Shown here: positions 1 through 64,000 of the stretch, in pieces
How positions within the stretch are numbered: position 1 is the first letter of the stretch
How the letters are laid out: every line of letters starts with the position of its first letter
IMG/VR virus record: IMGVR_UViG_3300029286_000009
Location: 195,733-259,732 of that record
DNA length: 64,000 nt
Reading direction: 5' to 3' (one strand)
The notes under the pieces: model-generated
Told to the model about the DNA's origin: nothing
The model's database searches: none
What the model saw: only the letters and a program-made list of their open reading frames with translations
Position numbers and translations under genes: made by a program

Positions 1-406
1 TTTTGTTCGTTTGTATTCCTCGGTTGATTCTAACACTTTAACCAGGTTTTTATTAAAGCATTCTTGTGTTTCCCCTAAACCATGCCTGTTTAAAGTATTT
101 ATTACCCAATTCATGGCATGAACAAGTGGTCTAAGATCATCTCGGAAGAATCCATCTTCATGTTTAGTGTAACCTTCGTTTTGTTCTTTTACAAAATCAT
201 ATCTACGATCGTGTATCTGATCAACACATTCTTGTATAGTGTCGAGCCAATCCAATGTCGCTCTTATATTTTCAACCCAATAATCCGGATTTACCCACCC
301 GGATTCAATATCCTCTAAAAGGCATTCCATTCTCGACTGCTGCAAGCTTATACTTTCTACATACTGCCCGTCTTCTATTTTTTTATCTCCCATAGACAAC
401 AACCCT

Positions 407-847
407 TTATTTTTGTATTTGTCGTTCGCATTTGTGGCATTTCCAATATTTTATTGACATAAAATGGTCCCCCAAAAAACCGCCATAACCTGGAACAAAA
501 TATTTTTTAATTGTATGCATCGAAGTCCCACAATGGTAACATCTAATATGTGGGTTAGCTAGTCTATATTCCTTCCATGCCGCACGAGCTTCTGATTCGG
601 TATTGTAACGACGTCCGCCGATTCCCGACTTAAAGACCCGATATATTGCCCATATGCTATCTTTATGATACCATATTAAAGAGTGTAAACCATCACCATT
701 ATAGAAAGCATGGATTATTTTAAAATAACCCCGTTTGATAGCTTGAGCGTGTCTTATATAGTGGTGGTTTGGTCCTAACCACTCTACTCCCTGGAATTTA
801 CTTTTACTAAAGGGTCTTGTCATTTTTTTTTCTCCTAGTCGTGCCAT
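407..847 (-). CDS. hypothetical phage protein with C-terminal CxxC...CxxC
   Basis: ORF in the leftward operon; CYHC and CHKC motifs. Confidence 0.6.
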   Translation of the reverse strand: MARLGEKKMTRPFSKSKFQGVEWLGPNHHYIRHAQAIKRGYFKIIHAFYNGDGLHSLIWYHKDSIWAIYRVFKSGIGGRRYNTESEARAAWKEYRLANPHIRCYHCGTSMHTIKKYFVPGYGGFLGDHFMSIKYWKCHKCERQIQK

Positions 848-1083
848 CCCGAATTAGCACGATTGATGCCGGGGCCGGGTGTATATGGTCTAGTCTTATC
901 CTTTTTGTTGGTTATACACTTAGCAAGTTCGGGGTCTACTTCAATGCCTATACCGCGAATTAGTTGTGTTGTACCGCATGCGACACACTGGTGTTGCTGC
1001 CACCACCCAGTGCTATCTCCAACATCAGCAATATATTCAAAAACTTTTTGCCCACATTCACAAACCAAATCAGCCATTGTCAC
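835..1083 (-). CDS. hypothetical Zn-ribbon protein
   Basis: CECG...CVAC; overlaps neighbours. Confidence 0.55.
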   Translation of the reverse strand: MTMADLVCECGQKVFEYIADVGDSTGWWQQHQCVACGTTQLIRGIGIEVDPELAKCITNKKDKTRPYTPGPGINRANSGWHD

Positions 1084-1251
1084 CTCGCAGTCCTTTAGTG
1101 GCGTGTTCCATGAAGTCCCCGCACTCTTTGTGCAGAATCACAAATTGTCCTCTATAAAAAGAGACCCAACAATCTTCATCTTCTGCTACTAGTTCATTGC
1201 ATTTTTCACAGGCACGCTCTAATATGTCTTTTCTTACCAGATCACGTGTTA

Positions 1252-1530
1252 TCAAAGGTCTTCTCCTAATGCAAAATAGTCCTCTGGTTTCCCCGCTCGT
1301 TCCCAACACCGGTAGAATATATCGGATACTATAGGGACAGGAGTTTTATCATAAGCAATTAAAGCCACGTGCTTTCCTTTGTCTTGTGCCCTTTTTATAA
1401 TTGTGCTTAGAAGGATGTAACCTGCACTATCATCCTCATCATTGGATAAGTCTATATCCAACTGGTCTAAAAAGTCTGCTAGAATATAGTATGCATAGTC
1501 ATCTATACTACGTTCAGTCCAATGCGACAA
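1252..1530 (-). CDS. hypothetical phage protein
   Basis: RBS (AGGAG) and operon context. Confidence 0.55.
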   Translation of the reverse strand: MSHWTERSIDDYAYYILADFLDQLDIDLSNDEDDSAGYILLSTIIKRAQDKGKHVALIAYDKTPVPIVSDIFYRCWERAGKPEDYFALGEDL

Positions 1531-1706
1531 TGTCTTCTCCTATTTCTTAATAAAAAACAAGATAGCGAGAGGTCCTAATGATATACATGCAATAAAAGCA
1601 TCTACTGCATCAGGACCTATACTGCCCCATTTTTGGTATTCGCGATAACTTATCTGCCCGAAGGCGAACAATCCGCACAATATCCAAGTTAGAACGATAT
1701 AATACA

Positions 1707-2006
1707 TCACGACTTGGGTTCTTCCTCTTTCTTCCTATACACATAACGTGCCAACCAACTGTGTCGGGGTGTGTTCTCCAAAAAGAATGCCATTATACCC
1801 AATACTAGAAGTAGAGAAAATATTCCAAAAAATAGACAGAATACAGCATAAATTAATCCTGAAAGGATATTTCCTACACGTAATCCATTATTTCCGTCGT
1901 ACATGTTGCGCAGATGTGATAGAAAAAAGATTAAACCTGCTATTCCACCGCAAGTAAACCAAATGGCTCTAAAGTCCATTATTTTAACTCCTCTATAATT
2001 TCCCAT
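1707..2006 (-). CDS. hypothetical membrane protein (2 TM)
   Basis: Two hydrophobic stretches. Confidence 0.55.
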   Translation of the reverse strand: MGNYRGVKIMDFRAIWFTCGGIAGLIFFLSHLRNMYDGNNGLRVGNILSGLIYAVFCLFFGIFSLLLVLGIMAFFLENTPRHSWLARYVYRKKEEEPKS

Positions 2007-2260
2007 TGTTCTGTGGTGCCCCGCCCCACGATTTTATCTAGGTAAGTGCGGGCTTCCTCCAGGGTGGTCCAATATGTTACTTTATGTCGCTTAATGTCCA
2101 CATGATACACTAAATAGAATTTAGCATTTTTTTCCACTACCAAAGGGATTGTAAATTCATACAGGTAACAATACTCGGATGCACGGTTGCAATAAAGAGA
2201 TGTAATACCCCTGTAAACGTAACGGTCGCATACGATTTTTAATTCAGGTATTAATTGCAA
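1979..2260 (-). CDS. hypothetical phage protein
   Basis: Operon context. Confidence 0.5.
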   Translation of the reverse strand: MQLIPELKIVCDRYVYRGITSLYCNRASEYCYLYEFTIPLVVEKNAKFYLVYHVDIKRHKVTYWTTLEEARTYLDKIVGRGTTEQWEIIEELK

Positions 2261-2265
2261 CTTAT

Positions 2266-2532
2266 TTATCTTGTAAAGACTATTTGAAATTTTTGACTAA
2301 CAGGAATCACTGAAGCAGAACACGCGGGGTTTTGACATTTGAATCCGGCATTGTGTCCGTCGATTGTTAATCTAAAAAGACTTTTACCACACCATGGGCA
2401 GGTTAACAAGATTTTAGATTTTTCGGCTGCGGCTTCTGTGGGTGTGTCATCTAAAATAAGCCACTCATTTGCTATATCTGCTCCATTTATACTTATAAAA
2501 AACTCCTCTACCGTCTTTGGTTCTTTAGTCAT
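2266..2532 (-). CDS. hypothetical Zn-finger protein
   Basis: CPWC...CQNPAC. Confidence 0.55.
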   Translation of the reverse strand: MTKEPKTVEEFFISINGADIANEWLILDDTPTEAAAEKSKILLTCPWCGKSLFRLTIDGHNAGFKCQNPACSASVIPVSQKFQIVFTR

Positions 2533-2759
2533 GTTAATTCCTTTATTTGATATTTTTCTGATTCTCGAGCCCTAACTTCTTGACGTGTGGGTATTTTCCA
2601 TTCTTTTATACGTTGCGAAAGCCAATGGCATCTGTATTTTTTACAAAAGAAGCACCAGTCACATTCTCCATAACAAGGTTTCCCCCACAGGTGCACTCGC
2701 CACTGGTGTTTCTGCTTAGCTTTGCGCGACATTACTCTACGTTCTGCTCTACTACGCAT
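2529..2759 (-). CDS. small basic hypothetical protein
   Basis: AGGAG RBS; coupled to the next ORF. Confidence 0.55.
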   Translation of the reverse strand: MRSRAERRVMSRKAKQKHQWRVHLWGKPCYGECDWCFFCKKYRCHWLSQRIKEWKIPTRQEVRARESEKYQIKELT

Positions 2760-2823
2760 TGGTGCTCCTGGGGGTGTTGGAGTGATCGGTAATCACTGAG
2801 GACAGGATACCTTTTCGAATAGT

Positions 2824-3069
2824 CTAGAAAAAGAGACTATCCGGATTAAACTTTAATAACTCAACTAACTTAGCCGTTTTTACTTTTAGTTGCTCCACGC
2901 ATGCTGTCTCTAAACCATGGTCTAAGAAGTAACTAGCTCGGTGCAATGCACTTCCCCGTAAGTTCTTGTAAACTGATTCATAATTAAAAGGGTATTCCTT
3001 CATACACCACAGCTGTAGAACTTCAAGATATTTGTTTATTCCAATCCTGCTGCAATCTTCGTTCGTCAT
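2824..3069 (-). CDS. hypothetical phage protein
   Basis: RBS and operon context. Confidence 0.5.
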   Translation of the reverse strand: MTNEDCSRIGINKYLEVLQLWCMKEYPFNYESVYKNLRGSALHRASYFLDHGLETACVEQLKVKTAKLVELLKFNPDSLFF

Positions 3070-3168
3070 TTACCTAGTCTCCTGAGTTTACCCCACCAAC
3101 GCTGCAACCTCTCCATTATACTTCCTATTACAACTACCGCTAATAGCCACCATGGTATTAAACGTGAT

Positions 3169-3360
3169 CTAGTCTTTTTCCTCATCTATCTGACCCCCAC
3201 CAGTTTCTTCTATGCCTTCTGGTATTACACCAAATGCTTTTTGCCTAAAAGCGATTTGATGACCACACTGATCACAGCCCCACCTTCCTGGAATTTCAAT
3301 GTCACCAGTCATAAAGTTCTTCAACTTCTTCATTTCGCCGCCACAAACTTTGCACTCCAT
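3169..3360 (-). CDS. small Zn-ribbon protein
   Basis: CKVC...CDQC; GGAGG RBS. Confidence 0.55.
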   Translation of the reverse strand: MECKVCGGEMKKLKNFMTGDIEIPGRWGCDQCGHQIAFRQKAFGVIPEGIEETGGGQIDEEKD

Positions 3361-3369
3361 GCTATCCTC

Positions 3370-3696
3370 CTACTTATATCTGGGAATTTTGGAAAGGGCT
3401 TCTTTTGCTGCTGCCAACTCTTTGTTAGTGCTTTCTACTCTCAATCGCTTATCATAATTCTTAATAGCCTTACATAATTCTGTTAAATCACCGCCCCAAT
3501 TACACCCCCAGTAATAATACAAAGCTGATATGAGTTGTATAGAGTTAAATAACCAGCCCATCTTTACGTCAACACTGAAGGAGATCGCTTCGGTTGTATG
3601 CCATGCATTCCTGTAACAGTCCTTAGTCCATGGGATACTGCCCTCTTTAGTCAACTTTGTGAGTTCTCTGACTATATCAACCACTTCCTGGTTCAT
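3370..3696 (-). CDS. hypothetical protein, paralog-like of 3677..4036
   Basis: Both carry an L-x-x-LT-x-x-x-x-I-x-W motif near the N-terminus. Confidence 0.55.
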   Translation of the reverse strand: MNQEVVDIVRELTKLTKEGSIPWTKDCYRNAWHTTEAISFSVDVKMGWLFNSIQLISALYYYWGCNWGGDLTELCKAIKNYDKRLRVESTNKELAAAKEALSKIPRYK

Positions 3697-4036
3697 TCTC
3701 TTTGTCCTTACATCGCATTTCCATGAGTTTTTGCTTTTTTACCTTCTTGTCTTCACATCTTTTCTCACTTAACCTTTTTTCTTGGCGAACTACATTTTTA
3801 TCAACGCTTTTCCAGAGAGTGGCTAGTAAATCTGCTCCCCAAAATAGTTCTTTATACTTTTCGTCATAACACCAAAGTATATAAGATACAATACCGAATT
3901 CTAAACACACCTTAGTTTGTTCTATTCGTAGTGAGTAACCATTTTTATCCCAGTGTTTTTTCCACAAAATCGCATCACATTCGGTTAACTCAATAAGCTT
4001 ATTTATGAACCTTTCGTCAATTAATGTATTTGTCAT
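3677..4036 (-). CDS. hypothetical protein
   Basis: Operon context; resembles the adjacent ORF. Confidence 0.55.
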   Translation of the reverse strand: MTNTLIDERFINKLIELTECDAILWKKHWDKNGYSLRIEQTKVCLEFGIVSYILWCYDEKYKELFWGADLLATLWKSVDKNVVRQEKRLSEKRCEDKKVKKQKLMEMRCKDKENEPGSG

Positions 4037-4213
4037 TTTTTGCCCGCCTTAATTACTACCCACAGCTCACCACTCACTTCATCATATAGCAGGTTCTCAT
4101 TAGTAAGAGCCATTTTTCTTAGGGTTTCCGCAGAGAAAACTCTCCCATCTTTGTCTACGTCGCCTGCCTTGAATAACACACCTGTATATGTGGCGTTATC
4201 TTCCATATTACTC

Positions 4214-4465
4214 CTATTTCAACTCCTCAGGTAGGGTTAGTATATCTGCAGGAATCCCTATGGGTGTTATTATACACCAAGAGTTATTACAGTACTTACA
4301 GTATATACGCGTTTTCTCAGTATCATCTACAAAATAAGGTTTTAGTTCCCGATGTCCCCAGCTGTCTTGTTTCCAGGTTTGTATCAGACTCCTGAGTATA
4401 GTAAGGTCTATTGAGCCGCAATTCGCACACTGGAACAGGGGAAGTCCGTATTTAGATGTACCCAT
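4214..4465 (-). CDS. hypothetical Zn-ribbon protein
   Basis: CANC...CKYC. Confidence 0.5.
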   Translation of the reverse strand: MGTSKYGLPLFQCANCGSIDLTILRSLIQTWKQDSWGHRELKPYFVDDTEKTRIYCKYCNNSWCIITPIGIPADILTLPEELK

Positions 4466-4694
4466 ATTTTTCTATTAACTCCCCACTAGATTTCTTCATT
4501 TGCATCGGATAAAGAACTCCGTCTTTTACTAAGTCTACTTCGGCGTAAAAATATCTGTGCTGGATATCATACTCCAAGTGTTTAACCACAACTAGATAAC
4601 CTTGTGCCTCTGCTTCGCTTATTTGCTCTTCGAATATCCTTCTAGCCTTTCTCTGAATAGCATCTTGATTATTTTTAAACTGTGTATCTTTCAC
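4452..4694 (-). CDS. hypothetical protein
   Basis: Operon context. Confidence 0.5.
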   Translation of the reverse strand: MKDTQFKNNQDAIQRKARRIFEEQISEAEAQGYLVVVKHLEYDIQHRYFYAEVDLVKDGVLYPMQMKKSSGELIEKYGYI

Positions 4695-4695
4695 T

Positions 4696-5163
4696 TTACA
4701 CCCGCATCGCTCTAGACATTAGTAACATTTTAAATTCGGTAGCTTTAAACTTCTCGTTACTCCAGCCTTTTTTCCTATTACTCATATATTCTCGCACATA
4801 GCTAGGAAGTAGGAAAGGATTTATCTTAACCGTTGGTAAAACATGTGTAACTACTCCTGTGTCATAATCAACAGCCTTGTCAAAATCTCTACTAATAACT
4901 ACTTCCGGCACGGGTTGAACACCTGTTCTTAAATAGTAGGGTAGTGTACCAGGCACAAATGATTCTATTGCCCGGAACAATTCAATAATAGCCCACCCAG
5001 TATTGTCGTGTTTAACTAGTATCTCCATCGGTTTAATATACCAGTCTTCTACCTGTTCGTAATAAATGTCCAGTAGTTCTTGGTAGGTTAGATTTTTAAT
5101 ATCTTCTAGTGATAACTCTTTAGTCGCTGTTACCTTTACTTTTGTCATCTTCTCGTTCCTCAT
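4696..5163 (-). CDS. hypothetical protein
   Basis: 155-aa ORF coupled by an ATGA overlap. Confidence 0.55.
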   Translation of the reverse strand: MRNEKMTKVKVTATKELSLEDIKNLTYQELLDIYYEQVEDWYIKPMEILVKHDNTGWAIIELFRAIESFVPGTLPYYLRTGVQPVPEVVISRDFDKAVDYDTGVVTHVLPTVKINPFLLPSYVREYMSNRKKGWSNEKFKATEFKMLLMSRAMRV

Positions 5164-5453
5164 GCTCTAGGGAAATCTCCTGTGGTGTATGGAGGATCTC
5201 CTAGATAATGCCACCCGTCCGGAAACCCCGGATAAGGGTTTGGGTTGGGGCATGGTGGCGGGCAAGGTGGTGGACAAGGATATAAATACATTGGAGATGT
5301 AATATAGGTCTTATTAACTTTGTCCAACCAAGTTAGGCTAGTTATTAAATCTGTCAGTTCTTTGGCTTGTTCATATTCTCCTTCATAAATATGTTTTTGA
5401 ACCTTGTCCCATAGTAACGTAATCTGGTTTTCAATGTCTACAGTATAAAACAT
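5160..5453 (-). CDS. hypothetical protein with Pro/Cys-rich tail
   Basis: PCPPPCPPPCPNPNP; GGGGGA RBS. Confidence 0.55.
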   Translation of the reverse strand: MFYTVDIENQITLLWDKVQKHIYEGEYEQAKELTDLITSLTWLDKVNKTYITSPMYLYPCPPPCPPPCPNPNPYPGFPDGWHYLGDPPYTTGDFPRA

Positions 5454-5517
5454 GTTTTTATCCCCCTAACTCTTATTACCAGTTTGGTTGTCTTGAAGTG
5501 CTGCTTTAAGAGTTACT

Positions 5518-6802
5518 GTCAAATACCGCCAGCTAAAGCAGGCGGCTTGTAAGTCGTACTTACGATAGGCTGTTTGACATCAGCCCGACTTCCAGCGGAC
5601 ATGCCCTTGGAAGCAAGGTAGTTTAGGCGAATATTTTTACTAGCGTTGAGGTCTGCATTGTGTTGAAAACCACAAGACTTACATACAAACCAAGACTGGC
5701 TCTGCCGGTTCCTTCTCGCTATGTATCCGCAACGGGAACACTTCTGGCTTGTGTATCGAGGATCAACATATTCAATCGCAATGCTCCTCATCCTGCCTTT
5801 GTAATCCAAGAAAGAACGAAGTCTCTCAAAAGACCAAGAGTGGATTCTTCGCCGTTGTTTTCTTTTCGCCTTTACTCTGCCTCGAATATCAACAAGATCC
5901 TCAAGGACAACGACAGAACCGGGGACAACTGTATCAACTATTCGCCTGGAAATTACGTGGTCACAATCCTTTCGGAAGCGGTTTTCCTTCTGCGAAAGCT
6001 TTTTAAGGTGTCTTTTCGCAGAATCAGTGCCTTTCGATTGGAGAGAGCGTTTGATTCTAAAGTATTTCTTGGTGGTTTCTTTCCATTGTCGTTCACCAAT
6101 AAAGTCGGCATTACTGGTGACTGCGGGACGGTTAACTCCGAGGTCAATTCCTACGGTGATGTTCGTGGGCTCAACAACTGCATCGTCTGTAGAGACAACA
6201 ACGTGCAAAAAGACTCTTCCGTCTCGCTTGAAGCAGAGGTCAGAGGAGCAGACTTTCCAGGAAAGATATCTGCGGTAGTAGTCACAGACTATCAACGTAA
6301 TGGGGATTCTTCCCTCGACAGAAGAAAGAAAAGCGGTTCCCTTATCAAGTCTAATCGTGGCGGATCTAGCATCATATCTAACTGTGAGGGCTTTCCCTGT
6401 AGGGCAAGAAGCCTTTTTACCTTTTTTCAACTTTGCTTTAGCAGATTTCAGAGCTTCTGTTGCTTTCATTCTAGCGGAACACACGAGTTGACTCGGAAGG
6501 GACGTGGTTTCTCTTTCAAAACGATAGGTAGCATGGTGCAAATCAACTCCGTTGACCCTTGGGGCTTCCCATCCTGTTTGACAGACCCTAGCAAAAGACT
6601 GCGAAAATTGTTCTGCGGTCTCTTTGAGAGCTTGCAATTTGTCACTTTTAACAGGAAGTTTGAGAGTTACGGTTTGCACGTTTGCTCCTTCATATACAAG
6701 GTAAAGCATCCGCAACTAAAAGTCAAGGCACAAATACTAAGAAAGGAGGAGCCGGCTTCCTCTGCCGCCTAAAGACGGCAGTCTCCGCCGGGACAAATCT
6801 TT
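5518..6802 (-). mobile_element. IS200/IS605-family non-autonomous element (IS1341-type, tnpB only)
   Basis: Subterminal hairpins at about 5526-5546 and 6763-6780. On the minus strand the element follows TTCAT and ends TTGAC. Excision restores a 60-aa ORF. Confidence 0.85.
5519..6715 (-). CDS. tnpB: TnpB RNA-guided endonuclease
   Basis: RuvC motifs GIDLG, VLEDL and NADLNAS; Zn finger TSQKCSRC...CKSC. Confidence 0.93.
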   Translation of the reverse strand: MRMLYLVYEGANVQTVTLKLPVKSDKLQALKETAEQFSQSFARVCQTGWEAPRVNGVDLHHATYRFERETTSLPSQLVCSARMKATEALKSAKAKLKKGKKASCPTGKALTVRYDARSATIRLDKGTAFLSSVEGRIPITLIVCDYYRRYLSWKVCSSDLCFKRDGRVFLHVVVSTDDAVVEPTNITVGIDLGVNRPAVTSNADFIGERQWKETTKKYFRIKRSLQSKGTDSAKRHLKKLSQKENRFRKDCDHVISRRIVDTVVPGSVVVLEDLVDIRGRVKAKRKQRRRIHSWSFERLRSFLDYKGRMRSIAIEYVDPRYTSQKCSRCGYIARRNRQSQSWFVCKSCGFQHNADLNASKNIRLNYLASKGMSAGSRADVKQPIVSTTYKPPALAGGI

Positions 6803-6937
6803 ATGAACTCCCAACAATCGCTTGCAAGGTCAGCATCATAATAGCGATGCTTACTGGGTATTCTGATAACGAAACCGTCTACCATTTGTTTAATTACTTT
6901 TAATTTTAGTTGAGAACTTTCTTCGGCATCCATGCTA

Positions 6938-7210
6938 TTACTCCTGTTGTAAGTCTACCCAACCTGAGGTGGTCTTTTCATAAATATGCGTCCAATAGTG
7001 GGCAACGTTTAGTGCATATGTTATTGCATCCTCAAGTGTTTCAAAATACACGGAAAAGTCACCTTCTCCATCTGGGTAGCTATAACTCATAGCATAGATG
7101 TTCTTTATTTGTTCTATGTCTATATAATCCCCTTTCCCACACCTCGATTGTTTATACCTGCACAGTGTTTTGAGCAAGACAGGTTCTATTTTATTAAGCT
7201 CTTTAGGCAT
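6938..7210 (-). CDS. hypothetical protein
   Basis: Operon context. Confidence 0.5.
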   Translation of the reverse strand: MPKELNKIEPVLLKTLCRYKQSRCGKGDYIDIEQIKNIYAMSYSYPDGEGDFSVYFETLEDAITYALNVAHYWTHIYEKTTSGWVDLQQE

Positions 7211-7553
7211 CAGGAACCCCTTTTAATGCTTCCGGATCAGAATATATCTCTACATGACCGCAGGCAATACAGAATCGTACATTGAAATTTATCGGTTCTT
7301 GTCTATCCTCCTGATTAATATACAAAGACATGAAATTCCAGTCGACATTGTTTGTAACAACCAATTCATATAGTGGTGAGTATACAAGCCTGCACATCGG
7401 GCAGTGCTTAGTTGTTCGCTTTTTACATACCTTAGGTGGCTTCCATAACCCTAAAGTAGGCGACCCCTCAACTGTAACATAATTTGTAGATTCTATTTTC
7501 GTTTCTTCCATATTATCTCTTATCATACTCATTATATTCCATGCAAGCAACAC
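7203..7553 (-). CDS. hypothetical Zn-binding protein
   Basis: CPMC...CIACGHVE; true start is probably downstream (MEETK). Confidence 0.5.
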   Translation of the reverse strand: MLLAWNIMSMIRDNMEETKIESTNYVTVEGSPTLGLWKPPKVCKKRTTKHCPMCRLVYSPLYELVVTNNVDWNFMSLYINQEDRQEPINFNVRFCIACGHVEIYSDPEALKGVPDA

Positions 7554-7770
7554 CCAATGCAGTTGCTTTTTTGATATTGCTCATCACTTCTTCATAATTC
7601 CAATCCTTGCCTACCAAACCATCTTGGGCTCTCCGTAGATAAACCTGCATATAGGAAATCCAAGAACCCAGTTCATGGTATTGGTCATGCTCGACCCCGC
7701 CCCAAATATTGTCTTGGTGGTCTCTTTCTGCATCAATTTGCATATATACTTGTGTTCTTGATAGTGCCAT
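7513..7770 (-). CDS. small helical phage protein, possibly MazG-like NTP pyrophosphatase fold
   Basis: IDAERDHQD..WG...WISYM...KKATALGVACME pattern seen in phage proteins; function uncertain. Confidence 0.4.
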   Translation of the reverse strand: MALSRTQVYMQIDAERDHQDNIWGGVEHDQYHELGSWISYMQVYLRRAQDGLVGKDWNYEEVMSNIKKATALGVACMEYNEYDKR

Positions 7771-7781
7771 GGTTACCTCAT

Positions 7782-8128
7782 CAAATATTCCTCACGGATA
7801 CCCCGCACTTTAGTGCTGGGGAGGAAGTGAGACCCTGGAAACTAACAAAGTGCTAGCCCTTTCCAGTAGCCTGAGATTTCTAGCGTGGATTGACTTGTGG
7901 AGGCTTTGTCCACTACCATCCCTTATATCAAAATTTCCTGTTGATCTTCTGCCAAAAAATAAATGCTTTCTTGCCTTCCCAAGCGACTTTGTCAAATCGC
8001 CTGAATCCTAATATCTCTCTAGGGGCAGTATTACGAATATGGCTTCTGGCACCCTTGTATAACTTTCTATTACACTTTCTAACTTGCTTGATTGTAAGTG
8101 GTGTAGTTCGCTCTTGGTTTTCTCCACC
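7782..8128 (-). pseudogene. iscB: 3' remnant of an IscB element (C-terminal coding fragment plus element end)
   Basis: Translates to ...TIKQVRKCNRKLYKGARSHIRNTAPREILG...FGRRSTGNFDIRDG...LPPQH, nearly identical to the IscB at 29495-30703. Carries a +1 frameshift in the A6 run at 7954-7959 and the same terminal hairpin and GGTATCCGTGAGGAATATT end. Confidence 0.9.
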
Positions 8129-8302
8129 ATGCTTCTACTATTATTATTTCTGGGTGCTGTTTATGTTTGTCTCTACAATCTCTACAGAAAAATGTATCTT
8201 CTGGGGGTTCTATGTCCAGGTTACTCCCATACGGAGTGCCCGAGTCTGCGATCTTACAGTAGCGTCCGCATATACTGCATCTGGTTGAATATCTAAACAT
8301 AC

Positions 8303-8737
8303 CTAGCATCCCTTTAAGTCCGGGCATAAACGTGATAGCTCAGTTCTTATTTCTTCCCTTTTTCTCAATTTATCTTCCACATTCATATTTGGTGTAGCTA
8401 TCCAGAAAGATATTTGTCTGTCCTCTCTTTTGATGGAGTAGGCATCGGAAAGACTTTTTGCAAATCCCTCTACCAGATTGAGCAACGACGATGCCTCTTC
8501 ATTGTTTGAAACAACTGTAGAACATTTCAAAGGTTCTACTACCGGAATCTCGTTAACTTCCCAAATGATTTCGCCATTTTGCTTATAGCTAACAGTTATG
8601 TTGTTTTCTCTTAAATAATCTCTTATAGTATCCGATGCTTCCCAATCCTTCCCTGCTCTAGCTAACTTTATTAGCCTAATCCATGCTTCCACACTTTTTC
8701 TATTTATTAGTTTTTGTTGCATGTTACCAACTTTCAT
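8303..8737 (-). CDS. protein with CysS C-terminal (anticodon-binding)-like domain
   Basis: ARAGKDWEASDTIRDYLRENNITV...GEIIW matches the CysRS C-terminal motif AR..KDW..AD.IRD.L...GI. Confidence 0.6.
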   Translation of the reverse strand: MKVGNMQQKLINRKSVEAWIRLIKLARAGKDWEASDTIRDYLRENNITVSYKQNGEIIWEVNEIPVVEPLKCSTVVSNNEEASSLLNLVEGFAKSLSDAYSIKREDRQISFWIATPNMNVEDKLRKREEIRTELSRLCPDLKGC

Positions 8738-9119
8738 AGTCTGTTATATTTATCTCTTCCCCGCACCCGCACTTCACAGTAATGGCACTACCCAGAGACG
8801 TGGGGAAAAAAGAGAATATTAGACCCCCGCCGATGGCTCCAGTATAACCTGTAAAGCGGCATCCTGTTTTCTTGTGCTCTTCATACCACTTCTCATAGGT
8901 TTCATACTCTTTGTCTGACATTACAAAAGTCTTATCTGTATATTTTCCACCCATACACTCCTCCTTAATTTGTTGCAACTCGTTGTGTTTTCTACTAATA
9001 ACTTTTGCTAATTTTTTGACCATCTGTTTCAGGGCAAATATACGTTCTCGTTGCCTACTAAGCTCGTGTGCTTGTGCCTTGCATCGCAGGTCTAACATAA
9101 TGAAAGCAGTTTGTGTCAC
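8724..9119 (-). CDS. hypothetical phage protein
   Basis: GAIGG..FSFFPTSLG..ITVKC..GEEINITDY motif common in large phages. Confidence 0.55.
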   Translation of the reverse strand: MTQTAFIMLDLRCKAQAHELSRQRERIFALKQMVKKLAKVISRKHNELQQIKEECMGGKYTDKTFVMSDKEYETYEKWYEEHKKTGCRFTGYTGAIGGGLIFSFFPTSLGSAITVKCGCGEEINITDYESW

Positions 9120-9430
9120 TTCTTTTCTTCAATACCAAAAAACTTTAAAGCGAGTCTGACAGCGTCATTGCTGTCACCATCCGGCTGTTTATCCTTGTTA
9201 TATAGCCACATTGTTTTCCCTTCTTTGTCTATCAGTTTTTTGTGTCCGAGTAGGTATTTGAGTAGACTTTCTGCACAACTAGGACATAGGTCTTTTGTTT
9301 CATAATCAAAATAAATCTCTACTGTATGCCCACCTGATTCTCGGGTAATTCCATTAGGTATACTTAATCTAATGGGTGTAGAAATTTCTTTACCACATTT
9401 ATCGCAGTCTATTACTTTTCGTTCTGCCAT
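9116..9430 (-). CDS. hypothetical Zn-binding protein
   Basis: CDKCGKEI...DLCPSC. Confidence 0.55.
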   Translation of the reverse strand: MAERKVIDCDKCGKEISTPIRLSIPNGITRESGGHTVEIYFDYETKDLCPSCAESLLKYLLGHKKLIDKEGKTMWLYNKDKQPDGDSNDAVRLALKFFGIEEKK

Positions 9431-9621
9431 TCGTTTCTCCCAGGGCGGTCACTAATTTTAATAGATATTTCTGGTTCTATCTTAACATTTCCATCCCACA
9501 CCCTTTCTGCCCCCAAGATTGGGTAGTCATCCAAGGTTCCATCCTCTTCTTCTCGGGTAATCATGACAACCCACTCAGGGTCAAACTTTTTGAGTAATTT
9601 TTGTAATTCTTTGTTAATCAT
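9412..9621 (-). CDS. hypothetical protein
   Basis: Operon context. Confidence 0.5.
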   Translation of the reverse strand: MINKELQKLLKKFDPEWVVMITREEEDGTLDDYPILGAERVWDGNVKIEPEISIKISDRPGRNEWQNEK

Positions 9622-9977
9622 CAGTAGTGTCCTTCTACAAAAAATTTATGAATGGTTGCCCTAAGGTTATTTCGTGATATTGTCTGTAATGCGTTTACTT
9701 GCCATTTAGTCGGGTCTTGTTTATTTTTGCTTTGCGTGCGAACATTTATTTCTGTAAAACCGTTAAGGTAGTCGTTAACAATTACGATTCCATATTTGTG
9801 GTGTCTAAATATATATTGGGTATACTGAGTAGAAGAATATTGCAAATTTTGCTGTCGCTTTGATTGTAAACTAAACCCATGGTCTCGCATAATCGCCTCT
9901 ACTGTGTCTGAACTAAACCATGCTGTTAACAACGGTATAAGGCAAAGCAATAAGATTATGTGTGCAAATCTAAACAT
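9621..9977 (-). CDS. hypothetical secreted protein
   Basis: Hydrophobic N-terminal signal-like segment. Confidence 0.5.
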   Translation of the reverse strand: MFRFAHIILLLCLIPLLTAWFSSDTVEAIMRDHGFSLQSKRQQNLQYSSTQYTQYIFRHHKYGIVIVNDYLNGFTEINVRTQSKNKQDPTKWQVNALQTISRNNLRATIHKFFVEGHY

Positions 9978-10219
9978 AATTCTCCGCGGACTAACTTTTC
10001 TTTTTGCTTCCTACTTAATTTTTTAATTTTGTGCTCCAGTCTACACGCCACCGATCTATTAGGACAATCTATAGCCCATATCGCATACACAGGCAATCTC
10101 CTTGTGGTATACTTAGCTCCTTTTCCAGCATTATGCACTGCTACTCTTCTGTCTATATTAGTAGTTGTTCCGCAATACAGGGTATCGTCAGAGCACTGTA
10201 GCAGATAAACTTTCCACAT
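9956..10219 (-). CDS. GIY-YIG nuclease (YhbQ/UPF0213-like)
   Basis: VYLLQCSDDTLYCGTTTNIDRRVAVHNAGKGAKYT...EHKIKKLSRKQK. Confidence 0.9.
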   Translation of the reverse strand: MWKVYLLQCSDDTLYCGTTTNIDRRVAVHNAGKGAKYTTRRLPVYAIWAIDCPNRSVACRLEHKIKKLSRKQKEKLVRGELCLDLHT

Positions 10220-10574
10220 CTAATCCACCCGCAGATTGGCACATAGGGCACACGGCGTAATTACCCGGCGGGTCACCAGGACCGCGAGTATAAAATATTA
10301 TCTCCAATTCACTGTCTTTACCTGACCAACCACATTTGCAGATATATTTATAATTGGGGTATTCTATGATCTGAATTTTCATTTTTCTGTGCCTCTACTA
10401 TAATTATAGTACCCAACTTCGTCTTCGGGTAAAGTTTCTCCGTGCATAAAAGTCAATCTAGTAATAAACTCTTGTAATTCCCATTGATTTTTTTCTAGAT
10501 GATTTACGTATTCTTTGAGAGCAAACATAACTACTTGATATTCTTCGTCTGTAATGTATAATAATTTTGACATC

Positions 10575-11195
10575 TTAGTCTCCTACTAACCTCCTAATAA
10601 CTGTAGATGCAGTAGCTGATTTCTTTATAGAATAGAAAAGGTCAGATACCCTGGTGGCAGATATAGCATCTAGTTTCAAATAAGGCACAGGGTTGTGTGT
10701 TTTTCCTTTTACCATCAATTCTAAATGTAAATGAGCACCGTTAGATTTTCCAGTATTTCCTACCTCACCTATAATTTGCCTAGCAGTTACCTGTTGCCCT
10801 TTATTTACTTTAACTAATCCAAGATGTGCATAGTAGGTGAACGTTTCTGGTTGGTGTTTTAGCAGTATGGCATTCCCATATCCACTTAAATTCCGATGTC
10901 TTCCCGCGTACACTACACTACCTGACATACAAGCTCTTACTGGTGTGCCTTTTGGGGCTGCTATATCTATACCTTGGTGGAAGTGTCCATGCCTATTACC
11001 AAAGGGAGAACAGATTTCGCCCCCTGCTACGGGAAAAAATAATGCTATACTCGGCGAGATTTGGCGGGGCAAAATAGGAATACCACTTCGCCCGCCAATT
11101 TTTTTGTTCTCTGTAGGAACTATTTTAGTCCTCACTGATGTATGTGCACATGAGACTAAAAGTAGTAGAGAAAATATGCAGATTAAATATCGCAC
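10575..11195 (-). CDS. M23 family metallopeptidase lipoprotein (NlpD-like)
   Basis: Lipobox LLVSC; HQGIDIAAPKGTPV, YAHL and HLHLE motifs. Confidence 0.9.
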   Translation of the reverse strand: MRYLICIFSLLLLVSCAHTSVRTKIVPTENKKIGGRSGIPILPRQISPSIALFFPVAGGEICSPFGNRHGHFHQGIDIAAPKGTPVRACMSGSVVYAGRHRNLSGYGNAILLKHQPETFTYYAHLGLVKVNKGQQVTARQIIGEVGNTGKSNGAHLHLELMVKGKTHNPVPYLKLDAISATRVSDLFYSIKKSATASTVIRRLVGD

Positions 11196-11362
11196 TGGCT
11201 TCTGTTATGATGTGTCTACTTCCTTTACTAAAAATTTTGCATCTCCTATTTCAAAACCGTCAATATCAAACATCACATTGTTGTATAAACAATCTTCTAG
11301 TTGTGTTAGGTCAAAATCGTCTGCTACTTCTCCGATAATCCGAATGTATATTTCTGCTTTTT

Positions 11363-11644
11363 TCATGTAACACCAGTAGCTTTCCTGATATAGTTCAGTG
11401 CTAACTCCAATAAAGCATTGTAAGCTATTTTGGTTTGATTCCCTAACAATTCGCTACCAAAATAGCTGTCTAATTTACCTAACACATAGTTCTTCTTTTC
11501 CAACCCGGTGTAGGCTGACCCATCTTCATGTTTTAGTGTTTCCGCTTCAGTTACTACGGTAATTACTTGTGTAATCACTTCCTTGCCTACTCCTAAAGCC
11601 CACCGGACTAGAATCCATACTAAACTCCATAAAATTGCTTGCAT
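11363..11644 (-). CDS. putative holin (LL-H-like)
   Basis: N-terminal TM followed by VTEAE...GLEKKNYV; next to the M23 peptidase. Confidence 0.45.
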   Translation of the reverse strand: MQAILWSLVWILVRWALGVGKEVITQVITVVTEAETLKHEDGSAYTGLEKKNYVLGKLDSYFGSELLGNQTKIAYNALLELALNYIRKATGVT

Positions 11645-11646
11645 TT

Positions 11647-12297
11647 TCAGTTTCCTACTACTGTATAGTCTGTAAATGAGTCACCATAAAAGTTAGTGGT
11701 ATTCATAGCACATAATTTTGCTAGGCGAGCAGTACCACTGCAAGTCATGGCGAATGCATACTTAGTTTTACTGACATCATACTTAGCCGTGTTGCCCGCA
11801 TTTAGTCCCAATGACTGCCCTTGCCCCCAAGCGTCAGCGACTGCCCCAATATAAGTAAATGTCCAGTTACCTAATTCAGTCTTATCCGCTATCAGCTTTT
11901 TCACCTGGTCATAAGAGAACTCCCTTGAAGCATTCTCCTGCCCATCCGTGATAATTAACATTAACATCTTTTCATTATACGGAACTGTTCCTAGCGTATT
12001 AATAGTTCGTCCCACCGCATCTAACAATGCAGTCCTTCCCCTAGGTATGTAGGTTATTCTATCTAGATTACCAACCTCGTGGAGGGGTTTTTTGACGTAG
12101 TTAATCTCATACTGGTCATCAAACTGAGTAAGGCTAATAAAATACTCAGTTTCTTTGTCTTTCTTTAGTCCTTCTAGGTAAGAGTTAAAACCCCCTATAG
12201 TATCATCCCAACATGAGCACATAGACCCGGATCGGTCTAGAATTACACTAACATGCACTTTGTTCTTTCTTGAAAATGGACAAATAAATTCACTCAT
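11647..12297 (-). CDS. von Willebrand factor A domain protein
   Basis: MIDAS motif ILDRSGSM; TALLDA; ITDGQENAS. Confidence 0.9.
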   Translation of the reverse strand: MSEFICPFSRKNKVHVSVILDRSGSMCSCWDDTIGGFNSYLEGLKKDKETEYFISLTQFDDQYEINYVKKPLHEVGNLDRITYIPRGRTALLDAVGRTINTLGTVPYNEKMLMLIITDGQENASREFSYDQVKKLIADKTELGNWTFTYIGAVADAWGQGQSLGLNAGNTAKYDVSKTKYAFAMTCSGTARLAKLCAMNTTNFYGDSFTDYTVVGN

Positions 12298-12517
12298 TTA
12301 TTACCTCGTAGTTTAACGTGTTCCTCATGGGTAACAAAATTACCCGCTTTGTCTCTATACCTAAATCCCATTCCTTCGCATATTTTACATAGCATTACTC
12401 CTTCTTCGCACTCGTATAAGTCCCGTGGATAATTACACTGGACACACTTCTTCGGATCATCGGGCCAGTCACATTTGAATGTACCTTGACCCATACATTG
12501 GGGGCAGGAGCATGGCA

Positions 12518-12868
12518 TTATCCTCTATGCCCCCGTCGCCACTCCTTCACACCCCGAGACATACGGTGTTTATGTTCTCCAGGGTGATTACGTTTCCATT
12601 GTAAGTAACTTTGCATTTCGTCTTTTTGTAGTAGCTCGTCTAAAGTCATTTCGGATAGGGCTTTGTTGGAAAAGAGCATGTGAACTTGTCCTCCGCAGTC
12701 AGCACAACAAGGAACAGTTTCCAAACCTCGCCCTCCCCTACTCTTGGGTTTTAGATGATGCCGTTGCGTGGCGGGGACGGTTTTACATAATTTACACAGA
12801 TTGTTTACAAGTGTATTGAATTCTTCGTTTAATGGCTTCCCCATAATACCGTTCCCCATGTATGGCAA
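12518..12868 (-). CDS. HNH endonuclease-like protein
   Basis: CKLC...RHHLKPKSRGG...CADC..QVHMLFSNK. Confidence 0.75.
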   Translation of the reverse strand: MPYMGNGIMGKPLNEEFNTLVNNLCKLCKTVPATQRHHLKPKSRGGRGLETVPCCADCGGQVHMLFSNKALSEMTLDELLQKDEMQSYLQWKRNHPGEHKHRMSRGVKEWRRGHRG

Positions 12869-13433
12869 TAGCTTCGCAAGAAATTGCGAACTTTAATGTA
12901 ATCCTATCCTCTTGTGTCTTATTTTCTTTTTGTTGTATTCTCTCCAAATGGCTTTTTGTGTAGAAACCCAGTTCCAGGGCTTTATCATAGAAAGCTGTAT
13001 AGGTATTGACTGGGGGTTCTTGCCCCAGTAATTGTTTGTATATACCCCAAGATACTTCTTCAACTGTTGCGAGTAGAAGAGAGGCTCGGTCAGGTAAATC
13101 AATACCACATCTCCCCTCATTAAAAAAGACTATTTCTTGACTGGATGCCAGCCTATCCCTCATATTGAGTGCTTTATCGATGCAACAAATGGCAGTCCCT
13201 ATACCCGATACTTGTCCATAGTAGTAATCAAAATCTTTTGTTCTACCTGCCAGGTTTGCCTTTTTCATATTTTGTTTTGCGATTTTTAATTCCATCTGGA
13301 GCATATTCTGAATATTCTCAAGGTTAGTTTCTGCTCGCTGGATTTCAGAATCACATTCTTGCAGTAGTTCAACGACTTTTGTCTTGTCCTCGGTACGTTG
13401 CATATAAACATCTATAAATTTAGAAATATCCAT
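12792..13433 (-). CDS. hypothetical coiled-coil protein
   Basis: 213-aa ORF with GGAGG RBS. Confidence 0.55.
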   Translation of the reverse strand: MDISKFIDVYMQRTEDKTKVVELLQECDSEIQRAETNLENIQNMLQMELKIAKQNMKKANLAGRTKDFDYYYGQVSGIGTAICCIDKALNMRDRLASSQEIVFFNEGRCGIDLPDRASLLLATVEEVSWGIYKQLLGQEPPVNTYTAFYDKALELGFYTKSHLERIQQKENKTQEDRITLKFAISCEAIAIHGERYYGEAIKRRIQYTCKQSV

Positions 13434-13679
13434 TTTACCCCCTCCTATTTCTTTAAGAAAACCTCAAACCCATCAACTTCTAGTGTCTTCAGCGTGTCAC
13501 GGCATTTTGAACACAACAAGACGGGTATCCTTTTGTTGGGTGCCGCCACGGATTGATTCACCATGATATACAATTTGTCCTTATATCCGGACGCCAGTGC
13601 GGTATCTAATTTACGGCGGCAATCAAAACAAAAAGTTATGTCGCCTAGGCTTTCGTCCACTGCTTATACCCTTTTTCGT

Positions 13680-14537
13680 TTAATGTGTTCCGCCTAAAAA
13701 TAGCTGATCCATTAACTCATCTTTAGATTCCAACTGGGGTGTCTGATTAAAACCATTTTTTTCTAATTTCTCATTTATTTTTGCAACTAAATCACAGTAG
13801 CTGATGTTCCAATTTGCTTCTTTTAAAGTTTGTGCTAGGTAATATGTCATAGCACCATTATAATGCCCGTCTATAAACGCGTCCGCACTTGTTTGTGCGT
13901 CGCTTGAGCCCGAAATCAACACAGCATTTCCTTGTGTAGTAACATTGTGTAGAAACGACTGCGACCTCAGTCTATCCTGTCTCAGACGCGATGTCATTGG
14001 CTTAAGATTCTCGTCTAATTCCATATCACCAGATTCTAATAACACATGCAAAGGCGGTGGCATATACCTGCTCTTAACAAAGTGCCCATTTTTAACTGTC
14101 GGGGAATTTTTTAGTATGGTTCCAGAAAAACATGCATCAATGTGACATAGGAGGTGTGCGTTTGGATTCGCACACATAATTACCTTATTAATGTCATCAT
14201 CCCGTAAAGGAAGATCCCAATCCATGTCGATCGGACATATACATTCATCCATACGGTCGGTTTCCCATGTCGCTGTTTCGGTTGTGCAATTAACTTGAGT
14301 ACCGTGCCCTGAGTAGCCCCAAAATGCTTTGTCGTTGTCTTGTAGGTTATTTACTAACCACTGAAGACCTCTCATTATGTTTTTTCTGGTGGCCTTTTTA
14401 TCATCTAAAATCTTGAATTCTGAGAAGCCATAGACGTCTTTTAGAATTTTGTAAAGCAGAATGACATCATTTAGGCAACCTGAAAGAGGCGAATCCGGGT
14501 AAGCATTGATTGCAATGAGCAGGGCACGTTTCTTCAT
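13680..14537 (-). CDS. caspase family (C14, metacaspase-like) cysteine peptidase
   Basis: KRALLIAINAY..LSGCLND; YSGHG (His) and IDACFSG (Cys); QTSADA; GAMT; QTPQL. Confidence 0.92.
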   Translation of the reverse strand: MKKRALLIAINAYPDSPLSGCLNDVILLYKILKDVYGFSEFKILDDKKATRKNIMRGLQWLVNNLQDNDKAFWGYSGHGTQVNCTTETATWETDRMDECICPIDMDWDLPLRDDDINKVIMCANPNAHLLCHIDACFSGTILKNSPTVKNGHFVKSRYMPPPLHVLLESGDMELDENLKPMTSRLRQDRLRSQSFLHNVTTQGNAVLISGSSDAQTSADAFIDGHYNGAMTYYLAQTLKEANWNISYCDLVAKINEKLEKNGFNQTPQLESKDELMDQLFLGGTH

Positions 14538-14550
14538 CTTGTCATACTCC

Positions 14551-14763
14551 TTATTTGCTAAAATCTGCCTTTAGCTCCTTAAGCTTTTTGATTTTTTCTA
14601 TGATTTGTGTTTCCACATTTTCTTTAGAATCCCCAATAACGGAGAAGCGAGGAAAGTTTATAATTCTGCCCTTCCAACTAATCTTTTTTCCATCCCTTCT
14701 ATATTCTGTGATTTTTTCTAACACGGGGATATAATAATCAACATCTCTTTTATACTTATACAA
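14551..14763 (-). CDS. HicB-like (antitoxin N-terminal fold) small protein
   Basis: WKGRIINFPRFSVIGDSKENVETQIIEKI resembles the HicB motif x-x-P-G-C-x-T-x-G-x-T-x-E-E-A. Confidence 0.45.
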   Translation of the reverse strand: MYKYKRDVDYYIPVLEKITEYRRDGKKISWKGRIINFPRFSVIGDSKENVETQIIEKIKKLKELKADFSK

Positions 14764-14770
14764 TACCTTT

Positions 14771-14904
14771 CTCCTTGTCTTATGGCGAGCACTTTAGCGT
14801 GCTCGCCGCTCCTTGTCGGGGAACCGACCACACAGGCGATCGGGTTTTGCTTGTATGCCACTATCACATATCCCTACCTATTTACAAGCAAGTTTTAAGT
14901 GGCA
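14771..14904 (-). promoter_or_regulatory. Structured leader/operator region of the leftward operon
   Basis: Hairpins at 14784-14807 and 14815-14828; interleaved inverted repeats TTGCTTGTA/TACAAGCAA and TGCCACT/AGTGGCA. Confidence 0.5.
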
Positions 14905-14936
14905 CCCACCCTTTTATACTTTTGTTTCTAAGATAG

Positions 14937-15800
14937 TTATTTGTATTTTTCCAGTGCTGTTTGTATTTGTTTACAGCATATATCAAAATATTGCTGGTCA
15001 ATCTCAAAACCAATAAATGCTCTATTAAGATTGATGCATGCTAGAGCTGTATTTCCGATACCCATAAATGGATCTAATACCATGGTGGTTTTTGTAGTGC
15101 CATGTAATTTAATACACATTTCTGCAAGTTCAGCCGGAAATGACGCTGGATGTGGTCTTTCTTTTTCTCTTGATACAATTGTCTTGTAGGGGATGAACCA
15201 CGTATTCCCTCGGCACCTAAGTCCTGTTGTGTTAGATTTCCATCTAGCCTTATTAGACTTATCTTTGTAAGGTGTACCGATCGCTAGGCGGTCTAACTCT
15301 ACATCTCCTTGTTTCGTAAAATGGAATATATATTCGTGTGCGTCGGACAAATAACGACGACTGTTAATCGGCTTTATATGTCCAACATTGATATCTTCTG
15401 TCAGATTATGATTATCGCCCGCCGCATTTTTCTCTATTACTATGGATTTGATCCAATGAATAGTATTCTGCAAACACAAATACTTCTTGATACGAAGTGC
15501 AACCTCTGTAGGTACCCAAGGGTCAGAGGGTTTGCTACCCATGTTCAGAAATAGGGAGCCGCGTGAGTCAAGTACGCGTACGACCCCTTCTGCCCAACGC
15601 TCTATCCAGTCTAAATAAGTCCCACGGCTAATTTTGTCATTATAAGAATTATATTTTACACCGATATTATATGGAGGAGAAGTGACTACAACACTGACTT
15701 CTTCCTTACCTATTTTTTCCATTCCGTTTAAACAATCTTCCCGGAAAAGACTTATCTTCTCTGTTTTCAAGCACCTATCTACATTAGAACATAATGCCAT
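14937..15800 (-). CDS. DNA methyltransferase, beta class (N4-cytosine/N6-adenine family)
   Basis: VVTSPPY (motif IV), HPASFP, VLDPFMGIG (motif I); probable start 15800 with CAGGAG RBS. Confidence 0.92.
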   Translation of the reverse strand: MALCSNVDRCLKTEKISLFREDCLNGMEKIGKEEVSVVVTSPPYNIGVKYNSYNDKISRGTYLDWIERWAEGVVRVLDSRGSLFLNMGSKPSDPWVPTEVALRIKKYLCLQNTIHWIKSIVIEKNAAGDNHNLTEDINVGHIKPINSRRYLSDAHEYIFHFTKQGDVELDRLAIGTPYKDKSNKARWKSNTTGLRCRGNTWFIPYKTIVSREKERPHPASFPAELAEMCIKLHGTTKTTMVLDPFMGIGNTALACINLNRAFIGFEIDQQYFDICCKQIQTALEKYK

Positions 15801-15947
15801 CCGAATATCTCCTGTTGTAATTACCAATCTAATATCTACTAATAAGTATAGTACCCAAAAAATTTTCAAAAAGTGAAAAATAGTTGTATTTCTTTTTGAT
15901 TTCATAAAGTTATAAATATTTTTACCCTGTTTTTCTCCATCCTGGGG

Positions 15948-16120
15948 CACTTTTGGGTACTATAATAATATTAGTTTTGTTGAAAAAGGAAAAGAGATAT
16001 ATTAATAGTGTACACTCAGTGGAGTGTAATCCGCGAGAATAATAGTGTACCGGAGAAAATAATATACTAGCTAGATAATAATGTACCGGAGAAAATTGTA
16101 CCCCCGAAAATAATAGTTTT
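15948..16120. repeat. Strand-switch region with promoter and imperfect direct repeats
   Basis: TGTACCGGAGAAAAT at 16046 and 16082, with variants at 16025 and 16097; AATAGTGTAC twice; TATAAT at 15961. Confidence 0.6.
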
Positions 16121-16158
16121 ATAGCTCTGGAAAAGTAATAACTCTATAGAGGTCTGAT

Positions 16159-16632
16159 ATGACTAGAAGATTTCATGCTACCGTTATTGATGAGTATTTG
16201 TTATTGAAAAGGAAAGTTGCTAAGTGTGTAGATAAGGCTAAGCTTCATGATAAAGCTATACTGAAGCAGAGGAAAATATTAGAATCAGCGAGAAGATGGA
16301 TAAAACGCATGTTGGAAATAGAGCACATTTGTCGAGATAATGGCTGGCCGCATCCTGATACGTTTGACTCTGATTATACTGATGTGTTTACGAAGCAGAG
16401 TATTTTAAATACAGATCCATTTAGCAAGGCGTTGTTGACCCCAGATGGTAATCGTCCTGATAATATGTTCACTTCCTTTTCTAGTGTAGCTGACCAGCTA
16501 TTAACCGATTTAAAGTATCTAGCAGACACAAATGTATTACCGCCTACGGATAAAAAGCCTAGTCTTTTTAGTCCAGATGGCAATCGATTCGTTTTGAATC
16601 TCGAAAATAACACTAAGGAGACAGCAGATTAG
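16159..16632 (+). CDS. hypothetical protein
   Basis: GAGG RBS; internal (T/S)PDGNR duplication. Confidence 0.6.
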   Translation: MTRRFHATVIDEYLLLKRKVAKCVDKAKLHDKAILKQRKILESARRWIKRMLEIEHICRDNGWPHPDTFDSDYTDVFTKQSILNTDPFSKALLTPDGNRPDNMFTSFSSVADQLLTDLKYLADTNVLPPTDKKPSLFSPDGNRFVLNLENNTKETAD

Positions 16633-17505
16633 ATGTTGCTATTACTCGGGCAAAACACTGTTACTGCTGGAACTATAAAAAATGCAAAGTGGTTGCACTT
16701 ACCTGGGTATGCTCCTAGATGCTTATGCGGTGCCGAAGATGGGTTTGCTGTAGTTAACCCGTACGCGTACCCGGTATCTGCGAATGAGTGTATCTCGGTA
16801 ATCATGGATGGTACTGTTAATTGTATGTGTTACTACGACAATGAGGTTTTGGCGGGGACCAACACAGGAATATATAGTCTTGATTGGTCTTCTTATGGGC
16901 ACTATGCAGATGGTGGTAATCCTCTGGATGCAAGTGATAGCCTTTCTCTTAATTATAATACAACAAATGGGTTGCTCTCTGACCAAATTATCTCCTTAGA
17001 TGCATGTAATGAGTATCTGGTAGTGGTGACTTCTGTGGGGCTAAGTTGGAAAAAATCCAGTGGTGAGTTTATTAACTATGTGACTACTTCTGGTCATAAG
17101 GCATTTGTTGATTCTAGTCCTACTACCTACTTAGCAGATGGAAATACACTCAGAATTAAATATGGTGAACCAGTATCTTTTGACGCATGGGATACGGAAA
17201 TTGATCTGGGGGAGAGTATAAATGACCTTTGGGTAAGTAGTAATGTCATTTTTATGGCAACTGATATTGGCATAAGTATTTGGAATAGCGGTAGTCTTTA
17301 TAACTACACGGCGGTCTCTGGTAGCTTACCTTTACGTCGTATTACAGGTGAACTTGATACCACATTTGATTGGGGACATATTTTCGTCGCTAGTAGTGAT
17401 TGTATAAATATATTTAATTTGAAACAGAAAGCAATAGAGAGTCATATAGACTTTAATGATTCTGCTGTGTTATGTATTGACTACCCTAGAATATACAGTA
17501 GGTGA
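16633..17505 (+). CDS. beta-propeller-like protein
   Basis: Repeated beta-strand units (VLAGTNTGIY, LVVVTSVGLS, IFMATDIGIS); NGLLSDQI. Confidence 0.55.
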   Translation: MLLLLGQNTVTAGTIKNAKWLHLPGYAPRCLCGAEDGFAVVNPYAYPVSANECISVIMDGTVNCMCYYDNEVLAGTNTGIYSLDWSSYGHYADGGNPLDASDSLSLNYNTTNGLLSDQIISLDACNEYLVVVTSVGLSWKKSSGEFINYVTTSGHKAFVDSSPTTYLADGNTLRIKYGEPVSFDAWDTEIDLGESINDLWVSSNVIFMATDIGISIWNSGSLYNYTAVSGSLPLRRITGELDTTFDWGHIFVASSDCINIFNLKQKAIESHIDFNDSAVLCIDYPRIYSR

Positions 17506-17541
17506 GCCAACAAAATAACTAACTTAGTATAGGAGATAAGA

Positions 17542-17871
17542 ATGGGAGATTTTTCACGGAATGTTGACCCTGTGCCTCTTAATGGCGGGGTTTTAGTAAG
17601 GGTAGTAGGTAATAGCCAAATGACTACAGGTGGTATTTATCTACCTGAAACTGCATCTACCCGCCCAGTTCAAGGTGTAGTAGAGTGTGTAAGTCGCGGT
17701 TATTATGATCCATCCGGCTCATGGCTGGACCACGAGGTACACATAGGTGATGTAGTAATTTTCAATTGGAGGTCAGGTTTTGATTTAATCTTAGATGATG
17801 CGGAATATCGTATCATTCACGAACGCGACATTGTCGCAATACTAAAAGGAGCTAACTATGGCGAAGAATGA
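17542..17871 (+). CDS. groES: co-chaperonin GroES (Cpn10)
   Basis: PLNGGVLVR, mobile loop TTGGIYLPETA, GVVECV, GDVVIF, YRIIHERDIVAIL. Confidence 0.9.
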   Translation: MGDFSRNVDPVPLNGGVLVRVVGNSQMTTGGIYLPETASTRPVQGVVECVSRGYYDPSGSWLDHEVHIGDVVIFNWRSGFDLILDDAEYRIIHERDIVAILKGANYGEE

Positions 17872-18148
17872 CATTTTTGATGGAAGTAGGACTTTGACTA
17901 AGGGGCAGGTTCGTATTTATGATGGCAATCGCCACATGCCCGACCAACTGGATGAAATTGCTCCAGTAACCAGGCATGCGACATGGGCATCTATCAGAGA
18001 GCGTCAGCGACAAGGTAAGCCGGTACCGCAATCTTTTTCTTTAGATGAAGTAGAACTCATTGTAAAGACTGCGGTTGCAGAGGCTTTACGAGAGGTAAGG
18101 GGCATGTCATTAGGTGAGGACGCCGAAATGTCCGTAGCGGGAAAATAA
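17858..18148 (+). CDS. hypothetical protein
   Basis: RBS; overlaps groES. Confidence 0.55.
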   Translation: MAKNDIFDGSRTLTKGQVRIYDGNRHMPDQLDEIAPVTRHATWASIRERQRQGKPVPQSFSLDEVELIVKTAVAEALREVRGMSLGEDAEMSVAGK

Positions 18149-18237
18149 TTGCGGTCTGAGGCAGAAGTAGGTACTATATTTATATGTAGGAGGGGAAGAA
18201 CCCTTTCTTGTCTAAAAAGGAAAAAGGAGAATTTTAC

Positions 18238-18525
18238 ATGAATTTTCAGTTTTTAGTAGAGAGTTGTGTATCAATGTTTAAGGGACAAGCAGTAACCAAA
18301 AAGATTGCGGAAGCCATTATTAGGAATGTTTTTGATGATATTTCTGATGGTATGGTAAGAGGTGAGAGTATTAATGTACGTGGCTTTGGTACCTTCAGTG
18401 TAACCGAAAAGAAGGGTCGTGCGTATGTTGAACCGCGTACGCAGTCAACGGTGTATGTAGATGCGAAGAACTATCCAAGATTTTCGGCGTCACCAGTGTT
18501 GAAGGATGCAGTAAAGGGAAGCTAA
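18238..18525 (+). CDS. HU/IHF-like histone-like DNA-binding protein
   Basis: GESINVRGFGTFSV...EPRT...PRFSASPVLKDAVK. Confidence 0.92.
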   Translation: MNFQFLVESCVSMFKGQAVTKKIAEAIIRNVFDDISDGMVRGESINVRGFGTFSVTEKKGRAYVEPRTQSTVYVDAKNYPRFSASPVLKDAVKGS

Positions 18526-18528
18526 AAG

Positions 18529-18909
18529 ATGGACTTTTATAAAGCACAAGTGAAGGCTGTAAGTAAGGCAAAAGCACGAGAAATCTTAAAGAAGATGCAG
18601 GCACAAGGTATTGAGGAAATGCACCTCCCTGCTATTCCTCGTCGTGAGATCGGGTCATTTCTAATTGATGAACGCCCCAATCTGTGGACTATTGAAGTTG
18701 ACGGTGTTCCTTGCTTTGAAGTGATTTCGAATAAGATTGCGGCATCTGCTATGCTACGCATGTTGGATGAGTGTGGTCAAGACAAAATAAATCTTGCTCC
18801 GCTTTGTCCGCAATTCTTGGAAGACTTTCTTGCAGATAAACGTAAGGACGTTATGGCGTTTGAAATTGCACATACAGATCCAGGGGAAGAGCTTCCTGGT
18901 CATGTGTAA
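18529..18909 (+). CDS. hypothetical protein
   Basis: Operon context. Confidence 0.55.
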   Translation: MDFYKAQVKAVSKAKAREILKKMQAQGIEEMHLPAIPRREIGSFLIDERPNLWTIEVDGVPCFEVISNKIAASAMLRMLDECGQDKINLAPLCPQFLEDFLADKRKDVMAFEIAHTDPGEELPGHV

Positions 18910-18922
18910 TCTGGGGTAAATT

Positions 18923-19366
18923 ATGGGTTATTTGGATGTTAAAGCACTGGTGGTCTCGCGGGAAAAGATGGATATGGATGGATTTGCATTTTGTGCACGC
19001 AAGAGCAATTATAGGAACTACGATACCGAGACTGCCATAACTAATGTGATTAGTAAGATGCAAGGCACTGATTATGGTGTGTGTATCTTATATGAGCAAC
19101 CAGGAGACCAGCCTAACTTAGTAAGAGTAATAGACAGGATTAGGAACAACGTAAAGGCAAAACGAGTTCCTGTTGTAGTAGTAACAAATTTGCATGCAAC
19201 AGAAACTGATATGGATAGTTACTATGAGGCGGGAGCTCAATTGGTAATACCTAAAATGGGTGATAGCCAATTAAAAATGTTACTATCAGTAGTGGCTAGT
19301 TTTAGTGAATTTGTAGCGAGATTTCCTGAAAAGATGCAATTCAGGAATTACGTTTCTAGTAGGTGA
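18923..19366 (+). CDS. atypical (pseudo-)receiver domain protein
   Basis: C-terminal half is REC-like (VPVVVVT...YYEAGAQLVIPK); no canonical phospho-Asp (ILYEQ). Confidence 0.6.
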   Translation: MGYLDVKALVVSREKMDMDGFAFCARKSNYRNYDTETAITNVISKMQGTDYGVCILYEQPGDQPNLVRVIDRIRNNVKAKRVPVVVVTNLHATETDMDSYYEAGAQLVIPKMGDSQLKMLLSVVASFSEFVARFPEKMQFRNYVSSR

Positions 19367-19371
19367 ACGAC

Positions 19372-19889
19372 GGGGCACACAGGTATCGACAGACGTTATG
19401 AGTAGATTTGTATTGGTGGTCGGTGTGAGTGGTACCGTAAATCATTCGAATTATAAATGCCGAAGATAATTCTTTCGACATGCTCTCAGCTTTTTGTGAA
19501 GCCGACCGTAAGGTTAGTGTAGCATACGCTGGTTAATAGGGCGGAGTTCCCAGTAACTTATCAACAGAAAACTGGGTGGCGGAGGCAAGTGGGTTTTATA
19601 CCTGCTTCCTCTCCTGGTTACGAGGCTAAACTGACCTGGTGGAGGCACGCGGGAAACCGCGTCCCCTAAATCCTATGCAAGTAGGTATCCTAGTGTCAGG
19701 CATTAGGATAGAGATGGGTAGGGTAATCGCCACCGTGCGGGAAACCAAACCTTCTAGCCCGCAAAAGTCAGCGGCGGGGTCTCGAAAAGGCTGGCAAACT
19801 CTCTGTCGGGAGTATAAATATGGACTACACCATCTAAATTTACATTTCGAAAGGCGGACTGGATCTGGGTTCGACTCCCAGGTGCTCCA
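19372..19889 (+). ncRNA. ssrA: tmRNA (enlarged, about 518 nt)
   Basis: Acceptor stem GGGGCAC/GTGCTCC with G3.U wobble and discriminator A; D-loop GGTATCGAC; T-arm CTGGG-TTCGACT-CCCAG; resume context ATAAAT-GCC; tag 19459-19536; CCA not encoded. Confidence 0.92.
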
Positions 19890-19950
19890 TAAAATTGTCT
19901 TATAACAAAGCATTGCTCCCGAAGACATACAAGATTTGTATAATAAACAT

Positions 19951-20140
19951 TGTAATTGGGTCGATGTCAAAGGTTTTAGGCATCTCCGATCGCCAACTGC
20001 GACGTATCCGAAAGATGCATATTAGCTGATCTGCCATGTGTAGAAACAGTAAAGTTAACGTCAACAGTGCTAGGCGGGGCGTTGATGGTTGATACTAGTC
20101 TAGCGGGGGAATAGTTAACGTGACTGTTCCCCCATTTCAT
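19951..20140 (+). ncRNA. candidate structured non-coding RNA or leader
   Basis: TATAAT at 19939; several hairpins, ending in GGGGGAATAGTT/GACTGTTCCCCC. Confidence 0.35.
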
Positions 20141-20166
20141 ATGTAAAGAAGGTAAGGAGAGGTTAA

Positions 20167-21393
20167 ATGGCGGAAGTTTTGAGTCAAGAAGTAGTTGTAT
20201 ATCAAGAGCATATAGTGGATTTTTATGGAGACCAAATTATATCGATACAGGATGAAAATAATGATGTGTGGTCTCCTGTAAAGGGATTGTGTGGTGCGAT
20301 TGGCATCAAAGGTGTCCAAGACCAGATTAACAAAATTAAAAATGACGGGGCCTTCAGATTCAAGGCTAGCCTTGTAACTGCCCTAGATGGTAAGAATTAC
20401 TCAACTTTTTGTATTCACGCTGATGATATTCCGATGTGGTTAGCAACAATTGGTACCGGTCGCGTTGATGAGAGTGTAAAAAGTAAGTTGATTCTATATA
20501 AGAGAGAGTGTGCTAATGTATTGCGGGACTACTGGACTAAGGGTGCTGCTGTAAATCCCCGTTTGGGTAATCTTGATGTAGACCAGATTAAGAACATTGT
20601 TAATGAAGCTCTACAGGTTGCATTGGACGAATACAGACAGGCTAGGACGCCTGAGGAAATTGCTCAACTTATCTTTGAGCGAGACGTTGTTATTTTGGCT
20701 GAGACGGCGAACCGTGTAGAAAGTCCCTTTCGTGATTCTATTTACAGACGCATCGAAGTGCTTATGGACAGTCGTTTTGGTAAACTAGAACCTGCTGAAG
20801 AAGCAGAATTAGTAAAGGGACTTACTCCTTTGACCGAGAGCCTATTCCGTAAGCTATATTTGGGGCAGGGTTGGTGCCGAGATAAACTAGCTCTTTATTT
20901 CCCTAAGGAACTGAGTAGCAAGACACAGTTTGACCAGCTCCTAAAGATGTGGGATATTCCAGCACCTAAAAGGCAGTCTAGAACTTCTATCGCTTTCGCC
21001 CGCCGACTTTTGCGAGAAAATCATGTTAATAAGAAGACCATAAATCAGTTGATTACTGAGTTCAATAGGTCGCGGGAGTCTATTTTGCGGGCTATCAGTG
21101 ATCAATGGAATTCTTTGAACAAGTCTTTCAAGAAATATTGCACCGCAGGCATAATTCCTAAAGGCAGGGCTTACAGTGATTATATTGATAGGTCTCCACT
21201 TTGGGTAGCCAAGCGTGAAGCTTTTAAGGAGACTTTTGATAATACTTGTTTCTATTGTGGATACCAGTCCCCTACTGGTATTGCGGTACACCATCTAAAC
21301 TATATCCGTAGCGGACAAGAACTACCAACAGATTTGGAAATTGTTTGTAACACTTGCCACCAGAAGCGGCACAAAGAGAAGTATAACGTGTAA
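20167..21393 (+). CDS. P22 Ant-type antirepressor N-domain fused to C-terminal HNH nuclease
   Basis: VDFYGD...VKGLCGAIG..QINKIK...DGKNY..CI..IPMWLATI...YKRECANVLRDYWTKG; CFYC..VHHLNY..G.E...DLEIVCNTCHQKRH. Confidence 0.8.
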   Translation: MAEVLSQEVVVYQEHIVDFYGDQIISIQDENNDVWSPVKGLCGAIGIKGVQDQINKIKNDGAFRFKASLVTALDGKNYSTFCIHADDIPMWLATIGTGRVDESVKSKLILYKRECANVLRDYWTKGAAVNPRLGNLDVDQIKNIVNEALQVALDEYRQARTPEEIAQLIFERDVVILAETANRVESPFRDSIYRRIEVLMDSRFGKLEPAEEAELVKGLTPLTESLFRKLYLGQGWCRDKLALYFPKELSSKTQFDQLLKMWDIPAPKRQSRTSIAFARRLLRENHVNKKTINQLITEFNRSRESILRAISDQWNSLNKSFKKYCTAGIIPKGRAYSDYIDRSPLWVAKREAFKETFDNTCFYCGYQSPTGIAVHHLNYIRSGQELPTDLEIVCNTCHQKRHKEKYNV

Positions 21394-21404
21394 GGGAAGG
21401 TATA

Positions 21405-22034
21405 ATGGACTTTGAAATAGAAGTTAGGTCAGCAGGTGAGCTTTGTGAGAAGCTTCGTAATGTTACGTTGAGGGGCAGTACAATACCCCCTTATTTGAAT
21501 TCTTTTATTAGAATTGAAACCTTTAACCCCCGCAATTTATCACCGTGTCAGCGGTACGCTTTATTACCGGAGCTCAAGAAAATAGAGGAATTGCGGTGGG
21601 AAATTCTTAGAGAATACGGGCAAGACATTTTACAGCTAAATGGCTATCTGAAGTGTCACTACCCAGATAAGACTATTGACATATTACCGCCGGTCTGTGA
21701 GGAGTATGTAACACCTTGGGGTGAGTTGAAAGCCATCATAAACGACGGGTTGCATCGGGTATTTTTAGCCTATCAGATGGGTATTCCTGTGAACGTTGCT
21801 TACATTAGGGGGGTGCATCCGGGTTACCCCTATTACGCGCATATGAATCCCAAAGGATTTGACGACATTGAACTTATAGAGGAAATACCGGAGAATTATG
21901 TGAAGAAGTTTCATGTTGCCAAAAACCACAAAGAGCTTTTCAGAAATTTCAGTAGTAAATTTGAGAACGTAGGGGACTCAAGACCTAGGAAACAAGAGAC
22001 CTTCCCTGAGGAAGTTTTAAAGCTTTTGGGATAA
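21405..22034 (+). CDS. ParB/Srx N-terminal-like protein
   Basis: LPPVCEE...IINDGLHRVFLA motif. Confidence 0.55.
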   Translation: MDFEIEVRSAGELCEKLRNVTLRGSTIPPYLNSFIRIETFNPRNLSPCQRYALLPELKKIEELRWEILREYGQDILQLNGYLKCHYPDKTIDILPPVCEEYVTPWGELKAIINDGLHRVFLAYQMGIPVNVAYIRGVHPGYPYYAHMNPKGFDDIELIEEIPENYVKKFHVAKNHKELFRNFSSKFENVGDSRPRKQETFPEEVLKLLG

Positions 22035-22115
22035 ACAATCTAGAGGTACAAGACACACAATTGAACCGGCTAGAAACAAACCTACACATGTAACTATCTT
22101 CTCGGACTGGAAAAA

Positions 22116-23186
22116 ATGACAGAACGCTATCAAAATTTGGCTTTGACGTTGCGCCCGCAACAGTTCAAAAATTTTATTTACAATGATCACATTGTAACGA
22201 TACTGAAGAACATTGTCACGTCTGGTAAAATTCCGGCAGGTTTGCTCTTCTCTGGCTCGCGGGGACTAGGGAAGACAACTCTGTCTCGTTTATTTGCCAG
22301 AGCAATTAATTGTAATAGCAGAAAAACTGCAGAACCTTGTGGTAAGTGTGAAAGCTGTCAATTATCTATGGCACAGAGACATCCTGATATATTAGAAATT
22401 AGTGGGTCTACTAACGGGAATATAGAGGATATAAGGCGTATTATAGAGCAGGCTATGCTTACTCCGGCAATTGGTAACTACAAGGTATTTATTATTGATG
22501 AAGCTCAGGGGCTGGGCAGATCTACAGCTTCATGGAATTCACTATTAAAGATTTTAGAAGAGCCGCCCCCACATGTCGTTTGGTTGTTTTGCACGACTGA
22601 AAAGGTCAAGATACCTGAAACGATTAAGTCGAGGTTAATAACGTTAGACTTAAAGTTAATTCCTACCCCTATAATTGAGAACTACCTTAAGAAGTTGCTT
22701 GCTGATGTTAAAGGCGAATCGGTTGCTCCCGTTGTTGCTCGCGTTGCCTGTAATTCTATGCGGGATGCCCTGACTTTGTTAGAGAAAGTGATATTGTACT
22801 GTAAAACCCCCAAGATTGGGTTTACGGAAGCTAACGCATTGATAGCCTTGGGGGCGTTTGACGAAACCAAGACAGCCTGTATTCTGGATGCCATAAATAG
22901 ACATGACTGTAAGGATTTGTGGTGTATACTAGAGGGGCTAGTTGATTCGGGGGTGGATTTTGATACTCTATATAATGATGCCTTAGTCGCAGGAGTTACT
23001 AATCTGATGGGAGTAATGTTGGGGGCACAGGTTGATAGAGGGGATTTGTATCAACCTTTTGTACAAATGGGCTCTCCTCGTATATTATATTTATCGGACG
23101 TGCTGGCACGGCGTAGTAAGCAATTTCATGAGGCTGAAAATAAGAAGTTCGTTCTAAGACTAATAGCGTTGGAGTTGTGTGCATAA
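22116..23186 (+). CDS. dnaX: DNA polymerase III clamp loader gamma/tau subunit
   Basis: LALTLRPQQF, GSRGLGKTT, NC...PCGKCESC, VFIIDEA, LLKILEEPP, PETIKSR, SMRDALTLLE. Confidence 0.92.
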   Translation: MTERYQNLALTLRPQQFKNFIYNDHIVTILKNIVTSGKIPAGLLFSGSRGLGKTTLSRLFARAINCNSRKTAEPCGKCESCQLSMAQRHPDILEISGSTNGNIEDIRRIIEQAMLTPAIGNYKVFIIDEAQGLGRSTASWNSLLKILEEPPPHVVWLFCTTEKVKIPETIKSRLITLDLKLIPTPIIENYLKKLLADVKGESVAPVVARVACNSMRDALTLLEKVILYCKTPKIGFTEANALIALGAFDETKTACILDAINRHDCKDLWCILEGLVDSGVDFDTLYNDALVAGVTNLMGVMLGAQVDRGDLYQPFVQMGSPRILYLSDVLARRSKQFHEAENKKFVLRLIALELCA

Positions 23187-24064
23187 TGTATTTTTCTGAT
23201 TTTATAAGCAACCCTACCAGGGCTAAGTCTTATTTTCTTTCAGGTAAAGATGATTTCCTGAAAGAATATCTGGTGGGATACATTTCTAAGATGCACAATA
23301 AGTCAGTTATTCGTTTGGATAAAAAGCAGCCCCCGAAGTATATGGGTAGTTCATTCTTATTCAGGGAGGAACCTTTGTGGGTAGTTGATCCAGCAACCAC
23401 TTTCATTCCCGAGGGGCTTGCTATAAAGTTAGGTAATAAAATAACTAAGCCTTATACTAGTGCTGGATATGTAGAGATTGTTTGTAGTTTGACTTTCGAT
23501 AATCAAATTGAGGACTTTGTAAAGCAATTGGCTTTAGTGGCGGGGCTAAATACTAGTTCAGAGTTCATCAAATATATATGTTATCTAAACCAATATGACC
23601 CATGTTCTTGCTGTAATACAGTTAACTTGATAAGTTTGCATAAGAACATTTCTTTCGAAGAGATACCACTAATTAGTGGTAGTATTGTGAACCCAGATAT
23701 AACTACTACTGTTAATCATTTTGTAGATGGGAAGTATAGTTACGTCTTAACTGACATTATACAGGCTAAGGTTGACTCTAGATTGCTTTGTTTCATTCTA
23801 GCAGATACGATTGCACGTGCCATGGATACAGTTGGGGTGGTGAAACCTACGTGGATGCAAAGGCGTTTACTGCAGCTCTGGTCTAAGTTAGAACCACTAA
23901 ATGTAGGTATTATTCTGTCTACTCTAAATTCAATCCATAGAGATATCTTGTCTCCCACAGCAGTCATACGATCGCGTCTAGTTTATTTAGTGGCGTATAT
24001 TGGGGGATGGTCAAATATTAACATAGGAGATGTCAATAGAAATAATGGATATTACGAAGAATGA
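23177..24064 (+). CDS. putative clamp loader delta (HolA-like) subunit
   Basis: SYFLSGKDDFLKEY resembles HolA vYLlyGee.yl; coupled to dnaX. Confidence 0.55.
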   Translation: MCIMYFSDFISNPTRAKSYFLSGKDDFLKEYLVGYISKMHNKSVIRLDKKQPPKYMGSSFLFREEPLWVVDPATTFIPEGLAIKLGNKITKPYTSAGYVEIVCSLTFDNQIEDFVKQLALVAGLNTSSEFIKYICYLNQYDPCSCCNTVNLISLHKNISFEEIPLISGSIVNPDITTTVNHFVDGKYSYVLTDIIQAKVDSRLLCFILADTIARAMDTVGVVKPTWMQRRLLQLWSKLEPLNVGIILSTLNSIHRDILSPTAVIRSRLVYLVAYIGGWSNINIGDVNRNNGYYEE

Positions 24065-24470
24065 TAGGGCTTTCTATACTGCCGCTATAGACTTTGTGAC
24101 TGAAAACCTTGAGATAGTAAACAATTTTGTTGCTCTAAATGGGTTGTCGGGGTCGTTGGGCCAGGATTTGTCTGACGTGGTCATAATAGGCATCAAGAAG
24201 TGGCTAACGAGTCCAGAAGGTGAGGGTTGGTTGGGTACCTTAGGATATAAACGTTCTGGTAAACCTGAAAAGACTTATTTAGATCGGGTATGTCCAGTTT
24301 GTAGCGGAATACATATGCGGTATGCTAATGTAAGATGTGAGCGGTGTGGGCGCTATATGTGCCATCCTTGTACGTCTGTAGTTGATTCTAGATATCATAT
24401 CATATGGTGTGACCATTGTATCGCAGACGTGGCGTTAATAAACTTTCCTAGTAGCATTAGAGAATACTAG
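24030..24470 (+). CDS. hypothetical protein with C-terminal Zn finger
   Basis: CPVC, CERC, CHPC, CDHC. Confidence 0.55.
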   Translation: MSIEIMDITKNDRAFYTAAIDFVTENLEIVNNFVALNGLSGSLGQDLSDVVIIGIKKWLTSPEGEGWLGTLGYKRSGKPEKTYLDRVCPVCSGIHMRYANVRCERCGRYMCHPCTSVVDSRYHIIWCDHCIADVALINFPSSIREY

Positions 24471-24493
24471 TTTTTTTATTTAGGAGGCTTATA

Positions 24494-24736
24494 ATGGCAA
24501 GAGAGTGGGAGGAGACCCCAGAAGCTGACAATCTGGATTATGATGACAACCCCTACATTTCTCCGGGTGATAATGCTTCTCGTCGGTATTGGGCACGTGA
24601 AGCATGGTTATACCGCCCAGAAGACTTAGAGGAGCATGACAGTCGCCGTGGGACTGACCGGAGGTATATGCGTGGTATGAACAAATATTTGCGAGACGAA
24701 CTTCGTTTGCGAAATAATACTGAGGGGTTGGTTTGA
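24494..24736 (+). CDS. hypothetical protein
   Basis: AGGAGG RBS. Confidence 0.55.
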   Translation: MAREWEETPEADNLDYDDNPYISPGDNASRRYWAREAWLYRPEDLEEHDSRRGTDRRYMRGMNKYLRDELRLRNNTEGLV

Positions 24737-24871
24737 TGAAGAAAACAGGTAAATTTTTTCAGAAAATGTTAGGGGATATACATAACGAAACTTGTATGTG
24801 TCGGCGTTGTCGTGCTAGGGTAGATGCTATGGAAAGGCGTCCCATACGCTTAGACTCAATACGGAACTGGG

Positions 24872-25621
24872 ATGATGTTAGGGAAATTACCGAAGTTACA
24901 GAAGAATATAACGAATAGTCAAAATTTACGAGAGGCTGGACGTGTCCTACGGGACGCGTTCAACCTCATCTTAACGTATGTCCAGCCGGGGGTCTCCTTG
25001 CAGGATATAGACTTTCGTGTAGAGAAATTCTTACGTCAAAACCACGCCTTGTCCACGCCCCGTCTCCTCAATTTTCCTTACCAGTTTTCGGCATCCATTA
25101 ATTATGAAGTAGTAAATGGATACCCAGATGATAGGTGTGTGGTAGCAGGCGATATAATATCAATAGATATGGGCATTTTTTGTAGGGGTGTGTTTGTGGA
25201 TAAAGCGGTGTCTGTTGCATTTCCTCCAGTTAGTGGTAAAGTAGCTTACTTACTTAAAGCCGCACAAGACTGCTTAGATGTAGGAATACGGTCTTCTGCA
25301 GCGGGAGCTAATAATAAGATTATAGGGAAGATGATAGAAATGACAGCGAATTATTACGGAATGTCTACATCTCCTCGCTTCTCTGGGCATGCTATAGGTG
25401 AGGAGCCACATATGTATCCTTTAATACCCAATGTGGCTAACGCTGCGGTTGAGGAGGTTATACTGAGAGAAGGGCAGAGTATTACGATTGAACCCATAGT
25501 ATTCTATGGCAGTTCTCATTCTATCGATTCTTCAAAACATCTTATTATTTCTGACTCAATAAGTGCTCACTTTGAAGAGACTATAATTATTCATAGTAAC
25601 CATGTTGAGGTTGTGACATGA
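24872..25621 (+). CDS. map: methionine aminopeptidase type I-like
   Basis: PGVSLQDID, SINYEVV, GDIISID, D, GHAIG, ITIEP, SAHFEETI metal ligands. Confidence 0.85.
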   Translation: MMLGKLPKLQKNITNSQNLREAGRVLRDAFNLILTYVQPGVSLQDIDFRVEKFLRQNHALSTPRLLNFPYQFSASINYEVVNGYPDDRCVVAGDIISIDMGIFCRGVFVDKAVSVAFPPVSGKVAYLLKAAQDCLDVGIRSSAAGANNKIIGKMIEMTANYYGMSTSPRFSGHAIGEEPHMYPLIPNVANAAVEEVILREGQSITIEPIVFYGSSHSIDSSKHLIISDSISAHFEETIIIHSNHVEVVT

Positions 25622-25950
25622 AAGAACTTCTATTTGTTATATGTGCTTATTCACTGGCAAGTATACTAGTTGAACAAGGTATTTTTAAAGAGCCCCGCGA
25701 ATGGCTAAAATCTTGTGTGGCAGACAATTCTAACTGGTTGCTACGCAAGTTTTGTGCTTTAATCCGTTGTATGTGGTGTGCGGGGGTATGGTGCGGATTT
25801 ATACTATGTTGGATGGGGTTTAATATAGTAGATATAAATCACTGGGATTTTTTCTTTTGTGGGCTGATAAGCGGTTTTACTACGTATTTAATTCATCAAT
25901 TTATGTTGCGTTTAGATATATATTTGAAAGAATTTGGGATTGAGTCTTAA
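25618..25950 (+). CDS. DUF1360-like membrane protein
   Basis: IFKEPREW...LIRCMWCAGVW; TM segments. Confidence 0.7.
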   Translation: MKELLFVICAYSLASILVEQGIFKEPREWLKSCVADNSNWLLRKFCALIRCMWCAGVWCGFILCWMGFNIVDINHWDFFFCGLISGFTTYLIHQFMLRLDIYLKEFGIES

Positions 25951-25968
25951 TTGGCTCTCTGACAGGGA

Positions 25969-26433
25969 ATGTTAATCGTGACCTATTGGGACGATGAGGA
26001 TAATAGAAAGGTATTAAGGGAAGAAAAACTGCGTGAAAAGCGGGGGCTCCTTGTTAAATCTGCTCCTCCACCAGTTGAGTCAGCTATAGATAAAGAACAT
26101 TTAGATAAGGTTCTTGCTATCTTAGAGCAACAAATGCAATTGACTGCCGCACAAACACAGCAGCTGAACGAATTGCATCAAGCATTAGATAACCAAGGGC
26201 AGGTTTTATCTAAGCTTTTAGAAAAAGAACCTGTTGTTATAACAGAAGGTGGCATTACAAAAACTGTAAAGAGGGCTTCCGAAGAATTGCCTATTCTTGG
26301 TGATATTGATGTAAATGTTGTGGATACTTCAGGTATCGAGACACAGGGGGAGGCAGGAGAGCAAAAAACAGAGGGCAATAGCGTAAAAGACCGTGTAGCT
26401 AGACTACGGGAATTAAAGAACAAGGGGAAATAA
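25969..26433 (+). CDS. coiled-coil protein, putative actin adaptor
   Basis: Q-rich coiled coil; basic C-terminal helix VKDRVARLRELK; 2 nt upstream of the actin gene. Confidence 0.55.
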   Translation: MLIVTYWDDEDNRKVLREEKLREKRGLLVKSAPPPVESAIDKEHLDKVLAILEQQMQLTAAQTQQLNELHQALDNQGQVLSKLLEKEPVVITEGGITKTVKRASEELPILGDIDVNVVDTSGIETQGEAGEQKTEGNSVKDRVARLRELKNKGK

Positions 26434-26435
26434 AG

Positions 26436-27491
26436 ATGGAGCAAAATCAGGAATTACTTAAAGAAATACCGGTATCTATTTCTTATCTTTCAGGAATCGG
26501 AGTCGATATTGGAACTAGCTTTCTTCAAGTAGCGAGAGAGAGAACAGATGGCAAGGTTGAGTTTGTGTCTGAAAGGGACGCTTTCTATGCGATTAAACCC
26601 ACGTCGGCGGTATCCGCAAAATTTATTGAAAAATCTCTTGTTCAGAAGGGGGCTTTTGTCTTAAAATCTGATGGCATCTTTTATGTAGTGGGTAGAGAGG
26701 CGATTGCTACAGCGATAGAAAGGGGTGGCTCGGTGGAGAGACCACTAAAGAAGGGTGTCCTTAGTATGAAGGATAAAGATGCAATGGGAATGCTTGCGGT
26801 TTTGCTTAAGTCGCTTGTCAAAGAAGCTCAAACCCCAGGAGAAATATGTGTTTATTCCTATCCGGCTGACCCGTTAGACCAGTCGTTTGATGTAGTATAT
26901 CATCAACATAGGATGGGAGAAATTCTAGGTAAAATGGGGTATAAAGCTGTACCACTGTTGGAATCAGAAGCTTTAGCGTACAGTGAGCTTATGGATGAAG
27001 ATTTAACCGGAATTGCGGTTTCATGCGGTGCTGGTATGTTTAATTTTGCGTGTTTTTCAGTTGGACAGTGTCTTCTTAGCTTCAGTATAGCCCAAGGTGG
27101 TGATTACATTGATAAATCTGTAGCTAAACCTCTAGACATTTCGGAGACCGAAGTGCAGGCGGAAAAGGAAAGTCCAACTATGGATTTGAATAATCCTAAA
27201 GGACAGATACAAGAAACTATAGTGATGTATTATGACAATTTAATCAAATATGTTTGTGATGTCTTAGAAAAGAAGATTGGGCAGTTCGATGAAATGCCTA
27301 AATTCACTAAGCCTATAACTATAGTTATATCTGGAGGCACTAGTCTTCCTAAGGGCTTTATGGAAAAGATGTCTGTTGCACTTTTATCTAAAAATTTTCC
27401 ATTTACGATTGGCAACATAAAACGTGCAGGAGATCCGCTCACGGCAGTTGCGAATGGTTGTTTAATATTTTCTCAAATGATGAGAGAATAA
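26436..27491 (+). CDS. actin-fold ATPase, volactin-like
   Basis: Phosphate-1 GVDIGTS; RPLKKGVL; YSYPADPLD; YHQ; ESEALAYSEL; SCGAGM; SIAQGGDYID; adenosine motif ISGGTSLPKGF; DPLTAVANG. Confidence 0.85.
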   Translation: MEQNQELLKEIPVSISYLSGIGVDIGTSFLQVARERTDGKVEFVSERDAFYAIKPTSAVSAKFIEKSLVQKGAFVLKSDGIFYVVGREAIATAIERGGSVERPLKKGVLSMKDKDAMGMLAVLLKSLVKEAQTPGEICVYSYPADPLDQSFDVVYHQHRMGEILGKMGYKAVPLLESEALAYSELMDEDLTGIAVSCGAGMFNFACFSVGQCLLSFSIAQGGDYIDKSVAKPLDISETEVQAEKESPTMDLNNPKGQIQETIVMYYDNLIKYVCDVLEKKIGQFDEMPKFTKPITIVISGGTSLPKGFMEKMSVALLSKNFPFTIGNIKRAGDPLTAVANGCLIFSQMMRE

Positions 27492-27508
27492 TCTTTAAGT
27501 AAAAAGGA

Positions 27509-28705
27509 ATGGAAAAAATGGGAAAGGAAATAGTAACAAAGGAATTTAATTTTATGGAAGACACTATTGTGGCGGTTGACCAAAACGATGTGTGGTATAT
27601 TTCTCCACGACATATTTGTGAAAATGTAGGATTAGATTGGGCTTCTCAGAGTAGAAAAATTGAGAAGGAGTCTGAGAAGTTCAACCGTTGTCTTATGACA
27701 ACAGTTGGTCACGATGGTAAACTGCGTGAAATGGTTATGATACCTGTGACACGTATAAATACATGGATATTGAGTATCAATGCAAAGCGTGTCAAAAACT
27801 TAAGAGTAAGAGCATATCTACGGAAATACCAAGATCAGCTATCCGATTGGTTGTATGAAGCGGGATTTCTAGGAGCGGCGGTAAATAAGGATGTGTTGTT
27901 ACTCCCTGCGGAACGACAGGTGGAAGTATTGGGAGATGCTCTTCACAGAGCTCGCTTGCAAAGTGAACCATTGAATGAGTATCAAGAGAAGATAGCGACC
28001 ATTTTAGGTTTACCTGACTTAGAAGGGATGGATAAATATAAGACTCAGCGTCTGCAGATGTTGACAGATGTTAAATTAGGTGTTGCTAGTCCTTTGTTCT
28101 CAAAAGGTTTGCGGGGAGTAGTAAGACTAACTGATGAACTATTTTACATCGCTTATATGATAGAAAGGTGGTGTGTTGATAAGCTGATTTGCTGTTTTCC
28201 ACAAGACTTGCCCACGCCTGTGGCGATAGAGCAATATATAAGAGATAAAGGTTATTGTGAACCTTGGGTGGTTAAACCCATTAGGCACGCAGATGCACGA
28301 AGGGTGGTTAAGCTTAATACTCTGTTTAGCTATAGTATTTCTGATTTAATAATACGATTTAATAAACCAGCTGAATTGATACACAATGCTATGTTTAGAG
28401 TAGTAAAAGATATGGAGGATGTATTTACTGCGACTGAAGTTAAACTGGAACTTCCAGCCATAAGAGACAGAGCCAGTATGTCAGCTAGGCGGGAGCAGTA
28501 TATGAAAACGGCTGAGTGGTGGGATAAGCGAAACGCTTTTTTCAAAGTTTTCAATTGTTGTGTAGTTTGTGGGGATATGGAGGTTGCATCTTCGCGATTT
28601 GAGGCACACCACTTGCACTATGATACATTAGGATTTGAGTCACCTTGGGATTTAGTGCCCTTGTGTAAAGATTGTCATACTAAGGTAGAAGGAAGGAGTA
28701 GGTGA
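27509..28705 (+). CDS. second antirepressor-N/HNH fusion protein
   Basis: RHICENVGLDWASQSRKI...DGKLREM..WILSINA; CVVC..AHHLHY..G.E..DLVPLCKDCH. Confidence 0.8.
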   Translation: MEKMGKEIVTKEFNFMEDTIVAVDQNDVWYISPRHICENVGLDWASQSRKIEKESEKFNRCLMTTVGHDGKLREMVMIPVTRINTWILSINAKRVKNLRVRAYLRKYQDQLSDWLYEAGFLGAAVNKDVLLLPAERQVEVLGDALHRARLQSEPLNEYQEKIATILGLPDLEGMDKYKTQRLQMLTDVKLGVASPLFSKGLRGVVRLTDELFYIAYMIERWCVDKLICCFPQDLPTPVAIEQYIRDKGYCEPWVVKPIRHADARRVVKLNTLFSYSISDLIIRFNKPAELIHNAMFRVVKDMEDVFTATEVKLELPAIRDRASMSARREQYMKTAEWWDKRNAFFKVFNCCVVCGDMEVASSRFEAHHLHYDTLGFESPWDLVPLCKDCHTKVEGRSR

Positions 28706-28706
28706 T

Positions 28707-28985
28707 ATGGCAAAAATAGAAGAACCAATTACAATTATGGGATTTGCATGGATAGATGATGATGGTGTTGTAAATTGGGCAACTAGAGAGGATATGGATG
28801 GGGTTAAACCGAAAGATCGCCCTAAGGATTGCATTTCATGTGTCATCGAAATTACTCCAACTAACGAATGGGTAGATCGTGCCAAAAATGAATATGATTT
28901 CTTGGGGGATATTGCAGGAAGAATCAATCAATTTAATTCTGATTTAGAAGCTTTACAGAAATCAATAAAAATAGGGAGGGAATGA
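28707..28985 (+). CDS. hypothetical protein
   Basis: Operon context. Confidence 0.5.
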   Translation: MAKIEEPITIMGFAWIDDDGVVNWATREDMDGVKPKDRPKDCISCVIEITPTNEWVDRAKNEYDFLGDIAGRINQFNSDLEALQKSIKIGRE

Positions 28986-28986
28986 T

Positions 28987-29280
28987 ATGGCCAATTTTAT
29001 ACCAATTGAGCATCTTAACGAGGATTACGACGCGGATAGATATGCGATGACCCCATCTCGCCGCCGTAAAATTCACAAACACCGCAAGGAGATGGACCTG
29101 TACGGACCGAAATTACCTTATGATTTCGGGATATTTCGGCATAAATTCGGTCACCGATTTTATGAGTTTGAAGCTGTTTGTCCTAAGTGCGGGTATATAA
29201 TGTACGTTACCAAACTGACTTGTGCAGTAATATGTAAGTGTGGAGAATTGGTTAAAGTAGGTCAACCACCCCACGCCTAA
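28987..29280 (+). CDS. hypothetical Zn-ribbon protein, 3' end altered by the IscB insertion
   Basis: CPKCG...CKCG; the last codons derive from the element. Confidence 0.55.
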   Translation: MANFIPIEHLNEDYDADRYAMTPSRRRKIHKHRKEMDLYGPKLPYDFGIFRHKFGHRFYEFEAVCPKCGYIMYVTKLTCAVICKCGELVKVGQPPHA

Positions 29281-29494
29281 AGGCGGGGGCTTGAAAGAGC
29301 CTTGGTTGACTAGGGGGCATTAATTTGCAGCAGTTGAGAACCAGAAATACATACACACCCCAAAATATTCCGCACGTTTCGGGCGACTGTGGTTGGACAT
29401 TAAAAGTCCTGGTGGGTAGGGACGGTGTGTCCAGCTTAAAAACGGTTTCCAACAATCCCGATGCGGTCCCAACCTCAGAAAAGAGGAGCGAAAC
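29261..29494 (+). ncRNA. omegaRNA (HEARO-type) scaffold of IscB
   Basis: GTCAACC...GGTTGAC pairing and multiple hairpins directly upstream of iscB. Confidence 0.8.
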
Positions 29495-30703
29495 TTGAGA
29501 GTATTTGTTAAAAATCAAAAAGGTAATCCATTAATGCCGACTACTCCAAGAGGAGCAAGAGTGCTTCTCTGTGCAGGGAAAGCGGTAGTGGTTAAACGAA
29601 CACCGTTCACTATCCAACTCACAGCAGCAACTGGCGAGACAAAACAGCCTGTCGTCTTAGGTGTAGACAGCGGCTTCACTCACGTCGGTTTATCTGCGGT
29701 ATCAGACAGGGCTGAATTGTATGCGGCAGAAGTCTTATTACGCACCGACATGGTTAAGCTCAATGCCGAACGAGCAATGTATCGACGTAACAGGCGAAGT
29801 CGCAAGACATGGTACCGTCAACCGAGGTTCCTTAATAGGTCGAAACCGAAGGGTTGGTTGGCACCTAGTATTCAGCACAAACTAGACTCACATAAGAAGT
29901 TGATCGACAAGGTAAAAGGACTGCTGCCAATCACCAAGGTTGTTATTGAGGTTGCCGCATTTGATATTCAGAAGATTAAAAATCCTGAGATATTCGGCGA
30001 AGGCTACCAGAATGGTGAGCAGTCCGGTTTTTGGAATGTCAGGGAGTATGTATTTCACAGGGACAGCCACAAGTGCCAAGCTCCAAAGTGTAATCATAAA
30101 GACAAAATACTTAACGTCCATCATGTTGTTAGCCGGCAGACAGGCGGTGATAGACCCCATAATCTAATTACACTTTGTGAAACCTGTCACAAGAGTCACC
30201 ATAAAAAAGCACTAGACCTTAAGATCAATGCGGGAAACGGATTCAAAGCAGAAACGTTCATGTCAATGGTAAGGTGGAGATTAACTCAGGACACAGGCTC
30301 ACAACACACATTTGGTTATATCACAAAAACAAATCGCATTGCTGCACGTTTAGAGAAGTCTCATATCAACGATGCTTTCATTATTGCAGGTGGTGGACAG
30401 AATCGGACCACAGCATTAACGATCAAACAAGTAAGAAAGTGCAATCGCAAACTATACAAAGGCAGCCGAAGCCACATCAGGAATACTGCCCCACGTGAAA
30501 TATTAGGTTATCGACGCTTCGATAAGGTGAAGTGGGGTCGTGTTGAAGCCTTTATTTTCGGAAGACGATCCACTGGCAATTTCGATATCAGGGACGGCAA
30601 CGGGAAAAGTCTCCACAAATCTATTAACGCAAAACACATTAGGTTGCTGGAAAGAGCTTCAACAAGCTTGATTTCCAGAACCTCACTTCCTCCCCAGTGC
30701 TAA
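29495..30703 (+). CDS. iscB: IscB RNA-guided endonuclease (PLMP, RuvC, bridge helix, HNH)
   Basis: PLMPT; LGVDSG; RRNRRSRKTWYRQPRFLNR; VIEVA; VHHVVSRQTGG..NLITLCETCH; KSHINDAF. Confidence 0.95.
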   Translation: MRVFVKNQKGNPLMPTTPRGARVLLCAGKAVVVKRTPFTIQLTAATGETKQPVVLGVDSGFTHVGLSAVSDRAELYAAEVLLRTDMVKLNAERAMYRRNRRSRKTWYRQPRFLNRSKPKGWLAPSIQHKLDSHKKLIDKVKGLLPITKVVIEVAAFDIQKIKNPEIFGEGYQNGEQSGFWNVREYVFHRDSHKCQAPKCNHKDKILNVHHVVSRQTGGDRPHNLITLCETCHKSHHKKALDLKINAGNGFKAETFMSMVRWRLTQDTGSQHTFGYITKTNRIAARLEKSHINDAFIIAGGGQNRTTALTIKQVRKCNRKLYKGSRSHIRNTAPREILGYRRFDKVKWGRVEAFIFGRRSTGNFDIRDGNGKSLHKSINAKHIRLLERASTSLISRTSLPPQC

Positions 30704-30731
30704 AGCACGGGGTATCCGTGAGGAATATTCG

Positions 30732-31259
30732 ATGAGTCTTGATTATATAGAATCTTTATTTGATATTCTGGATGGCAAGGTAAACTTTTCCAATGTTGGG
30801 AAGAAGAAACGCGGGCGTAAAGCAGGTTATAAGCATTCTCAAGAAACTATAGAGAAGATAGCAGACCAGATGCGTAATCGCACTAAAACTGAGGAGGAGA
30901 AGAAAAAAATATCACAATCTTTACAAGGCATCCCCAAATCTAAAAGTACACGTAGAAAAATTTCTAGGTCTAAAAAGGGGGATAATCCTGTTAAAATTTC
31001 TGATGATTTACTCTCAGCATACAATGGAGCAAAAAGGGAAAAAGATGTTTCTACATCGACTGCAGAATGGTTAGAAAGGTGTGGACACAATAGAGTTGAG
31101 TTGTGCGAGTGGATTAAGGCTCACTCCGATGAATTTAATGAATTTGGATTTGATGAATTTGAGAATGAGGCTGGGGATATATATACTGAGAAACTTCTAA
31201 ATGAAGGGTTTTATAAAGAGTCCCCTATTGACCAAGATGCACACAATGAGGATAAGTAA
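30732..31259 (+). CDS. NUMOD3-repeat DNA-binding protein
   Basis: GYKHSQETIEKIA..KTEEEKKKISQSL.GIPKSKSTRRKIS; no nuclease domain seen. Confidence 0.65.
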   Translation: MSLDYIESLFDILDGKVNFSNVGKKKRGRKAGYKHSQETIEKIADQMRNRTKTEEEKKKISQSLQGIPKSKSTRRKISRSKKGDNPVKISDDLLSAYNGAKREKDVSTSTAEWLERCGHNRVELCEWIKAHSDEFNEFGFDEFENEAGDIYTEKLLNEGFYKESPIDQDAHNEDK

Positions 31260-31888
31260 TGGCTGGTGATAAACCCCAAAAGGGCATTAGGAATAAAGTG
31301 AATTATAATCCTAAGTCCAGAAACAATCTCACTCAGTATACACGACCAAAGACAGAGGCTGAAAAGAAGAAGCTTCTTAAGTCTATTGCGGCTGAAGCTG
31401 AGATAGATCTCGAATTATTAGAAGTTATTGTTCCAACAAAGAAGGTTTTTACGGATGAGGAGCAGAAGCGTTTTCTTAAACTTGTAAAATTGCATCTTAC
31501 AGAATTAACAGAACAGGGAGCTAAGGTTACGACACAGGATATGCAGGCTTTGGCAAGTCTCTGTAAGAATCTAGTAATGGAAGACCGGCTTCTGGAAGAC
31601 GCCAAGACAAAGTTTAAGCAAGATCCCACTGCAATTGTCAATGTCATGGCGGCGGTGGATAAACTGAAGAAGGCAAATGAGAAACTTTCTGAGAGCTTGG
31701 CGACAAATAGGAATATAAGAGTAGATCCCAAGAGGGGGAGCAATATTACTATTCTTGATATTCTGGAAGCTTATGAATCAGAAACATTCGGTAGTGCAGA
31801 AGAACGGCTAGCTGTACTTGAGGCAGAGGAAGAGGAATTGGCAGGGGAAGATAAGTATGTCACGACTATTGATGATATGATTAGGTAA
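31259..31888 (+). CDS. putative terminase small subunit
   Basis: Helical protein immediately upstream of terL. Confidence 0.5.
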   Translation: MAGDKPQKGIRNKVNYNPKSRNNLTQYTRPKTEAEKKKLLKSIAAEAEIDLELLEVIVPTKKVFTDEEQKRFLKLVKLHLTELTEQGAKVTTQDMQALASLCKNLVMEDRLLEDAKTKFKQDPTAIVNVMAAVDKLKKANEKLSESLATNRNIRVDPKRGSNITILDILEAYESETFGSAEERLAVLEAEEEELAGEDKYVTTIDDMIR

Positions 31889-31894
31889 CTTGCC

Positions 31895-33667
31895 ATGGCT
31901 TTTGAACAATTAGAAAAACAATTTGGTACAAAATGTAAAGAACTTATAGAGATATGGAAGAGATACCCCTCCTTGGCTGCTAAAGACCTCCTATACAACC
32001 CCCTGTCATCCAATCCCGACGAAAACTTCTCTCTATCCCCCATTCAACGCGTTGTGACTAACCGAATATGGCATGCTCGTAATAGTATTACTGTAGCTTG
32101 CCGTGGTTTTGGTAAGACATTTGATGCTGCTACTATGGGTATTTTATCTGCACTTCTCAATCCGGGACGAAGAGTGGGATGTATGTCAGCTTCTTTTCGT
32201 CAGGCTAAACAGATATTTGAGGAGGTTTCTAATATATGGAATAGGTCTCCTCTCTTACAGGCATGTACTGATCGTGCACCTGTCATAGCTAATGATGCTT
32301 GTACACTGGTATTTAAAGCTGTGCCTGGGCATAACCCCTCTAAGATGATCGGTCTTCCGCTTGCGGATGGGCAAAAGGTCAGGGGGGCGCGTATGCATAC
32401 ACTGATGCTGGATGAAGTTTGTGTCATCCCAGAAAATACTTTTCAAACTGTTCTCCGCCCCTTTGCTGCTACATCTATGGAGCCCACCAAACAGACCCGG
32501 TTGGCTAAAGAACGTAGACGTATTATGGGCCTTAATCTATCTGAGGATAAGAAGCAAGAAATGTTAGACTTATTATCGGGGCGGTCTTCAGTTAACCAGA
32601 TACATATGTTTACATCGGGATATTATTCTTTTAATTGGGTGTATAATCTGTATTGCAAATATTCAGACCGTATGCATGGTATTAAGCGGGGTGCCATAGA
32701 TGGTTTAGATGATGGTTATACTGATAATCCTCTTCATTATGCTACCTTCCAAATTCCTTATTGGTCTTTAGAAGAAGGATGGTTGTCTGAGGGTGGTTTA
32801 TCTGATGCTCGCCGTGACATGTCCTCTATTCAGTTCAGAATGGAATATGAGGCTGCCTGGATATCTGATAGTGGTGGGTTCTTTAAGATATCTGACATAG
32901 AACAATGTCGTGCTGAGAATTTAGGTATAGACTTGCAAATGCGTCCTTACGGGGATCCTGGAAGACAGTATATTATGACACTTGACCCTGCTCGTACCTC
33001 TGATGCTTTCGCTATTGTCATTTCTGAAGTTGACCCCACGTTCGGACTCAAGATATCTCATATGGAGCAGCATTTCAAGGTTCCCACCCCCAAAATTGTT
33101 GAACGTATACTCCAGCTTACTAGTAAATTTAATATTGTTGAAATTGGGATGGATCGAGGCGGCGGTGGCCAAACTGTAGCTGACTATTTGGCACATGGTA
33201 ATGTTGAATTTTCTCCAATCTTTGATAAGGATGATGAACGATATAGGGGAATGCGTGGGCGACATATTTTACAACTTATAGATTTTAGTCCAACGTGGAT
33301 TGAGAATGCAAATCATAATGCGAATTTCTTGTTAGAACGAAGAAAAGTAGCTTTTCCGAAGCGCCCAATGGAAGGTGCGTCTTCCTCAAGTAAACTGGAT
33401 GAACTTGATAGGAATGTAAAAATCGTTGAGCAATTAATCATGCAGCTGATTAGTATACAGATATCTGAAACTAGAACAGGGAAAGCTCATTTTGATTTAC
33501 CTGAAACTGGTGGTGGGTTTGTAAAGCATAAAGATTTATATTCAGCATTTATTATGGCGTGTGATTTAGTATATAATAAAATTCAATCAAGTCTATTACC
33601 TACGGTTAATATGCCCTTACTAGGCATAATTACACCAAGGATGAATATGGGCGGAGGATACTACTAA
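31895..33667 (+). CDS. terL: terminase large subunit
   Basis: Walker A CRGFGKT; SFRQAK; RGAR..LMLDE; FRMEYEA; nuclease LDPARTSD; MDRGGGG; KDLYSA. Confidence 0.92.
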   Translation: MAFEQLEKQFGTKCKELIEIWKRYPSLAAKDLLYNPLSSNPDENFSLSPIQRVVTNRIWHARNSITVACRGFGKTFDAATMGILSALLNPGRRVGCMSASFRQAKQIFEEVSNIWNRSPLLQACTDRAPVIANDACTLVFKAVPGHNPSKMIGLPLADGQKVRGARMHTLMLDEVCVIPENTFQTVLRPFAATSMEPTKQTRLAKERRRIMGLNLSEDKKQEMLDLLSGRSSVNQIHMFTSGYYSFNWVYNLYCKYSDRMHGIKRGAIDGLDDGYTDNPLHYATFQIPYWSLEEGWLSEGGLSDARRDMSSIQFRMEYEAAWISDSGGFFKISDIEQCRAENLGIDLQMRPYGDPGRQYIMTLDPARTSDAFAIVISEVDPTFGLKISHMEQHFKVPTPKIVERILQLTSKFNIVEIGMDRGGGGQTVADYLAHGNVEFSPIFDKDDERYRGMRGRHILQLIDFSPTWIENANHNANFLLERRKVAFPKRPMEGASSSSKLDELDRNVKIVEQLIMQLISIQISETRTGKAHFDLPETGGGFVKHKDLYSAFIMACDLVYNKIQSSLLPTVNMPLLGIITPRMNMGGGYY

Positions 33668-35682
33668 TGGCTAAGAGGATTGTTGCAAAGGCAAAAAAAG
33701 AGGTTCAGGCGTTTCTAAATGATTACCCCGATGCGGAATTTGCGGGAGCACAAAAGGCAGAGGATGGTACAACTAAGTTAATATTTCGTCCTAGGCTTGC
33801 TGTGTTAGCCCCTGAAGAACAACCAGCATTGGCACGTGACGGGAGACATGTTCCACCCGAGATAAGAGTTAAGCAGCGTGCTATAGCTGAAATCACTTAC
33901 CGAGACGCACTTATACATTCCGATCTTGATCTTGCTAAACCTGACATCACTTCTGAGCACCCCAAGAAAATTTATAATAGAATATTTGGGTATTATCGTA
34001 GTATGGACGTTTTTGGATCGTATATTGACGTCAAAGCAGATCTCGCCGTGTCTGGTTTTGAGAATGATTGCGAGGATATGGCTATTAAAGAGTTCTATGA
34101 TAATTGGTGCCAGGATGTTGATCTGGAGCAAGTTTTGGAATGGATATATCACGAGTTTTTTACTTCCGGATTAGTTCGTACCTATAAGGTGGTAGGGCGT
34201 TATGAACCTCAGGTTAATACATTGTCGGAGGTCAAGAAGCCCCCGCAACCCGCGACTCCCAAGAGACAAGAGGGGGAAGATGACTTGGATTATAAGTTGC
34301 AAAGACAAATGTGGCTACAAGGGCAGATACCGGATTATATACCAGAAGCAGAGAATCTAAAAGAGTATGCTGCAAGAAAGAAGCGTTGGTCTAAGGGTTT
34401 TATCCCGATTGCGTACACCGTATTAAACCCCCAGGCTGTAGAACTGGTAGGTCCTCCAGATTTTAATCAAACCCGTGTGGTTTTGCACCCATCAGACGAA
34501 ATGTCGGAACTGGTGAAACGAGAGAGTATTACAGGGAAAATTACCGATGCGGAGAAATCCATACTAGAGAGTATGCCCCCAGAGATAAAGCATGCTATTA
34601 AGGAAGGTAAGCCAATAGAGCTTGATCCGGATTTTGTGGGGGCGATAGATAATAGGCGACGTCCTTACGAAAAGTATGCTATTAATCCCATGGTCAGAGC
34701 TCTAGAGGCTGTAGAATATAAGAAATCTTTACGCGAGGCTGACTATAGTACAATAGATGGTATTACGTCAGAAATATTAGTAATTACTGTCGGCGATAAA
34801 GACAATCCTGTTTTGCGTGTGGATGACTTGAAAAAAGTTTCGGATTTATTTAATACAGCACAGAAAGCTTTTCAGGTGGTTTGGAACCATACTCTAAAAG
34901 TAGAAAGAGTGTCCGCGCAAAACGTAGACCAAATCTTTGGGGCGGATAAATTTGAACAAGCTGAAAGAGATATTTCAGGGTCAATGCGGGTTCCTAGGGC
35001 CCTGTTAGATGGTCTGGTAATTGGTAATACCAGTAAAGAAGCCATGTCTATGGCTGTTAAGTCCCTGACTGCAGAGATTGCTTTTGCACGTCGACAAGTT
35101 ACGCGGTGGCTGTATAAAGAGTATAAAGCTATTGCAGATGCGTATGGATTTAAGCGCATCCCTTCTATTCGTTGGGACGATATGATTTTAAAAGATGAAT
35201 TAGCTATGAAGACCCTAGTAATGTCTTTGGTAGATAGGCGTATTATCTCTTATGAAACCGCACACAAACTGCTTGGATTTGATCCAGAGTTTGAAAAAAA
35301 GATGCTTACCAAAGAAAAGAAAGATGTTATTGATGGGAACTTTGGTATTCTCGGGTCTCCTTACCAACAGGGTGCTGGTAATAGCGGAGATAGTCAAGAC
35401 AAGCAAAAAACACCATCCGGCACGCCCTCGGAGGGCCGTCCGAAAGGTCAGCCTGCACCTAAGACCCCGGCACCAGCGACCCCAGAAGGAAAAACGAAGC
35501 ATATAATTAAGAAAGAGGTAAGAACTATAAAGAAGGAAGAGATACACCGCCAAGCAGCTAGCATAGCAGAGCTGTTTGATGAGCAGGAATTGAACTCTTT
35601 AGAAACACTTATCAAGGCAATAAGGGAGATTAAGGGTATAGAATTAGGTAGCCTGGTAAATCAGGAAGAGGGGTTGGTATGA
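33667..35682 (+). CDS. portal protein
   Basis: 671 aa directly after terL; IPIAYTVLNP; low-complexity GRP-containing C-terminus. Confidence 0.75.
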   Translation: MAKRIVAKAKKEVQAFLNDYPDAEFAGAQKAEDGTTKLIFRPRLAVLAPEEQPALARDGRHVPPEIRVKQRAIAEITYRDALIHSDLDLAKPDITSEHPKKIYNRIFGYYRSMDVFGSYIDVKADLAVSGFENDCEDMAIKEFYDNWCQDVDLEQVLEWIYHEFFTSGLVRTYKVVGRYEPQVNTLSEVKKPPQPATPKRQEGEDDLDYKLQRQMWLQGQIPDYIPEAENLKEYAARKKRWSKGFIPIAYTVLNPQAVELVGPPDFNQTRVVLHPSDEMSELVKRESITGKITDAEKSILESMPPEIKHAIKEGKPIELDPDFVGAIDNRRRPYEKYAINPMVRALEAVEYKKSLREADYSTIDGITSEILVITVGDKDNPVLRVDDLKKVSDLFNTAQKAFQVVWNHTLKVERVSAQNVDQIFGADKFEQAERDISGSMRVPRALLDGLVIGNTSKEAMSMAVKSLTAEIAFARRQVTRWLYKEYKAIADAYGFKRIPSIRWDDMILKDELAMKTLVMSLVDRRIISYETAHKLLGFDPEFEKKMLTKEKKDVIDGNFGILGSPYQQGAGNSGDSQDKQKTPSGTPSEGRPKGQPAPKTPAPATPEGKTKHIIKKEVRTIKKEEIHRQAASIAELFDEQELNSLETLIKAIREIKGIELGSLVNQEEGLV

Positions 35683-36497
35683 TGCCTGGACCTAAATTAA
35701 CATTGGAAGACATAGAATTCTTGAAAAATAATAGAGATAAAATGTCTAATCGAGAACTTGCCCAAACATTGGGGTGCTCAGTTCATACAATTATTGACAA
35801 AGTTAGAAAGTATGGATTACCTCTACACAAGGTGTCGAAGTATACACCCAATGAGCATTATTTTGATGAACTGACCCTAGAGAACTGTTACTATGGGGGG
35901 TTTATTGCAGCGGATGGGTGTATTTATCCTAGGTATAAACAACTTAGTTTTGAACTTCAGATTAGGGATTACACCCAATTACTTAGATTTGCGTCATTAA
36001 CCGAATTTGGCGGGAAAGTATATCTTAAGGAAAGGCCAAATAGGGGATGGTCCGCACAAATGTATGTGGTATGCGAAAGATGGGTGGAACAGTTAAGACA
36101 CCATTTCAATATTGTTCCTAAAAAATCTCTTATTTTACAACCACCCAATCTGCAGGATGTAAATCAGATTTTGGCGTACTCGATTGGTTATGTAGATGGT
36201 GATGGTACGGTTGGTAAGTATACCAATAACCTACAGAATAGAACAGACTGGTTTGTAGGTGCATCAGGCACTTATGAGTTACTTTCGTTTATAAAATGTG
36301 CTTTTGATGACCTTGTTCCTCCTGTAGGTAAACCAGCAAGTGTGCTTGGGATGCGTCGGGGAGGGCAGTTACAAGCGTATAGGTTTATCTACCAGATAAG
36401 GGGCAAGCGTGCGGAACATATACTGAGCAAACTCGTTAGCATTGATTGCCCACACCTTGATAGAAAATGGAACAAAGTTAGGGAGGAATTATTATGA
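35679..36497 (+). CDS. HTH plus LAGLIDADG-type homing endonuclease
   Basis: YYGGFIAADGCI and IGYVDGDGTV motifs; PKKSLIL; LDRKW. Confidence 0.8.
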   Translation: MMPGPKLTLEDIEFLKNNRDKMSNRELAQTLGCSVHTIIDKVRKYGLPLHKVSKYTPNEHYFDELTLENCYYGGFIAADGCIYPRYKQLSFELQIRDYTQLLRFASLTEFGGKVYLKERPNRGWSAQMYVVCERWVEQLRHHFNIVPKKSLILQPPNLQDVNQILAYSIGYVDGDGTVGKYTNNLQNRTDWFVGASGTYELLSFIKCAFDDLVPPVGKPASVLGMRRGGQLQAYRFIYQIRGKRAEHILSKLVSIDCPHLDRKWNKVREELL

Positions 36498-38038
36498 GTA
36501 AATATCGATTATTTGGTAGTGCTCCTTACCAGATTGAGATTATGGATAAGAAGCCTAGAAAGGACATATATAAGCACATCTCCTTTCCAGAGGTAGTTAC
36601 GCCAGATTTGATTGCTTTTGCCGGCAAAATGGTAGAAAGTGGCCCTAATCTTAATCGAGCATATTTTGACCAAGCGGAATTGGTAAAAGCACGACCCACT
36701 TTACTTAATAAAGCAATTGATATTGAGCATGAAGTAGACAAAGTAATTGGGCATATTTACCAAGGTGCGTATATCGAACGTGAATCTAACTTGTTGATAA
36801 CTTCAGATAACTTTAATCCTGAAAAACATATTGATGTTGTTATAGGTGGAATAGTTTACATCGATCGGTTCCCACAGATAGAAAGTTCAATGAGTAGAAA
36901 AGCTTATGGGTTGTCTATGGAATGCTGGTTTGATGCATTTTCTTTGCTTTTGGAGAATGGTATTAAACTGTCTTTAGAAGAGGCTGAGGCATTAGGATTA
37001 GCCGAATTTATTGAACAGTTGTTTGGTAAGTTTAAGTCCCAGGAAGATTTTGATAATGCACATAGTTTGATGGTTACATGTGCAGACCAGAGTAAAAAGA
37101 AACTTAAATTATTCAAGTTTCTTCATGATATCACGTGGGCAGGAGTAGCTGTGGTTGGTTCTCCAGCATGTCCCAGTTGTACTGTGTTGAATATAAGTGG
37201 AAACGATGAAGATGAGATGGCAACAGCATCCCAACTCTTCTCTTTGGATCTTCGTCGTGTTGAGTCTTATATGGAGTTAATTAGAAACAATAAAGAGATA
37301 TCTCCTATAAATTTTCAGGTGATAGAAACATTAGAAAACTGCGATTGTCCTAACGACGAACAAGCAACAGACACTTTTATCCCTTCGGCACCGCCTACTG
37401 CTAATCCCCCTACTGGGGTTGGACTTCCTCATACACCCAATGATTTCACTTCTTTTCCTGCTGCGTGCCCGCAATATCGGTTGGACGCTGATATGTGGTG
37501 TGCTTATGCAGATCAGCAGTGTGTGACAGCGGGTGATAGAACTTTTAAAGATTGTCATCGCTGGACTAAAGACCCTGTAGGACGTTGGTTGTTTGACACT
37601 AGAAGTACAAACAAAGAAGAGGACGGTTTAGTACCTAGCGGAGATGAGGAAGCCAGTACCGAAGGTGTAGTAGAAGAAGGGTGCGTTGCTTCTGTAGGTT
37701 ACAAGTTGGCTGCTGCTAGTTACGCCCGTGAGGTGTGGGCTTGTGAGAACGAATCTGCTGCTATTTGGACCACCCAGTTTATAGAGAGCTTACCTAATTC
37801 ATGTTTTGCAGTTGTTGAAACCGGGTATAAAGATCATATGGACAAGAATGCACGCCACCTTCCTTTTAAGGATAGCTCAGGTAAAGTTGACTTGACACGC
37901 CTGAAGGATGCGTTAGTTAAGGCTAAGCAAATCAAGGCTGTACTAGGAAGTGATACTGATAGTGAATTAAGAAATCGAGCACAAAATCGGCTTGCACCAT
38001 ATGCTAAGAAGTATCTTAGTCGAGGTGAGGGGGATTAA
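36494..38038 (+). CDS. putative prohead protease/head maturation protein
   Basis: NLNRAYF, IDIEH..IGHI, LSMECWF, GVAVVGSPA; C-terminal LPNSCFA...RHLP..D domain; follows the portal. Confidence 0.65.
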   Translation: MSKYRLFGSAPYQIEIMDKKPRKDIYKHISFPEVVTPDLIAFAGKMVESGPNLNRAYFDQAELVKARPTLLNKAIDIEHEVDKVIGHIYQGAYIERESNLLITSDNFNPEKHIDVVIGGIVYIDRFPQIESSMSRKAYGLSMECWFDAFSLLLENGIKLSLEEAEALGLAEFIEQLFGKFKSQEDFDNAHSLMVTCADQSKKKLKLFKFLHDITWAGVAVVGSPACPSCTVLNISGNDEDEMATASQLFSLDLRRVESYMELIRNNKEISPINFQVIETLENCDCPNDEQATDTFIPSAPPTANPPTGVGLPHTPNDFTSFPAACPQYRLDADMWCAYADQQCVTAGDRTFKDCHRWTKDPVGRWLFDTRSTNKEEDGLVPSGDEEASTEGVVEEGCVASVGYKLAAASYAREVWACENESAAIWTTQFIESLPNSCFAVVETGYKDHMDKNARHLPFKDSSGKVDLTRLKDALVKAKQIKAVLGSDTDSELRNRAQNRLAPYAKKYLSRGEGD

Positions 38039-38041
38039 CAA

Positions 38042-38386
38042 ATGGGAAATTTTGACTATAGTTTTGCTCCTAGAGTTGCTAATGCATTCGCGACCCCTTA
38101 TCCGGCGTATGCCTGCAAGACTTTAACAGTGTCGGGTTTGTCAGTTGATTACAGTTTAAAGGATAATTCTTCATTGTTCACTATTTTGTCTGCTCCCGTG
38201 GAATTTTTGATTAAGGATATTACACAAGATATCTCTATAAAACTGAATTCAACAGACCATGATGCTGTTCCCATAGGTGTTGGTACGACATTTGGTGCTT
38301 CACCTTTTGTTACTACAGATATATATGTAACTGTATCGGGTTCATCTACCGCAACATTTACTATATTTGCTATGGGTTGGAAGTAA
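38042..38386 (+). CDS. small virion protein (paralog of 38883..39200)
   Basis: DYSLKDNSSLF...IKLNSTDHDAV versus DYDLKDNTTLF...VKFNSTDNDPI. Confidence 0.6.
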   Translation: MGNFDYSFAPRVANAFATPYPAYACKTLTVSGLSVDYSLKDNSSLFTILSAPVEFLIKDITQDISIKLNSTDHDAVPIGVGTTFGASPFVTTDIYVTVSGSSTATFTIFAMGWK

Positions 38387-38872
38387 ATGGCAGACCGTTC
38401 TGTAGGTATTCGCACATCTGGTGCCGATACTTATGTCGCTGCATTTACAGCAGCAGAACAAGCGGAGGGTAAAGAGCGTGTAGTTCAACTTACTGGATTG
38501 ACTGCTGGGAAAGTGAGCGAAAATCTAGCAAACTCTATTCGGACGGTTATAAGCGATGACGTATATGATGCTACAACTTTTTCGGGGAGTATTGTTATTG
38601 GTGATTCAGCTTACTTAACATGTTATTTACGACATTCCAGATCGGACGGTGAATGTCTTGTAACTCCTTTACTTTGCGATAATTATGGAATAGTAATGGG
38701 TTGTTTAGATAGCCAGAAGTCCAAAGTAATGCTACCAGTTGTTAGTGGTACATCCTATTTATCGAATAATCTTTCTTGGGCTGTTATGGAAACAGGAGCT
38801 TGGAAGGTTTTTGTTCATGTTTCGGGATTGTCTGCAGCTAACTCTGTGGACTTATGGGCTTTCACGATATAG
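38387..38872 (+). CDS. putative virion protein
   Basis: Beta-rich; head module context. Confidence 0.55.
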   Translation: MADRSVGIRTSGADTYVAAFTAAEQAEGKERVVQLTGLTAGKVSENLANSIRTVISDDVYDATTFSGSIVIGDSAYLTCYLRHSRSDGECLVTPLLCDNYGIVMGCLDSQKSKVMLPVVSGTSYLSNNLSWAVMETGAWKVFVHVSGLSAANSVDLWAFTI

Positions 38873-38882
38873 GTAAGGATAT

Positions 38883-39200
38883 ATGACTAGATATAATATG
38901 ATTTCTAGTGATCCATCTCGGGCGTACTCGGGTTACGCGGCTACGTCTGTAGATTTAGAAAATGTTGTGGATTATGATTTGAAGGATAACACAACACTGT
39001 TTGACTCGGTCGGTGTAGCTCGGATTTGTATAATTAAAACTACTGCACCAGTGTACGTAAAGTTTAATTCGACAGATAATGACCCAATAGAGTTTTTTTC
39101 TAATGACGGGTTTAGTTTTGGGTTACTCCCTATAGAAAATATTTATATAACCGCGGCGTTGTTAGCACACGTACGTGTAATTATAATAGGATATAACTAA
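38883..39200 (+). CDS. small virion protein
   Basis: Paralog of 38042..38386. Confidence 0.6.
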   Translation: MTRYNMISSDPSRAYSGYAATSVDLENVVDYDLKDNTTLFDSVGVARICIIKTTAPVYVKFNSTDNDPIEFFSNDGFSFGLLPIENIYITAALLAHVRVIIIGYN

Positions 39201-39585
39201 CATGGCTAAAGAACCTATTGTGATAGAGTGGACGTCTACCACAAAGGGAGACGACCCTAAACGATTTAGAATTGAGGACGTAAAGGCAGGTAAGTATGAG
39301 AAATGGTACTGGCTAAAAAGAATTAAGAGGTCGATTGTGGGCGAATAGAAAGATGCCTAACTATTACATCGGGTACTGTGATACTACAACAAGTGGAATA
39401 TCTTACAACGATATGGTAAACTATGTGAATATTGTAGTTTCTGGTATTACCATATCTGGTACGGATTATTATGATTTTGAGGGACAGGGTGGGATAGTAA
39501 CCACTGAGTCAGGGCGTGTTGTGGTTATCAACAACGAATATATCGACGGGGGAGTGTTTTAGTACTTTCGGGAGTTTAAACTAGA

Positions 39586-40845
39586 ATGTCTACAACAATT
39601 CAAATTAGAAGAGGTTTAAAAATCAATTTGCCCACTTTGGAAGAGGGGGAATTAGCTTATACAGTAGACGAAAATCTTGTGTACGTTGGGGATGGTTCGC
39701 ATAACTATTGTGTAGGTAATGTAGCTTCGGGGGTGGGAAACCCTTCAGGAAATTTAGTTGCTGGGCGTGTATATGTCAATACTGCTAGTGGTACGATCTT
39801 CTTTTGTAATGGTTCTGAATGGGTGGGTATCGGTGGTTCGGTTGGCACTTTAGATGATATTCAGGATGGCATTAATTATCAGCGTGTAGCTGCATCCGAA
39901 GTAGACTCTTCGGGGTATGTTATTCAAATCAACGATGGAACTCACTCTGTTACAGCAGAACAAAGCAGAGATCACATTGATAATGCAACAATTCACAGGT
40001 CTATTAATGACAGCGGCTCCTCTAATATAGATTTATGGTCAGCCCAGAGAATTATGGACCAGTTGGGGATTGCCATTAGAGGAATTGATTGGCAGTCATC
40101 AGTTCTGACTATTTCAGGTAGCCCGCCCGTTGGACCCGCAGAAGGGGAACGTTATATTATCTCTGTTGGTGCTACGGGGGGTTGGACAACTTATGATAAT
40201 TACATTTCAGAGTGGACAGTTGCTAGTGGAACTTGGGTAATGACTCAACCTAATGAAGGTTTTGCAGCTTGGGTTGAGGATGTAGACAAACTCTATTTGT
40301 ATACCGGTAATACTTGGACTCCCATGTCCTCAGTAACTCACCATAACTATCTGTCTGGTTTGGACGGCGGGAGCGAAGGAAGTTATTATCATCTTTCTCC
40401 TGCAGACTTTGCTGCCCTGACAACCAATCGTGCTGATACTGTTAAAGCTATTGTAGGACCCATGGCTTCAGGGACTCAAACATCTATCTCAGTTGACTAC
40501 AACGAACCTCTAGGCGTATTCGATTTTGTAGTTAGTGTTGCTCACTCAGCTACTACAGGGCAAACAGCTGATGATCACCACGCAGAACAACATGCCCTTA
40601 CAAGTTCTACAGTGCACACAGTAACAACGGTATCTGGTTATGTATTAAGAGCAACAGGAACTAATACCTTTGATTTTGGTCCTCTTATATCTACTGATTT
40701 ACCTCTTCATGCTTCTAGACATCAGCATGGTGGTGACGATGAAGTTGCTACAGCTACGCCTGCGGCAAATGCCATTCCGAAGTCAACGGCGGGGGCTGAT
40801 TTGAATAATTGGATAACTCTTTTGGACGGGGGTAGTTTTGTCTAA
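39586..40845 (+). CDS. fibre-like virion protein (Mtd-N/hyaluronidase-N start, DUF2793-like domain)
   Basis: MSTTIQIRRG...LEEGELAYT..LVYVGDG; PP..GERYII..ATGGW...PNEGFAAWVEDV. Confidence 0.7.
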   Translation: MSTTIQIRRGLKINLPTLEEGELAYTVDENLVYVGDGSHNYCVGNVASGVGNPSGNLVAGRVYVNTASGTIFFCNGSEWVGIGGSVGTLDDIQDGINYQRVAASEVDSSGYVIQINDGTHSVTAEQSRDHIDNATIHRSINDSGSSNIDLWSAQRIMDQLGIAIRGIDWQSSVLTISGSPPVGPAEGERYIISVGATGGWTTYDNYISEWTVASGTWVMTQPNEGFAAWVEDVDKLYLYTGNTWTPMSSVTHHNYLSGLDGGSEGSYYHLSPADFAALTTNRADTVKAIVGPMASGTQTSISVDYNEPLGVFDFVVSVAHSATTGQTADDHHAEQHALTSSTVHTVTTVSGYVLRATGTNTFDFGPLISTDLPLHASRHQHGGDDEVATATPAANAIPKSTAGADLNNWITLLDGGSFV

Positions 40846-40911
40846 GGTTTTTTATTATTTAGGTATTTTGGTGGGGGCTATATGAAATTCGGTACCTAAA
40901 AGGATTTATGA

Positions 40912-42987
40912 ATGTCAACAGTTATTCAAGTTAAAAGAGGTACTGAGGCACAGATATTAGAAAACCCAATGGCAGTTGGGGAGTTAGCCCTATGTACCTC
41001 AACTTGCTCAATTTTTTCTTATAACGGTGTAACCAAATGCCTGATTGGTAAAGCAATCGTAGATACTTATGACAATATGACTACTTACAGCGGTGTAAGT
41101 GGCCGCTTCTTCTTCAGTTCTGACACGGGAAATTTGTATGTTCATACAGGAACAGTCTGGTCTGGTATTTCTTTATTAGACAACTATATAACTTCTTCAA
41201 CTTTATCCACAACCAGTGGCAATATTGTATCACAAATAATCATCTCACATGGCAGTTTACAGAATTTAAACACTGATGATCACACACAGTATTTCTTAGC
41301 AGACGGTTCTAGAGAATTATCTGGTAATTTACTACCAGAGATGACTGGTGCTAGTGGTGTAGTGTCAACGCGGGACTTAGGCAGTCCTACCCAGAAAATA
41401 AATAATATTTATGTGCATGATGTCCGTATGGGTGGGGAATCGTTATATGTGAATGATAAACTCATTCTGTATGATACATCACCTGAATTAGTTTTTAGAA
41501 CAGATGCGAATCAGGATTTATCTCTAAAGACGTACGGACTTGGTGACATAAACCTAATATCAGATCATGCTGATGTGGGTTTAGTTGCCTACGACACTTT
41601 TTCTGTTATAGCTGAAACAGTAGATTTATGGGCGGACGTCAAAGTTACTGGAAAGGTTTCATCTTCAGAAGGATTCCAGATCAATGAAGCTGCTCCAGCA
41701 GGTCAGTTTTTGAGGTCTAATGGGACAGTGTTTTTTGGTGGAACAATTCAAACTGGGGATATCCCCGATATTTCTGCAAACTATATAACTCCTGCTAGAT
41801 TAACTACTGTGTCGGGTGATCTCATTACTCAAATCCCTTCATTAGAAGAGTATGCAACCCAAAGTTGGGCAAATGGACAATTCATTACACCAGTTGTTCT
41901 GACAACTACTAGCGGAGATATAGTAACACAAATTCCGAGTTTAACAAATTATGTTACTACGTCTACTCTATCTACTGTAAGTGGGAATATAATGACGCAG
42001 ATTCCTGATGTGGTGGGAGGAAGATTGGATTATGTTTCAACAACCCAGATAAAATGGTCATTTTTAAATTCAAATCAGGTACGAATTTTCAACAATTCTA
42101 CTTTTCTCGAAGAGGTTGTTAACTGTTCTTCTGAGCCTACTCTTTCATCTACAGGTAATGATATAGGTGGTGTAGCAATAACCTACGATACAGTTTATGA
42201 TATATTTGCGGTTTACACTAGTGCTACTACTATCGCATTGGCTGTTGCTAAATGGGCTGTATCTACTGCTGGTTCTAGTGCAAGATATGCTGCGTGGGTT
42301 ACGAGTACGGATTATAAAGTAGGGGATAAAGTGTCTAACGGTGGTTCCTATTACCCATGTATTGCGGCACATACATCTGATACTTTTGCTACAGATTTAG
42401 CTGCTGGAAAATGGGGACCAGCCATGGCTGGTACCGGAGATCTTTTGGGGTTGGATATACTTGGTGGTTCTCCTGTTTTTTCGAATACCGGTGCATGGCG
42501 GGGGTATAGATGGTTAGGGACAGTTACAACTTTTAATGATTCGGGATCGAAGTTTAAGAGTAGCACAACGCAATTATCTATTTCAAATTATTATAATGCT
42601 AAATTATTTAGGATTGGTCCTGCAAATGTAACTGCATCTTGGACGTATGATACTGCTGTTTGGAGGGAAAGCAATACAGGAACTGGGCAGACAAGAGCTG
42701 TTCATGCCCCATGTAGAACACAGTATGTTACCGGAGTAATAAGTGAGCATACGAATACTGCTGTTGGTGGGGCAATTTGGCTTGGTATCGCCGTAGACTC
42801 ATCTACTACTAATACTGTTACTGCTTCTCACGCTTTTTCTAGCACTTGGTTTTGGCTTGTAAATCCCATTTCTTTTTCATTGGCTAAAGGCTATCATTAT
42901 ATTACGTCATTAGAATATCCACAGGCTGGAGTTAATACGATTATGGGTGGTGGCTACTTACAAACCCATATAATGATACTTGCATAA
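40912..42987 (+). CDS. fibre-like virion protein with a carbohydrate-binding (CBM5/12-like) module
   Basis: MSTVIQVKRG..GELA; DDHTQY; TTxSGD repeats; AWVTSTDYKVGDKVSNGGSYYPCIAAHTS. Confidence 0.7.
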   Translation: MSTVIQVKRGTEAQILENPMAVGELALCTSTCSIFSYNGVTKCLIGKAIVDTYDNMTTYSGVSGRFFFSSDTGNLYVHTGTVWSGISLLDNYITSSTLSTTSGNIVSQIIISHGSLQNLNTDDHTQYFLADGSRELSGNLLPEMTGASGVVSTRDLGSPTQKINNIYVHDVRMGGESLYVNDKLILYDTSPELVFRTDANQDLSLKTYGLGDINLISDHADVGLVAYDTFSVIAETVDLWADVKVTGKVSSSEGFQINEAAPAGQFLRSNGTVFFGGTIQTGDIPDISANYITPARLTTVSGDLITQIPSLEEYATQSWANGQFITPVVLTTTSGDIVTQIPSLTNYVTTSTLSTVSGNIMTQIPDVVGGRLDYVSTTQIKWSFLNSNQVRIFNNSTFLEEVVNCSSEPTLSSTGNDIGGVAITYDTVYDIFAVYTSATTIALAVAKWAVSTAGSSARYAAWVTSTDYKVGDKVSNGGSYYPCIAAHTSDTFATDLAAGKWGPAMAGTGDLLGLDILGGSPVFSNTGAWRGYRWLGTVTTFNDSGSKFKSSTTQLSISNYYNAKLFRIGPANVTASWTYDTAVWRESNTGTGQTRAVHAPCRTQYVTGVISEHTNTAVGGAIWLGIAVDSSTTNTVTASHAFSSTWFWLVNPISFSLAKGYHYITSLEYPQAGVNTIMGGGYLQTHIMILA

Positions 42988-43438
42988 TTATGGGGAGGGT
43001 GTTGATATGAACGAAGTGATGGACGAGAAAATTTTGGCGGAGGCACAAAAATCAAAAGAAATTCATAACGAATTGTTGGCAGTAGGGCTGTTAGTTAGTG
43101 GTGTAGATTCTAATGATAACATACATTTAGATGGGGCTGATGCCCAAGGTTTAGTTCCGTTAGTATTGGCAGCACATGGGCTCAGTTCCTCGTCAGCTGA
43201 ATGTATAGCCTTAAAAATTGCTTTAGGAGAAACATCTTCAGAGTGGTTGGCTTATATTGGGGTGAGGAAGATTCCCATAAAATTACAGCGCGAGGAGAGG
43301 TTCAGAACAGAAACAGATCCCGTTCGTATGAATATAGATGATGAATATACGGTAGGGTCTGCAGAGTGGACGACTGCGTTAGAGGAATGGAAAACTTTGA
43401 AGAGTCAAATTAGAACTGAGTTACCCTATCCAGGATAA
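42980..43438 (+). CDS. putative fibre assembly chaperone
   Basis: REERFRTETDP...EWKTLKSQIRTELPYP C-terminus, typical of fibre chaperones. Confidence 0.55.
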   Translation: MHNYGEGVDMNEVMDEKILAEAQKSKEIHNELLAVGLLVSGVDSNDNIHLDGADAQGLVPLVLAAHGLSSSSAECIALKIALGETSSEWLAYIGVRKIPIKLQREERFRTETDPVRMNIDDEYTVGSAEWTTALEEWKTLKSQIRTELPYPG

Positions 43439-43639
43439 ATGATAGTGTAATAAACAGGCGATTTCGGATAATAACTAAGTTACTTTGTTAGGATGGAGAG
43501 CATTACTATTAGGCAGTGCTAATTACTGAAGAGGTAATATGCAACAATTTTTAATTGGATTGGAATGCGGAATGGCTCTAGGAAGAATTCTATTGGCAGT
43601 TCTTTATGAGTTGCGGCGGAGGTAAAAAGTTATAGTATT

Positions 43640-44314
43640 TTGGGATCGATGCATAGTAAATTTGCAGAAATAGGAGACCCGAAATTGGCAACGATATTTT
43701 TATCGGATGTTGATGTGGGCGGAAGGCATGATAATAATTATACCTTGTTGCTTGACTATCTGCGTCAGTATATAAAGGAAACTGATAAAATTGTTATTGT
43801 AGGGGATTTACTTAATCTACAAGATGCTCCTATGGGTGAAGTCTTGTCTGTGGCACAAGATATACTGAAGTTTCTCTTCAAAGACTGCCGTTCCAAGTTA
43901 CATTACATAATTGGGGATAAAGATAATGATATGATATTTCTTAAAGATATATTTCCTATTGTTCACTCCGCTCTTACTTTTCCTATCGCTAATAAGAAAG
44001 CAATCTGCTTGCATGGGCATTTGCTAACTCCCACTGTAGACACCTCAAGTGGTTTCTTCCATCAATTATATAAAAGACTTTGTCCGGAGCAAGAGTCAGT
44101 ATACGAAGCTAATATTGTAACTGTCTTTAAAGACAAGTTTGATTATGTTATTACTGGACATACTTTCTCGCCCACTATTAAGGATTTGGGGGGCATTACT
44201 TACATAAATGTTGGTGATGTAGTGGTTAATAAGACACTTTTGATCGCAAGGGCCAATGGGTTTGAGTTAATCAGTTATGTAACAGGTGAAGTTGTTGCGA
44301 GTGCTGGAGTTTAA
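43640..44314 (+). CDS. calcineurin-like metallophosphoesterase (LpxH-like), degenerate active site
   Basis: LSDVD, VGDLLN, IGDKD, LHGH, TGHTF, YINVGD. Confidence 0.7.
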   Translation: MGSMHSKFAEIGDPKLATIFLSDVDVGGRHDNNYTLLLDYLRQYIKETDKIVIVGDLLNLQDAPMGEVLSVAQDILKFLFKDCRSKLHYIIGDKDNDMIFLKDIFPIVHSALTFPIANKKAICLHGHLLTPTVDTSSGFFHQLYKRLCPEQESVYEANIVTVFKDKFDYVITGHTFSPTIKDLGGITYINVGDVVVNKTLLIARANGFELISYVTGEVVASAGV

Positions 44315-44317
44315 AGA

Positions 44318-44635
44318 ATGATAAAAGACCAGCCAAGAGATATAGAAAATGTTACCGTAGGAAATTCAGTGGGTGGAATATTGCCTGTTCAGAACTTTAC
44401 TGTAGTGAGTGGTGAATGGACACCTATCATAACAAATACTGACATAAAAGAATTTCTTCTACAACCCCGCCAAAAGTACACTTGGTTCTTTGCTACTGCA
44501 TCTGGTGCAGCCACCTACTTCACATTTCGGGATGGGGCCGCTTGGGAGACTAGGTTAGTAGTTGATACATCTGCAACGATAGGATGGGTTAGTTCTGATT
44601 ACAGTATAACTATGGAATTTTTGGCTGGTCGATGA
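44318..44635 (+). CDS. small virion protein
   Basis: Beta-rich; coupled to the next gene. Confidence 0.5.
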   Translation: MIKDQPRDIENVTVGNSVGGILPVQNFTVVSGEWTPIITNTDIKEFLLQPRQKYTWFFATASGAATYFTFRDGAAWETRLVVDTSATIGWVSSDYSITMEFLAGR

Positions 44636-47442
44636 AAATTATTTACCCTTTCCCTATTTCTGATTACTATACTAAAGACCAAATAGACTCTTTTCTAATG
44701 GGTATTACCCCTACTATATCTGGAGTTTATGGTATAATTGCTACTTACCAAGATAACCTTTGGTATGTGAGTGGGCAGTCTTTATCAGATTGGGCTAGTG
44801 CTACTTTTGTAGGTACAGCAGCAATGACCACCATTAGTGGGGATTTGGTAGCACAAATGGAACTTGGTGGCGGAGTAACCCAAGAGCAACTAACTACCGC
44901 TTCTGGAGATATAGTTGTTCAAATTCCTTCCTTAGTGGGTTACGCTACACAGAGTTGGGTTGCTAATTCTTATGTAGATAATGGGCAAATGACTACTATA
45001 AGTGGGGATATTATAGCTCAAATTGGTGAGCCTGGGGGCGGGGTCACGTTTGAGCAGTTAACTACTGCAAGTGGTGATATTGTTTCTCAGATACCTACTG
45101 ATTACGTTACGCATGGACAAATTACCACGGTAAGCGGGGATGTTGTGGCTCAAATTCCTTCTTTATCAGGTTATGCTACACAGTCTTGGGCAAATCTAAA
45201 TTTTATCGATTTAAATGAAATGACTACTATCAGCGGAGATTTATTAGCTCAGGTAGGTGGAGGCATTACTGTAGAACAGCTAACTACAACTTCCGGCGAT
45301 ATTATATCTCAGATACCCGCGTTGGTGGGACAGGGTGGCATTACTACAAACCTTATAGGGTTAACTTGGTATGTAGATGGCAGCACTATTAGCGGTGGAA
45401 CGGCGGGCTTACCTACGGGAAGCCTTAATGCACTTTTAATTAACAGTGGCGTAGAATGGGTATCAACTACGTCTGGGACACCATCAGTTAGTAGCATTAA
45501 ATTTACGGACGGGTCAGAGGCAACCACAGCGAGGTCTGTAGTGGCTTGTTCAGGAACTGAGGTCACTCAAGTTTTTGATGTCTACTATAGCGATAGTTTT
45601 CCAAAAGAATTATTTACACTTCCAGCTAATTGCGAAGTTACTAACGTAGCTATAACTGTTGTAAGTGGGTTTTTAGGTGGTTACGGGGCAGAAATGTACC
45701 CGACACTCGATCTTATCACTGGTACTACAAATGCAGGTGCAGCGACTAGTTTTAGAAGGGGAGGGGAGTATTTAAAAAATGGGTGGTATGTTAATTATAT
45801 AGGAGTAGGTTGCACAAATGGTGCGGTTATAAAGCCTAAATATGGTAAGGTATGGTCTGCTGGAACGGCTGATTGCCGCGACAGTTTAGCAATTACAGTG
45901 AGTGGTGGCCAGATATCTTTCACAAAGGACGGAGGGAATTATTGGCAAGCATGTGATTTATTTAGGGTACCAGATACTGGAAATTATGAAATCGGTGTGT
46001 ATAACGCAATCACACTTAATTCTTTTTCATCGAGCAGCGCTCCTGGTCTTTACGGAATAACACAGTCTTATAAAACAGGTAATCAAACAGGTACCCAGAT
46101 TACAACCTGGACGGTGAGTACAAGTTATAGTGTAAGGTTATCTGCAAGATACGCAGTTAGTTATAAAATAGGTGAAGAACTTGATAATGAATCAATAATA
46201 AAGGAGTTTACTCCTTCTGTTTATACATCAGTTTCTGGACTTCAACAGGGCAATATTTGGTATCCGACCGCGTCTGACCGTTTAATAAAGATTTATAAGA
46301 ATGAAACTGTTGCGGATACTTCTGGTTATATGCAAGTTACGATAAAGTATAGAGAACATTGTTTTGATGCTGCACAACAGACAGTAATTTCGGGCGGGGA
46401 AAATATTTATATAGAACAAACAGATTACAATAGGTTTGCAGTTTCAGCGACTACTCCGTGTTATCAGAGCTTATGCCAACGAACTATTCAGGCATCGATT
46501 TCTGGTGTGTCCTTTCCTATCGGATTCTCATTATTACCATCTAATCATATCTTACAAAGTATGTCCTTGACTTTAAGCGGGGTTGTAGGGGGTGGGGGGT
46601 CAACTGTTGGGATTTCTATCCCAGATAAAGCTGTGAGCCAATTCGATAATTATACATTAGTTAATAAAGATGTTCTTCTAGATAATCAAGCACAGATAAG
46701 TTCTGTGTGGCTCTTTAACAAGACTGCTGGGGCCCAGTTTACACTTAAACAAGCAAGGGAGGTAGTTGCAGGTACTTACACACTTGGTGATATTTACTCT
46801 GGTACGCACAATGGGGATGGTGAGCAACAATTTGATTTTGCTCCAGTTACCGTAACCGGTACCGGATCTGATACAATGTATATTTCTGTGTATTGGAGTG
46901 GGGGTACAGAAACCGCCGGAGCTACTATTGTTGCATCATACAGAAAAGTAGGTAACCTAACTGGATATCAATCTGGTTTTGCAAGTTCCGTCTCATATGG
47001 GTGTTGGGTAAAGGTTGGTTATGCCCCTTCGTTGTCAGTTGGTGTTCCTGCAGATCAAACAAGATTTATTCCTGTGTTTACTTCAGCATCTGGAACGGTT
47101 ATCTCTACAGGTACATTTGGTCCGTATAGTGAAGTAGTTCCCATAGAAATTTATTCAACATCTACAAATATATCAGACCCAACTTCGGGTTTACTTGATT
47201 TAACTTACAGCTATTATAATCCGCAAAGTATTCAATACAACCGCGGTTATGGTTTACCTTGGTCGGGTGATGTTGGGACAGAGATAACTCATAATTTTGG
47301 AAATATTAATCATACAATATACATTACTCCTAATGATATAAATCCAGGAAATTGGTGGGTTACTAAGGGAATTAACACTGATACAGTGTATTCTAATACA
47401 TTGTCTGGTACTGGAACTTTCGATTGGTTTATCCAGCTATAA
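44632..47442 (+). CDS. large repeat-containing fibre/decoration protein
   Basis: N-terminal repeats such as (L/M)TT(A/I)SGDI(V/I)xQIPSLxGYATQSW; T/S/G-rich. Confidence 0.7.
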   Translation: MKIIYPFPISDYYTKDQIDSFLMGITPTISGVYGIIATYQDNLWYVSGQSLSDWASATFVGTAAMTTISGDLVAQMELGGGVTQEQLTTASGDIVVQIPSLVGYATQSWVANSYVDNGQMTTISGDIIAQIGEPGGGVTFEQLTTASGDIVSQIPTDYVTHGQITTVSGDVVAQIPSLSGYATQSWANLNFIDLNEMTTISGDLLAQVGGGITVEQLTTTSGDIISQIPALVGQGGITTNLIGLTWYVDGSTISGGTAGLPTGSLNALLINSGVEWVSTTSGTPSVSSIKFTDGSEATTARSVVACSGTEVTQVFDVYYSDSFPKELFTLPANCEVTNVAITVVSGFLGGYGAEMYPTLDLITGTTNAGAATSFRRGGEYLKNGWYVNYIGVGCTNGAVIKPKYGKVWSAGTADCRDSLAITVSGGQISFTKDGGNYWQACDLFRVPDTGNYEIGVYNAITLNSFSSSSAPGLYGITQSYKTGNQTGTQITTWTVSTSYSVRLSARYAVSYKIGEELDNESIIKEFTPSVYTSVSGLQQGNIWYPTASDRLIKIYKNETVADTSGYMQVTIKYREHCFDAAQQTVISGGENIYIEQTDYNRFAVSATTPCYQSLCQRTIQASISGVSFPIGFSLLPSNHILQSMSLTLSGVVGGGGSTVGISIPDKAVSQFDNYTLVNKDVLLDNQAQISSVWLFNKTAGAQFTLKQAREVVAGTYTLGDIYSGTHNGDGEQQFDFAPVTVTGTGSDTMYISVYWSGGTETAGATIVASYRKVGNLTGYQSGFASSVSYGCWVKVGYAPSLSVGVPADQTRFIPVFTSASGTVISTGTFGPYSEVVPIEIYSTSTNISDPTSGLLDLTYSYYNPQSIQYNRGYGLPWSGDVGTEITHNFGNINHTIYITPNDINPGNWWVTKGINTDTVYSNTLSGTGTFDWFIQL

Positions 47443-47603
47443 ATTTTTATTTAACTTTATACACCGAAAACCGTGTAATTAACTAACTTAAATATATAAG
47501 CAGATAATAAAAGGTGGAAAAGGTCAAGGTTTTGTGGGGGCAGAACAGGTGATAATAAGTCGCCAAAAGACTTGGTACACTCTATTAGTGGAGGGTTTAA
47601 TGA

Positions 47604-48335
47604 ATGAAATCGACCAATAAAAACAAGCAAATTAGGGCAACAGCTAAGCAGGCAGTCGCAGAAGTTTTAGCTGACGAAACTAATCAGAAAGGCAAACTGG
47701 AAGAGCTTGTTGAAGGTTATCAGACTGACCTCGCAGATTTGTCAGATGCCAAAGCTGCGGTTGAGGAGGATAATCAGTCTCTTGCAGCTGAAAATGAAGC
47801 CCTAAGAAGCGAAAAGAAAGACTTAGAGCAAAAGATTATTGATTTAGAGAAGGAAATTTCTAAGCTTACAGCGTTGCACGCTGCAGCGGAACTGGCTAAG
47901 AACGATCTGGAAACTAAGTTGCATAATATGGAACAGGATGCTGCTATGCAGAAAAGGATAGCTGAGCTTGAGGAGGCTGATCTCCTGGAGAGTGCTAGTG
48001 TAACAGATAAACTGAGAACTAAAATTAAGAAGATGGATGACGAAGAGTTCGCTGACTACAAAGGTGAGCTTGTAGCATTCAAAGTTCGTTGGGAAAAGAA
48101 GGTTGCTCAGACTGCAACTGTTCCTGTGGGTGTGGCAGTTGACAATGGTGTAGATACTGACACAGATATTAGTGACGACGTGCTAGACAACCCGAGAACG
48201 ACTGCGGCAGAACTCCTGAAACTCAAAAAGCAAATGGCATCTCTTACTGTTATTCCTGCTGGAGGCGACGATGACCTCCCAGAAGAGATGGCTAAAGACT
48301 ATGCGAGCATGTGGGATGAGGAGGAGAAGAAATAA
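47604..48335 (+). CDS. capsid scaffolding protein
   Basis: Acidic long coiled coil upstream of the capsid genes. Confidence 0.65.
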   Translation: MKSTNKNKQIRATAKQAVAEVLADETNQKGKLEELVEGYQTDLADLSDAKAAVEEDNQSLAAENEALRSEKKDLEQKIIDLEKEISKLTALHAAAELAKNDLETKLHNMEQDAAMQKRIAELEEADLLESASVTDKLRTKIKKMDDEEFADYKGELVAFKVRWEKKVAQTATVPVGVAVDNGVDTDTDISDDVLDNPRTTAAELLKLKKQMASLTVIPAGGDDDLPEEMAKDYASMWDEEEKK

Positions 48336-48859
48336 TGTTTATTGCAAGACAACCTGTGCTTGAGAATTCATTCTGCAAGCATGACATTACACAAGATTCT
48401 TCTTACGTTTCAAGTTCCCCAATCGTTTGTCCGCAGGGCGTAGTAGTTACTATAGCAGGCTGCGACGGTGAAACGACTGTGGTCAAAATGATGGATGATT
48501 GCGATCAGGTACCGTTTGGGTTTCTAATGCAAGAAATCCGTCAGTATTATGACAGGGAGTACGTGCCATGGGGTGGGCGACTACCGAGACATCAGGGAAC
48601 TCAACAAGAGTTTATTGGTGGACCTGTAGGCGTAGCACACTTGGGTCTCTGGAGCACAAACGTATATGATGTGGATGTACCGATCAGTGCTGGTGACAAG
48701 CTTTATGCTTCAGCTAGCGGAACGTTGTGCACCGCTTCTGGTAGTGGTTATTGCCAATCTGGAGTAAATAATACTACTCCGGTAGCAGTAGCGATGAACA
48801 CACTAACAGTGGCTAGATTGGTGCAGGGACGACAGCTGCACATTAAGGCTCTGATATAA
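48335..48859 (+). CDS. capsid decoration/cement protein
   Basis: PFGFLMQ...ISAGDKLYASASG; lies between scaffold and MCP. Confidence 0.6.
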   Translation: MFIARQPVLENSFCKHDITQDSSYVSSSPIVCPQGVVVTIAGCDGETTVVKMMDDCDQVPFGFLMQEIRQYYDREYVPWGGRLPRHQGTQQEFIGGPVGVAHLGLWSTNVYDVDVPISAGDKLYASASGTLCTASGSGYCQSGVNNTTPVAVAMNTLTVARLVQGRQLHIKALI

Positions 48860-48877
48860 TAGGGGGTGTGTTATAAA

Positions 48878-49954
48878 ATGGCTATTAGTTTAGAAAGAAA
48901 ATGTGAACTTTTTAAAGCGACCGCCGACATGCACACGCCGCGGGGCCTTAGGGCTTTCCAAGAGTTTGCAGCTTCTTTAACCGGACCAATTTTAAAGAAG
49001 GTTGAAGAGAAGTCTTACATGCGGCAGTTGTTTTCGGTCATCAGGCTTGGTCCTGGCCAGCAACCGTCATTCCCAATCGCGGATGACTTTGATAGCCCTA
49101 TCTGGATTCTTCCTGGTATGGCTTATGTTGCACAGGACACCATGGAACTCGGGGCAGAAGAGGTCTTAATTCCTACGTTCACCTTACAGGCGGCGAAGAA
49201 TTGGCTCCTCAAGTATGCTCGTGAGGGACGTGTGGATATTGTTACTAAGGCTCAGCAGGCAGTTGCTAATGCAATTGCTGCATATGAGGAAGAGGCTGGA
49301 TGGAGAACCATTATTCCTGCTGTAACTTCAGCATTTGATGGTGCAGGCATTCTACCTCCTCGTGCTGCTCCTGTATATGAAATGGCAGCGGGCGATGCCT
49401 CTGCGGGCTATTTCTCAAAGGAGCTTTTGAATCGCATGATAGTTGGATATCAGCGGTTAGGTCGTAATCTGGGGGAACTTTGGATTTCTCCGGAAGACAT
49501 GGCTGACATTAGAGAGTATACGGACACCGAAGTTGACCCAGTAACTCGAAGGGAAATTTTTCAGGCTGCTGGTCTAGGCAGTATTTGGGGAGTTACCTTT
49601 AGGGTTGCAGATTGTCTAGGTGTGCGTGGTAAATACAACATCAATGACAAGACGTCATTGTATGGTCCGTTCAGGGGCGACACAAGTAATCACTTTAATG
49701 ATTACACAATCACTCACGGTAATGTTCTTGATGAGAATGGAAACTTGGATACGGCTGGTGAGACTCAGGTATATGGGTTTGACAAGTCCGACATGTCTCT
49801 TATCATGATAATTAAGCAGGAGTACGAAGCCCATGACGATCCGACTCTACACAGACGCCAGCAACAAGGCTTTTATGGCTGGTGCGAGTATGGCTTTGCA
49901 TGTCTCGAAGCCCGCAGCATGTGCCTTGGTGTCGTTGATAGGTATACCCCATAA
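48878..49954 (+). CDS. major capsid protein (HK97 fold)
   Basis: About 358 aa; C-terminal DDPTLHRRQQQGFYGWCEYGFA; optimal codon usage; terminator shortly downstream. Confidence 0.8.
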   Translation: MAISLERKCELFKATADMHTPRGLRAFQEFAASLTGPILKKVEEKSYMRQLFSVIRLGPGQQPSFPIADDFDSPIWILPGMAYVAQDTMELGAEEVLIPTFTLQAAKNWLLKYAREGRVDIVTKAQQAVANAIAAYEEEAGWRTIIPAVTSAFDGAGILPPRAAPVYEMAAGDASAGYFSKELLNRMIVGYQRLGRNLGELWISPEDMADIREYTDTEVDPVTRREIFQAAGLGSIWGVTFRVADCLGVRGKYNINDKTSLYGPFRGDTSNHFNDYTITHGNVLDENGNLDTAGETQVYGFDKSDMSLIMIIKQEYEAHDDPTLHRRQQQGFYGWCEYGFACLEARSMCLGVVDRYTP

Positions 49955-49966
49955 GGAGGCGTAAAC

Positions 49967-50176
49967 ATGGCGATAATCTATCTTGACCTAAGTGGGAAGA
50001 CCCGTAAGGTAAAGACCACTGATTGGAAACATCGGCTCTGGGACGGCTCCTGGGGACGATATGGTTGGTTCTGTCAATTTAACCTAGAGCCTTATTTCCT
50101 TACAACTAAGGTTACTGATGAGGCAGCATACGCCGGAGATGGCTTCAATGCCTTCTGGCACATCCGCTGGGGTTAA
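49967..50176 (+). CDS. small virion-associated protein
   Basis: AAGGAGG RBS after the MCP. Confidence 0.55.
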   Translation: MAIIYLDLSGKTRKVKTTDWKHRLWDGSWGRYGWFCQFNLEPYFLTTKVTDEAAYAGDGFNAFWHIRWG

Positions 50177-50221
50177 TCAATAATCAAATCAATAACTTAG
50201 GTTAATTACCCCAAGTTAACT

Positions 50222-50252
50222 AAAGCGGACTCTTGGGTCCGCTTTTCTTTTT
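50222..50252 (+). terminator. Rho-independent terminator of the capsid operon
   Basis: AAAGCGGAC-TCTTGG-GTCCGCTTT followed by a T-run. Confidence 0.8.
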
Positions 50253-50890
50253 CACACCATTCTTTTCATTTTTTGCTGTTAATTTTTACCTCTCGGACAC
50301 TTTTGGGTAATATACTTATAGTATAGACCAAAAGTATAAGGAGATTTAGGATGGCAGGTTCAAAACGTATTGCATGGACTCCTGAAGAGGACAAACTTCT
50401 TAAGGAGAATTATGGTAAGGTTACTTCTAAGGAACTGGTAGCTTTAATACCAACACACAGTAGCGGTTCTATTCGTGCTCGTGCGGATTATTTCAGGAAG
50501 AAGGGGGATGCTGAAATTCCTGAAAAACAAGAAAAAAGAAAGTATGATGTTAACTTTGGTTTCTTTGATGAAATAGGTTTAGAGCAGTGTGCTTTTGCGG
50601 GGTTGGTAGCTAGTGATGGGTGTATTAAGCCTAAGAAAAACTTGGTACAGGTGTCTTTGAAGGACTATGATTATTTAAGAGAGTGGGCAAACGTAATAGG
50701 ATACACTGGACCAGTTCATACTTATGATATTGCTGAGGGGCAGATTGGACACGGTCAAATTTCTGTTTTGTTAGTGCATGGTGTCCCACGTTGGCTTGAT
50801 GTCCTGTATAAGATATTTAATGTGACCCCAAAGAAATCATTAACACTATCTCCTCCGAACCTCACTAACAGAGAACAAATTCTTGCTTAC

Positions 50891-52133
50891 CGAAATTCCT
50901 TGGTTTAAAGCCCCCGAATTTATTCGTGGGCTTTCATGAAAAACACGGAATCATTTAACTTCCTTTGTGTCAAAATATAGTAGGTGCGTAAAATATGAGA
51001 AAGTCTTTTCAATACAGGATTTATCCAACTAAGAAGCAACAAACATTGCTGCTAAATACCCTTGAGCAATGCAGGCGGTTGTATAATCATCTGCTGGAAC
51101 AGCGTAAAAATAGTTGGGAACAATTCCATAAAGGGCTTTCTCTCTATGACCAACAAGCAACCTTTCCTACACTGAAAGAACGCGTTCCTGAACTTAAAGA
51201 CATTCATTCTCAAGTTTTGCAAAATGTAGCCGTCAGAATAGACCTTGCATTTAAGGCTTTCTTCCGCAGAGTGAAACAAGGTGTCGATCCCGGATATCCT
51301 CGGTTTCGTGGATTCGGTAGATATGACTCCTTCACATACCCTCAAACTGGATTCAGACTCAACGAAAAATCCGTAAGTCTTTCCAAAATTGGGAAAGTAA
51401 AAGCAGTAATTCATAGACCAACTGAAGGGACAATCAAGACTTGTACCATTAGAAAAACTGCAACTCAGAAATGGTTTATCTCTTTCTCTTGCGAAGTAGA
51501 TAGAAATATTCTCCCTGACAATACTGTCTCTGTTGGGCTTGACGCAGGACTCTCTTCGTTCATGACACTCTCTAATGGTGAAAAGGTTGATAACCCTCGT
51601 TTCTTTAAACAAGAGGCTAAAAATCTTGCAAAGGTTCAACGCAGACTTTCCAAACAAACCAAAGGAACCCGTAAGAGGCACAAGTGTCGCAAGATAGTTT
51701 CTCGCGTTCATGAGCGAATCACGAACAAGAGAAAAGATTTTGCTCACAAGCTGTCTCGTAAACTCATAGACGCCTATGGTGTGATAGCTATTGAAGACCT
51801 GTCCATCAATAATATGCAAAAAGATAACTTTCGCTGCATTAACCGTGGAATAGCAGACGTGGCTTGGCGAAATTTCTTTGATATGCTGGTCTACAAGGCA
51901 GAATGCGCCGGTAGAATAGTAATCAAAGTCAATCCCGCCTACACTAGCCAAATTTGCTCACATTGTGGATATCGTCAAAAGATTCCATTATCAACTAGAG
52001 TTTTTAAGTGCCCATGTTGTAATTTCGAAATTGATAGAGATGTTAATGCTGCGATAAATATTCTCAGTCTGGGGCTACAGACTGTTGGCTCTGCCAAAGA
52101 AGCCCCCCGCCTTTAGGCGTGGGGAATAGTCAC
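50891..52133 (+). mobile_element. IS200/IS605-family element (tnpB only)
   Basis: Follows TTAC (50887-50890); left-end hairpin CCCCCGAATTTATTCGTGGG; right end GCCCCCCGCCTTTAGGCGTGGGG...TCAC. Confidence 0.85.
50995..52116 (+). CDS. tnpB: TnpB RNA-guided endonuclease
   Basis: YRIYPTKKQ HTH; GLDAG; IEDL; TSQICSHCG; DRDVNAAINI. Confidence 0.95.
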   Translation: MRKSFQYRIYPTKKQQTLLLNTLEQCRRLYNHLLEQRKNSWEQFHKGLSLYDQQATFPTLKERVPELKDIHSQVLQNVAVRIDLAFKAFFRRVKQGVDPGYPRFRGFGRYDSFTYPQTGFRLNEKSVSLSKIGKVKAVIHRPTEGTIKTCTIRKTATQKWFISFSCEVDRNILPDNTVSVGLDAGLSSFMTLSNGEKVDNPRFFKQEAKNLAKVQRRLSKQTKGTRKRHKCRKIVSRVHERITNKRKDFAHKLSRKLIDAYGVIAIEDLSINNMQKDNFRCINRGIADVAWRNFFDMLVYKAECAGRIVIKVNPAYTSQICSHCGYRQKIPLSTRVFKCPCCNFEIDRDVNAAINILSLGLQTVGSAKEAPRL

Positions 52134-52217
52134 TCGTAAGTGGAAGAAGTTTGAGGACTACCTCTCCAAATAACTTCCCTTCTTCTCCTATTAGACTATA
52201 CACGGGAGGACTAGACT

Positions 52218-52505
52218 ATGACTATGCAAGAGTGGTTGTTACAAATAGAGAAGGATATTCAAATGCTTAGGTTGGTTAGGGATGTACTAAATGACTTTCT
52301 TTACTCCTTGCCCGGCACTGGTTACCCCAAAGACGATTGTTGCAGTCCTTGTGATGATAACTCTTCTAATCCTATGGAAGAGCTTTCCGAAATTATTATG
52401 TTACGTCTAGACATACTTAAACAGGTGCTCCCCCGTCTTGGTTCTGCTATTGATGATTTTAGTTCTTTGATGGCTGGTAGTGTTCCTAAGGGAGAGGAGG
52501 GTTAA
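52218..52505 (+). CDS. hypothetical protein
   Basis: GGAGG RBS. Confidence 0.55.
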   Translation: MTMQEWLLQIEKDIQMLRLVRDVLNDFLYSLPGTGYPKDDCCSPCDDNSSNPMEELSEIIMLRLDILKQVLPRLGSAIDDFSSLMAGSVPKGEEG

Positions 52506-52508
52506 ACT

Positions 52509-52910
52509 GTGGAAGATTTAGAAAATGAAGTTAAAAAAGTAAATAAAGCAATAATTGAAACTAATCCTGAGTGGTCTTTTTGGCAACGTACTCTAGCCAA
52601 TCTCATTAACGCCAGTGGTGTATTCCTTTGGGTGTTCGTATCTGTCTACCTCCTTTACACGTATGATAAAAATTTAGAACTAAGTATACTACGCGACGCA
52701 ATGTTGAATATAATTATACCAGCTACGGTGTATGGTGTTTTTACGCTTTTTTCTGCGATGACTTTAGTATCTTGGTTCTTCCCGTATTTCTCCTTTCGCA
52801 CTTTAATGGAAAAAGGTACGCCTATGGAGCGTTTGGGGTGCATGGGTTTTTGGGCAGTGATAGGATTATGTATCGCTATGATTATTTGTAAAGCGATAAA
52901 TCCAGGTTAA
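52509..52910 (+). CDS. putative holin (3 TM)
   Basis: Three hydrophobic helices; directly upstream of the peptidoglycan hydrolase. Confidence 0.5.
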   Translation: MEDLENEVKKVNKAIIETNPEWSFWQRTLANLINASGVFLWVFVSVYLLYTYDKNLELSILRDAMLNIIIPATVYGVFTLFSAMTLVSWFFPYFSFRTLMEKGTPMERLGCMGFWAVIGLCIAMIICKAINPG

Positions 52911-52911
52911 G

Positions 52912-53475
52912 ATGAAAAGGTTATTAGTTGCTGTAGTAATAACACTTATTGCAGTAACTTCCAATGCAGAACCTCTTAAAATGAGTGATATTGTTTTTAG
53001 TGATGATCCACTAGAGAATAGTGTTATACGTAGAATGGATTTTTGGACTAAATTTTATCTAGCCCGCCGGGTGCCTTACGGGTGGGGAGCGAACTGGTCG
53101 ATCTACTTCGACTGTTCAGGTGGTATAGAAACGATATGCCGTAAAAGTGGTATAGGGCATTTGCCTAGGACTACTTCAGAACGTATGTGGCGTACGTGGG
53201 CTAATAAAAAAAGATGGACCATTAATAAGGAGATGTGGCAGCAATCAAGATTTCCTTATTTAATCTTTTACACGTTTCCATCTAAACCAGGCAAGCCACC
53301 TCGACCATATGGACATGTTTGTTTTGCTTGGAAAAAGGATGATTTAAAGGTTATCACTATTGCTGAAGCATCTTCTAGTGCTGGTTATTTTAAGGAGACT
53401 CTGATGCGTAAAAAGGATTACCATGACCAGCATTGGGTGGGGCTATTGCAATTAAATTTATTACCAGGTAAGTAA
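52912..53475 (+). CDS. NlpC/P60 family peptidoglycan endopeptidase with signal peptide (endolysin candidate)
   Basis: VPYGWGA...FDCSG; LPRTTS; YGHV; N-terminal signal sequence. Confidence 0.8.
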   Translation: MKRLLVAVVITLIAVTSNAEPLKMSDIVFSDDPLENSVIRRMDFWTKFYLARRVPYGWGANWSIYFDCSGGIETICRKSGIGHLPRTTSERMWRTWANKKRWTINKEMWQQSRFPYLIFYTFPSKPGKPPRPYGHVCFAWKKDDLKVITIAEASSSAGYFKETLMRKKDYHDQHWVGLLQLNLLPGK

Positions 53476-53477
53476 GT

Positions 53478-53777
53478 ATGTATTACCCAGGGATGATTAC
53501 ACAGACAATTTTGGTTATGGTTATTATTGGAGCCATGGCTGTAGTTGGTTATCTTGGTGTGAAAAACCATTTCCAAAAGAGCAAGATATTTACAATAGAG
53601 GCACAGCTTAAAGAGTGCGAACTTGCAAAGGCTTCTGTGCAAAAGACTAATATTTTTCTGCAAAGCAATATGGATATTTTAAACTCGTATTACAATCAGA
53701 AGAAGAAGCCGAAGCCACCCGCGATTGTGGGAGGGCAACTAAAGTTAGAGAATATTTTTATGGGGCCACCAAGATGA
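53478..53777 (+). CDS. putative i-spanin (Rz-like)
   Basis: N-terminal TM plus coiled coil. Confidence 0.55.
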   Translation: MYYPGMITQTILVMVIIGAMAVVGYLGVKNHFQKSKIFTIEAQLKECELAKASVQKTNIFLQSNMDILNSYYNQKKKPKPPAIVGGQLKLENIFMGPPR

Positions 53778-54127
53778 GAAATTATATCCTCATTATCGTA
53801 TTCTTACTACTGGTTTCTTGTGCTAGCATACCGCGGGAGCAGCTCCTAGTAAGCGAAATTACTTTACCACCTCGTCCTGATGTGGTAATGATAGATAAGG
53901 GTAAGGGTGATACTAAAAAATACCCTAATACAAAATGGGTTAGCGAGCCTTCTATGGACAGCAAGAAGGGGATTGCCTGTTGGTCTTATAAAGATGTGCA
54001 AGTTATTAGTGATGGACTAGCTGACTGGCAGGTTTGGGCTGATGCTATAGAGTCAATCGTAAAAAGTCATAATGGGGGGGAAATTAATAAGGACACTGCA
54101 CCTTGGTATAAACGCTGGATAAGGTAG
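53774..54127 (+). CDS. putative o-spanin lipoprotein (Rz1-like)
   Basis: Lipobox LLVSC; Pro-rich segment; overlaps the i-spanin-like gene. Confidence 0.55.
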   Translation: MRNYILIIVFLLLVSCASIPREQLLVSEITLPPRPDVVMIDKGKGDTKKYPNTKWVSEPSMDSKKGIACWSYKDVQVISDGLADWQVWADAIESIVKSHNGGEINKDTAPWYKRWIR

Positions 54128-54550
54128 GTGCCCATGTCTGAAGCGGATACACGACAAGCTGAGTTACTGGGTGAATTGGAAGAGATTGTCTCTCAATTAG
54201 CACAACAGACTGATAGTAAGACAACTAATCTTCAAGTTTATATAGAAGAGCAGAAAAAACTTTTGGATGAAAGAGACCACCGTAGATGGATGTGGTTTTT
54301 GGGTATTTCAGTTTCTATTTTATTGACTCTAGGTGTTCTAAGCATTGAAATGTGGGAGCGCCAGTACGACCGGATTGCGTGCATAGATAAAGCTTTTGTT
54401 AAGATTGATAGTTCTCTGGACAATCTGAAGGCACAGATTGAGGAATTGAAATCAAGGAATGCAGGAAGCGAGCAGAGGGACCAGGAAATTACGTTGTCAA
54501 TTAAACGGTTGGACAAGGCAATTTTAGAAATAAGCAAGAGGCAGAAATGA
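54128..54550 (+). CDS. single-TM coiled-coil membrane protein
   Basis: Central TM flanked by coiled coils; ATGA overlap with the receiver gene. Confidence 0.6.
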   Translation: MPMSEADTRQAELLGELEEIVSQLAQQTDSKTTNLQVYIEEQKKLLDERDHRRWMWFLGISVSILLTLGVLSIEMWERQYDRIACIDKAFVKIDSSLDNLKAQIEELKSRNAGSEQRDQEITLSIKRLDKAILEISKRQK

Positions 54551-54960
54551 TGGATGTACTAATCGTAGAAAATGATCCCATCGTGACTAAGATGTGGTCA
54601 AAGAAGCTGACTGCACAGTATGAGGTGAGAATCGCTGAATCTGTCGATAAGGCTAAAAAAGAAATATCTGACAAGATGCCTTCTCTAGTTCTATTAGATT
54701 TGCGTTTGAATGGCCCGTCCAATTCTGGGCTTACGGTCTATGATTTTATTCGTAAAGAATTAAATAACAATATTCCTATCATCTTTATAACAGGGTTAGC
54801 TTACAACGTAGAATTATTTCAGCGAGCACAATCTATGACCAAAGTAGATACTTCTAACGGTATAGGTACTTATTTAATGGAAAAGCCCGTAAGAATAAAT
54901 GATTTGTTTGATGCCGTATGTTTGGCGGAACAGACACATGTCTCAGTAGTTAACGAATAG
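54547..54960 (+). CDS. single-domain response regulator (CheY-like)
   Basis: VLIVEND, LVLLDLRL (phospho-Asp), IFITG, EKP. Confidence 0.9.
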   Translation: MMDVLIVENDPIVTKMWSKKLTAQYEVRIAESVDKAKKEISDKMPSLVLLDLRLNGPSNSGLTVYDFIRKELNNNIPIIFITGLAYNVELFQRAQSMTKVDTSNGIGTYLMEKPVRINDLFDAVCLAEQTHVSVVNE

Positions 54961-54968
54961 GGGTCTTT

Positions 54969-57900
54969 GTGTGGCTTAAAGATTTGGTGTCTCCTATGGA
55001 ACCGAATTTAGATATAGTTATAGTGGACGACAAAGAAGAAATAACCGAGTTATTTTCCTCCATGCTTGGTGATATGCCAAGAGTCAGTAGTATTCACACT
55101 TGTAAGTCACTGAATGAGTTGCAGGATTTGCTGTTATCTGCTCCTGCTAATGTTGTAGTATTAGACCTGAATTTAATCGAGACTCGGGGACTAGATACTC
55201 TCACTGTTTTTAAGTCCTTATTCTCCTCCTTACCTGTTGTTGTAGTAACTGGTAATGACTCCAATAGTTTATCCTTCAGTTGTTTCTTGCTGGGTGCTAG
55301 TGAGTTCTTATCCAAACCCGACATTACCCCTACCCTCCTATACAAAGCCTGTGTTTACGCTGTTGAAAAAGATATTATTAATGCAAAAATTAAGCGTGCT
55401 GAAGCTGAATTACGGGCAATAGTGTATGATTCTCCTGTTCCCCAATTCGTTATTGATCATAATCATCACATTATATTCTGGAATCGTGCCTTGGAAGAAA
55501 TTACTGGTATGAAGGCAGATCAGGTGGTAGGCAAGAGCCAAAGTTGGGAATCGTTTTATCCTTCAGCTCGCCCGAGTTTGGCTGATCTTCTAGTGGACCA
55601 GGATGAGGAGTCAATAGATCGGTTATATGGCAACAAGTGTGGTCGACTTAAGTTAATCGAGGGGGCGTATGAGGCTACAGACTTCTTCCCTATGCTTGGT
55701 GAGAGTGGGCGTTGGTTACATTTTACAGCTGTAGCAATTAAAGATTCTAAAGGTAATATATTAGGTGCAGTAGAGATTATAGATGACATTACAGAAAGAC
55801 TTCAGATGGAAGAAAAGAATGTTAGATTAGCAACTATTGTTGAATGTTCGGATGATGCTATTATTGGTAAAACGTTGGATGGTAAAATTACGGATTGGAA
55901 TAAAGGTGCTGAGAATCTTTATGGGTATAAACCCGAAGAAGTTATCGGTAAACATGTATCTATTTTGATTCTCCCAGAATATAAAAATGAAATTACAGGT
56001 TTAATAGCTAGGATAATACGGGGGGAGCATATAAATCGGTATGAGACTGTAAGGCGAAGAAAAGATGGTAAAATAGTAAACGTTTCTTTGGTTATTTCAC
56101 CAATTCTAGATAATACTAATACTGTAATTGGTGCTTCTACGATAGCACGTGATATAACTGATCGTAAGACCGCCGAGATCGCACTGGAGCACAGTGAATT
56201 ACGATATAGACGATTGTTCGAGAGTGCACAAGATGGGATTCTGATACTTGATTTTGATACCGGTAAGATATTGGATGTAAATCCTTTTATGGTGGAAATG
56301 TTGGGTTATTCCCACGGCGAATTTGTTGGTAAGCAGATTTGGGAAGTTAGTCCATTTGTGGATTGTCTTAAAAATAAAGATATCTTTGATAGATTGCAGC
56401 GAGAAGGATACGTGCGGTATGAAGACTTACCTTTGGAAACTGGGGATGGACGAGTATTGCAAGTTGAGTTTATTAGCAACAGTTACTCTGTTAATGGTTC
56501 TGCTTTTATTCAGTGCAATGTTAGGAATATAACGGAACGTAAAGAGGCTGAAGGTCAAAAAGAGATACTACAAGCGCAACAGGAACTAATAATTAATATT
56601 TTGAAACACCTGAATAAGCCTTATACCGGTATCCAAACAATTGAAGAGTTACTTAAGTTAATACAGGACTATACCGGAGTGGACGCGATTGGGTTGCGTT
56701 TACAAGAAGGGGATGATTTTCCCTACTTTGTTTATAGGGGGTTCGATCAAGAATTTATAGAATTAGAAAACTATTTGTGCGAACCTGGTATACATAAAAG
56801 TAAGAGTGCGGATAAAGAACTTCCACTTCTTCAATGTATTTGTGGGCGTGTTATTGCTGGTCTGACGGACTCTGTGTGCTCTTTCTTTACAAAGGGCGGT
56901 AGTTTTTGGACGAACAGTACAACTGATCCACTAAGCGGGGTTTGCGGGGAACTAAATATTAAGATGAGAAATCAGTGTAATCGGGCAGGATATGAATCTG
57001 TAGCTATTATCCCACTTTCTGCCGGATCAGAGATAATTGGGTGTATTCAATTAAATAATAAGGCAAAAAATAAGTTTACGGAAAATACAATTTTTTTTAT
57101 GGAAGAGTTGGCTTTGTCTATTGCTGTTGCTGTTAAAAGAGCATGGCAAGAGGACCGGATAAAAATTTTGGAAATAGCTAAGACGCGTGATTTGTTGGAG
57201 TCTTCTCGGTTAGTTAATTCGGGGGTAGCCCATGAGTTACGCACGCCTATGCAGTCTATCCTGAACTGTCTGGAACTTATAAATGAGGAAGTGGAAAAAG
57301 CTTGTTTGTTGCTTAATTGTAGTGATACTCATGCGCATGAGTGTTATGCCGTGCTAAGGGATACAGCGATTGATATAGTAGACTTGGCTGGGGATGGTAT
57401 AGAGCGTACTGAATACTCCATTAAGGTGCTCAACTCATTGTCTGATTATTCAAAAATAGCAAGTAATGATGAATTACACCTAATTAATGTAATTCCTGAG
57501 TTAAAGACTATAATGCGTACTCTTATGTTTACGGATCACTTTAAAAGTCTCAGCGATACCAATTTTGTTCTGAAAACTTTGCAAAATAATTCCGATAGGT
57601 ATTTTATCTCTATTAACCGTATAGACTTTTCGCAGCTTATTACTAATCTGTGCAGGAATGCCAGAGAGGCTATTATGCATAACGACCCCGAGATAACAAT
57701 AGAAGTTGCATTAGAAGATGGTAATGTAATAATTACGGTTATTGACAATGGGAAGGGGATAGATGCATCTTTGGGTGATAGGATATTTGAGCCATACTTT
57801 TCTACTAAAGAAAATCCAGACGAATACAACCAGGGATTGGGTCTTGCCATGGTCAGAGACACTGTTGCAGCCTACGGTGGTCATATAAGGTATTCTAGTT

Positions 57901-57971
57901 GTCCTGGGTGCACAAAGTTTGTTGTAGCATTTCCAGCTCAAGCACCACCTGCAGGAATAATAACAAGGTGA
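54969..57971 (+). CDS. cytoplasmic hybrid sensor histidine kinase (REC-PAS-PAS-PAS-GAF-HisKA-HATPase)
   Basis: REC VIVDD/VLDLNL/SKP; three PAS/PAC units ending DITER, DITDR and NITER; GAF; H-box AHELRTP; N-box NLCRNA; DNGKG; FEPYFSTK; GLGL. Confidence 0.93.
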   Translation: MWLKDLVSPMEPNLDIVIVDDKEEITELFSSMLGDMPRVSSIHTCKSLNELQDLLLSAPANVVVLDLNLIETRGLDTLTVFKSLFSSLPVVVVTGNDSNSLSFSCFLLGASEFLSKPDITPTLLYKACVYAVEKDIINAKIKRAEAELRAIVYDSPVPQFVIDHNHHIIFWNRALEEITGMKADQVVGKSQSWESFYPSARPSLADLLVDQDEESIDRLYGNKCGRLKLIEGAYEATDFFPMLGESGRWLHFTAVAIKDSKGNILGAVEIIDDITERLQMEEKNVRLATIVECSDDAIIGKTLDGKITDWNKGAENLYGYKPEEVIGKHVSILILPEYKNEITGLIARIIRGEHINRYETVRRRKDGKIVNVSLVISPILDNTNTVIGASTIARDITDRKTAEIALEHSELRYRRLFESAQDGILILDFDTGKILDVNPFMVEMLGYSHGEFVGKQIWEVSPFVDCLKNKDIFDRLQREGYVRYEDLPLETGDGRVLQVEFISNSYSVNGSAFIQCNVRNITERKEAEGQKEILQAQQELIINILKHLNKPYTGIQTIEELLKLIQDYTGVDAIGLRLQEGDDFPYFVYRGFDQEFIELENYLCEPGIHKSKSADKELPLLQCICGRVIAGLTDSVCSFFTKGGSFWTNSTTDPLSGVCGELNIKMRNQCNRAGYESVAIIPLSAGSEIIGCIQLNNKAKNKFTENTIFFMEELALSIAVAVKRAWQEDRIKILEIAKTRDLLESSRLVNSGVAHELRTPMQSILNCLELINEEVEKACLLLNCSDTHAHECYAVLRDTAIDIVDLAGDGIERTEYSIKVLNSLSDYSKIASNDELHLINVIPELKTIMRTLMFTDHFKSLSDTNFVLKTLQNNSDRYFISINRIDFSQLITNLCRNAREAIMHNDPEITIEVALEDGNVIITVIDNGKGIDASLGDRIFEPYFSTKENPDEYNQGLGLAMVRDTVAAYGGHIRYSSCPGCTKFVVAFPAQAPPAGIITR

Positions 57972-58078
57972 TTTGACCCCGGTTTTTGGTGCATTAACTA
58001 ACCTGTTGTATTTTTTAGCCGCTGGGAACTGCGGTTTAAGGGCTTGTGGTAAATTCATAAGTACATAACTAGAGTGGA

Positions 58079-58633
58079 GTGGAGGATATTACTATGGCAT
58101 ATCTAGCAAGGAACATTAGTGGAAAGTATGCAATTTTATTAAAGGAACAGGTCAAACCGGATGCTACAATCGATCTGGAGACCATTTTTGAGGGGTTTTG
58201 TAAACCCAAGAGAACTGCTAAGGCAGGTATCATCGGAAATTCGGAATTCACTCGTGATCAGTTTCCTGTATTTTTGGACTGGGTACAGGATATTGCGGAC
58301 CCGAGACTATGGGCTTTTGAGTTCGATGGCACAATCTCGCTTTCTCCTGCAAAACGTAATCGTATAGCACAGGGAAGCACACAGAAGCGTAAGAGACAGA
58401 ATGTTTTTGCTGTTCGGGAGACCCGCCGAAAGATGGATACCGCTGGATTGACTCCTAAACAGATTGCTTTGCTGCCTGCGGATGACGTTGGGAAAAGCAC
58501 TATTGAAGACTGCGTAGATTTGAGAAAGCTTAAGGCAGCCCTCAGCATGGCAAAAAATTTAGCGGGGCAGGAACGTGTGCGGGGTTGGTTGGAAGACCGA
58601 TTACAGGAATTAGCGACCGAAGGAGTGTCATAA
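58079..58633 (+). CDS. hypothetical protein (late region)
   Basis: Operon context. Confidence 0.55.
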   Translation: MEDITMAYLARNISGKYAILLKEQVKPDATIDLETIFEGFCKPKRTAKAGIIGNSEFTRDQFPVFLDWVQDIADPRLWAFEFDGTISLSPAKRNRIAQGSTQKRKRQNVFAVRETRRKMDTAGLTPKQIALLPADDVGKSTIEDCVDLRKLKAALSMAKNLAGQERVRGWLEDRLQELATEGVS

Positions 58634-58635
58634 AA

Positions 58636-59187
58636 ATGGACTTGGTCCCGGCAAGTTTTAAAGAAGAGTTTAAAAAGTTTCAGAAACAGTTAGTATTAAA
58701 TCTGAGTAAAGATATCATTATTGGCTTTGACAGTGTTCTAGTAGAGACATGTCCTAATTGTTTCTACGACCACATGTCAGAATCTTCTGATGCTCAGTAT
58801 AACGCTTCTTTTGTCGGGACCAAAACTCTTTTTGTGGGCACCGCTTATGAAAAGATAGTAACTTCTACATCTTTTAGGCACCTATGCCCTGTATGCCGTG
58901 GTAAGGGTATTTTAAGTATTCCTAATGAGAAAACTATAAAAGCACATGTAATATGGGAACTTAAGCAAGAGTCTCCTGATTCTCCAGTAGGAACTCTTGA
59001 GCAAGACTTGGTTTCTTTAAAAGCTGACAGTAAGTATTTTGATGATTTTTGTAGTGCGAAATATTTTATTGTTGATGGTAGGACACTTGTTGGGCGTGAC
59101 TATCCTGTACCACGTGGGATGGGATCTATTGATGGAATAGTAGAGATTGTTTGTGCTACCGCCGATAGTAGTGAGGAGATTGTATAG
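58636..59187 (+). CDS. putative head-tail connector/neck protein
   Basis: CPNC...CPVCRGKG pattern and position typical of large-phage neck genes. Confidence 0.5.
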   Translation: MDLVPASFKEEFKKFQKQLVLNLSKDIIIGFDSVLVETCPNCFYDHMSESSDAQYNASFVGTKTLFVGTAYEKIVTSTSFRHLCPVCRGKGILSIPNEKTIKAHVIWELKQESPDSPVGTLEQDLVSLKADSKYFDDFCSAKYFIVDGRTLVGRDYPVPRGMGSIDGIVEIVCATADSSEEIV

Positions 59188-59792
59188 TGGGGCAGGAAGT
59201 AACAAAGTTTTCGGACCAATTGCGACAAGCTATACTAAGTTATATGGGGTCGGACCAGCCTGGGGGTAAACAAGTTATCGGTGCTTTTTTGGAAGAGTTT
59301 GAAGATTTATCCGACCGCTCCCCGCAGGATGACCCCACTAATATAAAAAATCATTTGGGGTTTATTGTAAAGCATTTAAAGGAAACATGGGACGAGAGTC
59401 TAAGGCTAACTGAAGACGGCAGCCTAGAGGTAGGTCTGTGCAAGGATGAGGTGTTGGGATACACTGAAGATAGAACTAAGTTACTGCACACCCCAGTTCC
59501 TGTGGCTTGGTTAGTCTATTTAATTAGAGGTATTGGCGGGAGATACGCATTTGTAGGACCAGATATCTATTTTGCTAAAAAAGGAGAACCAATGCCGGCT
59601 GTGTATAATGGTGGGTTTCTTATTAGCGAGAGTGCATGGGAACGGGAAGGTTGGTATACGGTAGGTAGTTTTGAACAGTATGAGCATCCTGCTTCTGGTG
59701 CTTCTCCTATCCCGTTCTTTCGGGATGCGATGGAAAAGGTAGATATACAATCTATCGTGTCTGAGGCTATAAATAAATATGAAGGAGAATAA
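59187..59792 (+). CDS. putative neck/tail completion protein
   Basis: HPASGASPIPFF C-terminus; position. Confidence 0.45.
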   Translation: MGQEVTKFSDQLRQAILSYMGSDQPGGKQVIGAFLEEFEDLSDRSPQDDPTNIKNHLGFIVKHLKETWDESLRLTEDGSLEVGLCKDEVLGYTEDRTKLLHTPVPVAWLVYLIRGIGGRYAFVGPDIYFAKKGEPMPAVYNGGFLISESAWEREGWYTVGSFEQYEHPASGASPIPFFRDAMEKVDIQSIVSEAINKYEGE

Positions 59793-59794
59793 GG

Positions 59795-60649
59795 ATGCTT
59801 ACTCATTTGAAAAAGTTACGGGTGCGGGATAAAAACGCAGATAATACGGTATTATTTTTCCATGTCCCCAAAACTGGCGGGACAACTTTTTGTAAATTGT
59901 TGGAACGGATGTTTGATGGGGGATTTAAACGTTTGATTGGTGCTGAGTTAAAAAATGCCATGGGCAATTACCCCCGTTCATTAGGGTATCGTGCTTTCGC
60001 CGGGCATTTTTCGCTGGCAAATTTGGGGTATGTTAACTGGATTGTGCCTATTACCCACCTTACACTTCTACGAGAACCTGTTGATCGAGTTTTATCTCAG
60101 TATTATTTCTTAAGAGCAAATAAAGAGCATGACGCACATTCAATCGCGATAAAATACTCTATCAAGGAAATCTACGAACTCGGTCTTGGAGAACGAATGG
60201 GAATGCAGAACTTGCAGGTTAATCTTTTTTCTTCATTACCTAAGATTGATTATAATTCACGAAGAGAATTAATGTATGCTAAAGAAAATTTAGTAAATTT
60301 ATTTACTTCATTCGGAGTTACTGAAAAGTATGAAGAATTCATTCAAATGTGCAATCAGGATTTTGGGTGGGCTCTTCAAGATATACCAAGACTCAATCCT
60401 ACTATCCGCCCAGCTATACAGGATGAGCCACCCGAGATAATAAACCTTATTCGTGCTCACAACCAACTTGATGCTGAATTTTACGATTATGCTCTTACGT
60501 GTTACGAGAAGAACAAGGTGGATTATGTTTTTGTATCAATTGCTCCCGTTGTGGAAAAGGAATTTCGAGAAGTTGTTTCAGCGGCACCGCTTACTTGGGC
60601 TAGGATAAAAGCCTGGTTTAAGAAAATTTTTGGCGGGGGTCAAGGATGA
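59795..60649 (+). CDS. PAPS-dependent sulfotransferase family protein
   Basis: 5'-PSB FFHVPKTGGTT; 3'-PB LREPVDRVLSQY; GVTEKY; NQLDAEFY. Confidence 0.85.
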   Translation: MLTHLKKLRVRDKNADNTVLFFHVPKTGGTTFCKLLERMFDGGFKRLIGAELKNAMGNYPRSLGYRAFAGHFSLANLGYVNWIVPITHLTLLREPVDRVLSQYYFLRANKEHDAHSIAIKYSIKEIYELGLGERMGMQNLQVNLFSSLPKIDYNSRRELMYAKENLVNLFTSFGVTEKYEEFIQMCNQDFGWALQDIPRLNPTIRPAIQDEPPEIINLIRAHNQLDAEFYDYALTCYEKNKVDYVFVSIAPVVEKEFREVVSAAPLTWARIKAWFKKIFGGGQG

Positions 60650-61449
60650 ATTTAACTCGTCAAGAAGACATTAGTCTTTATTTGTATATTAAAGATGTTG
60701 TTTTGGGGCCGCATTACGCCGAGACCGAGACAGGGCAGTCTTTAACTCAAGTATCCACCGGGTTGTGGGATATCGGTTATGGAGACAATACTGATACTAC
60801 ACACTATCCTTTTAAACGTAGTGATTCGTCTGGACGAGGTAGAGGGCTTTTATACTTTGACTATGTTGGGGAGACTAGTATTTTTGGTAGTGAACAAACT
60901 GGTATTGTGAATATATATAATGGTGCTGTAACTGCTTCTGGTTACAGAGTCAATTATTTAGCAGGGCAGATTGAGAGCAACGATGATTTAAGTAGTTACT
61001 CTGTTGACTACGAGTGGAACTATGTTTCAGTTCTTGACGCGTGGCCCCGCGACAATGTGCCCTTTTTGCCTGTCGTGTCTATCGAACTACAAAGGGGGCA
61101 ACCTCTTCCTCTACAACTAGGGGGTGGTGATATACGTGAAGGCTATTGGAACCTTCAAATATTTGGTAAGAATAAAGGAGAACGGGATGACTTGATGGAT
61201 ATTATTTTTGCGGGCCTTGACTCACGGCGTTGCCCCATGTATACGTTTCCCAGTGGTTTGCCTTTGATAGGCGGGGGCTTTTATAATGGGTTATTCTCTA
61301 CGACCGTACACACGGAATATACTTCTTTGTTTTTTGAGAATGTGAAAAAAAAGCTGTCTGGGCTACCACAATGGGCTTTCTATGAAAAGGAACAGATAAA
61401 TCGTTATCGTGCGGAAATCACTTTCGAAACCAAAACGTACAGATGGTAA
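60646..61449 (+). CDS. putative tail terminator/completion protein
   Basis: LPVVSIEL..LQLGG...IFGKNKGERDDL; precedes the major tail protein. Confidence 0.55.
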   Translation: MNLTRQEDISLYLYIKDVVLGPHYAETETGQSLTQVSTGLWDIGYGDNTDTTHYPFKRSDSSGRGRGLLYFDYVGETSIFGSEQTGIVNIYNGAVTASGYRVNYLAGQIESNDDLSSYSVDYEWNYVSVLDAWPRDNVPFLPVVSIELQRGQPLPLQLGGGDIREGYWNLQIFGKNKGERDDLMDIIFAGLDSRRCPMYTFPSGLPLIGGGFYNGLFSTTVHTEYTSLFFENVKKKLSGLPQWAFYEKEQINRYRAEITFETKTYRW

Positions 61450-61659
61450 CTAGGTATAGTTGATATTTTGTGTATCATCCAAACAAATTTAACTATCTTT
61501 TTGTCTAGGACAGGTATTACATGATTTTTTGATAGGCAAGGTATGTGCGGATTGGATATTACCTAAAAGGATTGATGCCCGTTAGCGGAGCCCCCACAGC
61601 AACATCTAGTTGGCATCAGTAAAAAATGGAGCTTTTCATTTCTTAGGAGGAAATAGAAT

Positions 61660-63375
61660 ATGGCTACTAAACGTAACAGAATTATGTATGCCTCTCAGGC
61701 TGTTTCTGTTAATGGGCATCGCCTATACCGGGCACAGACTTTGGGATGCAATACAACTTTTACGGCTGAGGACGTATTTGAATTGGGTCACCTTGACAGG
61801 ATTGACGTTGTTGATGACGTCCCTGCAGTAGCGGTAGCTTTGGATACCAATGCATGGGGCGATGTTGATACAATGGCGGTCTTGGCTGGTATGAACCCGC
61901 TACGCATGGTAGGCACACCCACAGTTAGTGGTGCTTATATACGTACAGATGTGTCCTGCACCGGCTCAGGTGTTGCTAGATATTATCATGGTGTTTCTCT
62001 TGCCGACTTTACTCTGTCTAATGGTGTCAAAGTTTGGGCCCCAGTACAGGAAGAGGCGTCATTGGGCACTTTAGATGATGAGATCCAAATGTCTCTTTTT
62101 ATGGATAAGGTTTTTGTTAACTCAATGACCCTTACCTATAATGTTGGGGCTAATGCAACTGAGAACTACGCCGCGGAAACTGACAACAAGATGTGGTTGG
62201 TTAATAATGGGCGTTTTATTTCTAAGGAAGTTTGGACTATTTATGCACCGCAGAATAGCCAGGCTGTCACAATAGGTCTTACTCCTAGTACTGACACTAT
62301 TCCTCTTCTGTCCAACTGTAAGCGTGCTTTCTTGTCGTGGACTACAATGGGTATAGAAGGTGTTGTAGTTAAGGCGTATGGTGATCGCGATGGTACCGTC
62401 TATGAGGTTGCAGATGCAGCCGCCGCTAGTATCTTTGGTTACAATGATACTACTCATGTACTGACATTCCCAACTGATGCTGCAACCTTGTTCCCAGCAG
62501 CTGCGAAGGGCTATAAACTAGAGGCTACCTATGCTGCTAGTGCCTTTGCAACTTCGCAGGGTGATGCTGATGAAGTGTATGCCAAGTACTTCGAGCTAGT
62601 TAGTGCTTCTACCGCTCCCGACAATCCTGCTGGGCATCATGCCGAGGATCTAGGGGCTATTAGGCAGGGTCAGATTGAAGTTTATTTGATCGATCCGGAC
62701 CTACTTAGTGGTAAGACCAATAACGATTGGAGTATGCAACTTCGTATGCAGACCATTACTATTACCGCGAATCCAGCTCGTACAGCTCAGAATGAGATTG
62801 GTCACCAAAGACCTTATGCTCGTTCAATGAACTTTCCGGTTGAAATCACGACTAATACTACGGTTACTGCGGCTGACCTTGAGAAGCACGCAATTCTATC
62901 GGGTCTTACGCCTGCTGACTATGAGTCAGGGGGGGATGGGATAGATCTTACTTTAACCCATCTTGCATCTAAGACTAACCTTATTGCTGTTATCAAAGTC
63001 TTCCAGCAAACTGATGAGGAAGCTGGTGGAACAGGTATGCGGCGTAAGGCTATGCAGTCTAGTTTAGTGGGCGAGGAATACTATGACTGGGATGGTACTG
63101 CTACTTATCCAACCTTTGACCCAGATACTTCTGGTCACGTTGGTTCTTGTACCGATCCTCCGCGTGAACGCCCGTTGAAGACTGTTATTGTTCCTGGGCT
63201 CAAGCTTACCGCTGAGAACTTTAACAATGCAGTTGGTGGTGGACGAGGCGGTGGGGCTGGTGCCACTCAGGAATTTAACTTCCGAAGTGTTAACGAGCTC
63301 TACGTCGTAAAGGGCGATGTGGACATTCATGACGTTCCTTGTATTGAGAGAAACTCATCTGCTGACCAGTTCTAA
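61660..63375 (+). CDS. major tail (tube) protein
   Basis: RNRIMY..RAQT..EDVFELGHL; NEIG..PYAR..FPVEIT; strong RBS and downstream terminator. Confidence 0.65.
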   Translation: MATKRNRIMYASQAVSVNGHRLYRAQTLGCNTTFTAEDVFELGHLDRIDVVDDVPAVAVALDTNAWGDVDTMAVLAGMNPLRMVGTPTVSGAYIRTDVSCTGSGVARYYHGVSLADFTLSNGVKVWAPVQEEASLGTLDDEIQMSLFMDKVFVNSMTLTYNVGANATENYAAETDNKMWLVNNGRFISKEVWTIYAPQNSQAVTIGLTPSTDTIPLLSNCKRAFLSWTTMGIEGVVVKAYGDRDGTVYEVADAAAASIFGYNDTTHVLTFPTDAATLFPAAAKGYKLEATYAASAFATSQGDADEVYAKYFELVSASTAPDNPAGHHAEDLGAIRQGQIEVYLIDPDLLSGKTNNDWSMQLRMQTITITANPARTAQNEIGHQRPYARSMNFPVEITTNTTVTAADLEKHAILSGLTPADYESGGDGIDLTLTHLASKTNLIAVIKVFQQTDEEAGGTGMRRKAMQSSLVGEEYYDWDGTATYPTFDPDTSGHVGSCTDPPRERPLKTVIVPGLKLTAENFNNAVGGGRGGGAGATQEFNFRSVNELYVVKGDVDIHDVPCIERNSSADQF

Positions 63376-63404
63376 TCAGAACTAACAGCAAGTTGGGAAA
63401 AGGT

Positions 63405-63434
63405 GGGGGAGGTATTAACTACCTCCCCCTTTTT
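63405..63434 (+). terminator. Rho-independent terminator
   Basis: GGGGGAGGTA-TTAAC-TACCTCCCCC followed by a T-run. Confidence 0.85.
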
Positions 63435-63460
63435 AGGACAGAGTAAGGAGGGATTAGGAC

Positions 63461-63742
63461 ATGGCTATTGAAGAAACGGAACTTCAAAGAAAGAGCAGAG
63501 CCAAGCTCGCAAAGACTGTACAGGATGTACAGAAAAAGGCTTACGGACAGATTTTGGATCAGGTGGAAAGTGTGGTAATTGCCCTTGCTGGTAACCCCGA
63601 AGCATTCAAACCCCTCAGATCAAAAATCCTTCGTGCCTCCAATGATGCCGTAAGGCAGCTCGAGAAAGAACTAGAAAGATCATATACTATAGAGTATGTG
63701 CCTACTGCGGAAGACTTTATTGAAGTAAGACACGTAAAATAA
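63461..63742 (+). CDS. hypothetical protein (tail region)
   Basis: RBS; FKPLRSKILR. Confidence 0.6.
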   Translation: MAIEETELQRKSRAKLAKTVQDVQKKAYGQILDQVESVVIALAGNPEAFKPLRSKILRASNDAVRQLEKELERSYTIEYVPTAEDFIEVRHVK

Positions 63743-63763
63743 TTTTGGTGGAGGAATTGGAAT

Positions 63764-64000
63764 ATGGCAGACAACAGGAATAAGGCAGAACAGGAACTTC
63801 AGAATCTATTTGATGATAAGAGGTTCTTTCTTTATGAGGGTGAAAAGTATTATATTGATAACCCTTCTATAGATGATGCTAGGGCGGCTGATTGGATGTA
63901 TAGTCGTACATACAATGAAGCGTTACTCGCCGGTGTCACTACAGAGGCACAAATGGAAGAGATACTTGAGGAGCGGGGGCTATTGGGTAAGGCTTACGAA
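63764..64000 (+). CDS. partial CDS, probable tail assembly chaperone
   Basis: MADNRNK...ADWMYSRTYNEALLAG; runs off the window edge. Confidence 0.5.
   Translation, partial: MADNRNKAEQELQNLFDDKRFFLYEGEKYYIDNPSIDDARAADWMYSRTYNEALLAGVTTEAQMEEILEERGLLGKAYE

What the first reader, a model, noticed from the sequence alone, without database searches (positions are those of the whole stretch)
25969..27491. Phage-encoded volactin-like actin with a putative adaptor
Seen: all actin-fold ATPase motifs are present. The pattern RPL..GVL / YSYPADP.D / YHQ / E..A..YSEL / GAGM.N / SIAQGGD.ID / GGTS.PKGF / P.TAVA.G matches, from memory, haloarchaeal volactin (cell-shape actin) better than MreB, FtsA or ParM. 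A coiled-coil gene ending in a basic amphipathic helix sits 2 nt upstream, as in filament-plus-adaptor operons. Inference: an actin-based cytoskeleton for positioning phage DNA or capsids, analogous to PhuZ tubulin of jumbo phages or AlpC, but from a different actin clade.
Basis: partly seen in the sequence, partly recalled or inferred. Interest (0 to 1): 0.75.

Follow-up and report, generated by a model that had tools for sequence, protein, structure and literature searches.

The report
Phage volactin-like actin with adaptor
A 260-kb freshwater jumbo phage carries an actin-like filament gene of the family so far known only from salt-loving archaea. The small gene just before it encodes a partner whose tail is predicted to clip onto the actin, and the same gene pair recurs in hundreds of uncultured phages, so this looks like a widespread, undescribed viral cytoskeleton.

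Summary
ORF 26436-27491 (351 aa) is a full-length member of Pfam Volactin (PF25216: 201.7 bits, cut-off 35). It is 32% identical to haloarchaeal volactin-type proteins (E 2e-55) but scores only 23.5 bits against E. coli MreB. Its AF2 model (pLDDT 93) matches filament-forming actins best (MamK, MreB).

ORF 25969-26433 (154 aa) ends 2 nt before the actin gene. It is predicted as a long helix, a disordered acidic stretch and a basic C-terminal helix.

New here:
- More than 546 IMG/VR contigs encode relatives, but only 5 MAG contigs among 185,579 species genomes do.
- In 80 of 88 loci examined, the ORF immediately upstream ends in the same acidic-then-basic-helix module. Its N-terminal part varies: a TM helix, a coiled coil, or a separate small membrane protein.
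- Complex prediction docks exactly that module (residues 119-153) onto the actin (score 0.67, best control 0.33).
- Haloarchaeal volactin genes are preceded by a CdpA-like 4-TM protein with a weakly similar motif.

Best reading: a membrane-tethered phage actin filament with its adaptor. The cargo and the role in infection are unknown. A ParMRC-like role in DNA segregation is less likely. Polymerisation and binding are untested.

The parts
26436..27491 (+). Volactin-family actin-fold ATPase, 351 aa
   Evidence: Pfam PF25216: 201.7 bits against a cut-off of 35, profile 3-319/321. AF2 model pLDDT 93.2, pTM 0.90. Best PDB matches are the MamK filament, MreB and Mbl. It is 32% identical to the Natrinema volactin-type protein, E 2e-55.
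26505..26516 (+). Phosphate-1 motif D24-I-G-T27
   Evidence: D24, G26 and T27 are invariant in 120 homologues.
27021..27044 (+). Phosphate-2 motif S196-C-G-A-G-M-F-N203. Ser replaces the Asp of MreB and actin. Relatives carry an intein between S and C.
   Evidence: S196, G198, G200 and N203 are invariant. BLASTP aligns S196 with the MreB phosphate-2 Asp. Haloarchaeal relatives also have S-F-GAGM-T-N. Intein insertion in P0129 and others.
27333..27344 (+). Adenosine motif G300-G-T-S303
   Evidence: G300 and G301 are invariant and T302 nearly so. The same GGTSxP occurs in haloarchaeal volactin-type proteins and in the published Hv-volactin motif table.
25969..26433 (+). Adaptor protein p154, 154 aa, translationally coupled to the actin gene
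   Evidence: Homologues sit immediately upstream of the actin gene in L004 and L005 (E 8e-24 and 8e-18), with a more divergent one in L006. The only relatives in 5.8 billion proteins are P0121 and P0122. Complex prediction passes its controls.
26092..26223 (+). Long helix of p154 (residues 42-85), a candidate coiled coil
   Evidence: AF2 helix 42-85 with pLDDT 85-95. Weak LTXXQ match. No coiled-coil predictor was run.
26323..26427 (+). Conserved C-terminal actin-binding module of p154 (residues 119-153): acidic stretch plus basic amphipathic helix 139-153
   Evidence: These are exactly the residues at the predicted interface. hhalign aligns this module with the C-termini of the other partner groups (A-D E 3.9e-5). 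In HMM searches, 80 of 83 hits are the ORF just upstream of an actin gene. Helix 139-153. Net charge -4, then +5.
25618..25950 (+). Small membrane protein TM110 (110 aa), a probable third component acting as membrane anchor
   Evidence: At least 2 predicted TM segments. Conserved directly upstream of the adaptor in L004-L006. Group B phages have an analogous TM protein in the same position. phrog_781, function unknown. Its role is inferred only.

Best explanation
This is a phage-encoded cytoskeletal module of two genes, probably three. The 351-aa protein is a volactin-family actin ATPase and most likely polymerises into filaments. The 154-aa protein encoded 2 nt upstream is its adaptor. Its conserved C-terminal module, an acidic stretch followed by a basic amphipathic helix (residues 119-153), docks on the actin across subdomain IB and the IA/IIA face formed by helix 114-128, residues 182-190 and the C-terminal helix 333-351. 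This is the kind of site where ParR binds ParM and WH2 motifs bind actin (my own knowledge, not tested here). The N-terminal part of the adaptor decides what the filament is attached to. In most related phages that part is a transmembrane helix, and in haloarchaea it is the 4-TM domain of a CdpA-like protein. In this phage the adaptor is soluble (N-terminal helix plus long coiled-coil-like helix), and the small membrane protein encoded just upstream (25618-25950) probably supplies the anchor. The filaments would therefore be tethered to the host membrane by their ends and would organise the infected cell. Shown: family membership, fold, conserved gene pairing, the conserved module, and a predicted interface that passes its controls. 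Inferred: polymerisation, real binding, membrane anchoring through TM110, and any role in infection, whose cargo is unknown.
For: Family: PF25216 at 201.7 bits, against MreB_Mbl at 27.6 bits over a partial stretch. tblastn against 72,556 plasmids hits only haloarchaeal replicons, at 31-33% identity and E about 1e-40, and those proteins score 437-465 bits on PF25216. BLASTP gives 32% over 324 aa, E 2e-55, against the Natrinema protein, and 23.5 bits against E. coli MreB. Fold: pLDDT 93.2. Top PDB matches are the MamK filament, MreB, Mbl and BeeR. The top AFDB clusters are two actin-domain proteins at TM 0.78-0.79, ahead of MreB at about 0.64. Adaptor: the ORF immediately upstream on the same strand is conserved within four phage groups. 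Five of the six group-to-group profile comparisons align the C-termini at E of 0.0075 or lower, with A-D at E 3.9e-5; the sixth, A-B, aligns them at E 0.08. An HMM built from group D tails alone, run over 4233 ORFs, recovers mostly the upstream ORFs of the other groups. The combined tail HMM hits 83 ORFs, and 80 of them lie directly upstream of an actin gene, in 80 of 88 loci. Binding: ipSAE 0.67 in three runs (0.65-0.67) against a best control of 0.33. That mark was reached by 58 of 80 solved complexes and 2 of 110 mismatched pairs. The partner residues at the interface are 119-153. Membrane link: 31 of 37 group D adaptors have an N-terminal TM helix. TM110, and a similar membrane protein in group B, precede the soluble adaptors. 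Haloarchaeal volactin-type genes are preceded by DUF7139 4-TM proteins. These are the CdpA-like class reported next to volactin, and volactin was enriched in CdpA pull-downs (PMC12126565). Volactin filaments touch the membrane by their tips (PMC10869688). The genome has no tubulin or ParA-type ATPase.
Against: There are no experimental data on any phage member. The conserved phosphate-2 Asp of MreB and actin is an invariant Ser in this family, so the ATPase chemistry may differ. p154 itself has no TM segment, and its link to TM110 rests only on gene order. The tail-module similarity between groups is short; the A-B pair (E 0.08) and the pairs with haloarchaea (E 0.015-0.03) are weak. The complex score is the model's own confidence, used my own alignments, and may echo solved actin-peptide complexes. 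Conserved gene order may partly reflect common descent of these phages, since a clamp-loader-like AAA+ gene lies upstream in both groups A and D. Nothing indicates what the filaments move or hold.
Confidence: 0.6

Rival explanations
1. A ParMRC- or AlpAC-like DNA positioning system. The adaptor binds a phage DNA site, and growing actin filaments push or hold phage genomes, for replication, for segregation of a plasmid-like prophage, or to feed packaging.
For: The layout is an adaptor plus an actin in one operon. The module lies between replication genes (ParB-CE 21405-22034, clamp loader 22116-23186) and terminase and portal (31895-35682). One family representative (P0139) has a weak N-terminal ParB-HTH match, E 3.5e-4, below the cut-off. 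Prophage AlpC/AlpA is a precedent (PMC4446434), and the haloarchaeal actin salactin aids DNA partitioning (PMC10869688).
Against: No DNA-binding domain is found in p154. No repeats or intergenic space adjoin the operon, and the gaps between its genes are at most 18 nt. The only iterons seen are 10 kb away. Most homologous adaptors carry a TM helix, and the haloarchaeal ones are polytopic membrane proteins. There is no ParM/StbA match.
Confidence: 0.15
2. A host-takeover device. The membrane-tethered filaments act on the host envelope, changing cell shape or size or blocking division, rather than organising phage components.
For: Haloferax volactin affects the rod-to-disk shape transition (PMC10869688). 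The archaeal partner class (CdpA-like) belongs to a family of division-ring anchors. Adaptors are membrane-anchored in most phage relatives. Secreted or membrane-type proteases (trypsin-like, subtilase) and ClpP or M24 peptidases recur next to the module, and one adaptor is fused to a trypsin domain.
Against: The host is unknown. No host-targeting domain was identified. The protease association could be shared ancestry of gene order. This rival overlaps the best explanation and differs from it only in the target.
Confidence: 0.15
3. A non-polymerising ASKHA protein, such as a chaperone, a kinase-like enzyme or an FtsA/PilM-like membrane scaffold, with p154 as a substrate or co-factor.
For: Ser replaces the phosphate-2 Asp. 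Hsp70, PilM and EutJ appear lower in the structure hit lists.
Against: The best structural matches are all filament formers (MamK, MreB, Mbl, BeeR, actin). The family's founding member forms dynamic filaments in vivo (PMC10869688). There is no Hsp70, sugar-kinase or FtsA Pfam match at E up to 0.1.
Confidence: 0.05

Closest known systems
Volactin (VolA, HVO_2015) of Haloferax volcanii and its haloarchaeal relatives; Pfam PF25216
   Same: Same Pfam family over the whole domain. 31-33% identity to Halogeometricum, Haloarcula and Natrinema members, in an almost gap-free alignment. Shared motifs: DxGT, S-x-GAGM-x-N, GGDxxD and GGTSxP. A partner gene lies directly upstream on the same strand, with an acidic linker and a similar short basic helix motif.
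   Different: The phage proteins form their own well-supported clades, apart from the haloarchaeal clade, and score 202 rather than about 450 bits on the Pfam model. The host is bacterial or unknown and from freshwater, not haloarchaeal. The partner is a small soluble coiled-coil protein plus a separate small membrane protein, not a 4-TM DUF7139 (CdpA-like) protein.
ParM/ParR/parC (type II plasmid partition)
   Same: An actin-like filament plus an adaptor whose C-terminal helix is predicted to bind the actin near the IA/IIA face. The comparison with ParR is from my own knowledge.
   Different: No ParM/StbA sequence match. The adaptor gene lies upstream rather than downstream. There is no ribbon-helix-helix domain and no adjacent centromere repeats. 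Related adaptors are membrane proteins.
AlpC/AlpA of Corynebacterium glutamicum prophage CGP3 (PMC4446434)
   Same: A phage-encoded actin-like protein working with an adaptor encoded next to it.
   Different: A different actin clade: the Volactin model did not ring in the C. glutamicum control genome, assuming that genome carries CGP3. AlpA binds phage DNA, whereas nothing suggests DNA binding here.
PhuZ tubulin spindle of nucleus-forming jumbo phages
   Same: A cytoskeletal NTPase encoded by a jumbo phage. This is an analogy of purpose only.
   Different: A different fold (tubulin). This genome has no tubulin match. No evidence for a phage nucleus was sought or found.
MamK and MreB
   Same: The nearest solved structures (TM 0.66-0.70, E about 1e-15 to 1e-13).
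   Different: 14-19% identity. The MreB_Mbl HMM scores 27.6 bits on residues 100-231 only. There are no mreCD or magnetosome neighbours.

Membership tests
Volactin family (Pfam PF25216) | HMM score above the curated gathering cut-off, over the whole domain | tested here: met
   201.7 bits against 35; profile 3-319 of 321; protein residues 21-344. Confirmed on the genome record at 201.5 bits.
Volactin family (Pfam PF25216) | Direct pairwise similarity to haloarchaeal core members | tested here: met
   The plasmid-collection tblastn hits only Halogeometricum, Haloarcula and Natrinema (31-33%, E 1e-40 to 4e-43). Those proteins score 437-465 bits on PF25216. BLASTP gives 32% over 324 aa, E 2e-55.
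Volactin family (Pfam PF25216) | Family-typical nucleotide-binding motifs (GAG in phosphate 2, GGTSxP in the adenosine motif) | tested here: met
   SCGAGMFN and GGTSLP in the window protein. SFGAGMTN and GGTS(S/R)P in the three haloarchaeal proteins. The GAG and GGTSSP motifs also appear in the published Hv-volactin table (that table is machine-read and partly garbled).
Volactin family (Pfam PF25216) | Orthology with haloarchaeal volactin (placement inside that clade) | tested here: not met
   The window protein sits in a jumbo-phage clade (support 97-100). The haloarchaeal sequences form a separate clade (99-100) elsewhere in the family tree. It is a family member, not an orthologue.
Volactin family (Pfam PF25216) | Forms dynamic filaments in vivo | not testable with these tools
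   Shown only for H. volcanii volactin (PMC10869688).
Volactin family (Pfam PF25216) | Adjacent CdpA-like (DUF7139, 4-TM) partner gene | tested here: inconclusive
   The haloarchaeal loci have it. The phage has an upstream partner with a different N-terminal part. Similarity is limited to a short motif (hhalign E 0.015-0.03).
MreB/Mbl | Full-length MreB_Mbl HMM match, and similarity to a reference MreB | tested here: not met
   27.6 bits (cut-off 27) on residues 100-231 only. BLASTP against E. coli MreB gives 23.5 bits, E 0.007, over 37 aa. MreB sits on a branch of 2.8-9.4 substitutions per site from the family.
ParM/ParR/parC type II partition | ParM-type actin, a DNA-binding adaptor and adjacent centromere repeats | tested here: not met
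   No StbA/ParM match at E up to 0.1, and no DNA-binding domain in p154. No intergenic space or repeats at the operon.
AlpC/AlpA (CGP3 prophage) | Sequence relatedness to AlpC, and a DNA-binding AlpA-type adaptor | tested here: inconclusive
   No AlpC sequence was available to compare. The Volactin HMM did not ring in the C. glutamicum control genome.
PhuZ/TubZ tubulins | Tubulin/FtsZ GTPase fold | tested here: not met
   The protein has an actin fold. There is no PF00091 match anywhere in the phage genome.

The most novel reading that the evidence does not exclude
An old, portable 'anchor peptide plus volactin' module is shared by haloarchaea and a very large clade of uncultured, mostly freshwater, phages. 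In haloarchaea the pair is the CdpA-like HVO_2016 class plus volactin. A short acidic-then-basic-helix motif would be the general volactin-binding element, comparable to the ParR tail or to WH2, and it is grafted onto different anchors: a 4-TM domain, a single TM helix, a coiled coil or a protease. Phages would use it to build a membrane-tethered actin cytoskeleton in infected bacteria. That would be the first widespread actin-based counterpart of the PhuZ spindle. It would also name the long-sought membrane anchor of archaeal volactin.
Probability: 0.35. Interest if true: 0.85.

Novelty: new variant of a known kind. Interest (0 to 1): 0.7.

Why it matters
Phage cytoskeletons are known from a few cases, such as PhuZ tubulin, prophage AlpC and ParM-like proteins of plasmid prophages. 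This family is absent from PHROGs and from the viral structure library, where the best hit has 13-16% identity. Among 50,697 deposited phage genomes it occurs only in two unannotated huge phages. No paper in the searchable library mentions it. Yet more than 546 IMG/VR contigs carry it, and it comprises at least 469 clusters at 50% identity with E of 1e-30 or lower. It gives a concrete, testable pair: an actin plus a roughly 35-residue binding tail. It suggests that filament-to-membrane tethering is a common phage strategy. It also feeds back on archaeal cell biology by predicting which part of the CdpA-like neighbour should bind volactin.

Tried and rejected
- PHROGs and PDB sequence searches with the actin found nothing useful.
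- A single-sequence scan of viral contigs found only an identical copy. The alignment-based scan was needed.
- Homologue search with p154 gave only two hits. The ESM Atlas look-up gave chance-level scores. Pfam matches for p154 are all below the cut-off.
- I could not obtain the H. volcanii HVO_2015 sequence itself. 'of' does not accept plasmid loci, and W handles have no relatives. Three haloarchaeal replicon-encoded core members stood in for it.
- The top 150 representatives of the exhaustive search were all too close to the query profile to reach named archaeal sequences.
- Promoter and terminator scans around the operon were at background level.
- The first attempt at the sequencing-run look-up failed as busy; the second worked. 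No RNA run is known to hold the region, so expression was not examined and read laying was not used.
- I considered and rejected the following: MreB membership, a ParMRC-type partition locus, tubulin-like systems, and the '16-kb repeats' acting as a centromere for this module.
Full report
**1. What is there**

The window is the last 64 kb of a 259,732-bp IMG/VR virus record with CheckV completeness 96%. It encodes a large terminase, a portal and a major head protein. Near-identical sequence occurs in lake and freshwater metagenomes from five separate studies. They are separated by 2 nt, and a Shine-Dalgarno-like AAGGGGA lies inside the end of the first gene. Upstream, an M24 peptidase gene (24872..25621) overlaps the start of a 110-aa membrane-protein gene (25618..25950), which ends 18 nt before the 154-aa gene. 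The four genes form a tight block.

**2. The actin**

- Pfam's Volactin model matches at E 2.7e-59, 201.7 bits (cut-off 35), over profile positions 3-319 of 321. MreB_Mbl reaches only 27.6 bits on residues 100-231, and no ParM, FtsA, actin or Hsp70 model appears at E up to 0.1.
- The AF2 model is confident: pLDDT 93.2, pTM 0.90.
- The nearest solved structures are the MamK filament, MreB, Mbl and BeeR, followed by eukaryotic actin and Arps, at 14-19% identity.
- In AlphaFold DB clusters, the two best hits are long proteins with an N-terminal actin domain (28% and 17% identity, TM 0.79 and 0.78), well ahead of MreB at about 0.64.
- A tblastn search of 72,556 plasmids hits only haloarchaeal replicons: Halogeometricum pHBOR01, Haloarcula pNG700 and a Natrinema replicon, at 31-33% identity and E 1e-40 to 4e-43. 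Those proteins are core members of the Pfam family at 437-465 bits.
- BLASTP against the Natrinema protein gives 32% identity over 324 residues with 9 gaps, E 2e-55. Against E. coli MreB it gives 23.5 bits, E 0.007, over 37 residues.
They also agree with the motif table in the volactin paper, although that table is machine-read and partly garbled.
- One point stands out. The phosphate-2 Asp of MreB and actin is an invariant Ser in all 120 aligned family members and in the three haloarchaeal proteins.

**3. Size and range of the family**

- The same kind of scan of one genome for each of 185,579 prokaryote species found five loci, all on short MAG contigs.
- An exhaustive profile search of 1.84 billion cluster representatives found 1417 clusters at E up to 1e-3 and 469 at E up to 1e-30.
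- PHROGs has no match.
- Among 50,697 deposited phage genomes, only two unannotated huge phages (485 and 595 kb) carry a relative.
- The viral structure library has nothing closer than 13-16% identity.
- In trees, the window protein sits in a well-supported clade made of proteins from very large contigs (support 97-100). The haloarchaeal proteins form a separate supported clade. MreB joins on a very long branch.
- The deeper order inside the family is unresolved, so I make no claim about the direction of transfer.

**4. The adaptor**

I called ORFs in 88 loci and examined the gene immediately upstream of the actin gene on the same strand. Four groups emerged:

| Group | Loci | Gene(s) upstream of the actin |
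|---|---|---|
| A | The window (locus L001; L002 and L003 are a near-identical copy on a second contig), plus L004, L005 and L006 | A small membrane protein, then a 138-159-aa soluble protein |
| B | L007, L008 and the MAG locus L083 | A small membrane protein, then a 174-194-aa soluble protein |
| C | 18 loci | ClpP, then a 198-279-aa coiled-coil-like protein |
| D | 45 or more loci | A protein of about 100 aa with an N-terminal TM helix (31 of 37 distinct sequences) |

- All four kinds of partner end in the same module of roughly 35-45 residues. A conserved I/V-D...T..G.E stretch and an acidic run are followed by a basic amphipathic helix of the type (I/V)xxx(I/V)xKL(K/R)xLK.
- Profile-profile comparisons align the C-termini in every pairing. 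A-D gives E 3.9e-5, the others 1.4e-3 to 7.5e-3, and A-B only 0.08.
- I ran a less circular test. An HMM built only from group D tails was run over all 4233 ORFs of 40 aa or more in these loci. After the D-type proteins, the best hits were mostly the upstream ORFs of other groups, aligned at their C-termini: L005 at E 1.2e-4, then L010, L014, the window's own p154, the Natrinema upstream protein, L022 and L083.
- With a combined tail HMM, 83 ORFs hit at E up to 1, and 80 of them lie directly upstream of an actin gene, in 80 of 88 loci. Most of these were in the training set. Two further loci have a tail-bearing ORF 2-4 kb away, in one case behind an inserted homing-endonuclease-like gene.
- Downstream genes are not conserved across the groups.

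**5. Predicted binding**

- Complex prediction of the actin with full-length p154 scored 0.67 (three runs, 0.65-0.67) against a best control of 0.33. That mark was reached by 58 of 80 solved complexes and 2 of 110 mismatched pairs. Those counts hold only roughly, because my own alignments were used.
- The partner residues at the interface are 119-153, which is exactly the conserved module.
- The actin residues are 35, 39-47, 65-79 and 85-87 (the beta-hairpin and subdomain IB), 118-127, 182-190, 209-211 and 333-351 (the IA/IIA face and the C-terminal helix, mapped on the secondary structure).
- The score supports binding but does not show it, and it may echo solved actin-peptide complexes.
- On its own, p154 is predicted as helix 5-24, a confident long helix 42-85, disorder, then helix 139-153.

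**6. What the filament is attached to**

- p154 has no TM segment, but the 110-aa protein encoded just before it has at least two. That protein is conserved in the same position in L004-L006.
- Group B has an unrelated small membrane protein in the same place. Groups A and B also share an N-terminal hydrophobic-x-(F/Y)-W motif in the soluble adaptor.
- In group D the TM helix and the tail are in one protein.
- In three haloarchaeal genera, the gene upstream of the volactin-type gene encodes a protein of about 300 aa with a DUF7139 4-TM domain, an acidic linker and a motif (sVDxxVxGL(R/K)GL(R/K)GG). That motif aligns with the phage tails, but only weakly, at E 0.015 and 0.029.
- This is the CdpA-like class. 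Liao et al. note that CdpA-like HVO_2016 lies next to volactin HVO_2015, and that volactin was enriched in CdpA pull-downs (PMC12126565).
- Schiller et al. showed that volactin filaments are dynamic and touch the membrane with their tips (PMC10869688).
- Split and fused forms of 'membrane anchor plus tail' therefore occur across the family. This is why I read the window's TM110, p154 and actin as a membrane-tethered filament system.
- That last step is inference from gene order only.

**7. What it is for**

This remains open.

- The genome has no tubulin and no ParA-type ATPase, so the actin is the only recognisable cytomotive protein.
- The module lies between replication genes and the packaging and head genes.
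- Peptidases recur next to it: M24 in groups A and C, ClpP in C, and trypsin-like plus subtilase in D. One adaptor is fused to a trypsin domain. I cannot tell whether this is functional or merely inherited gene order.
- A ParMRC-like DNA role is not excluded but has little support. There is no DNA-binding domain, no adjacent repeats, and most adaptor homologues are membrane-anchored.
- The '16-kb repeats' are three copies of an approximately 20-nt unit at 16041-16115, in the divergent intergenic region where the coding strand switches.

**8. Novelty**

Volactin itself and phage-encoded actins as a class are known. I found no report of a virus-encoded branch of the volactin family, of its abundance, or of its conserved adaptor tail in the searchable literature. 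I rate it a new variant of a known kind. Polymerisation, binding, membrane anchoring and the role in infection all need experiments.

Noticed in passing
window 29261-30703 (+): A complete HEARO RNA (Rfam RF02033, 111 bits, model 1-211 of 211) lies directly upstream of a 402-aa RRXRR plus HNH protein. This is an IscB-type (OMEGA) RNA-guided nuclease element with its guide RNA, inside the phage and 1.8 kb downstream of the actin gene.
   Followed up: partly
window 19372-19892 (+): A phage-encoded tmRNA gene (Rfam 61.9 bits; also called by ARAGORN, with an unusual tag-peptide call).
   Followed up: no
window 27509-28705 (+) and 20167-21393 (+): Two paralogous genes combining a P22 AR/Ant N-terminal domain with an HNH nuclease. 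The one right after the actin gene is absent from the otherwise syntenic relatives L004-L006, so it looks like a recent insertion. HNH or GIY-YIG-like genes also flank the actin gene in other loci (L020, L069).
   Followed up: partly
P0129, P0190, P0192, P0211, P0251 (family representatives): Several relatives of about 700 aa carry an intein (Hint plus LAGLIDADG) inserted exactly between the Ser and the Cys of the phosphate-2 motif S|CGAGM. The conserved Cys serves as the +1 residue.
   Followed up: partly
P0172, P0139, P0124 (family representatives): Other architectures occur in the family: a volactin domain fused to Wzz/GNVR plus a ParA-like tyrosine-kinase module (1160 aa), a weak N-terminal ParB-HTH fusion, and a tandem double actin domain.
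   Followed up: no
window 16041-16115: Three copies of AATARTGTACCGGAGAAAAT-like repeats, plus nearby GGGTACTATAAT-like inverted repeats, lie in the divergent intergenic region where GC skew and coding strand switch. This may be an origin or a promoter cluster. No link to the actin module was seen.
   Followed up: partly
window 24872-25621; L012:3669-4253; L018:5367-6122; L020:7056-8087; L026:3845-4993: Peptidase genes (M24, ClpP, trypsin-like, subtilase) recur beside the adaptor-actin pair in different phage groups. In L026 the adaptor is fused to a trypsin domain.
   Followed up: partly
L088:2791-3690, L089:2917-3825, L090:2971-3894: Haloarchaeal volactin-type genes are each preceded by a DUF7139 4-TM (CdpA-like) protein. 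Its acidic tail contains a motif resembling the phage adaptor tail, which makes it a candidate volactin-binding site in archaea.
   Followed up: partly
window 21405-22034 (+): A ParB-CE domain protein (PF24392, 121 bits) is encoded just before the clamp-loader genes.
   Followed up: no

What the first reader, a model, noticed from the sequence alone, without database searches (positions are those of the whole stretch)
52509..57971. Complete two-component signalling system wired into the phage lysis cassette
Seen: holin-like, NlpC/P60, i-spanin-like, o-spanin-like, single-TM protein, CheY-like receiver and a 1000-aa hybrid kinase follow one another with gaps of 8 nt or less or ATGA overlaps, inside the late morphogenesis region. 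The phospho-relay residues are intact (receiver Asp/Thr/Lys; kinase H, N, G1, F and G2 boxes). The kinase has no TM segment and the regulator has no DNA-binding output. Known: stand-alone receivers act by protein-protein contact, PAS/GAF domains sense cytoplasmic redox or metabolites, and full kinase-regulator pairs are rare in phages. Inference: a phage phosphorelay that reads host physiological state and tunes lysis timing, possibly via the adjacent TM protein 54128-54550, or that hijacks a host phosphorelay late in infection.
Basis: partly seen in the sequence, partly recalled or inferred. Interest (0 to 1): 0.88.

Follow-up and report, generated by a model that had tools for sequence, protein, structure and literature searches.

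The report
Phage signalling pair beside lysis genes
A family of very large freshwater and sediment phages carries its own sensor kinase and small receiver protein directly after its cell-bursting genes, which suggests, without proving, that these phages sense conditions before lysing the host.

Summary
Seven co-oriented, abutting genes lie at 52509-57971: a 3-TM holin-like protein, a secreted NlpC/P60 endolysin, an i-spanin-like protein, an o-spanin-like lipoprotein, a bitopic membrane protein, a stand-alone receiver, and a 1000-aa REC-PASx3-GAF-HisKA-HATPase kinase. They sit between the major capsid gene and head-tail and tail-tube genes of a 260-kb phage.

The pair is not a recent host capture. 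The same order recurs in 12 divergent lineages of one huge-phage family (contigs up to 658 kb) with synonymous sites saturated. All kinase motifs are invariant. Receiver and kinase core are conserved about as well as the less conserved virion proteins and much better than the lysis proteins. The sister clade has capsid followed directly by head-tail genes, so the seven-gene block is present or absent as a unit.

Three corrections apply:
- The receiver's metal-binding Asp (DD2) is Asn in all 56 members that cover the site, so it is formally a pseudo-receiver, though Asp, Thr and Lys are kept.
- Kinase input domains are swapped between lineages and are membrane-anchored in most; the soluble form in this window is the exception.
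- One distant lineage carries the pair away from lysis genes.

Control of lysis timing through the adjacent membrane protein is the best-supported reading but remains inference. I found no published description.

The parts
48866..49954 (+). Major capsid protein (context, upstream boundary of the block)
   Evidence: phrog_2522 major head protein at 3.3e-8. It is 58-75% identical in relatives.
50222..50245 (+). Strong terminator-like hairpin after the capsid gene and the 69-aa ORF
   Evidence: 10-bp stem with 5 GC pairs and a T-run. An equivalent hairpin sits at the same place in L009 (5390-5415). Function is inferred.
52509..52910 (+). Holin-like protein, 133 aa, 3 predicted TM segments
   Evidence: TM scan. 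Orthologues are 42-48% identical and at the same position in 8 of the 9 lineages scanned; L101 has a different small protein there. No family match. The holin role is inferred from topology and position.
52912..53475 (+). Secreted or SAR-type NlpC/P60-superfamily endolysin, 187 aa
   Evidence: Invariant DCSG Cys68, His135 and Glu152. PDB profile hits are all NlpC/P60. The AF2 model matches NlpC/P60 and CHAP hydrolases. N-terminal TM at residues 4-22.
53478..53777 (+). i-spanin-like protein, 99 aa, N-terminal TM plus periplasmic coiled coil
   Evidence: TM at residues 10-28. Seven of 9 orthologues hit phrog_739 Rz-like spanin, best 2e-5. The stop overlaps the next gene's start (ATGA).
53774..54127 (+). 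o-spanin-like lipoprotein, 117 aa
   Evidence: Lipobox LVSC at residues 13-16. phrog_812 Rz-like spanin at 4.8e-5; 6 of 9 orthologues hit it.
54128..54550 (+). Bitopic 'midTM' protein, 140 aa. About 55 aa are cytoplasmic and carry the conserved motif LAQQ(T/S)DS..TNL, followed by a TM at 55-73 and a periplasmic coiled coil of about 65 aa
   Evidence: Alignment of 9 lineages and TM scan. It lies immediately upstream of the receiver in the 12 lineages with the block; in L100 a homing endonuclease gene is inserted between them. Only weak phrog_739 hits. No detectable homology to the i-spanin-like protein.
54547..54960 (+). Stand-alone receiver, 137 aa. E8-N9 replace the DD pair; D51, T82 and K113-P114 are kept
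   Evidence: PF00072 at 5e-11. AF2 pLDDT 91.4 with a full (beta-alpha)5 fold. Closest PDB folds are NtrX, VicR and PmrA receivers. Asn9 is present in 56 of 56 family members covering the site. Asn9 is encoded at 54571-54573 and Asp51 at 54697-54699.
54969..57971 (+). Soluble sensor histidine kinase, 1000 aa
   Evidence: Pfam domains, no TM, motifs located.
55014..55319 (+). N-terminal receiver domain of the kinase (D20, D21, D66, T94, K116)
   Evidence: PF00072 at 1.9e-13, residues 16-117. Motifs located. Not a recent duplicate of the stand-alone receiver.
55431..56543 (+). Three PAS domains (about residues 155-275, 287-398 and 412-525)
   Evidence: PF00989, PF13426 and PF13188, three stretches, up to 5.6e-38.
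56634..57134 (+). GAF domain (residues 556-722)
   Evidence: PF01590 at 7.6e-6.
57213..57320 (+). DHp/HisKA H-box region. His755 is encoded at 57231-57233, followed by a Cys-rich insert
   Evidence: AHELRTP is invariant in 9 lineages. HisKA scores 24 bits, below the Pfam cut-off.
57621..57941 (+). HATPase_c catalytic domain with N, G1, F and G2 boxes
   Evidence: PF02518 at 5e-20. NLCxN, DNGxG, IFxPYxSTK and GLGL are invariant.
58079..61449 (+). Downstream conserved virion-module genes d1-d4 (context), with a sulfotransferase gene inserted at 59795-60649
   Evidence: Orthologues occur in all lineages. In the sister clade d1 follows the capsid gene directly. PF03567 at 8e-7.
61660..63375 (+). 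Tail-tube-like protein (context, downstream boundary). A strong terminator-like hairpin lies at 63405-63429
   Evidence: Atlas features score 0.92-0.97 to viral clusters including Phage_tube_2. Structure TM is 0.85 to Phi812 tail tube clusters. Hairpin.

Best explanation
This is a vertically inherited, functional two-component pair of a huge-phage family, expressed late from the same transcription unit as the lysis genes.

The kinase keeps a constant PAS-DHp-CA core. Its input domains differ between lineages: soluble REC-PAS-PAS-PAS-GAF in this window, TM-dCache-TM or three TM helices in sister lineages. The kinase autophosphorylates on His755 and sets the state of the 137-aa single-domain receiver at Asp51.

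The receiver has no output domain, so it must act by protein contact. The most likely partner is the bitopic membrane protein encoded immediately upstream, whose cytoplasmic N-terminal motif is its best-conserved part. Through that protein, the receiver would reach the holin, endolysin and spanin machinery. The sensed condition would then advance or delay lysis. This would be a lysis-inhibition-like control that uses His-Asp signalling.

Shown: gene content, motifs, folds, family-wide conservation, and presence or absence of the block as a unit. Inferred: co-transcription, phosphotransfer (the receiver's DD2 is Asn), the partner, and the effect on lysis.
For: - Synteny: holin-like, endolysin, i-spanin-like, o-spanin-like, midTM, REC and HK occur in this order between the capsid gene and d1 in 12 lineages. 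These are the window, L005, L008, L009, L010, L012, L098/99, L100, L101, L108, L276 and L277.
- Divergence is deep. dS is saturated for REC and HK in every pair compared.
- Identity of the window's proteins to four of the relatives (L005, L008, L009, L010): REC 48-70% and HK core 46-59%. The endolysin and spanins are only 26-37%, the holin-like protein 42-48%, and virion proteins 35-71%.
- The H, N, G1, F and G2 boxes are invariant.
- In the receiver, D51, K113 and P114 are invariant and T82 is Thr in 56 of 57 members, with Ser in the other.
- This is the only kinase in the 260-kb record, and the only receivers are the stand-alone protein and the kinase's own N-terminal domain.
- In the sister clade (capsid about 55% identical) the capsid gene is followed directly by d1, with none of the seven genes there. 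The block is therefore gained or lost as a unit.
- L101 has exchanged the NlpC/P60 endolysin for an SLT lytic transglycosylase and lacks the 3-TM holin-like gene, yet it keeps spanins, midTM, REC and HK.
- The midTM gene overlaps or abuts the REC gene in all lineages except L100. There a homing endonuclease gene is inserted between them.
- Kinases are membrane-anchored in five of the nine lineages whose kinase I scanned for TM segments (L009, L010, L098, L101; L100 by extension, because its gene call is truncated). This places them in the same membrane as the lysis proteins.
- Strong terminator-like hairpins lie only before the block and after the tail-tube gene, in both the window and L009.
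Against: - Neighbourhood is not function. The whole capsid-to-tail region is collinear in this family, so conserved order could be inertia.
- The capsid-d1 junction is an insertion hotspot (homing endonucleases, TnpB, sulfotransferase). Two separate insertions are therefore possible.
- The block runs on into the head-tail genes without a terminator. The pair is thus as much 'co-transcribed with virion genes' as with lysis genes.
- One distant lineage (L275; REC 39%, HK core about 40% identical) has REC-HK alone among small genes on the opposite strand, with no midTM or lysis genes within 8 kb.
- DD2 is Asn in the whole receiver family. That residue binds the catalytic Mg2+ directly (PMC12632262), so phosphorylation may be weak, unusual or absent.
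- The holin assignment has no homology support.
- No expression data could be obtained.
Confidence: 0.4

Rival explanations
1. The pair is a functional phage signalling module whose target is not lysis. It might interfere with a host phosphorelay, acting as a phosphate sink, a decoy for host kinases, or a CheY-like effector. Or it might tune another late phage process such as transcription or assembly by protein contact. Its position next to the lysis genes would then be historical.
For: - L275 carries REC-HK without neighbouring lysis or midTM genes.
- The sister clade carries unrelated hybrid kinases about 20-33 kb from its capsid genes, with no match to this family's lysis-gene profiles nearby. 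Huge phages of this group therefore acquire kinases for other purposes.
- In the window lineage the kinase has an intact N-terminal receiver that a host kinase could phosphorylate.
- The block reads through into virion genes.
Against: - midTM-REC-HK stays attached to the spanin genes in 12 lineages, despite endolysin replacement and homing-endonuclease insertions.
- Block-wise presence or absence relative to the sister clade.
- No host has been identified, so no host partner can be named.
Confidence: 0.3
2. The stand-alone receiver is a true pseudo-receiver that is not phosphorylated. It would work as an allosteric partner or inhibitor of the kinase, or as a ligand-regulated adaptor. The kinase's real phospho-acceptor would be its own N-terminal receiver or a host protein.
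For: - DD2 is Asn in 56 of 56 members.
- PMC12632262 defines such domains as pseudo-receivers. It notes that Asn is a common DD2 replacement and that some pseudo-receivers bind HisKA domains or ligands.
- Pfam and PDB profiles align only as far as beta4. The alpha4-beta5-alpha5 face is family-specific.
Against: - D51 and K113 are invariant and T82 is Thr or Ser across 57 members. That is not expected if the phosphoryl pocket were unused.
- Lineages with 3-TM or dCache kinases have no kinase-borne receiver. The stand-alone protein is then the only receiver found beside the kinase.
- The kinase keeps the HE..T motif typical of bifunctional kinase-phosphatases (the assignment of that motif is from general knowledge).
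Confidence: 0.15
3. The kinase and receiver are virion-packaged proteins, encoded in the structural operon so that they are delivered with the DNA and act at the start of the next infection.
For: They lie between the capsid and head-tail genes in one late-looking unit. Jumbo phages are known to package enzymes; this point is from general knowledge.
Against: - Most lineages have integral-membrane kinases, and all lineages with the block have an adjacent membrane protein. These are poor candidates for packaging and ejection.
- The genes directly upstream are lysis genes, not head proteins.
Confidence: 0.07
4. The pair is a passively carried host gene pair (moron) with no role for the phage.
For: PAS, GAF and HK domains are common cellular modules with thousands of cellular homologues.
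Against: - It is conserved in 12 or more lineages with saturated dS and invariant catalytic motifs.
- Every kinase homologue whose genomic context I opened is on a related phage contig.
- The family-specific receiver signature (V-E-N-D, DLRLNGP) is found only in this group.
Confidence: 0.03

Closest known systems
Bacterial two-component systems with single-domain response regulators (CheA-CheY, DivJ/PleC-DivK, KinA-Spo0F)
   Same: A HisKA-type kinase with H, N, G1, F and G2 boxes, plus a stand-alone (beta-alpha)5 receiver that can act only by protein contact.
   Different: It is encoded by a virus, inside a lysis and virion gene block. The receiver's DD2 metal ligand is Asn family-wide. Kinase input modules are exchanged between phage lineages.
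Pseudo-receiver domains as defined by the Bourret laboratory (PMC12632262)
   Same: It lacks one of the five active-site residues. DD2 replaced by Asn is described there as a common replacement.
   Different: It keeps D, T and K invariantly and sits next to a kinase with all motifs intact, so phosphorylation remains plausible.
Lysis inhibition in phage T4 (holin T with antiholins RI and RIII) and the lysis regulator gp62 with pinholin gp63 of phage N4 (PMC12642591)
   Same: Accessory proteins encoded with the lysis genes that delay holin triggering in response to a signal. Bitopic N-in/C-out membrane proteins with regulatory cytoplasmic segments.
   Different: No sequence similarity was found. 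Here the proposed sensor is a histidine kinase and the proposed cytoplasmic regulator a receiver domain. No function has been tested.
LytSR control of the holin-like and antiholin-like CidAB/LrgAB proteins in Staphylococcus and Bacillus (general knowledge)
   Same: A two-component system linked to holin-like proteins and murein hydrolase activity.
   Different: LytR is a LytTR DNA-binding regulator acting on transcription, and LytS has a 5TM-Lyt sensor. Here there is no DNA-binding output, and the system is viral.
PhoB-like regulator RoeA controlling a phage-like lysis cassette in Yersinia entomophaga (PMC10101115)
   Same: A response-regulator-family protein governs a holin-endolysin-spanin cassette.
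   Different: That system is chromosomal and transcriptional and is used for toxin release. It is not a virus-encoded kinase plus output-less receiver.
Phage-encoded signal receptors such as VqmA-Phi of vibriophage VP882 (reviewed in PMC7790227)
   Same: A phage-encoded sensor that couples an environmental cue to the decision to lyse.
   Different: Those are one-component transcription factors controlling lysogeny exit. Here it is a His-Asp pair in a late operon.

Membership tests
HisKA-type sensor histidine kinase | H-box histidine in a DHp helix (H-E-x-x-T/N) | tested here: met
   AHELRTP with His755 is invariant in 9 lineages. The Pfam HisKA score of 24 bits is below the 26.9-bit cut-off.
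HisKA-type sensor histidine kinase | GHKL ATP-binding domain with N, G1, F and G2 boxes | tested here: met
   PF02518 at 5e-20. NLCxN, DNGxG, IFxPYxSTK and GLGL are invariant.
HisKA-type sensor histidine kinase | ATP-dependent autophosphorylation and phosphotransfer | not testable with these tools
   Needs purified protein.
Canonical receiver (REC) domain | (beta-alpha)5 fold | tested here: met
   AF2 pLDDT 91.4 with five strands and five helices. TM is about 0.8 to NtrX, VicR and RR468 receivers.
Canonical receiver (REC) domain | Phospho-acceptor Asp, Thr/Ser and Lys | tested here: met
   D51 57 of 57, T82 56 of 57 (one Ser), K113 57 of 57.
Canonical receiver (REC) domain | Two acidic metal-binding residues (DD) | tested here: not met
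   DD1 is Glu8 (acidic, acceptable). DD2 is Asn9 in 56 of 56 members. PMC12632262 states both are 100% acidic in true receivers. The kinase's own N-terminal receiver does have D20 and D21.
NlpC/P60 (C40) peptidoglycan endopeptidase, used as endolysin | Papain-like fold with a Cys-His-polar triad | tested here: met
   Cys68, His135 and Glu152 are invariant. Foldseek probability is 1.00 to Acd24020, MepS and LysK CHAP.
NlpC/P60 (C40) peptidoglycan endopeptidase, used as endolysin | Pfam PF00877 above the gathering score | tested here: not met
   19.2 bits against a 23-bit cut-off for the window protein. Five of 8 orthologues match at E <= 0.01.
Two-component spanin (Rz/Rz1 type) | Type II inner-membrane protein with a periplasmic coiled coil, plus an adjacent or overlapping gene for a small outer-membrane lipoprotein | tested here: met
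   N-terminal TM in the 99-aa protein, lipobox Cys in the 117-aa protein, and an ATGA overlap. phrog_739 in 7 of 9 orthologues and phrog_812 in 6 of 9. E-values are modest (1e-6 to 1e-4).
Two-component spanin (Rz/Rz1 type) | C-terminal interaction spanning the periplasm and outer-membrane disruption | not testable with these tools
   Functional assay needed.
Holin | Small membrane protein with at least one TM segment, encoded beside the endolysin, that triggers membrane permeabilisation | tested here: inconclusive
   Three TM segments and the right position. No Pfam, PHROG or Atlas family. Activity untested.
T4-type lysis inhibition system (T, RI, RIII) | Homology to holin T or to antiholins RI and RIII | tested here: not met
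   PHROG and Pfam scans of all cassette proteins gave no such match.
LytSR-type regulation of holin-like genes | LytTR DNA-binding output and 5TM-Lyt sensor | tested here: not met
   The receiver has no output domain and the kinase has no such sensor.

The most novel reading that the evidence does not exclude
This would be the first virus-encoded His-Asp signalling pathway that gates lysis post-translationally. A phage kinase with exchangeable input modules (periplasmic dCache, intramembrane, or cytoplasmic REC-PAS-GAF) would set the state of an output-less receiver. The receiver would dock on the cytoplasmic tail of a dedicated bitopic membrane protein and hold back or release the holin-endolysin-spanin machinery. 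It would be a new, modular form of lysis inhibition, conserved across a family of 200-650-kb phages.
Probability: 0.3. Interest if true: 0.85.

Novelty: new variant of a known kind. Interest (0 to 1): 0.72.

Why it matters
How large phages with long infection cycles decide when to lyse is poorly understood. The known lysis-delay systems (T4, N4) use dedicated small proteins, not general signalling modules.

Here a complete kinase-receiver pair is a conserved core feature of a huge-phage family and is physically joined to the lysis genes. The sensor domains have been swapped between lineages while the core and the receiver stayed fixed. If the pair controls lysis, phages read periplasmic, membrane or cytoplasmic cues through bacterial-style phosphotransfer and adapt the input to their niche.

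The proposal is directly testable with a small cloned cassette.

The receiver family is also a natural case of a DD2-Asn receiver paired with an intact kinase. That is useful for the open question of what pseudo-receivers do.

Tried and rejected
- Single-sequence searches of IMG/VR with the kinase and receiver found only a near-identical 50-kb contig. Relatives came from the protein-cluster search and its contigs.
- dN/dS: Nei-Gojobori estimates for four genome pairs failed for REC and HK because dS is saturated. Only dN and identity comparisons are reported.
- Host inference from the TnpB at 50995-52116: best cellular relatives are at most 59% identical and spread over Chloroflexota, methanogens and others. 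This gives no host signal.
- RNA evidence: the DNA is held by lake and freshwater metagenome runs. No RNA run was listed.
- midTM as a paralogue of the i-spanin-like protein: rejected, hhalign probability 16%.
- Atlas searches gave nothing informative for midTM (only elongated helical look-alikes) or for the holin-like protein.
- The kinase's N-terminal receiver as a recent duplicate of the stand-alone receiver: rejected.
- I first called the 571-aa protein 'sheath-like'. Atlas points to tail-tube proteins instead. Pfam and PDB sequence searches found nothing.
- Whole-record searches of the large sister-clade metagenome contigs L125 and L169 were not possible because the records are not held. 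IMG/VR sister records were used instead.
- Literature searches for phage two-component systems linked to lysis found no description of this system. A search for CheY D13N found nothing usable, and PMC2847656 is not held.

Full report
**1. What is in the window**

The window is the last 64 kb of a 259,732-bp IMG/VR virus record. The same DNA is held by lake-water and freshwater metagenome runs.

On the + strand, the ORF list shows seven genes running from 52509 to 57971. Their junctions are +1, +2, -4 (ATGA), 0, -4 (ATGA) and +8 nt.

Upstream lie these features:
- the major capsid gene at 48866-49954 (phrog_2522);
- a conserved 69-aa ORF;
- a strong terminator-like hairpin at 50222-50245;
- an insertion unique to this genome: a homing-endonuclease-like ORF, a TnpB (phrog_506, 2.8e-116) and a 95-aa ORF with no counterpart in the four relatives compared.

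Downstream lie four conserved genes (d1-d4), an inserted sulfotransferase gene, and a tail-tube-like gene at 61660-63375. The next strong hairpin is at 63405-63429.

**2. Identity of the lysis genes**

- The 133-aa protein has three predicted TM segments and no family match. It is 'holin-like' by topology and position only.
- The 187-aa protein scores below the Pfam NlpC/P60 cut-off (19.2 against 23 bits). The assignment holds for other reasons:
  - the DCSG cysteine, His135 and Glu152 are invariant in eight orthologues;
  - a profile search of PDB returns only NlpC/P60 hydrolases (best E 1.2e-5);
  - an AlphaFold model (pLDDT 75.5, pTM 0.74) matches the Acd24020 autolysin, MepS and phage CHAP endolysins at probability 1.00.
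- That protein also carries an N-terminal signal or SAR-type hydrophobic segment.
- The 99-aa protein has an N-terminal TM segment. The 117-aa protein has a lipobox (LVSC).
- Across nine lineages, the i-spanin-like and o-spanin-like families hit the 'Rz-like spanin' PHROGs 739 (7 of 9) and 812 (6 of 9) respectively.
- One relative, L101, has an SLT lytic transglycosylase (PF01464) in the endolysin slot. Such a swap is what one expects of a true lysis cassette.

**3. The signalling genes**

*Receiver.* The 137-aa protein is a complete receiver fold: PF00072 at 5e-11, AF2 pLDDT 91.4, and TM about 0.8 to the NtrX, VicR, PmrA and RR468 receivers.

*Kinase.* The 1000-aa protein reads REC, PAS, PAS, PAS, GAF, HisKA, HATPase_c and has no TM segment. 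Its motifs are:
- His755 in AHELRTP;
- the N box NLCRN;
- G1 DNGKG;
- the F box IFEPYFSTK;
- G2 GLGL.

Its N-terminal receiver has the full quintet D20, D21, D66, T94 and K116. These are the only two receiver domains and the only HATPase_c domain in the record.

Across 57 family members it is Asn in all 56 that cover the site. D51 and K113 are invariant, and T82 is Thr in 56 members and Ser in one. Under the definition in PMC12632262 this makes the domain a pseudo-receiver. That paper notes that Asn is a common DD2 replacement.

**4. Relatives**

The kinase search and receiver search, followed by contig look-ups, show the same order in 12 lineages: capsid, an ORF of about 68 aa, (homing endonucleases), holin-like, endolysin, i-spanin-like, o-spanin-like, midTM, REC, HK, d1, d2, d3, d4, tail tube.

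The lineages are the window, L005, L008, L009, L010, L012, L098/99, L100, L101, L108, L276 and L277. The contigs reach 211 to 658 kb.

*Divergence and conservation.*
- Divergence is deep. dS is saturated for REC and HK in every pair tested.
- Against four of the relatives (L005, L008, L009, L010), the receiver is 48-70% identical and the kinase core 46-59%.
- By comparison, the endolysin and spanins are 26-37%, the holin-like protein 42-48%, d1-d4 35-67%, the capsid 68-71% and the tail tube 62-69%.
- All catalytic motifs of the kinase are invariant.

This rules out recent passive capture and argues for purifying selection.

*Input domains differ between lineages.*
- REC plus two or three PAS, with or without GAF, in the window, L005, L008 and L012.
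- TM, dCache-like (below the Pfam cut-off), TM, PAS, GAF in L009 and L010.
- Three N-terminal TM helices plus one PAS in L098 and L101.

The soluble kinase of the window is therefore one variant of a family that is membrane-anchored in five of the nine lineages scanned.

**5. The bitopic protein**

The 140-aa protein has orthologues of 140-181 aa immediately upstream of the receiver in all 12 lineages. In L100 a homing endonuclease gene has been inserted between them.

- Its best-conserved part is a cytoplasmic N-terminal motif (ELEELI.LLAQQ(T/S)DS..TNL).
- That motif is followed by a basic patch, one TM segment and a poorly conserved periplasmic coiled coil.
- It hits spanin PHROGs only weakly.
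- It is not detectably related to the i-spanin-like protein.

A conserved cytoplasmic peptide on a membrane protein, next to an output-less receiver, is the main reason to propose it as the receiver's partner. This is inference.

**6. Block behaviour and exceptions**

A capsid-profile scan of metagenome contigs found a large sister clade with capsid about 53-57% identical. It has 291 relatives in IMG/VR. In every sister locus with enough downstream sequence, d1 follows the capsid gene directly. In the loci that reach further (L118, L158, L169), some or all of d2, d3, d4 and the tail tube come later. No profile for the holin-like, endolysin, spanin, midTM, REC or HK genes matches there. The seven genes are thus present or absent together at this junction.

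Sister-clade records do carry kinases, but unrelated ones. They are 947-957-aa hybrid kinases with a C-terminal receiver, about 20-33 kb from the capsid gene, with no match to this family's lysis-gene profiles nearby.

There is one exception in the other direction. L275 (GC 30%; REC 39%, HK core about 40% identical; it carries the V-E-N-D signature) has REC-HK as an isolated two-gene unit among small opposite-strand genes. Two of those neighbours have homologues elsewhere in this phage family. The REC-HK pair is therefore the minimal unit, and linkage to lysis genes is frequent but not universal.

**7. Transcription**

In both the window and L009, the strongest + strand hairpin lies just after the capsid and 68-aa ORF pair and before the holin-like gene. 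No comparable intergenic hairpin occurs until after d4 or the tail tube.

Gene overlaps leave no room for signals inside the block. In most relatives the kinase gene abuts d1. The window has a 107-nt gap there.

The pair is therefore probably co-transcribed with the lysis genes, and equally with the head-tail genes. No RNA run was listed, so this is unverified.

**8. Mechanism and rivals**

*Best-supported reading (0.4).* This is a late-expressed phage kinase-receiver pair acting by protein contact on the membrane lysis machinery through the midTM protein. It would tune lysis timing in the manner of lysis inhibition.

*Rivals.*
- The pair targets host signalling or another phage process (0.3).
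- The receiver is an unphosphorylated pseudo-receiver acting allosterically (0.15).
- The proteins are delivered in the virion (0.07).
- The pair is inert cargo (0.03).

Evidence for and against each is given in the structured fields.

**9. Comparison with known systems and novelty**

- The parts are ordinary: a HisKA kinase, a receiver fold, an NlpC/P60 endolysin and a two-component spanin.
- The combination was not found in 50,697 GenBank phage records. There was no receiver relative and only nine kinase matches below 35% identity, several of them in records named for bacteria.
- It was also not found in the literature searched.
- The nearest functional analogies share the logic but no homology:
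  - T4 and N4 lysis inhibition (PMC12642591);
  - LytSR with Cid/Lrg;
  - the PhoB-like control of a lysis cassette in Yersinia entomophaga (PMC10101115);
  - phage quorum-sensing receptors (PMC7790227).

I rate it a new variant of a known kind. It is a virus-borne two-component pair with a family-specific DD2-Asn receiver and swappable inputs, fixed next to the lysis genes. The function remains to be shown.

Noticed in passing
window 50351-52505: An insertion unique to this genome lies between the capsid module and the lysis block. It holds a homing-endonuclease-like ORF (phrog_4645), a TnpB (phrog_506, 2.8e-116; best cellular relatives at most 59% identical) and a 95-aa ORF with no counterpart in the four relatives compared. 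Relatives carry LAGLIDADG endonuclease genes at the same junction, so it is an insertion hotspot.
   Followed up: partly
window 19372-19892 (+): A phage-encoded tmRNA: Rfam RF00023 at 61.9 bits, and ARAGORN gives the tag peptide ASSPGYEAKLTWWRHAGNRVP.
   Followed up: no
window 29261-29473 (+) and ORF 29495-30703: A full-length HEARO RNA (RF02033, 111 bits) lies directly upstream of a 402-aa ORF. This is the arrangement of HNH-endonuclease-associated (IscB-type) elements. It is a second RNA-guided-nuclease-type mobile element besides the TnpB.
   Followed up: no
L004-L006, L008, L010, L098, L101 (from about 19 kb in each locus): Relatives encode giant ORFs of about 6,100 to 17,800 aa a few genes downstream of the tail-tube gene. 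In the window's record this position lies beyond the contig end. The identical kinase also occurs on a 320-kb contig, so the true genome may be larger than the 260-kb record.
   Followed up: no
window 57300-57350 (kinase residues about 778-792) and orthologues: A Cys-rich insert follows the H box in the DHp domain of the window's clade. There is a conserved Cys in the N box (NLCxN). A C-terminal FPC motif is present in all relatives aligned but not in the window. The L275 kinase has a Cys cluster at its N-terminus. This may indicate a metal or redox site.
   Followed up: no
window 59795-60649: A sulfotransferase gene (PF03567, 8e-7) is inserted among the head-tail genes. It sits at a different place in L010 (between d2 and d3) and in L098 (after the tail tube), and is absent from L005, L008 and L009.
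   Followed up: no
L271 8716-11559, L272 8271-11144, L274 9564-10772, L273 8469-8852: Sister-clade phages (capsid about 55% identical) carry unrelated hybrid histidine kinases (TM, periplasmic domain, TM, HK, C-terminal REC). One also has a separate 127-aa receiver with a normal DD pair. These lie far from the capsid module. Kinase acquisition seems recurrent in this group of huge phages.
   Followed up: partly
L009 versus L010: The capsid gene has dS 0.53, while midTM, REC, HK and d1-d4 are saturated. This suggests mosaicism or recombination within the module, or strong codon constraint on the capsid gene.
   Followed up: no
L183 (G001:C1:11318-11569, - strand): The 211-kb relative that contains L012 has a second, weaker receiver-like ORF (165 aa, E 5e-8 to the family profile) far from the lysis block.
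   Followed up: no
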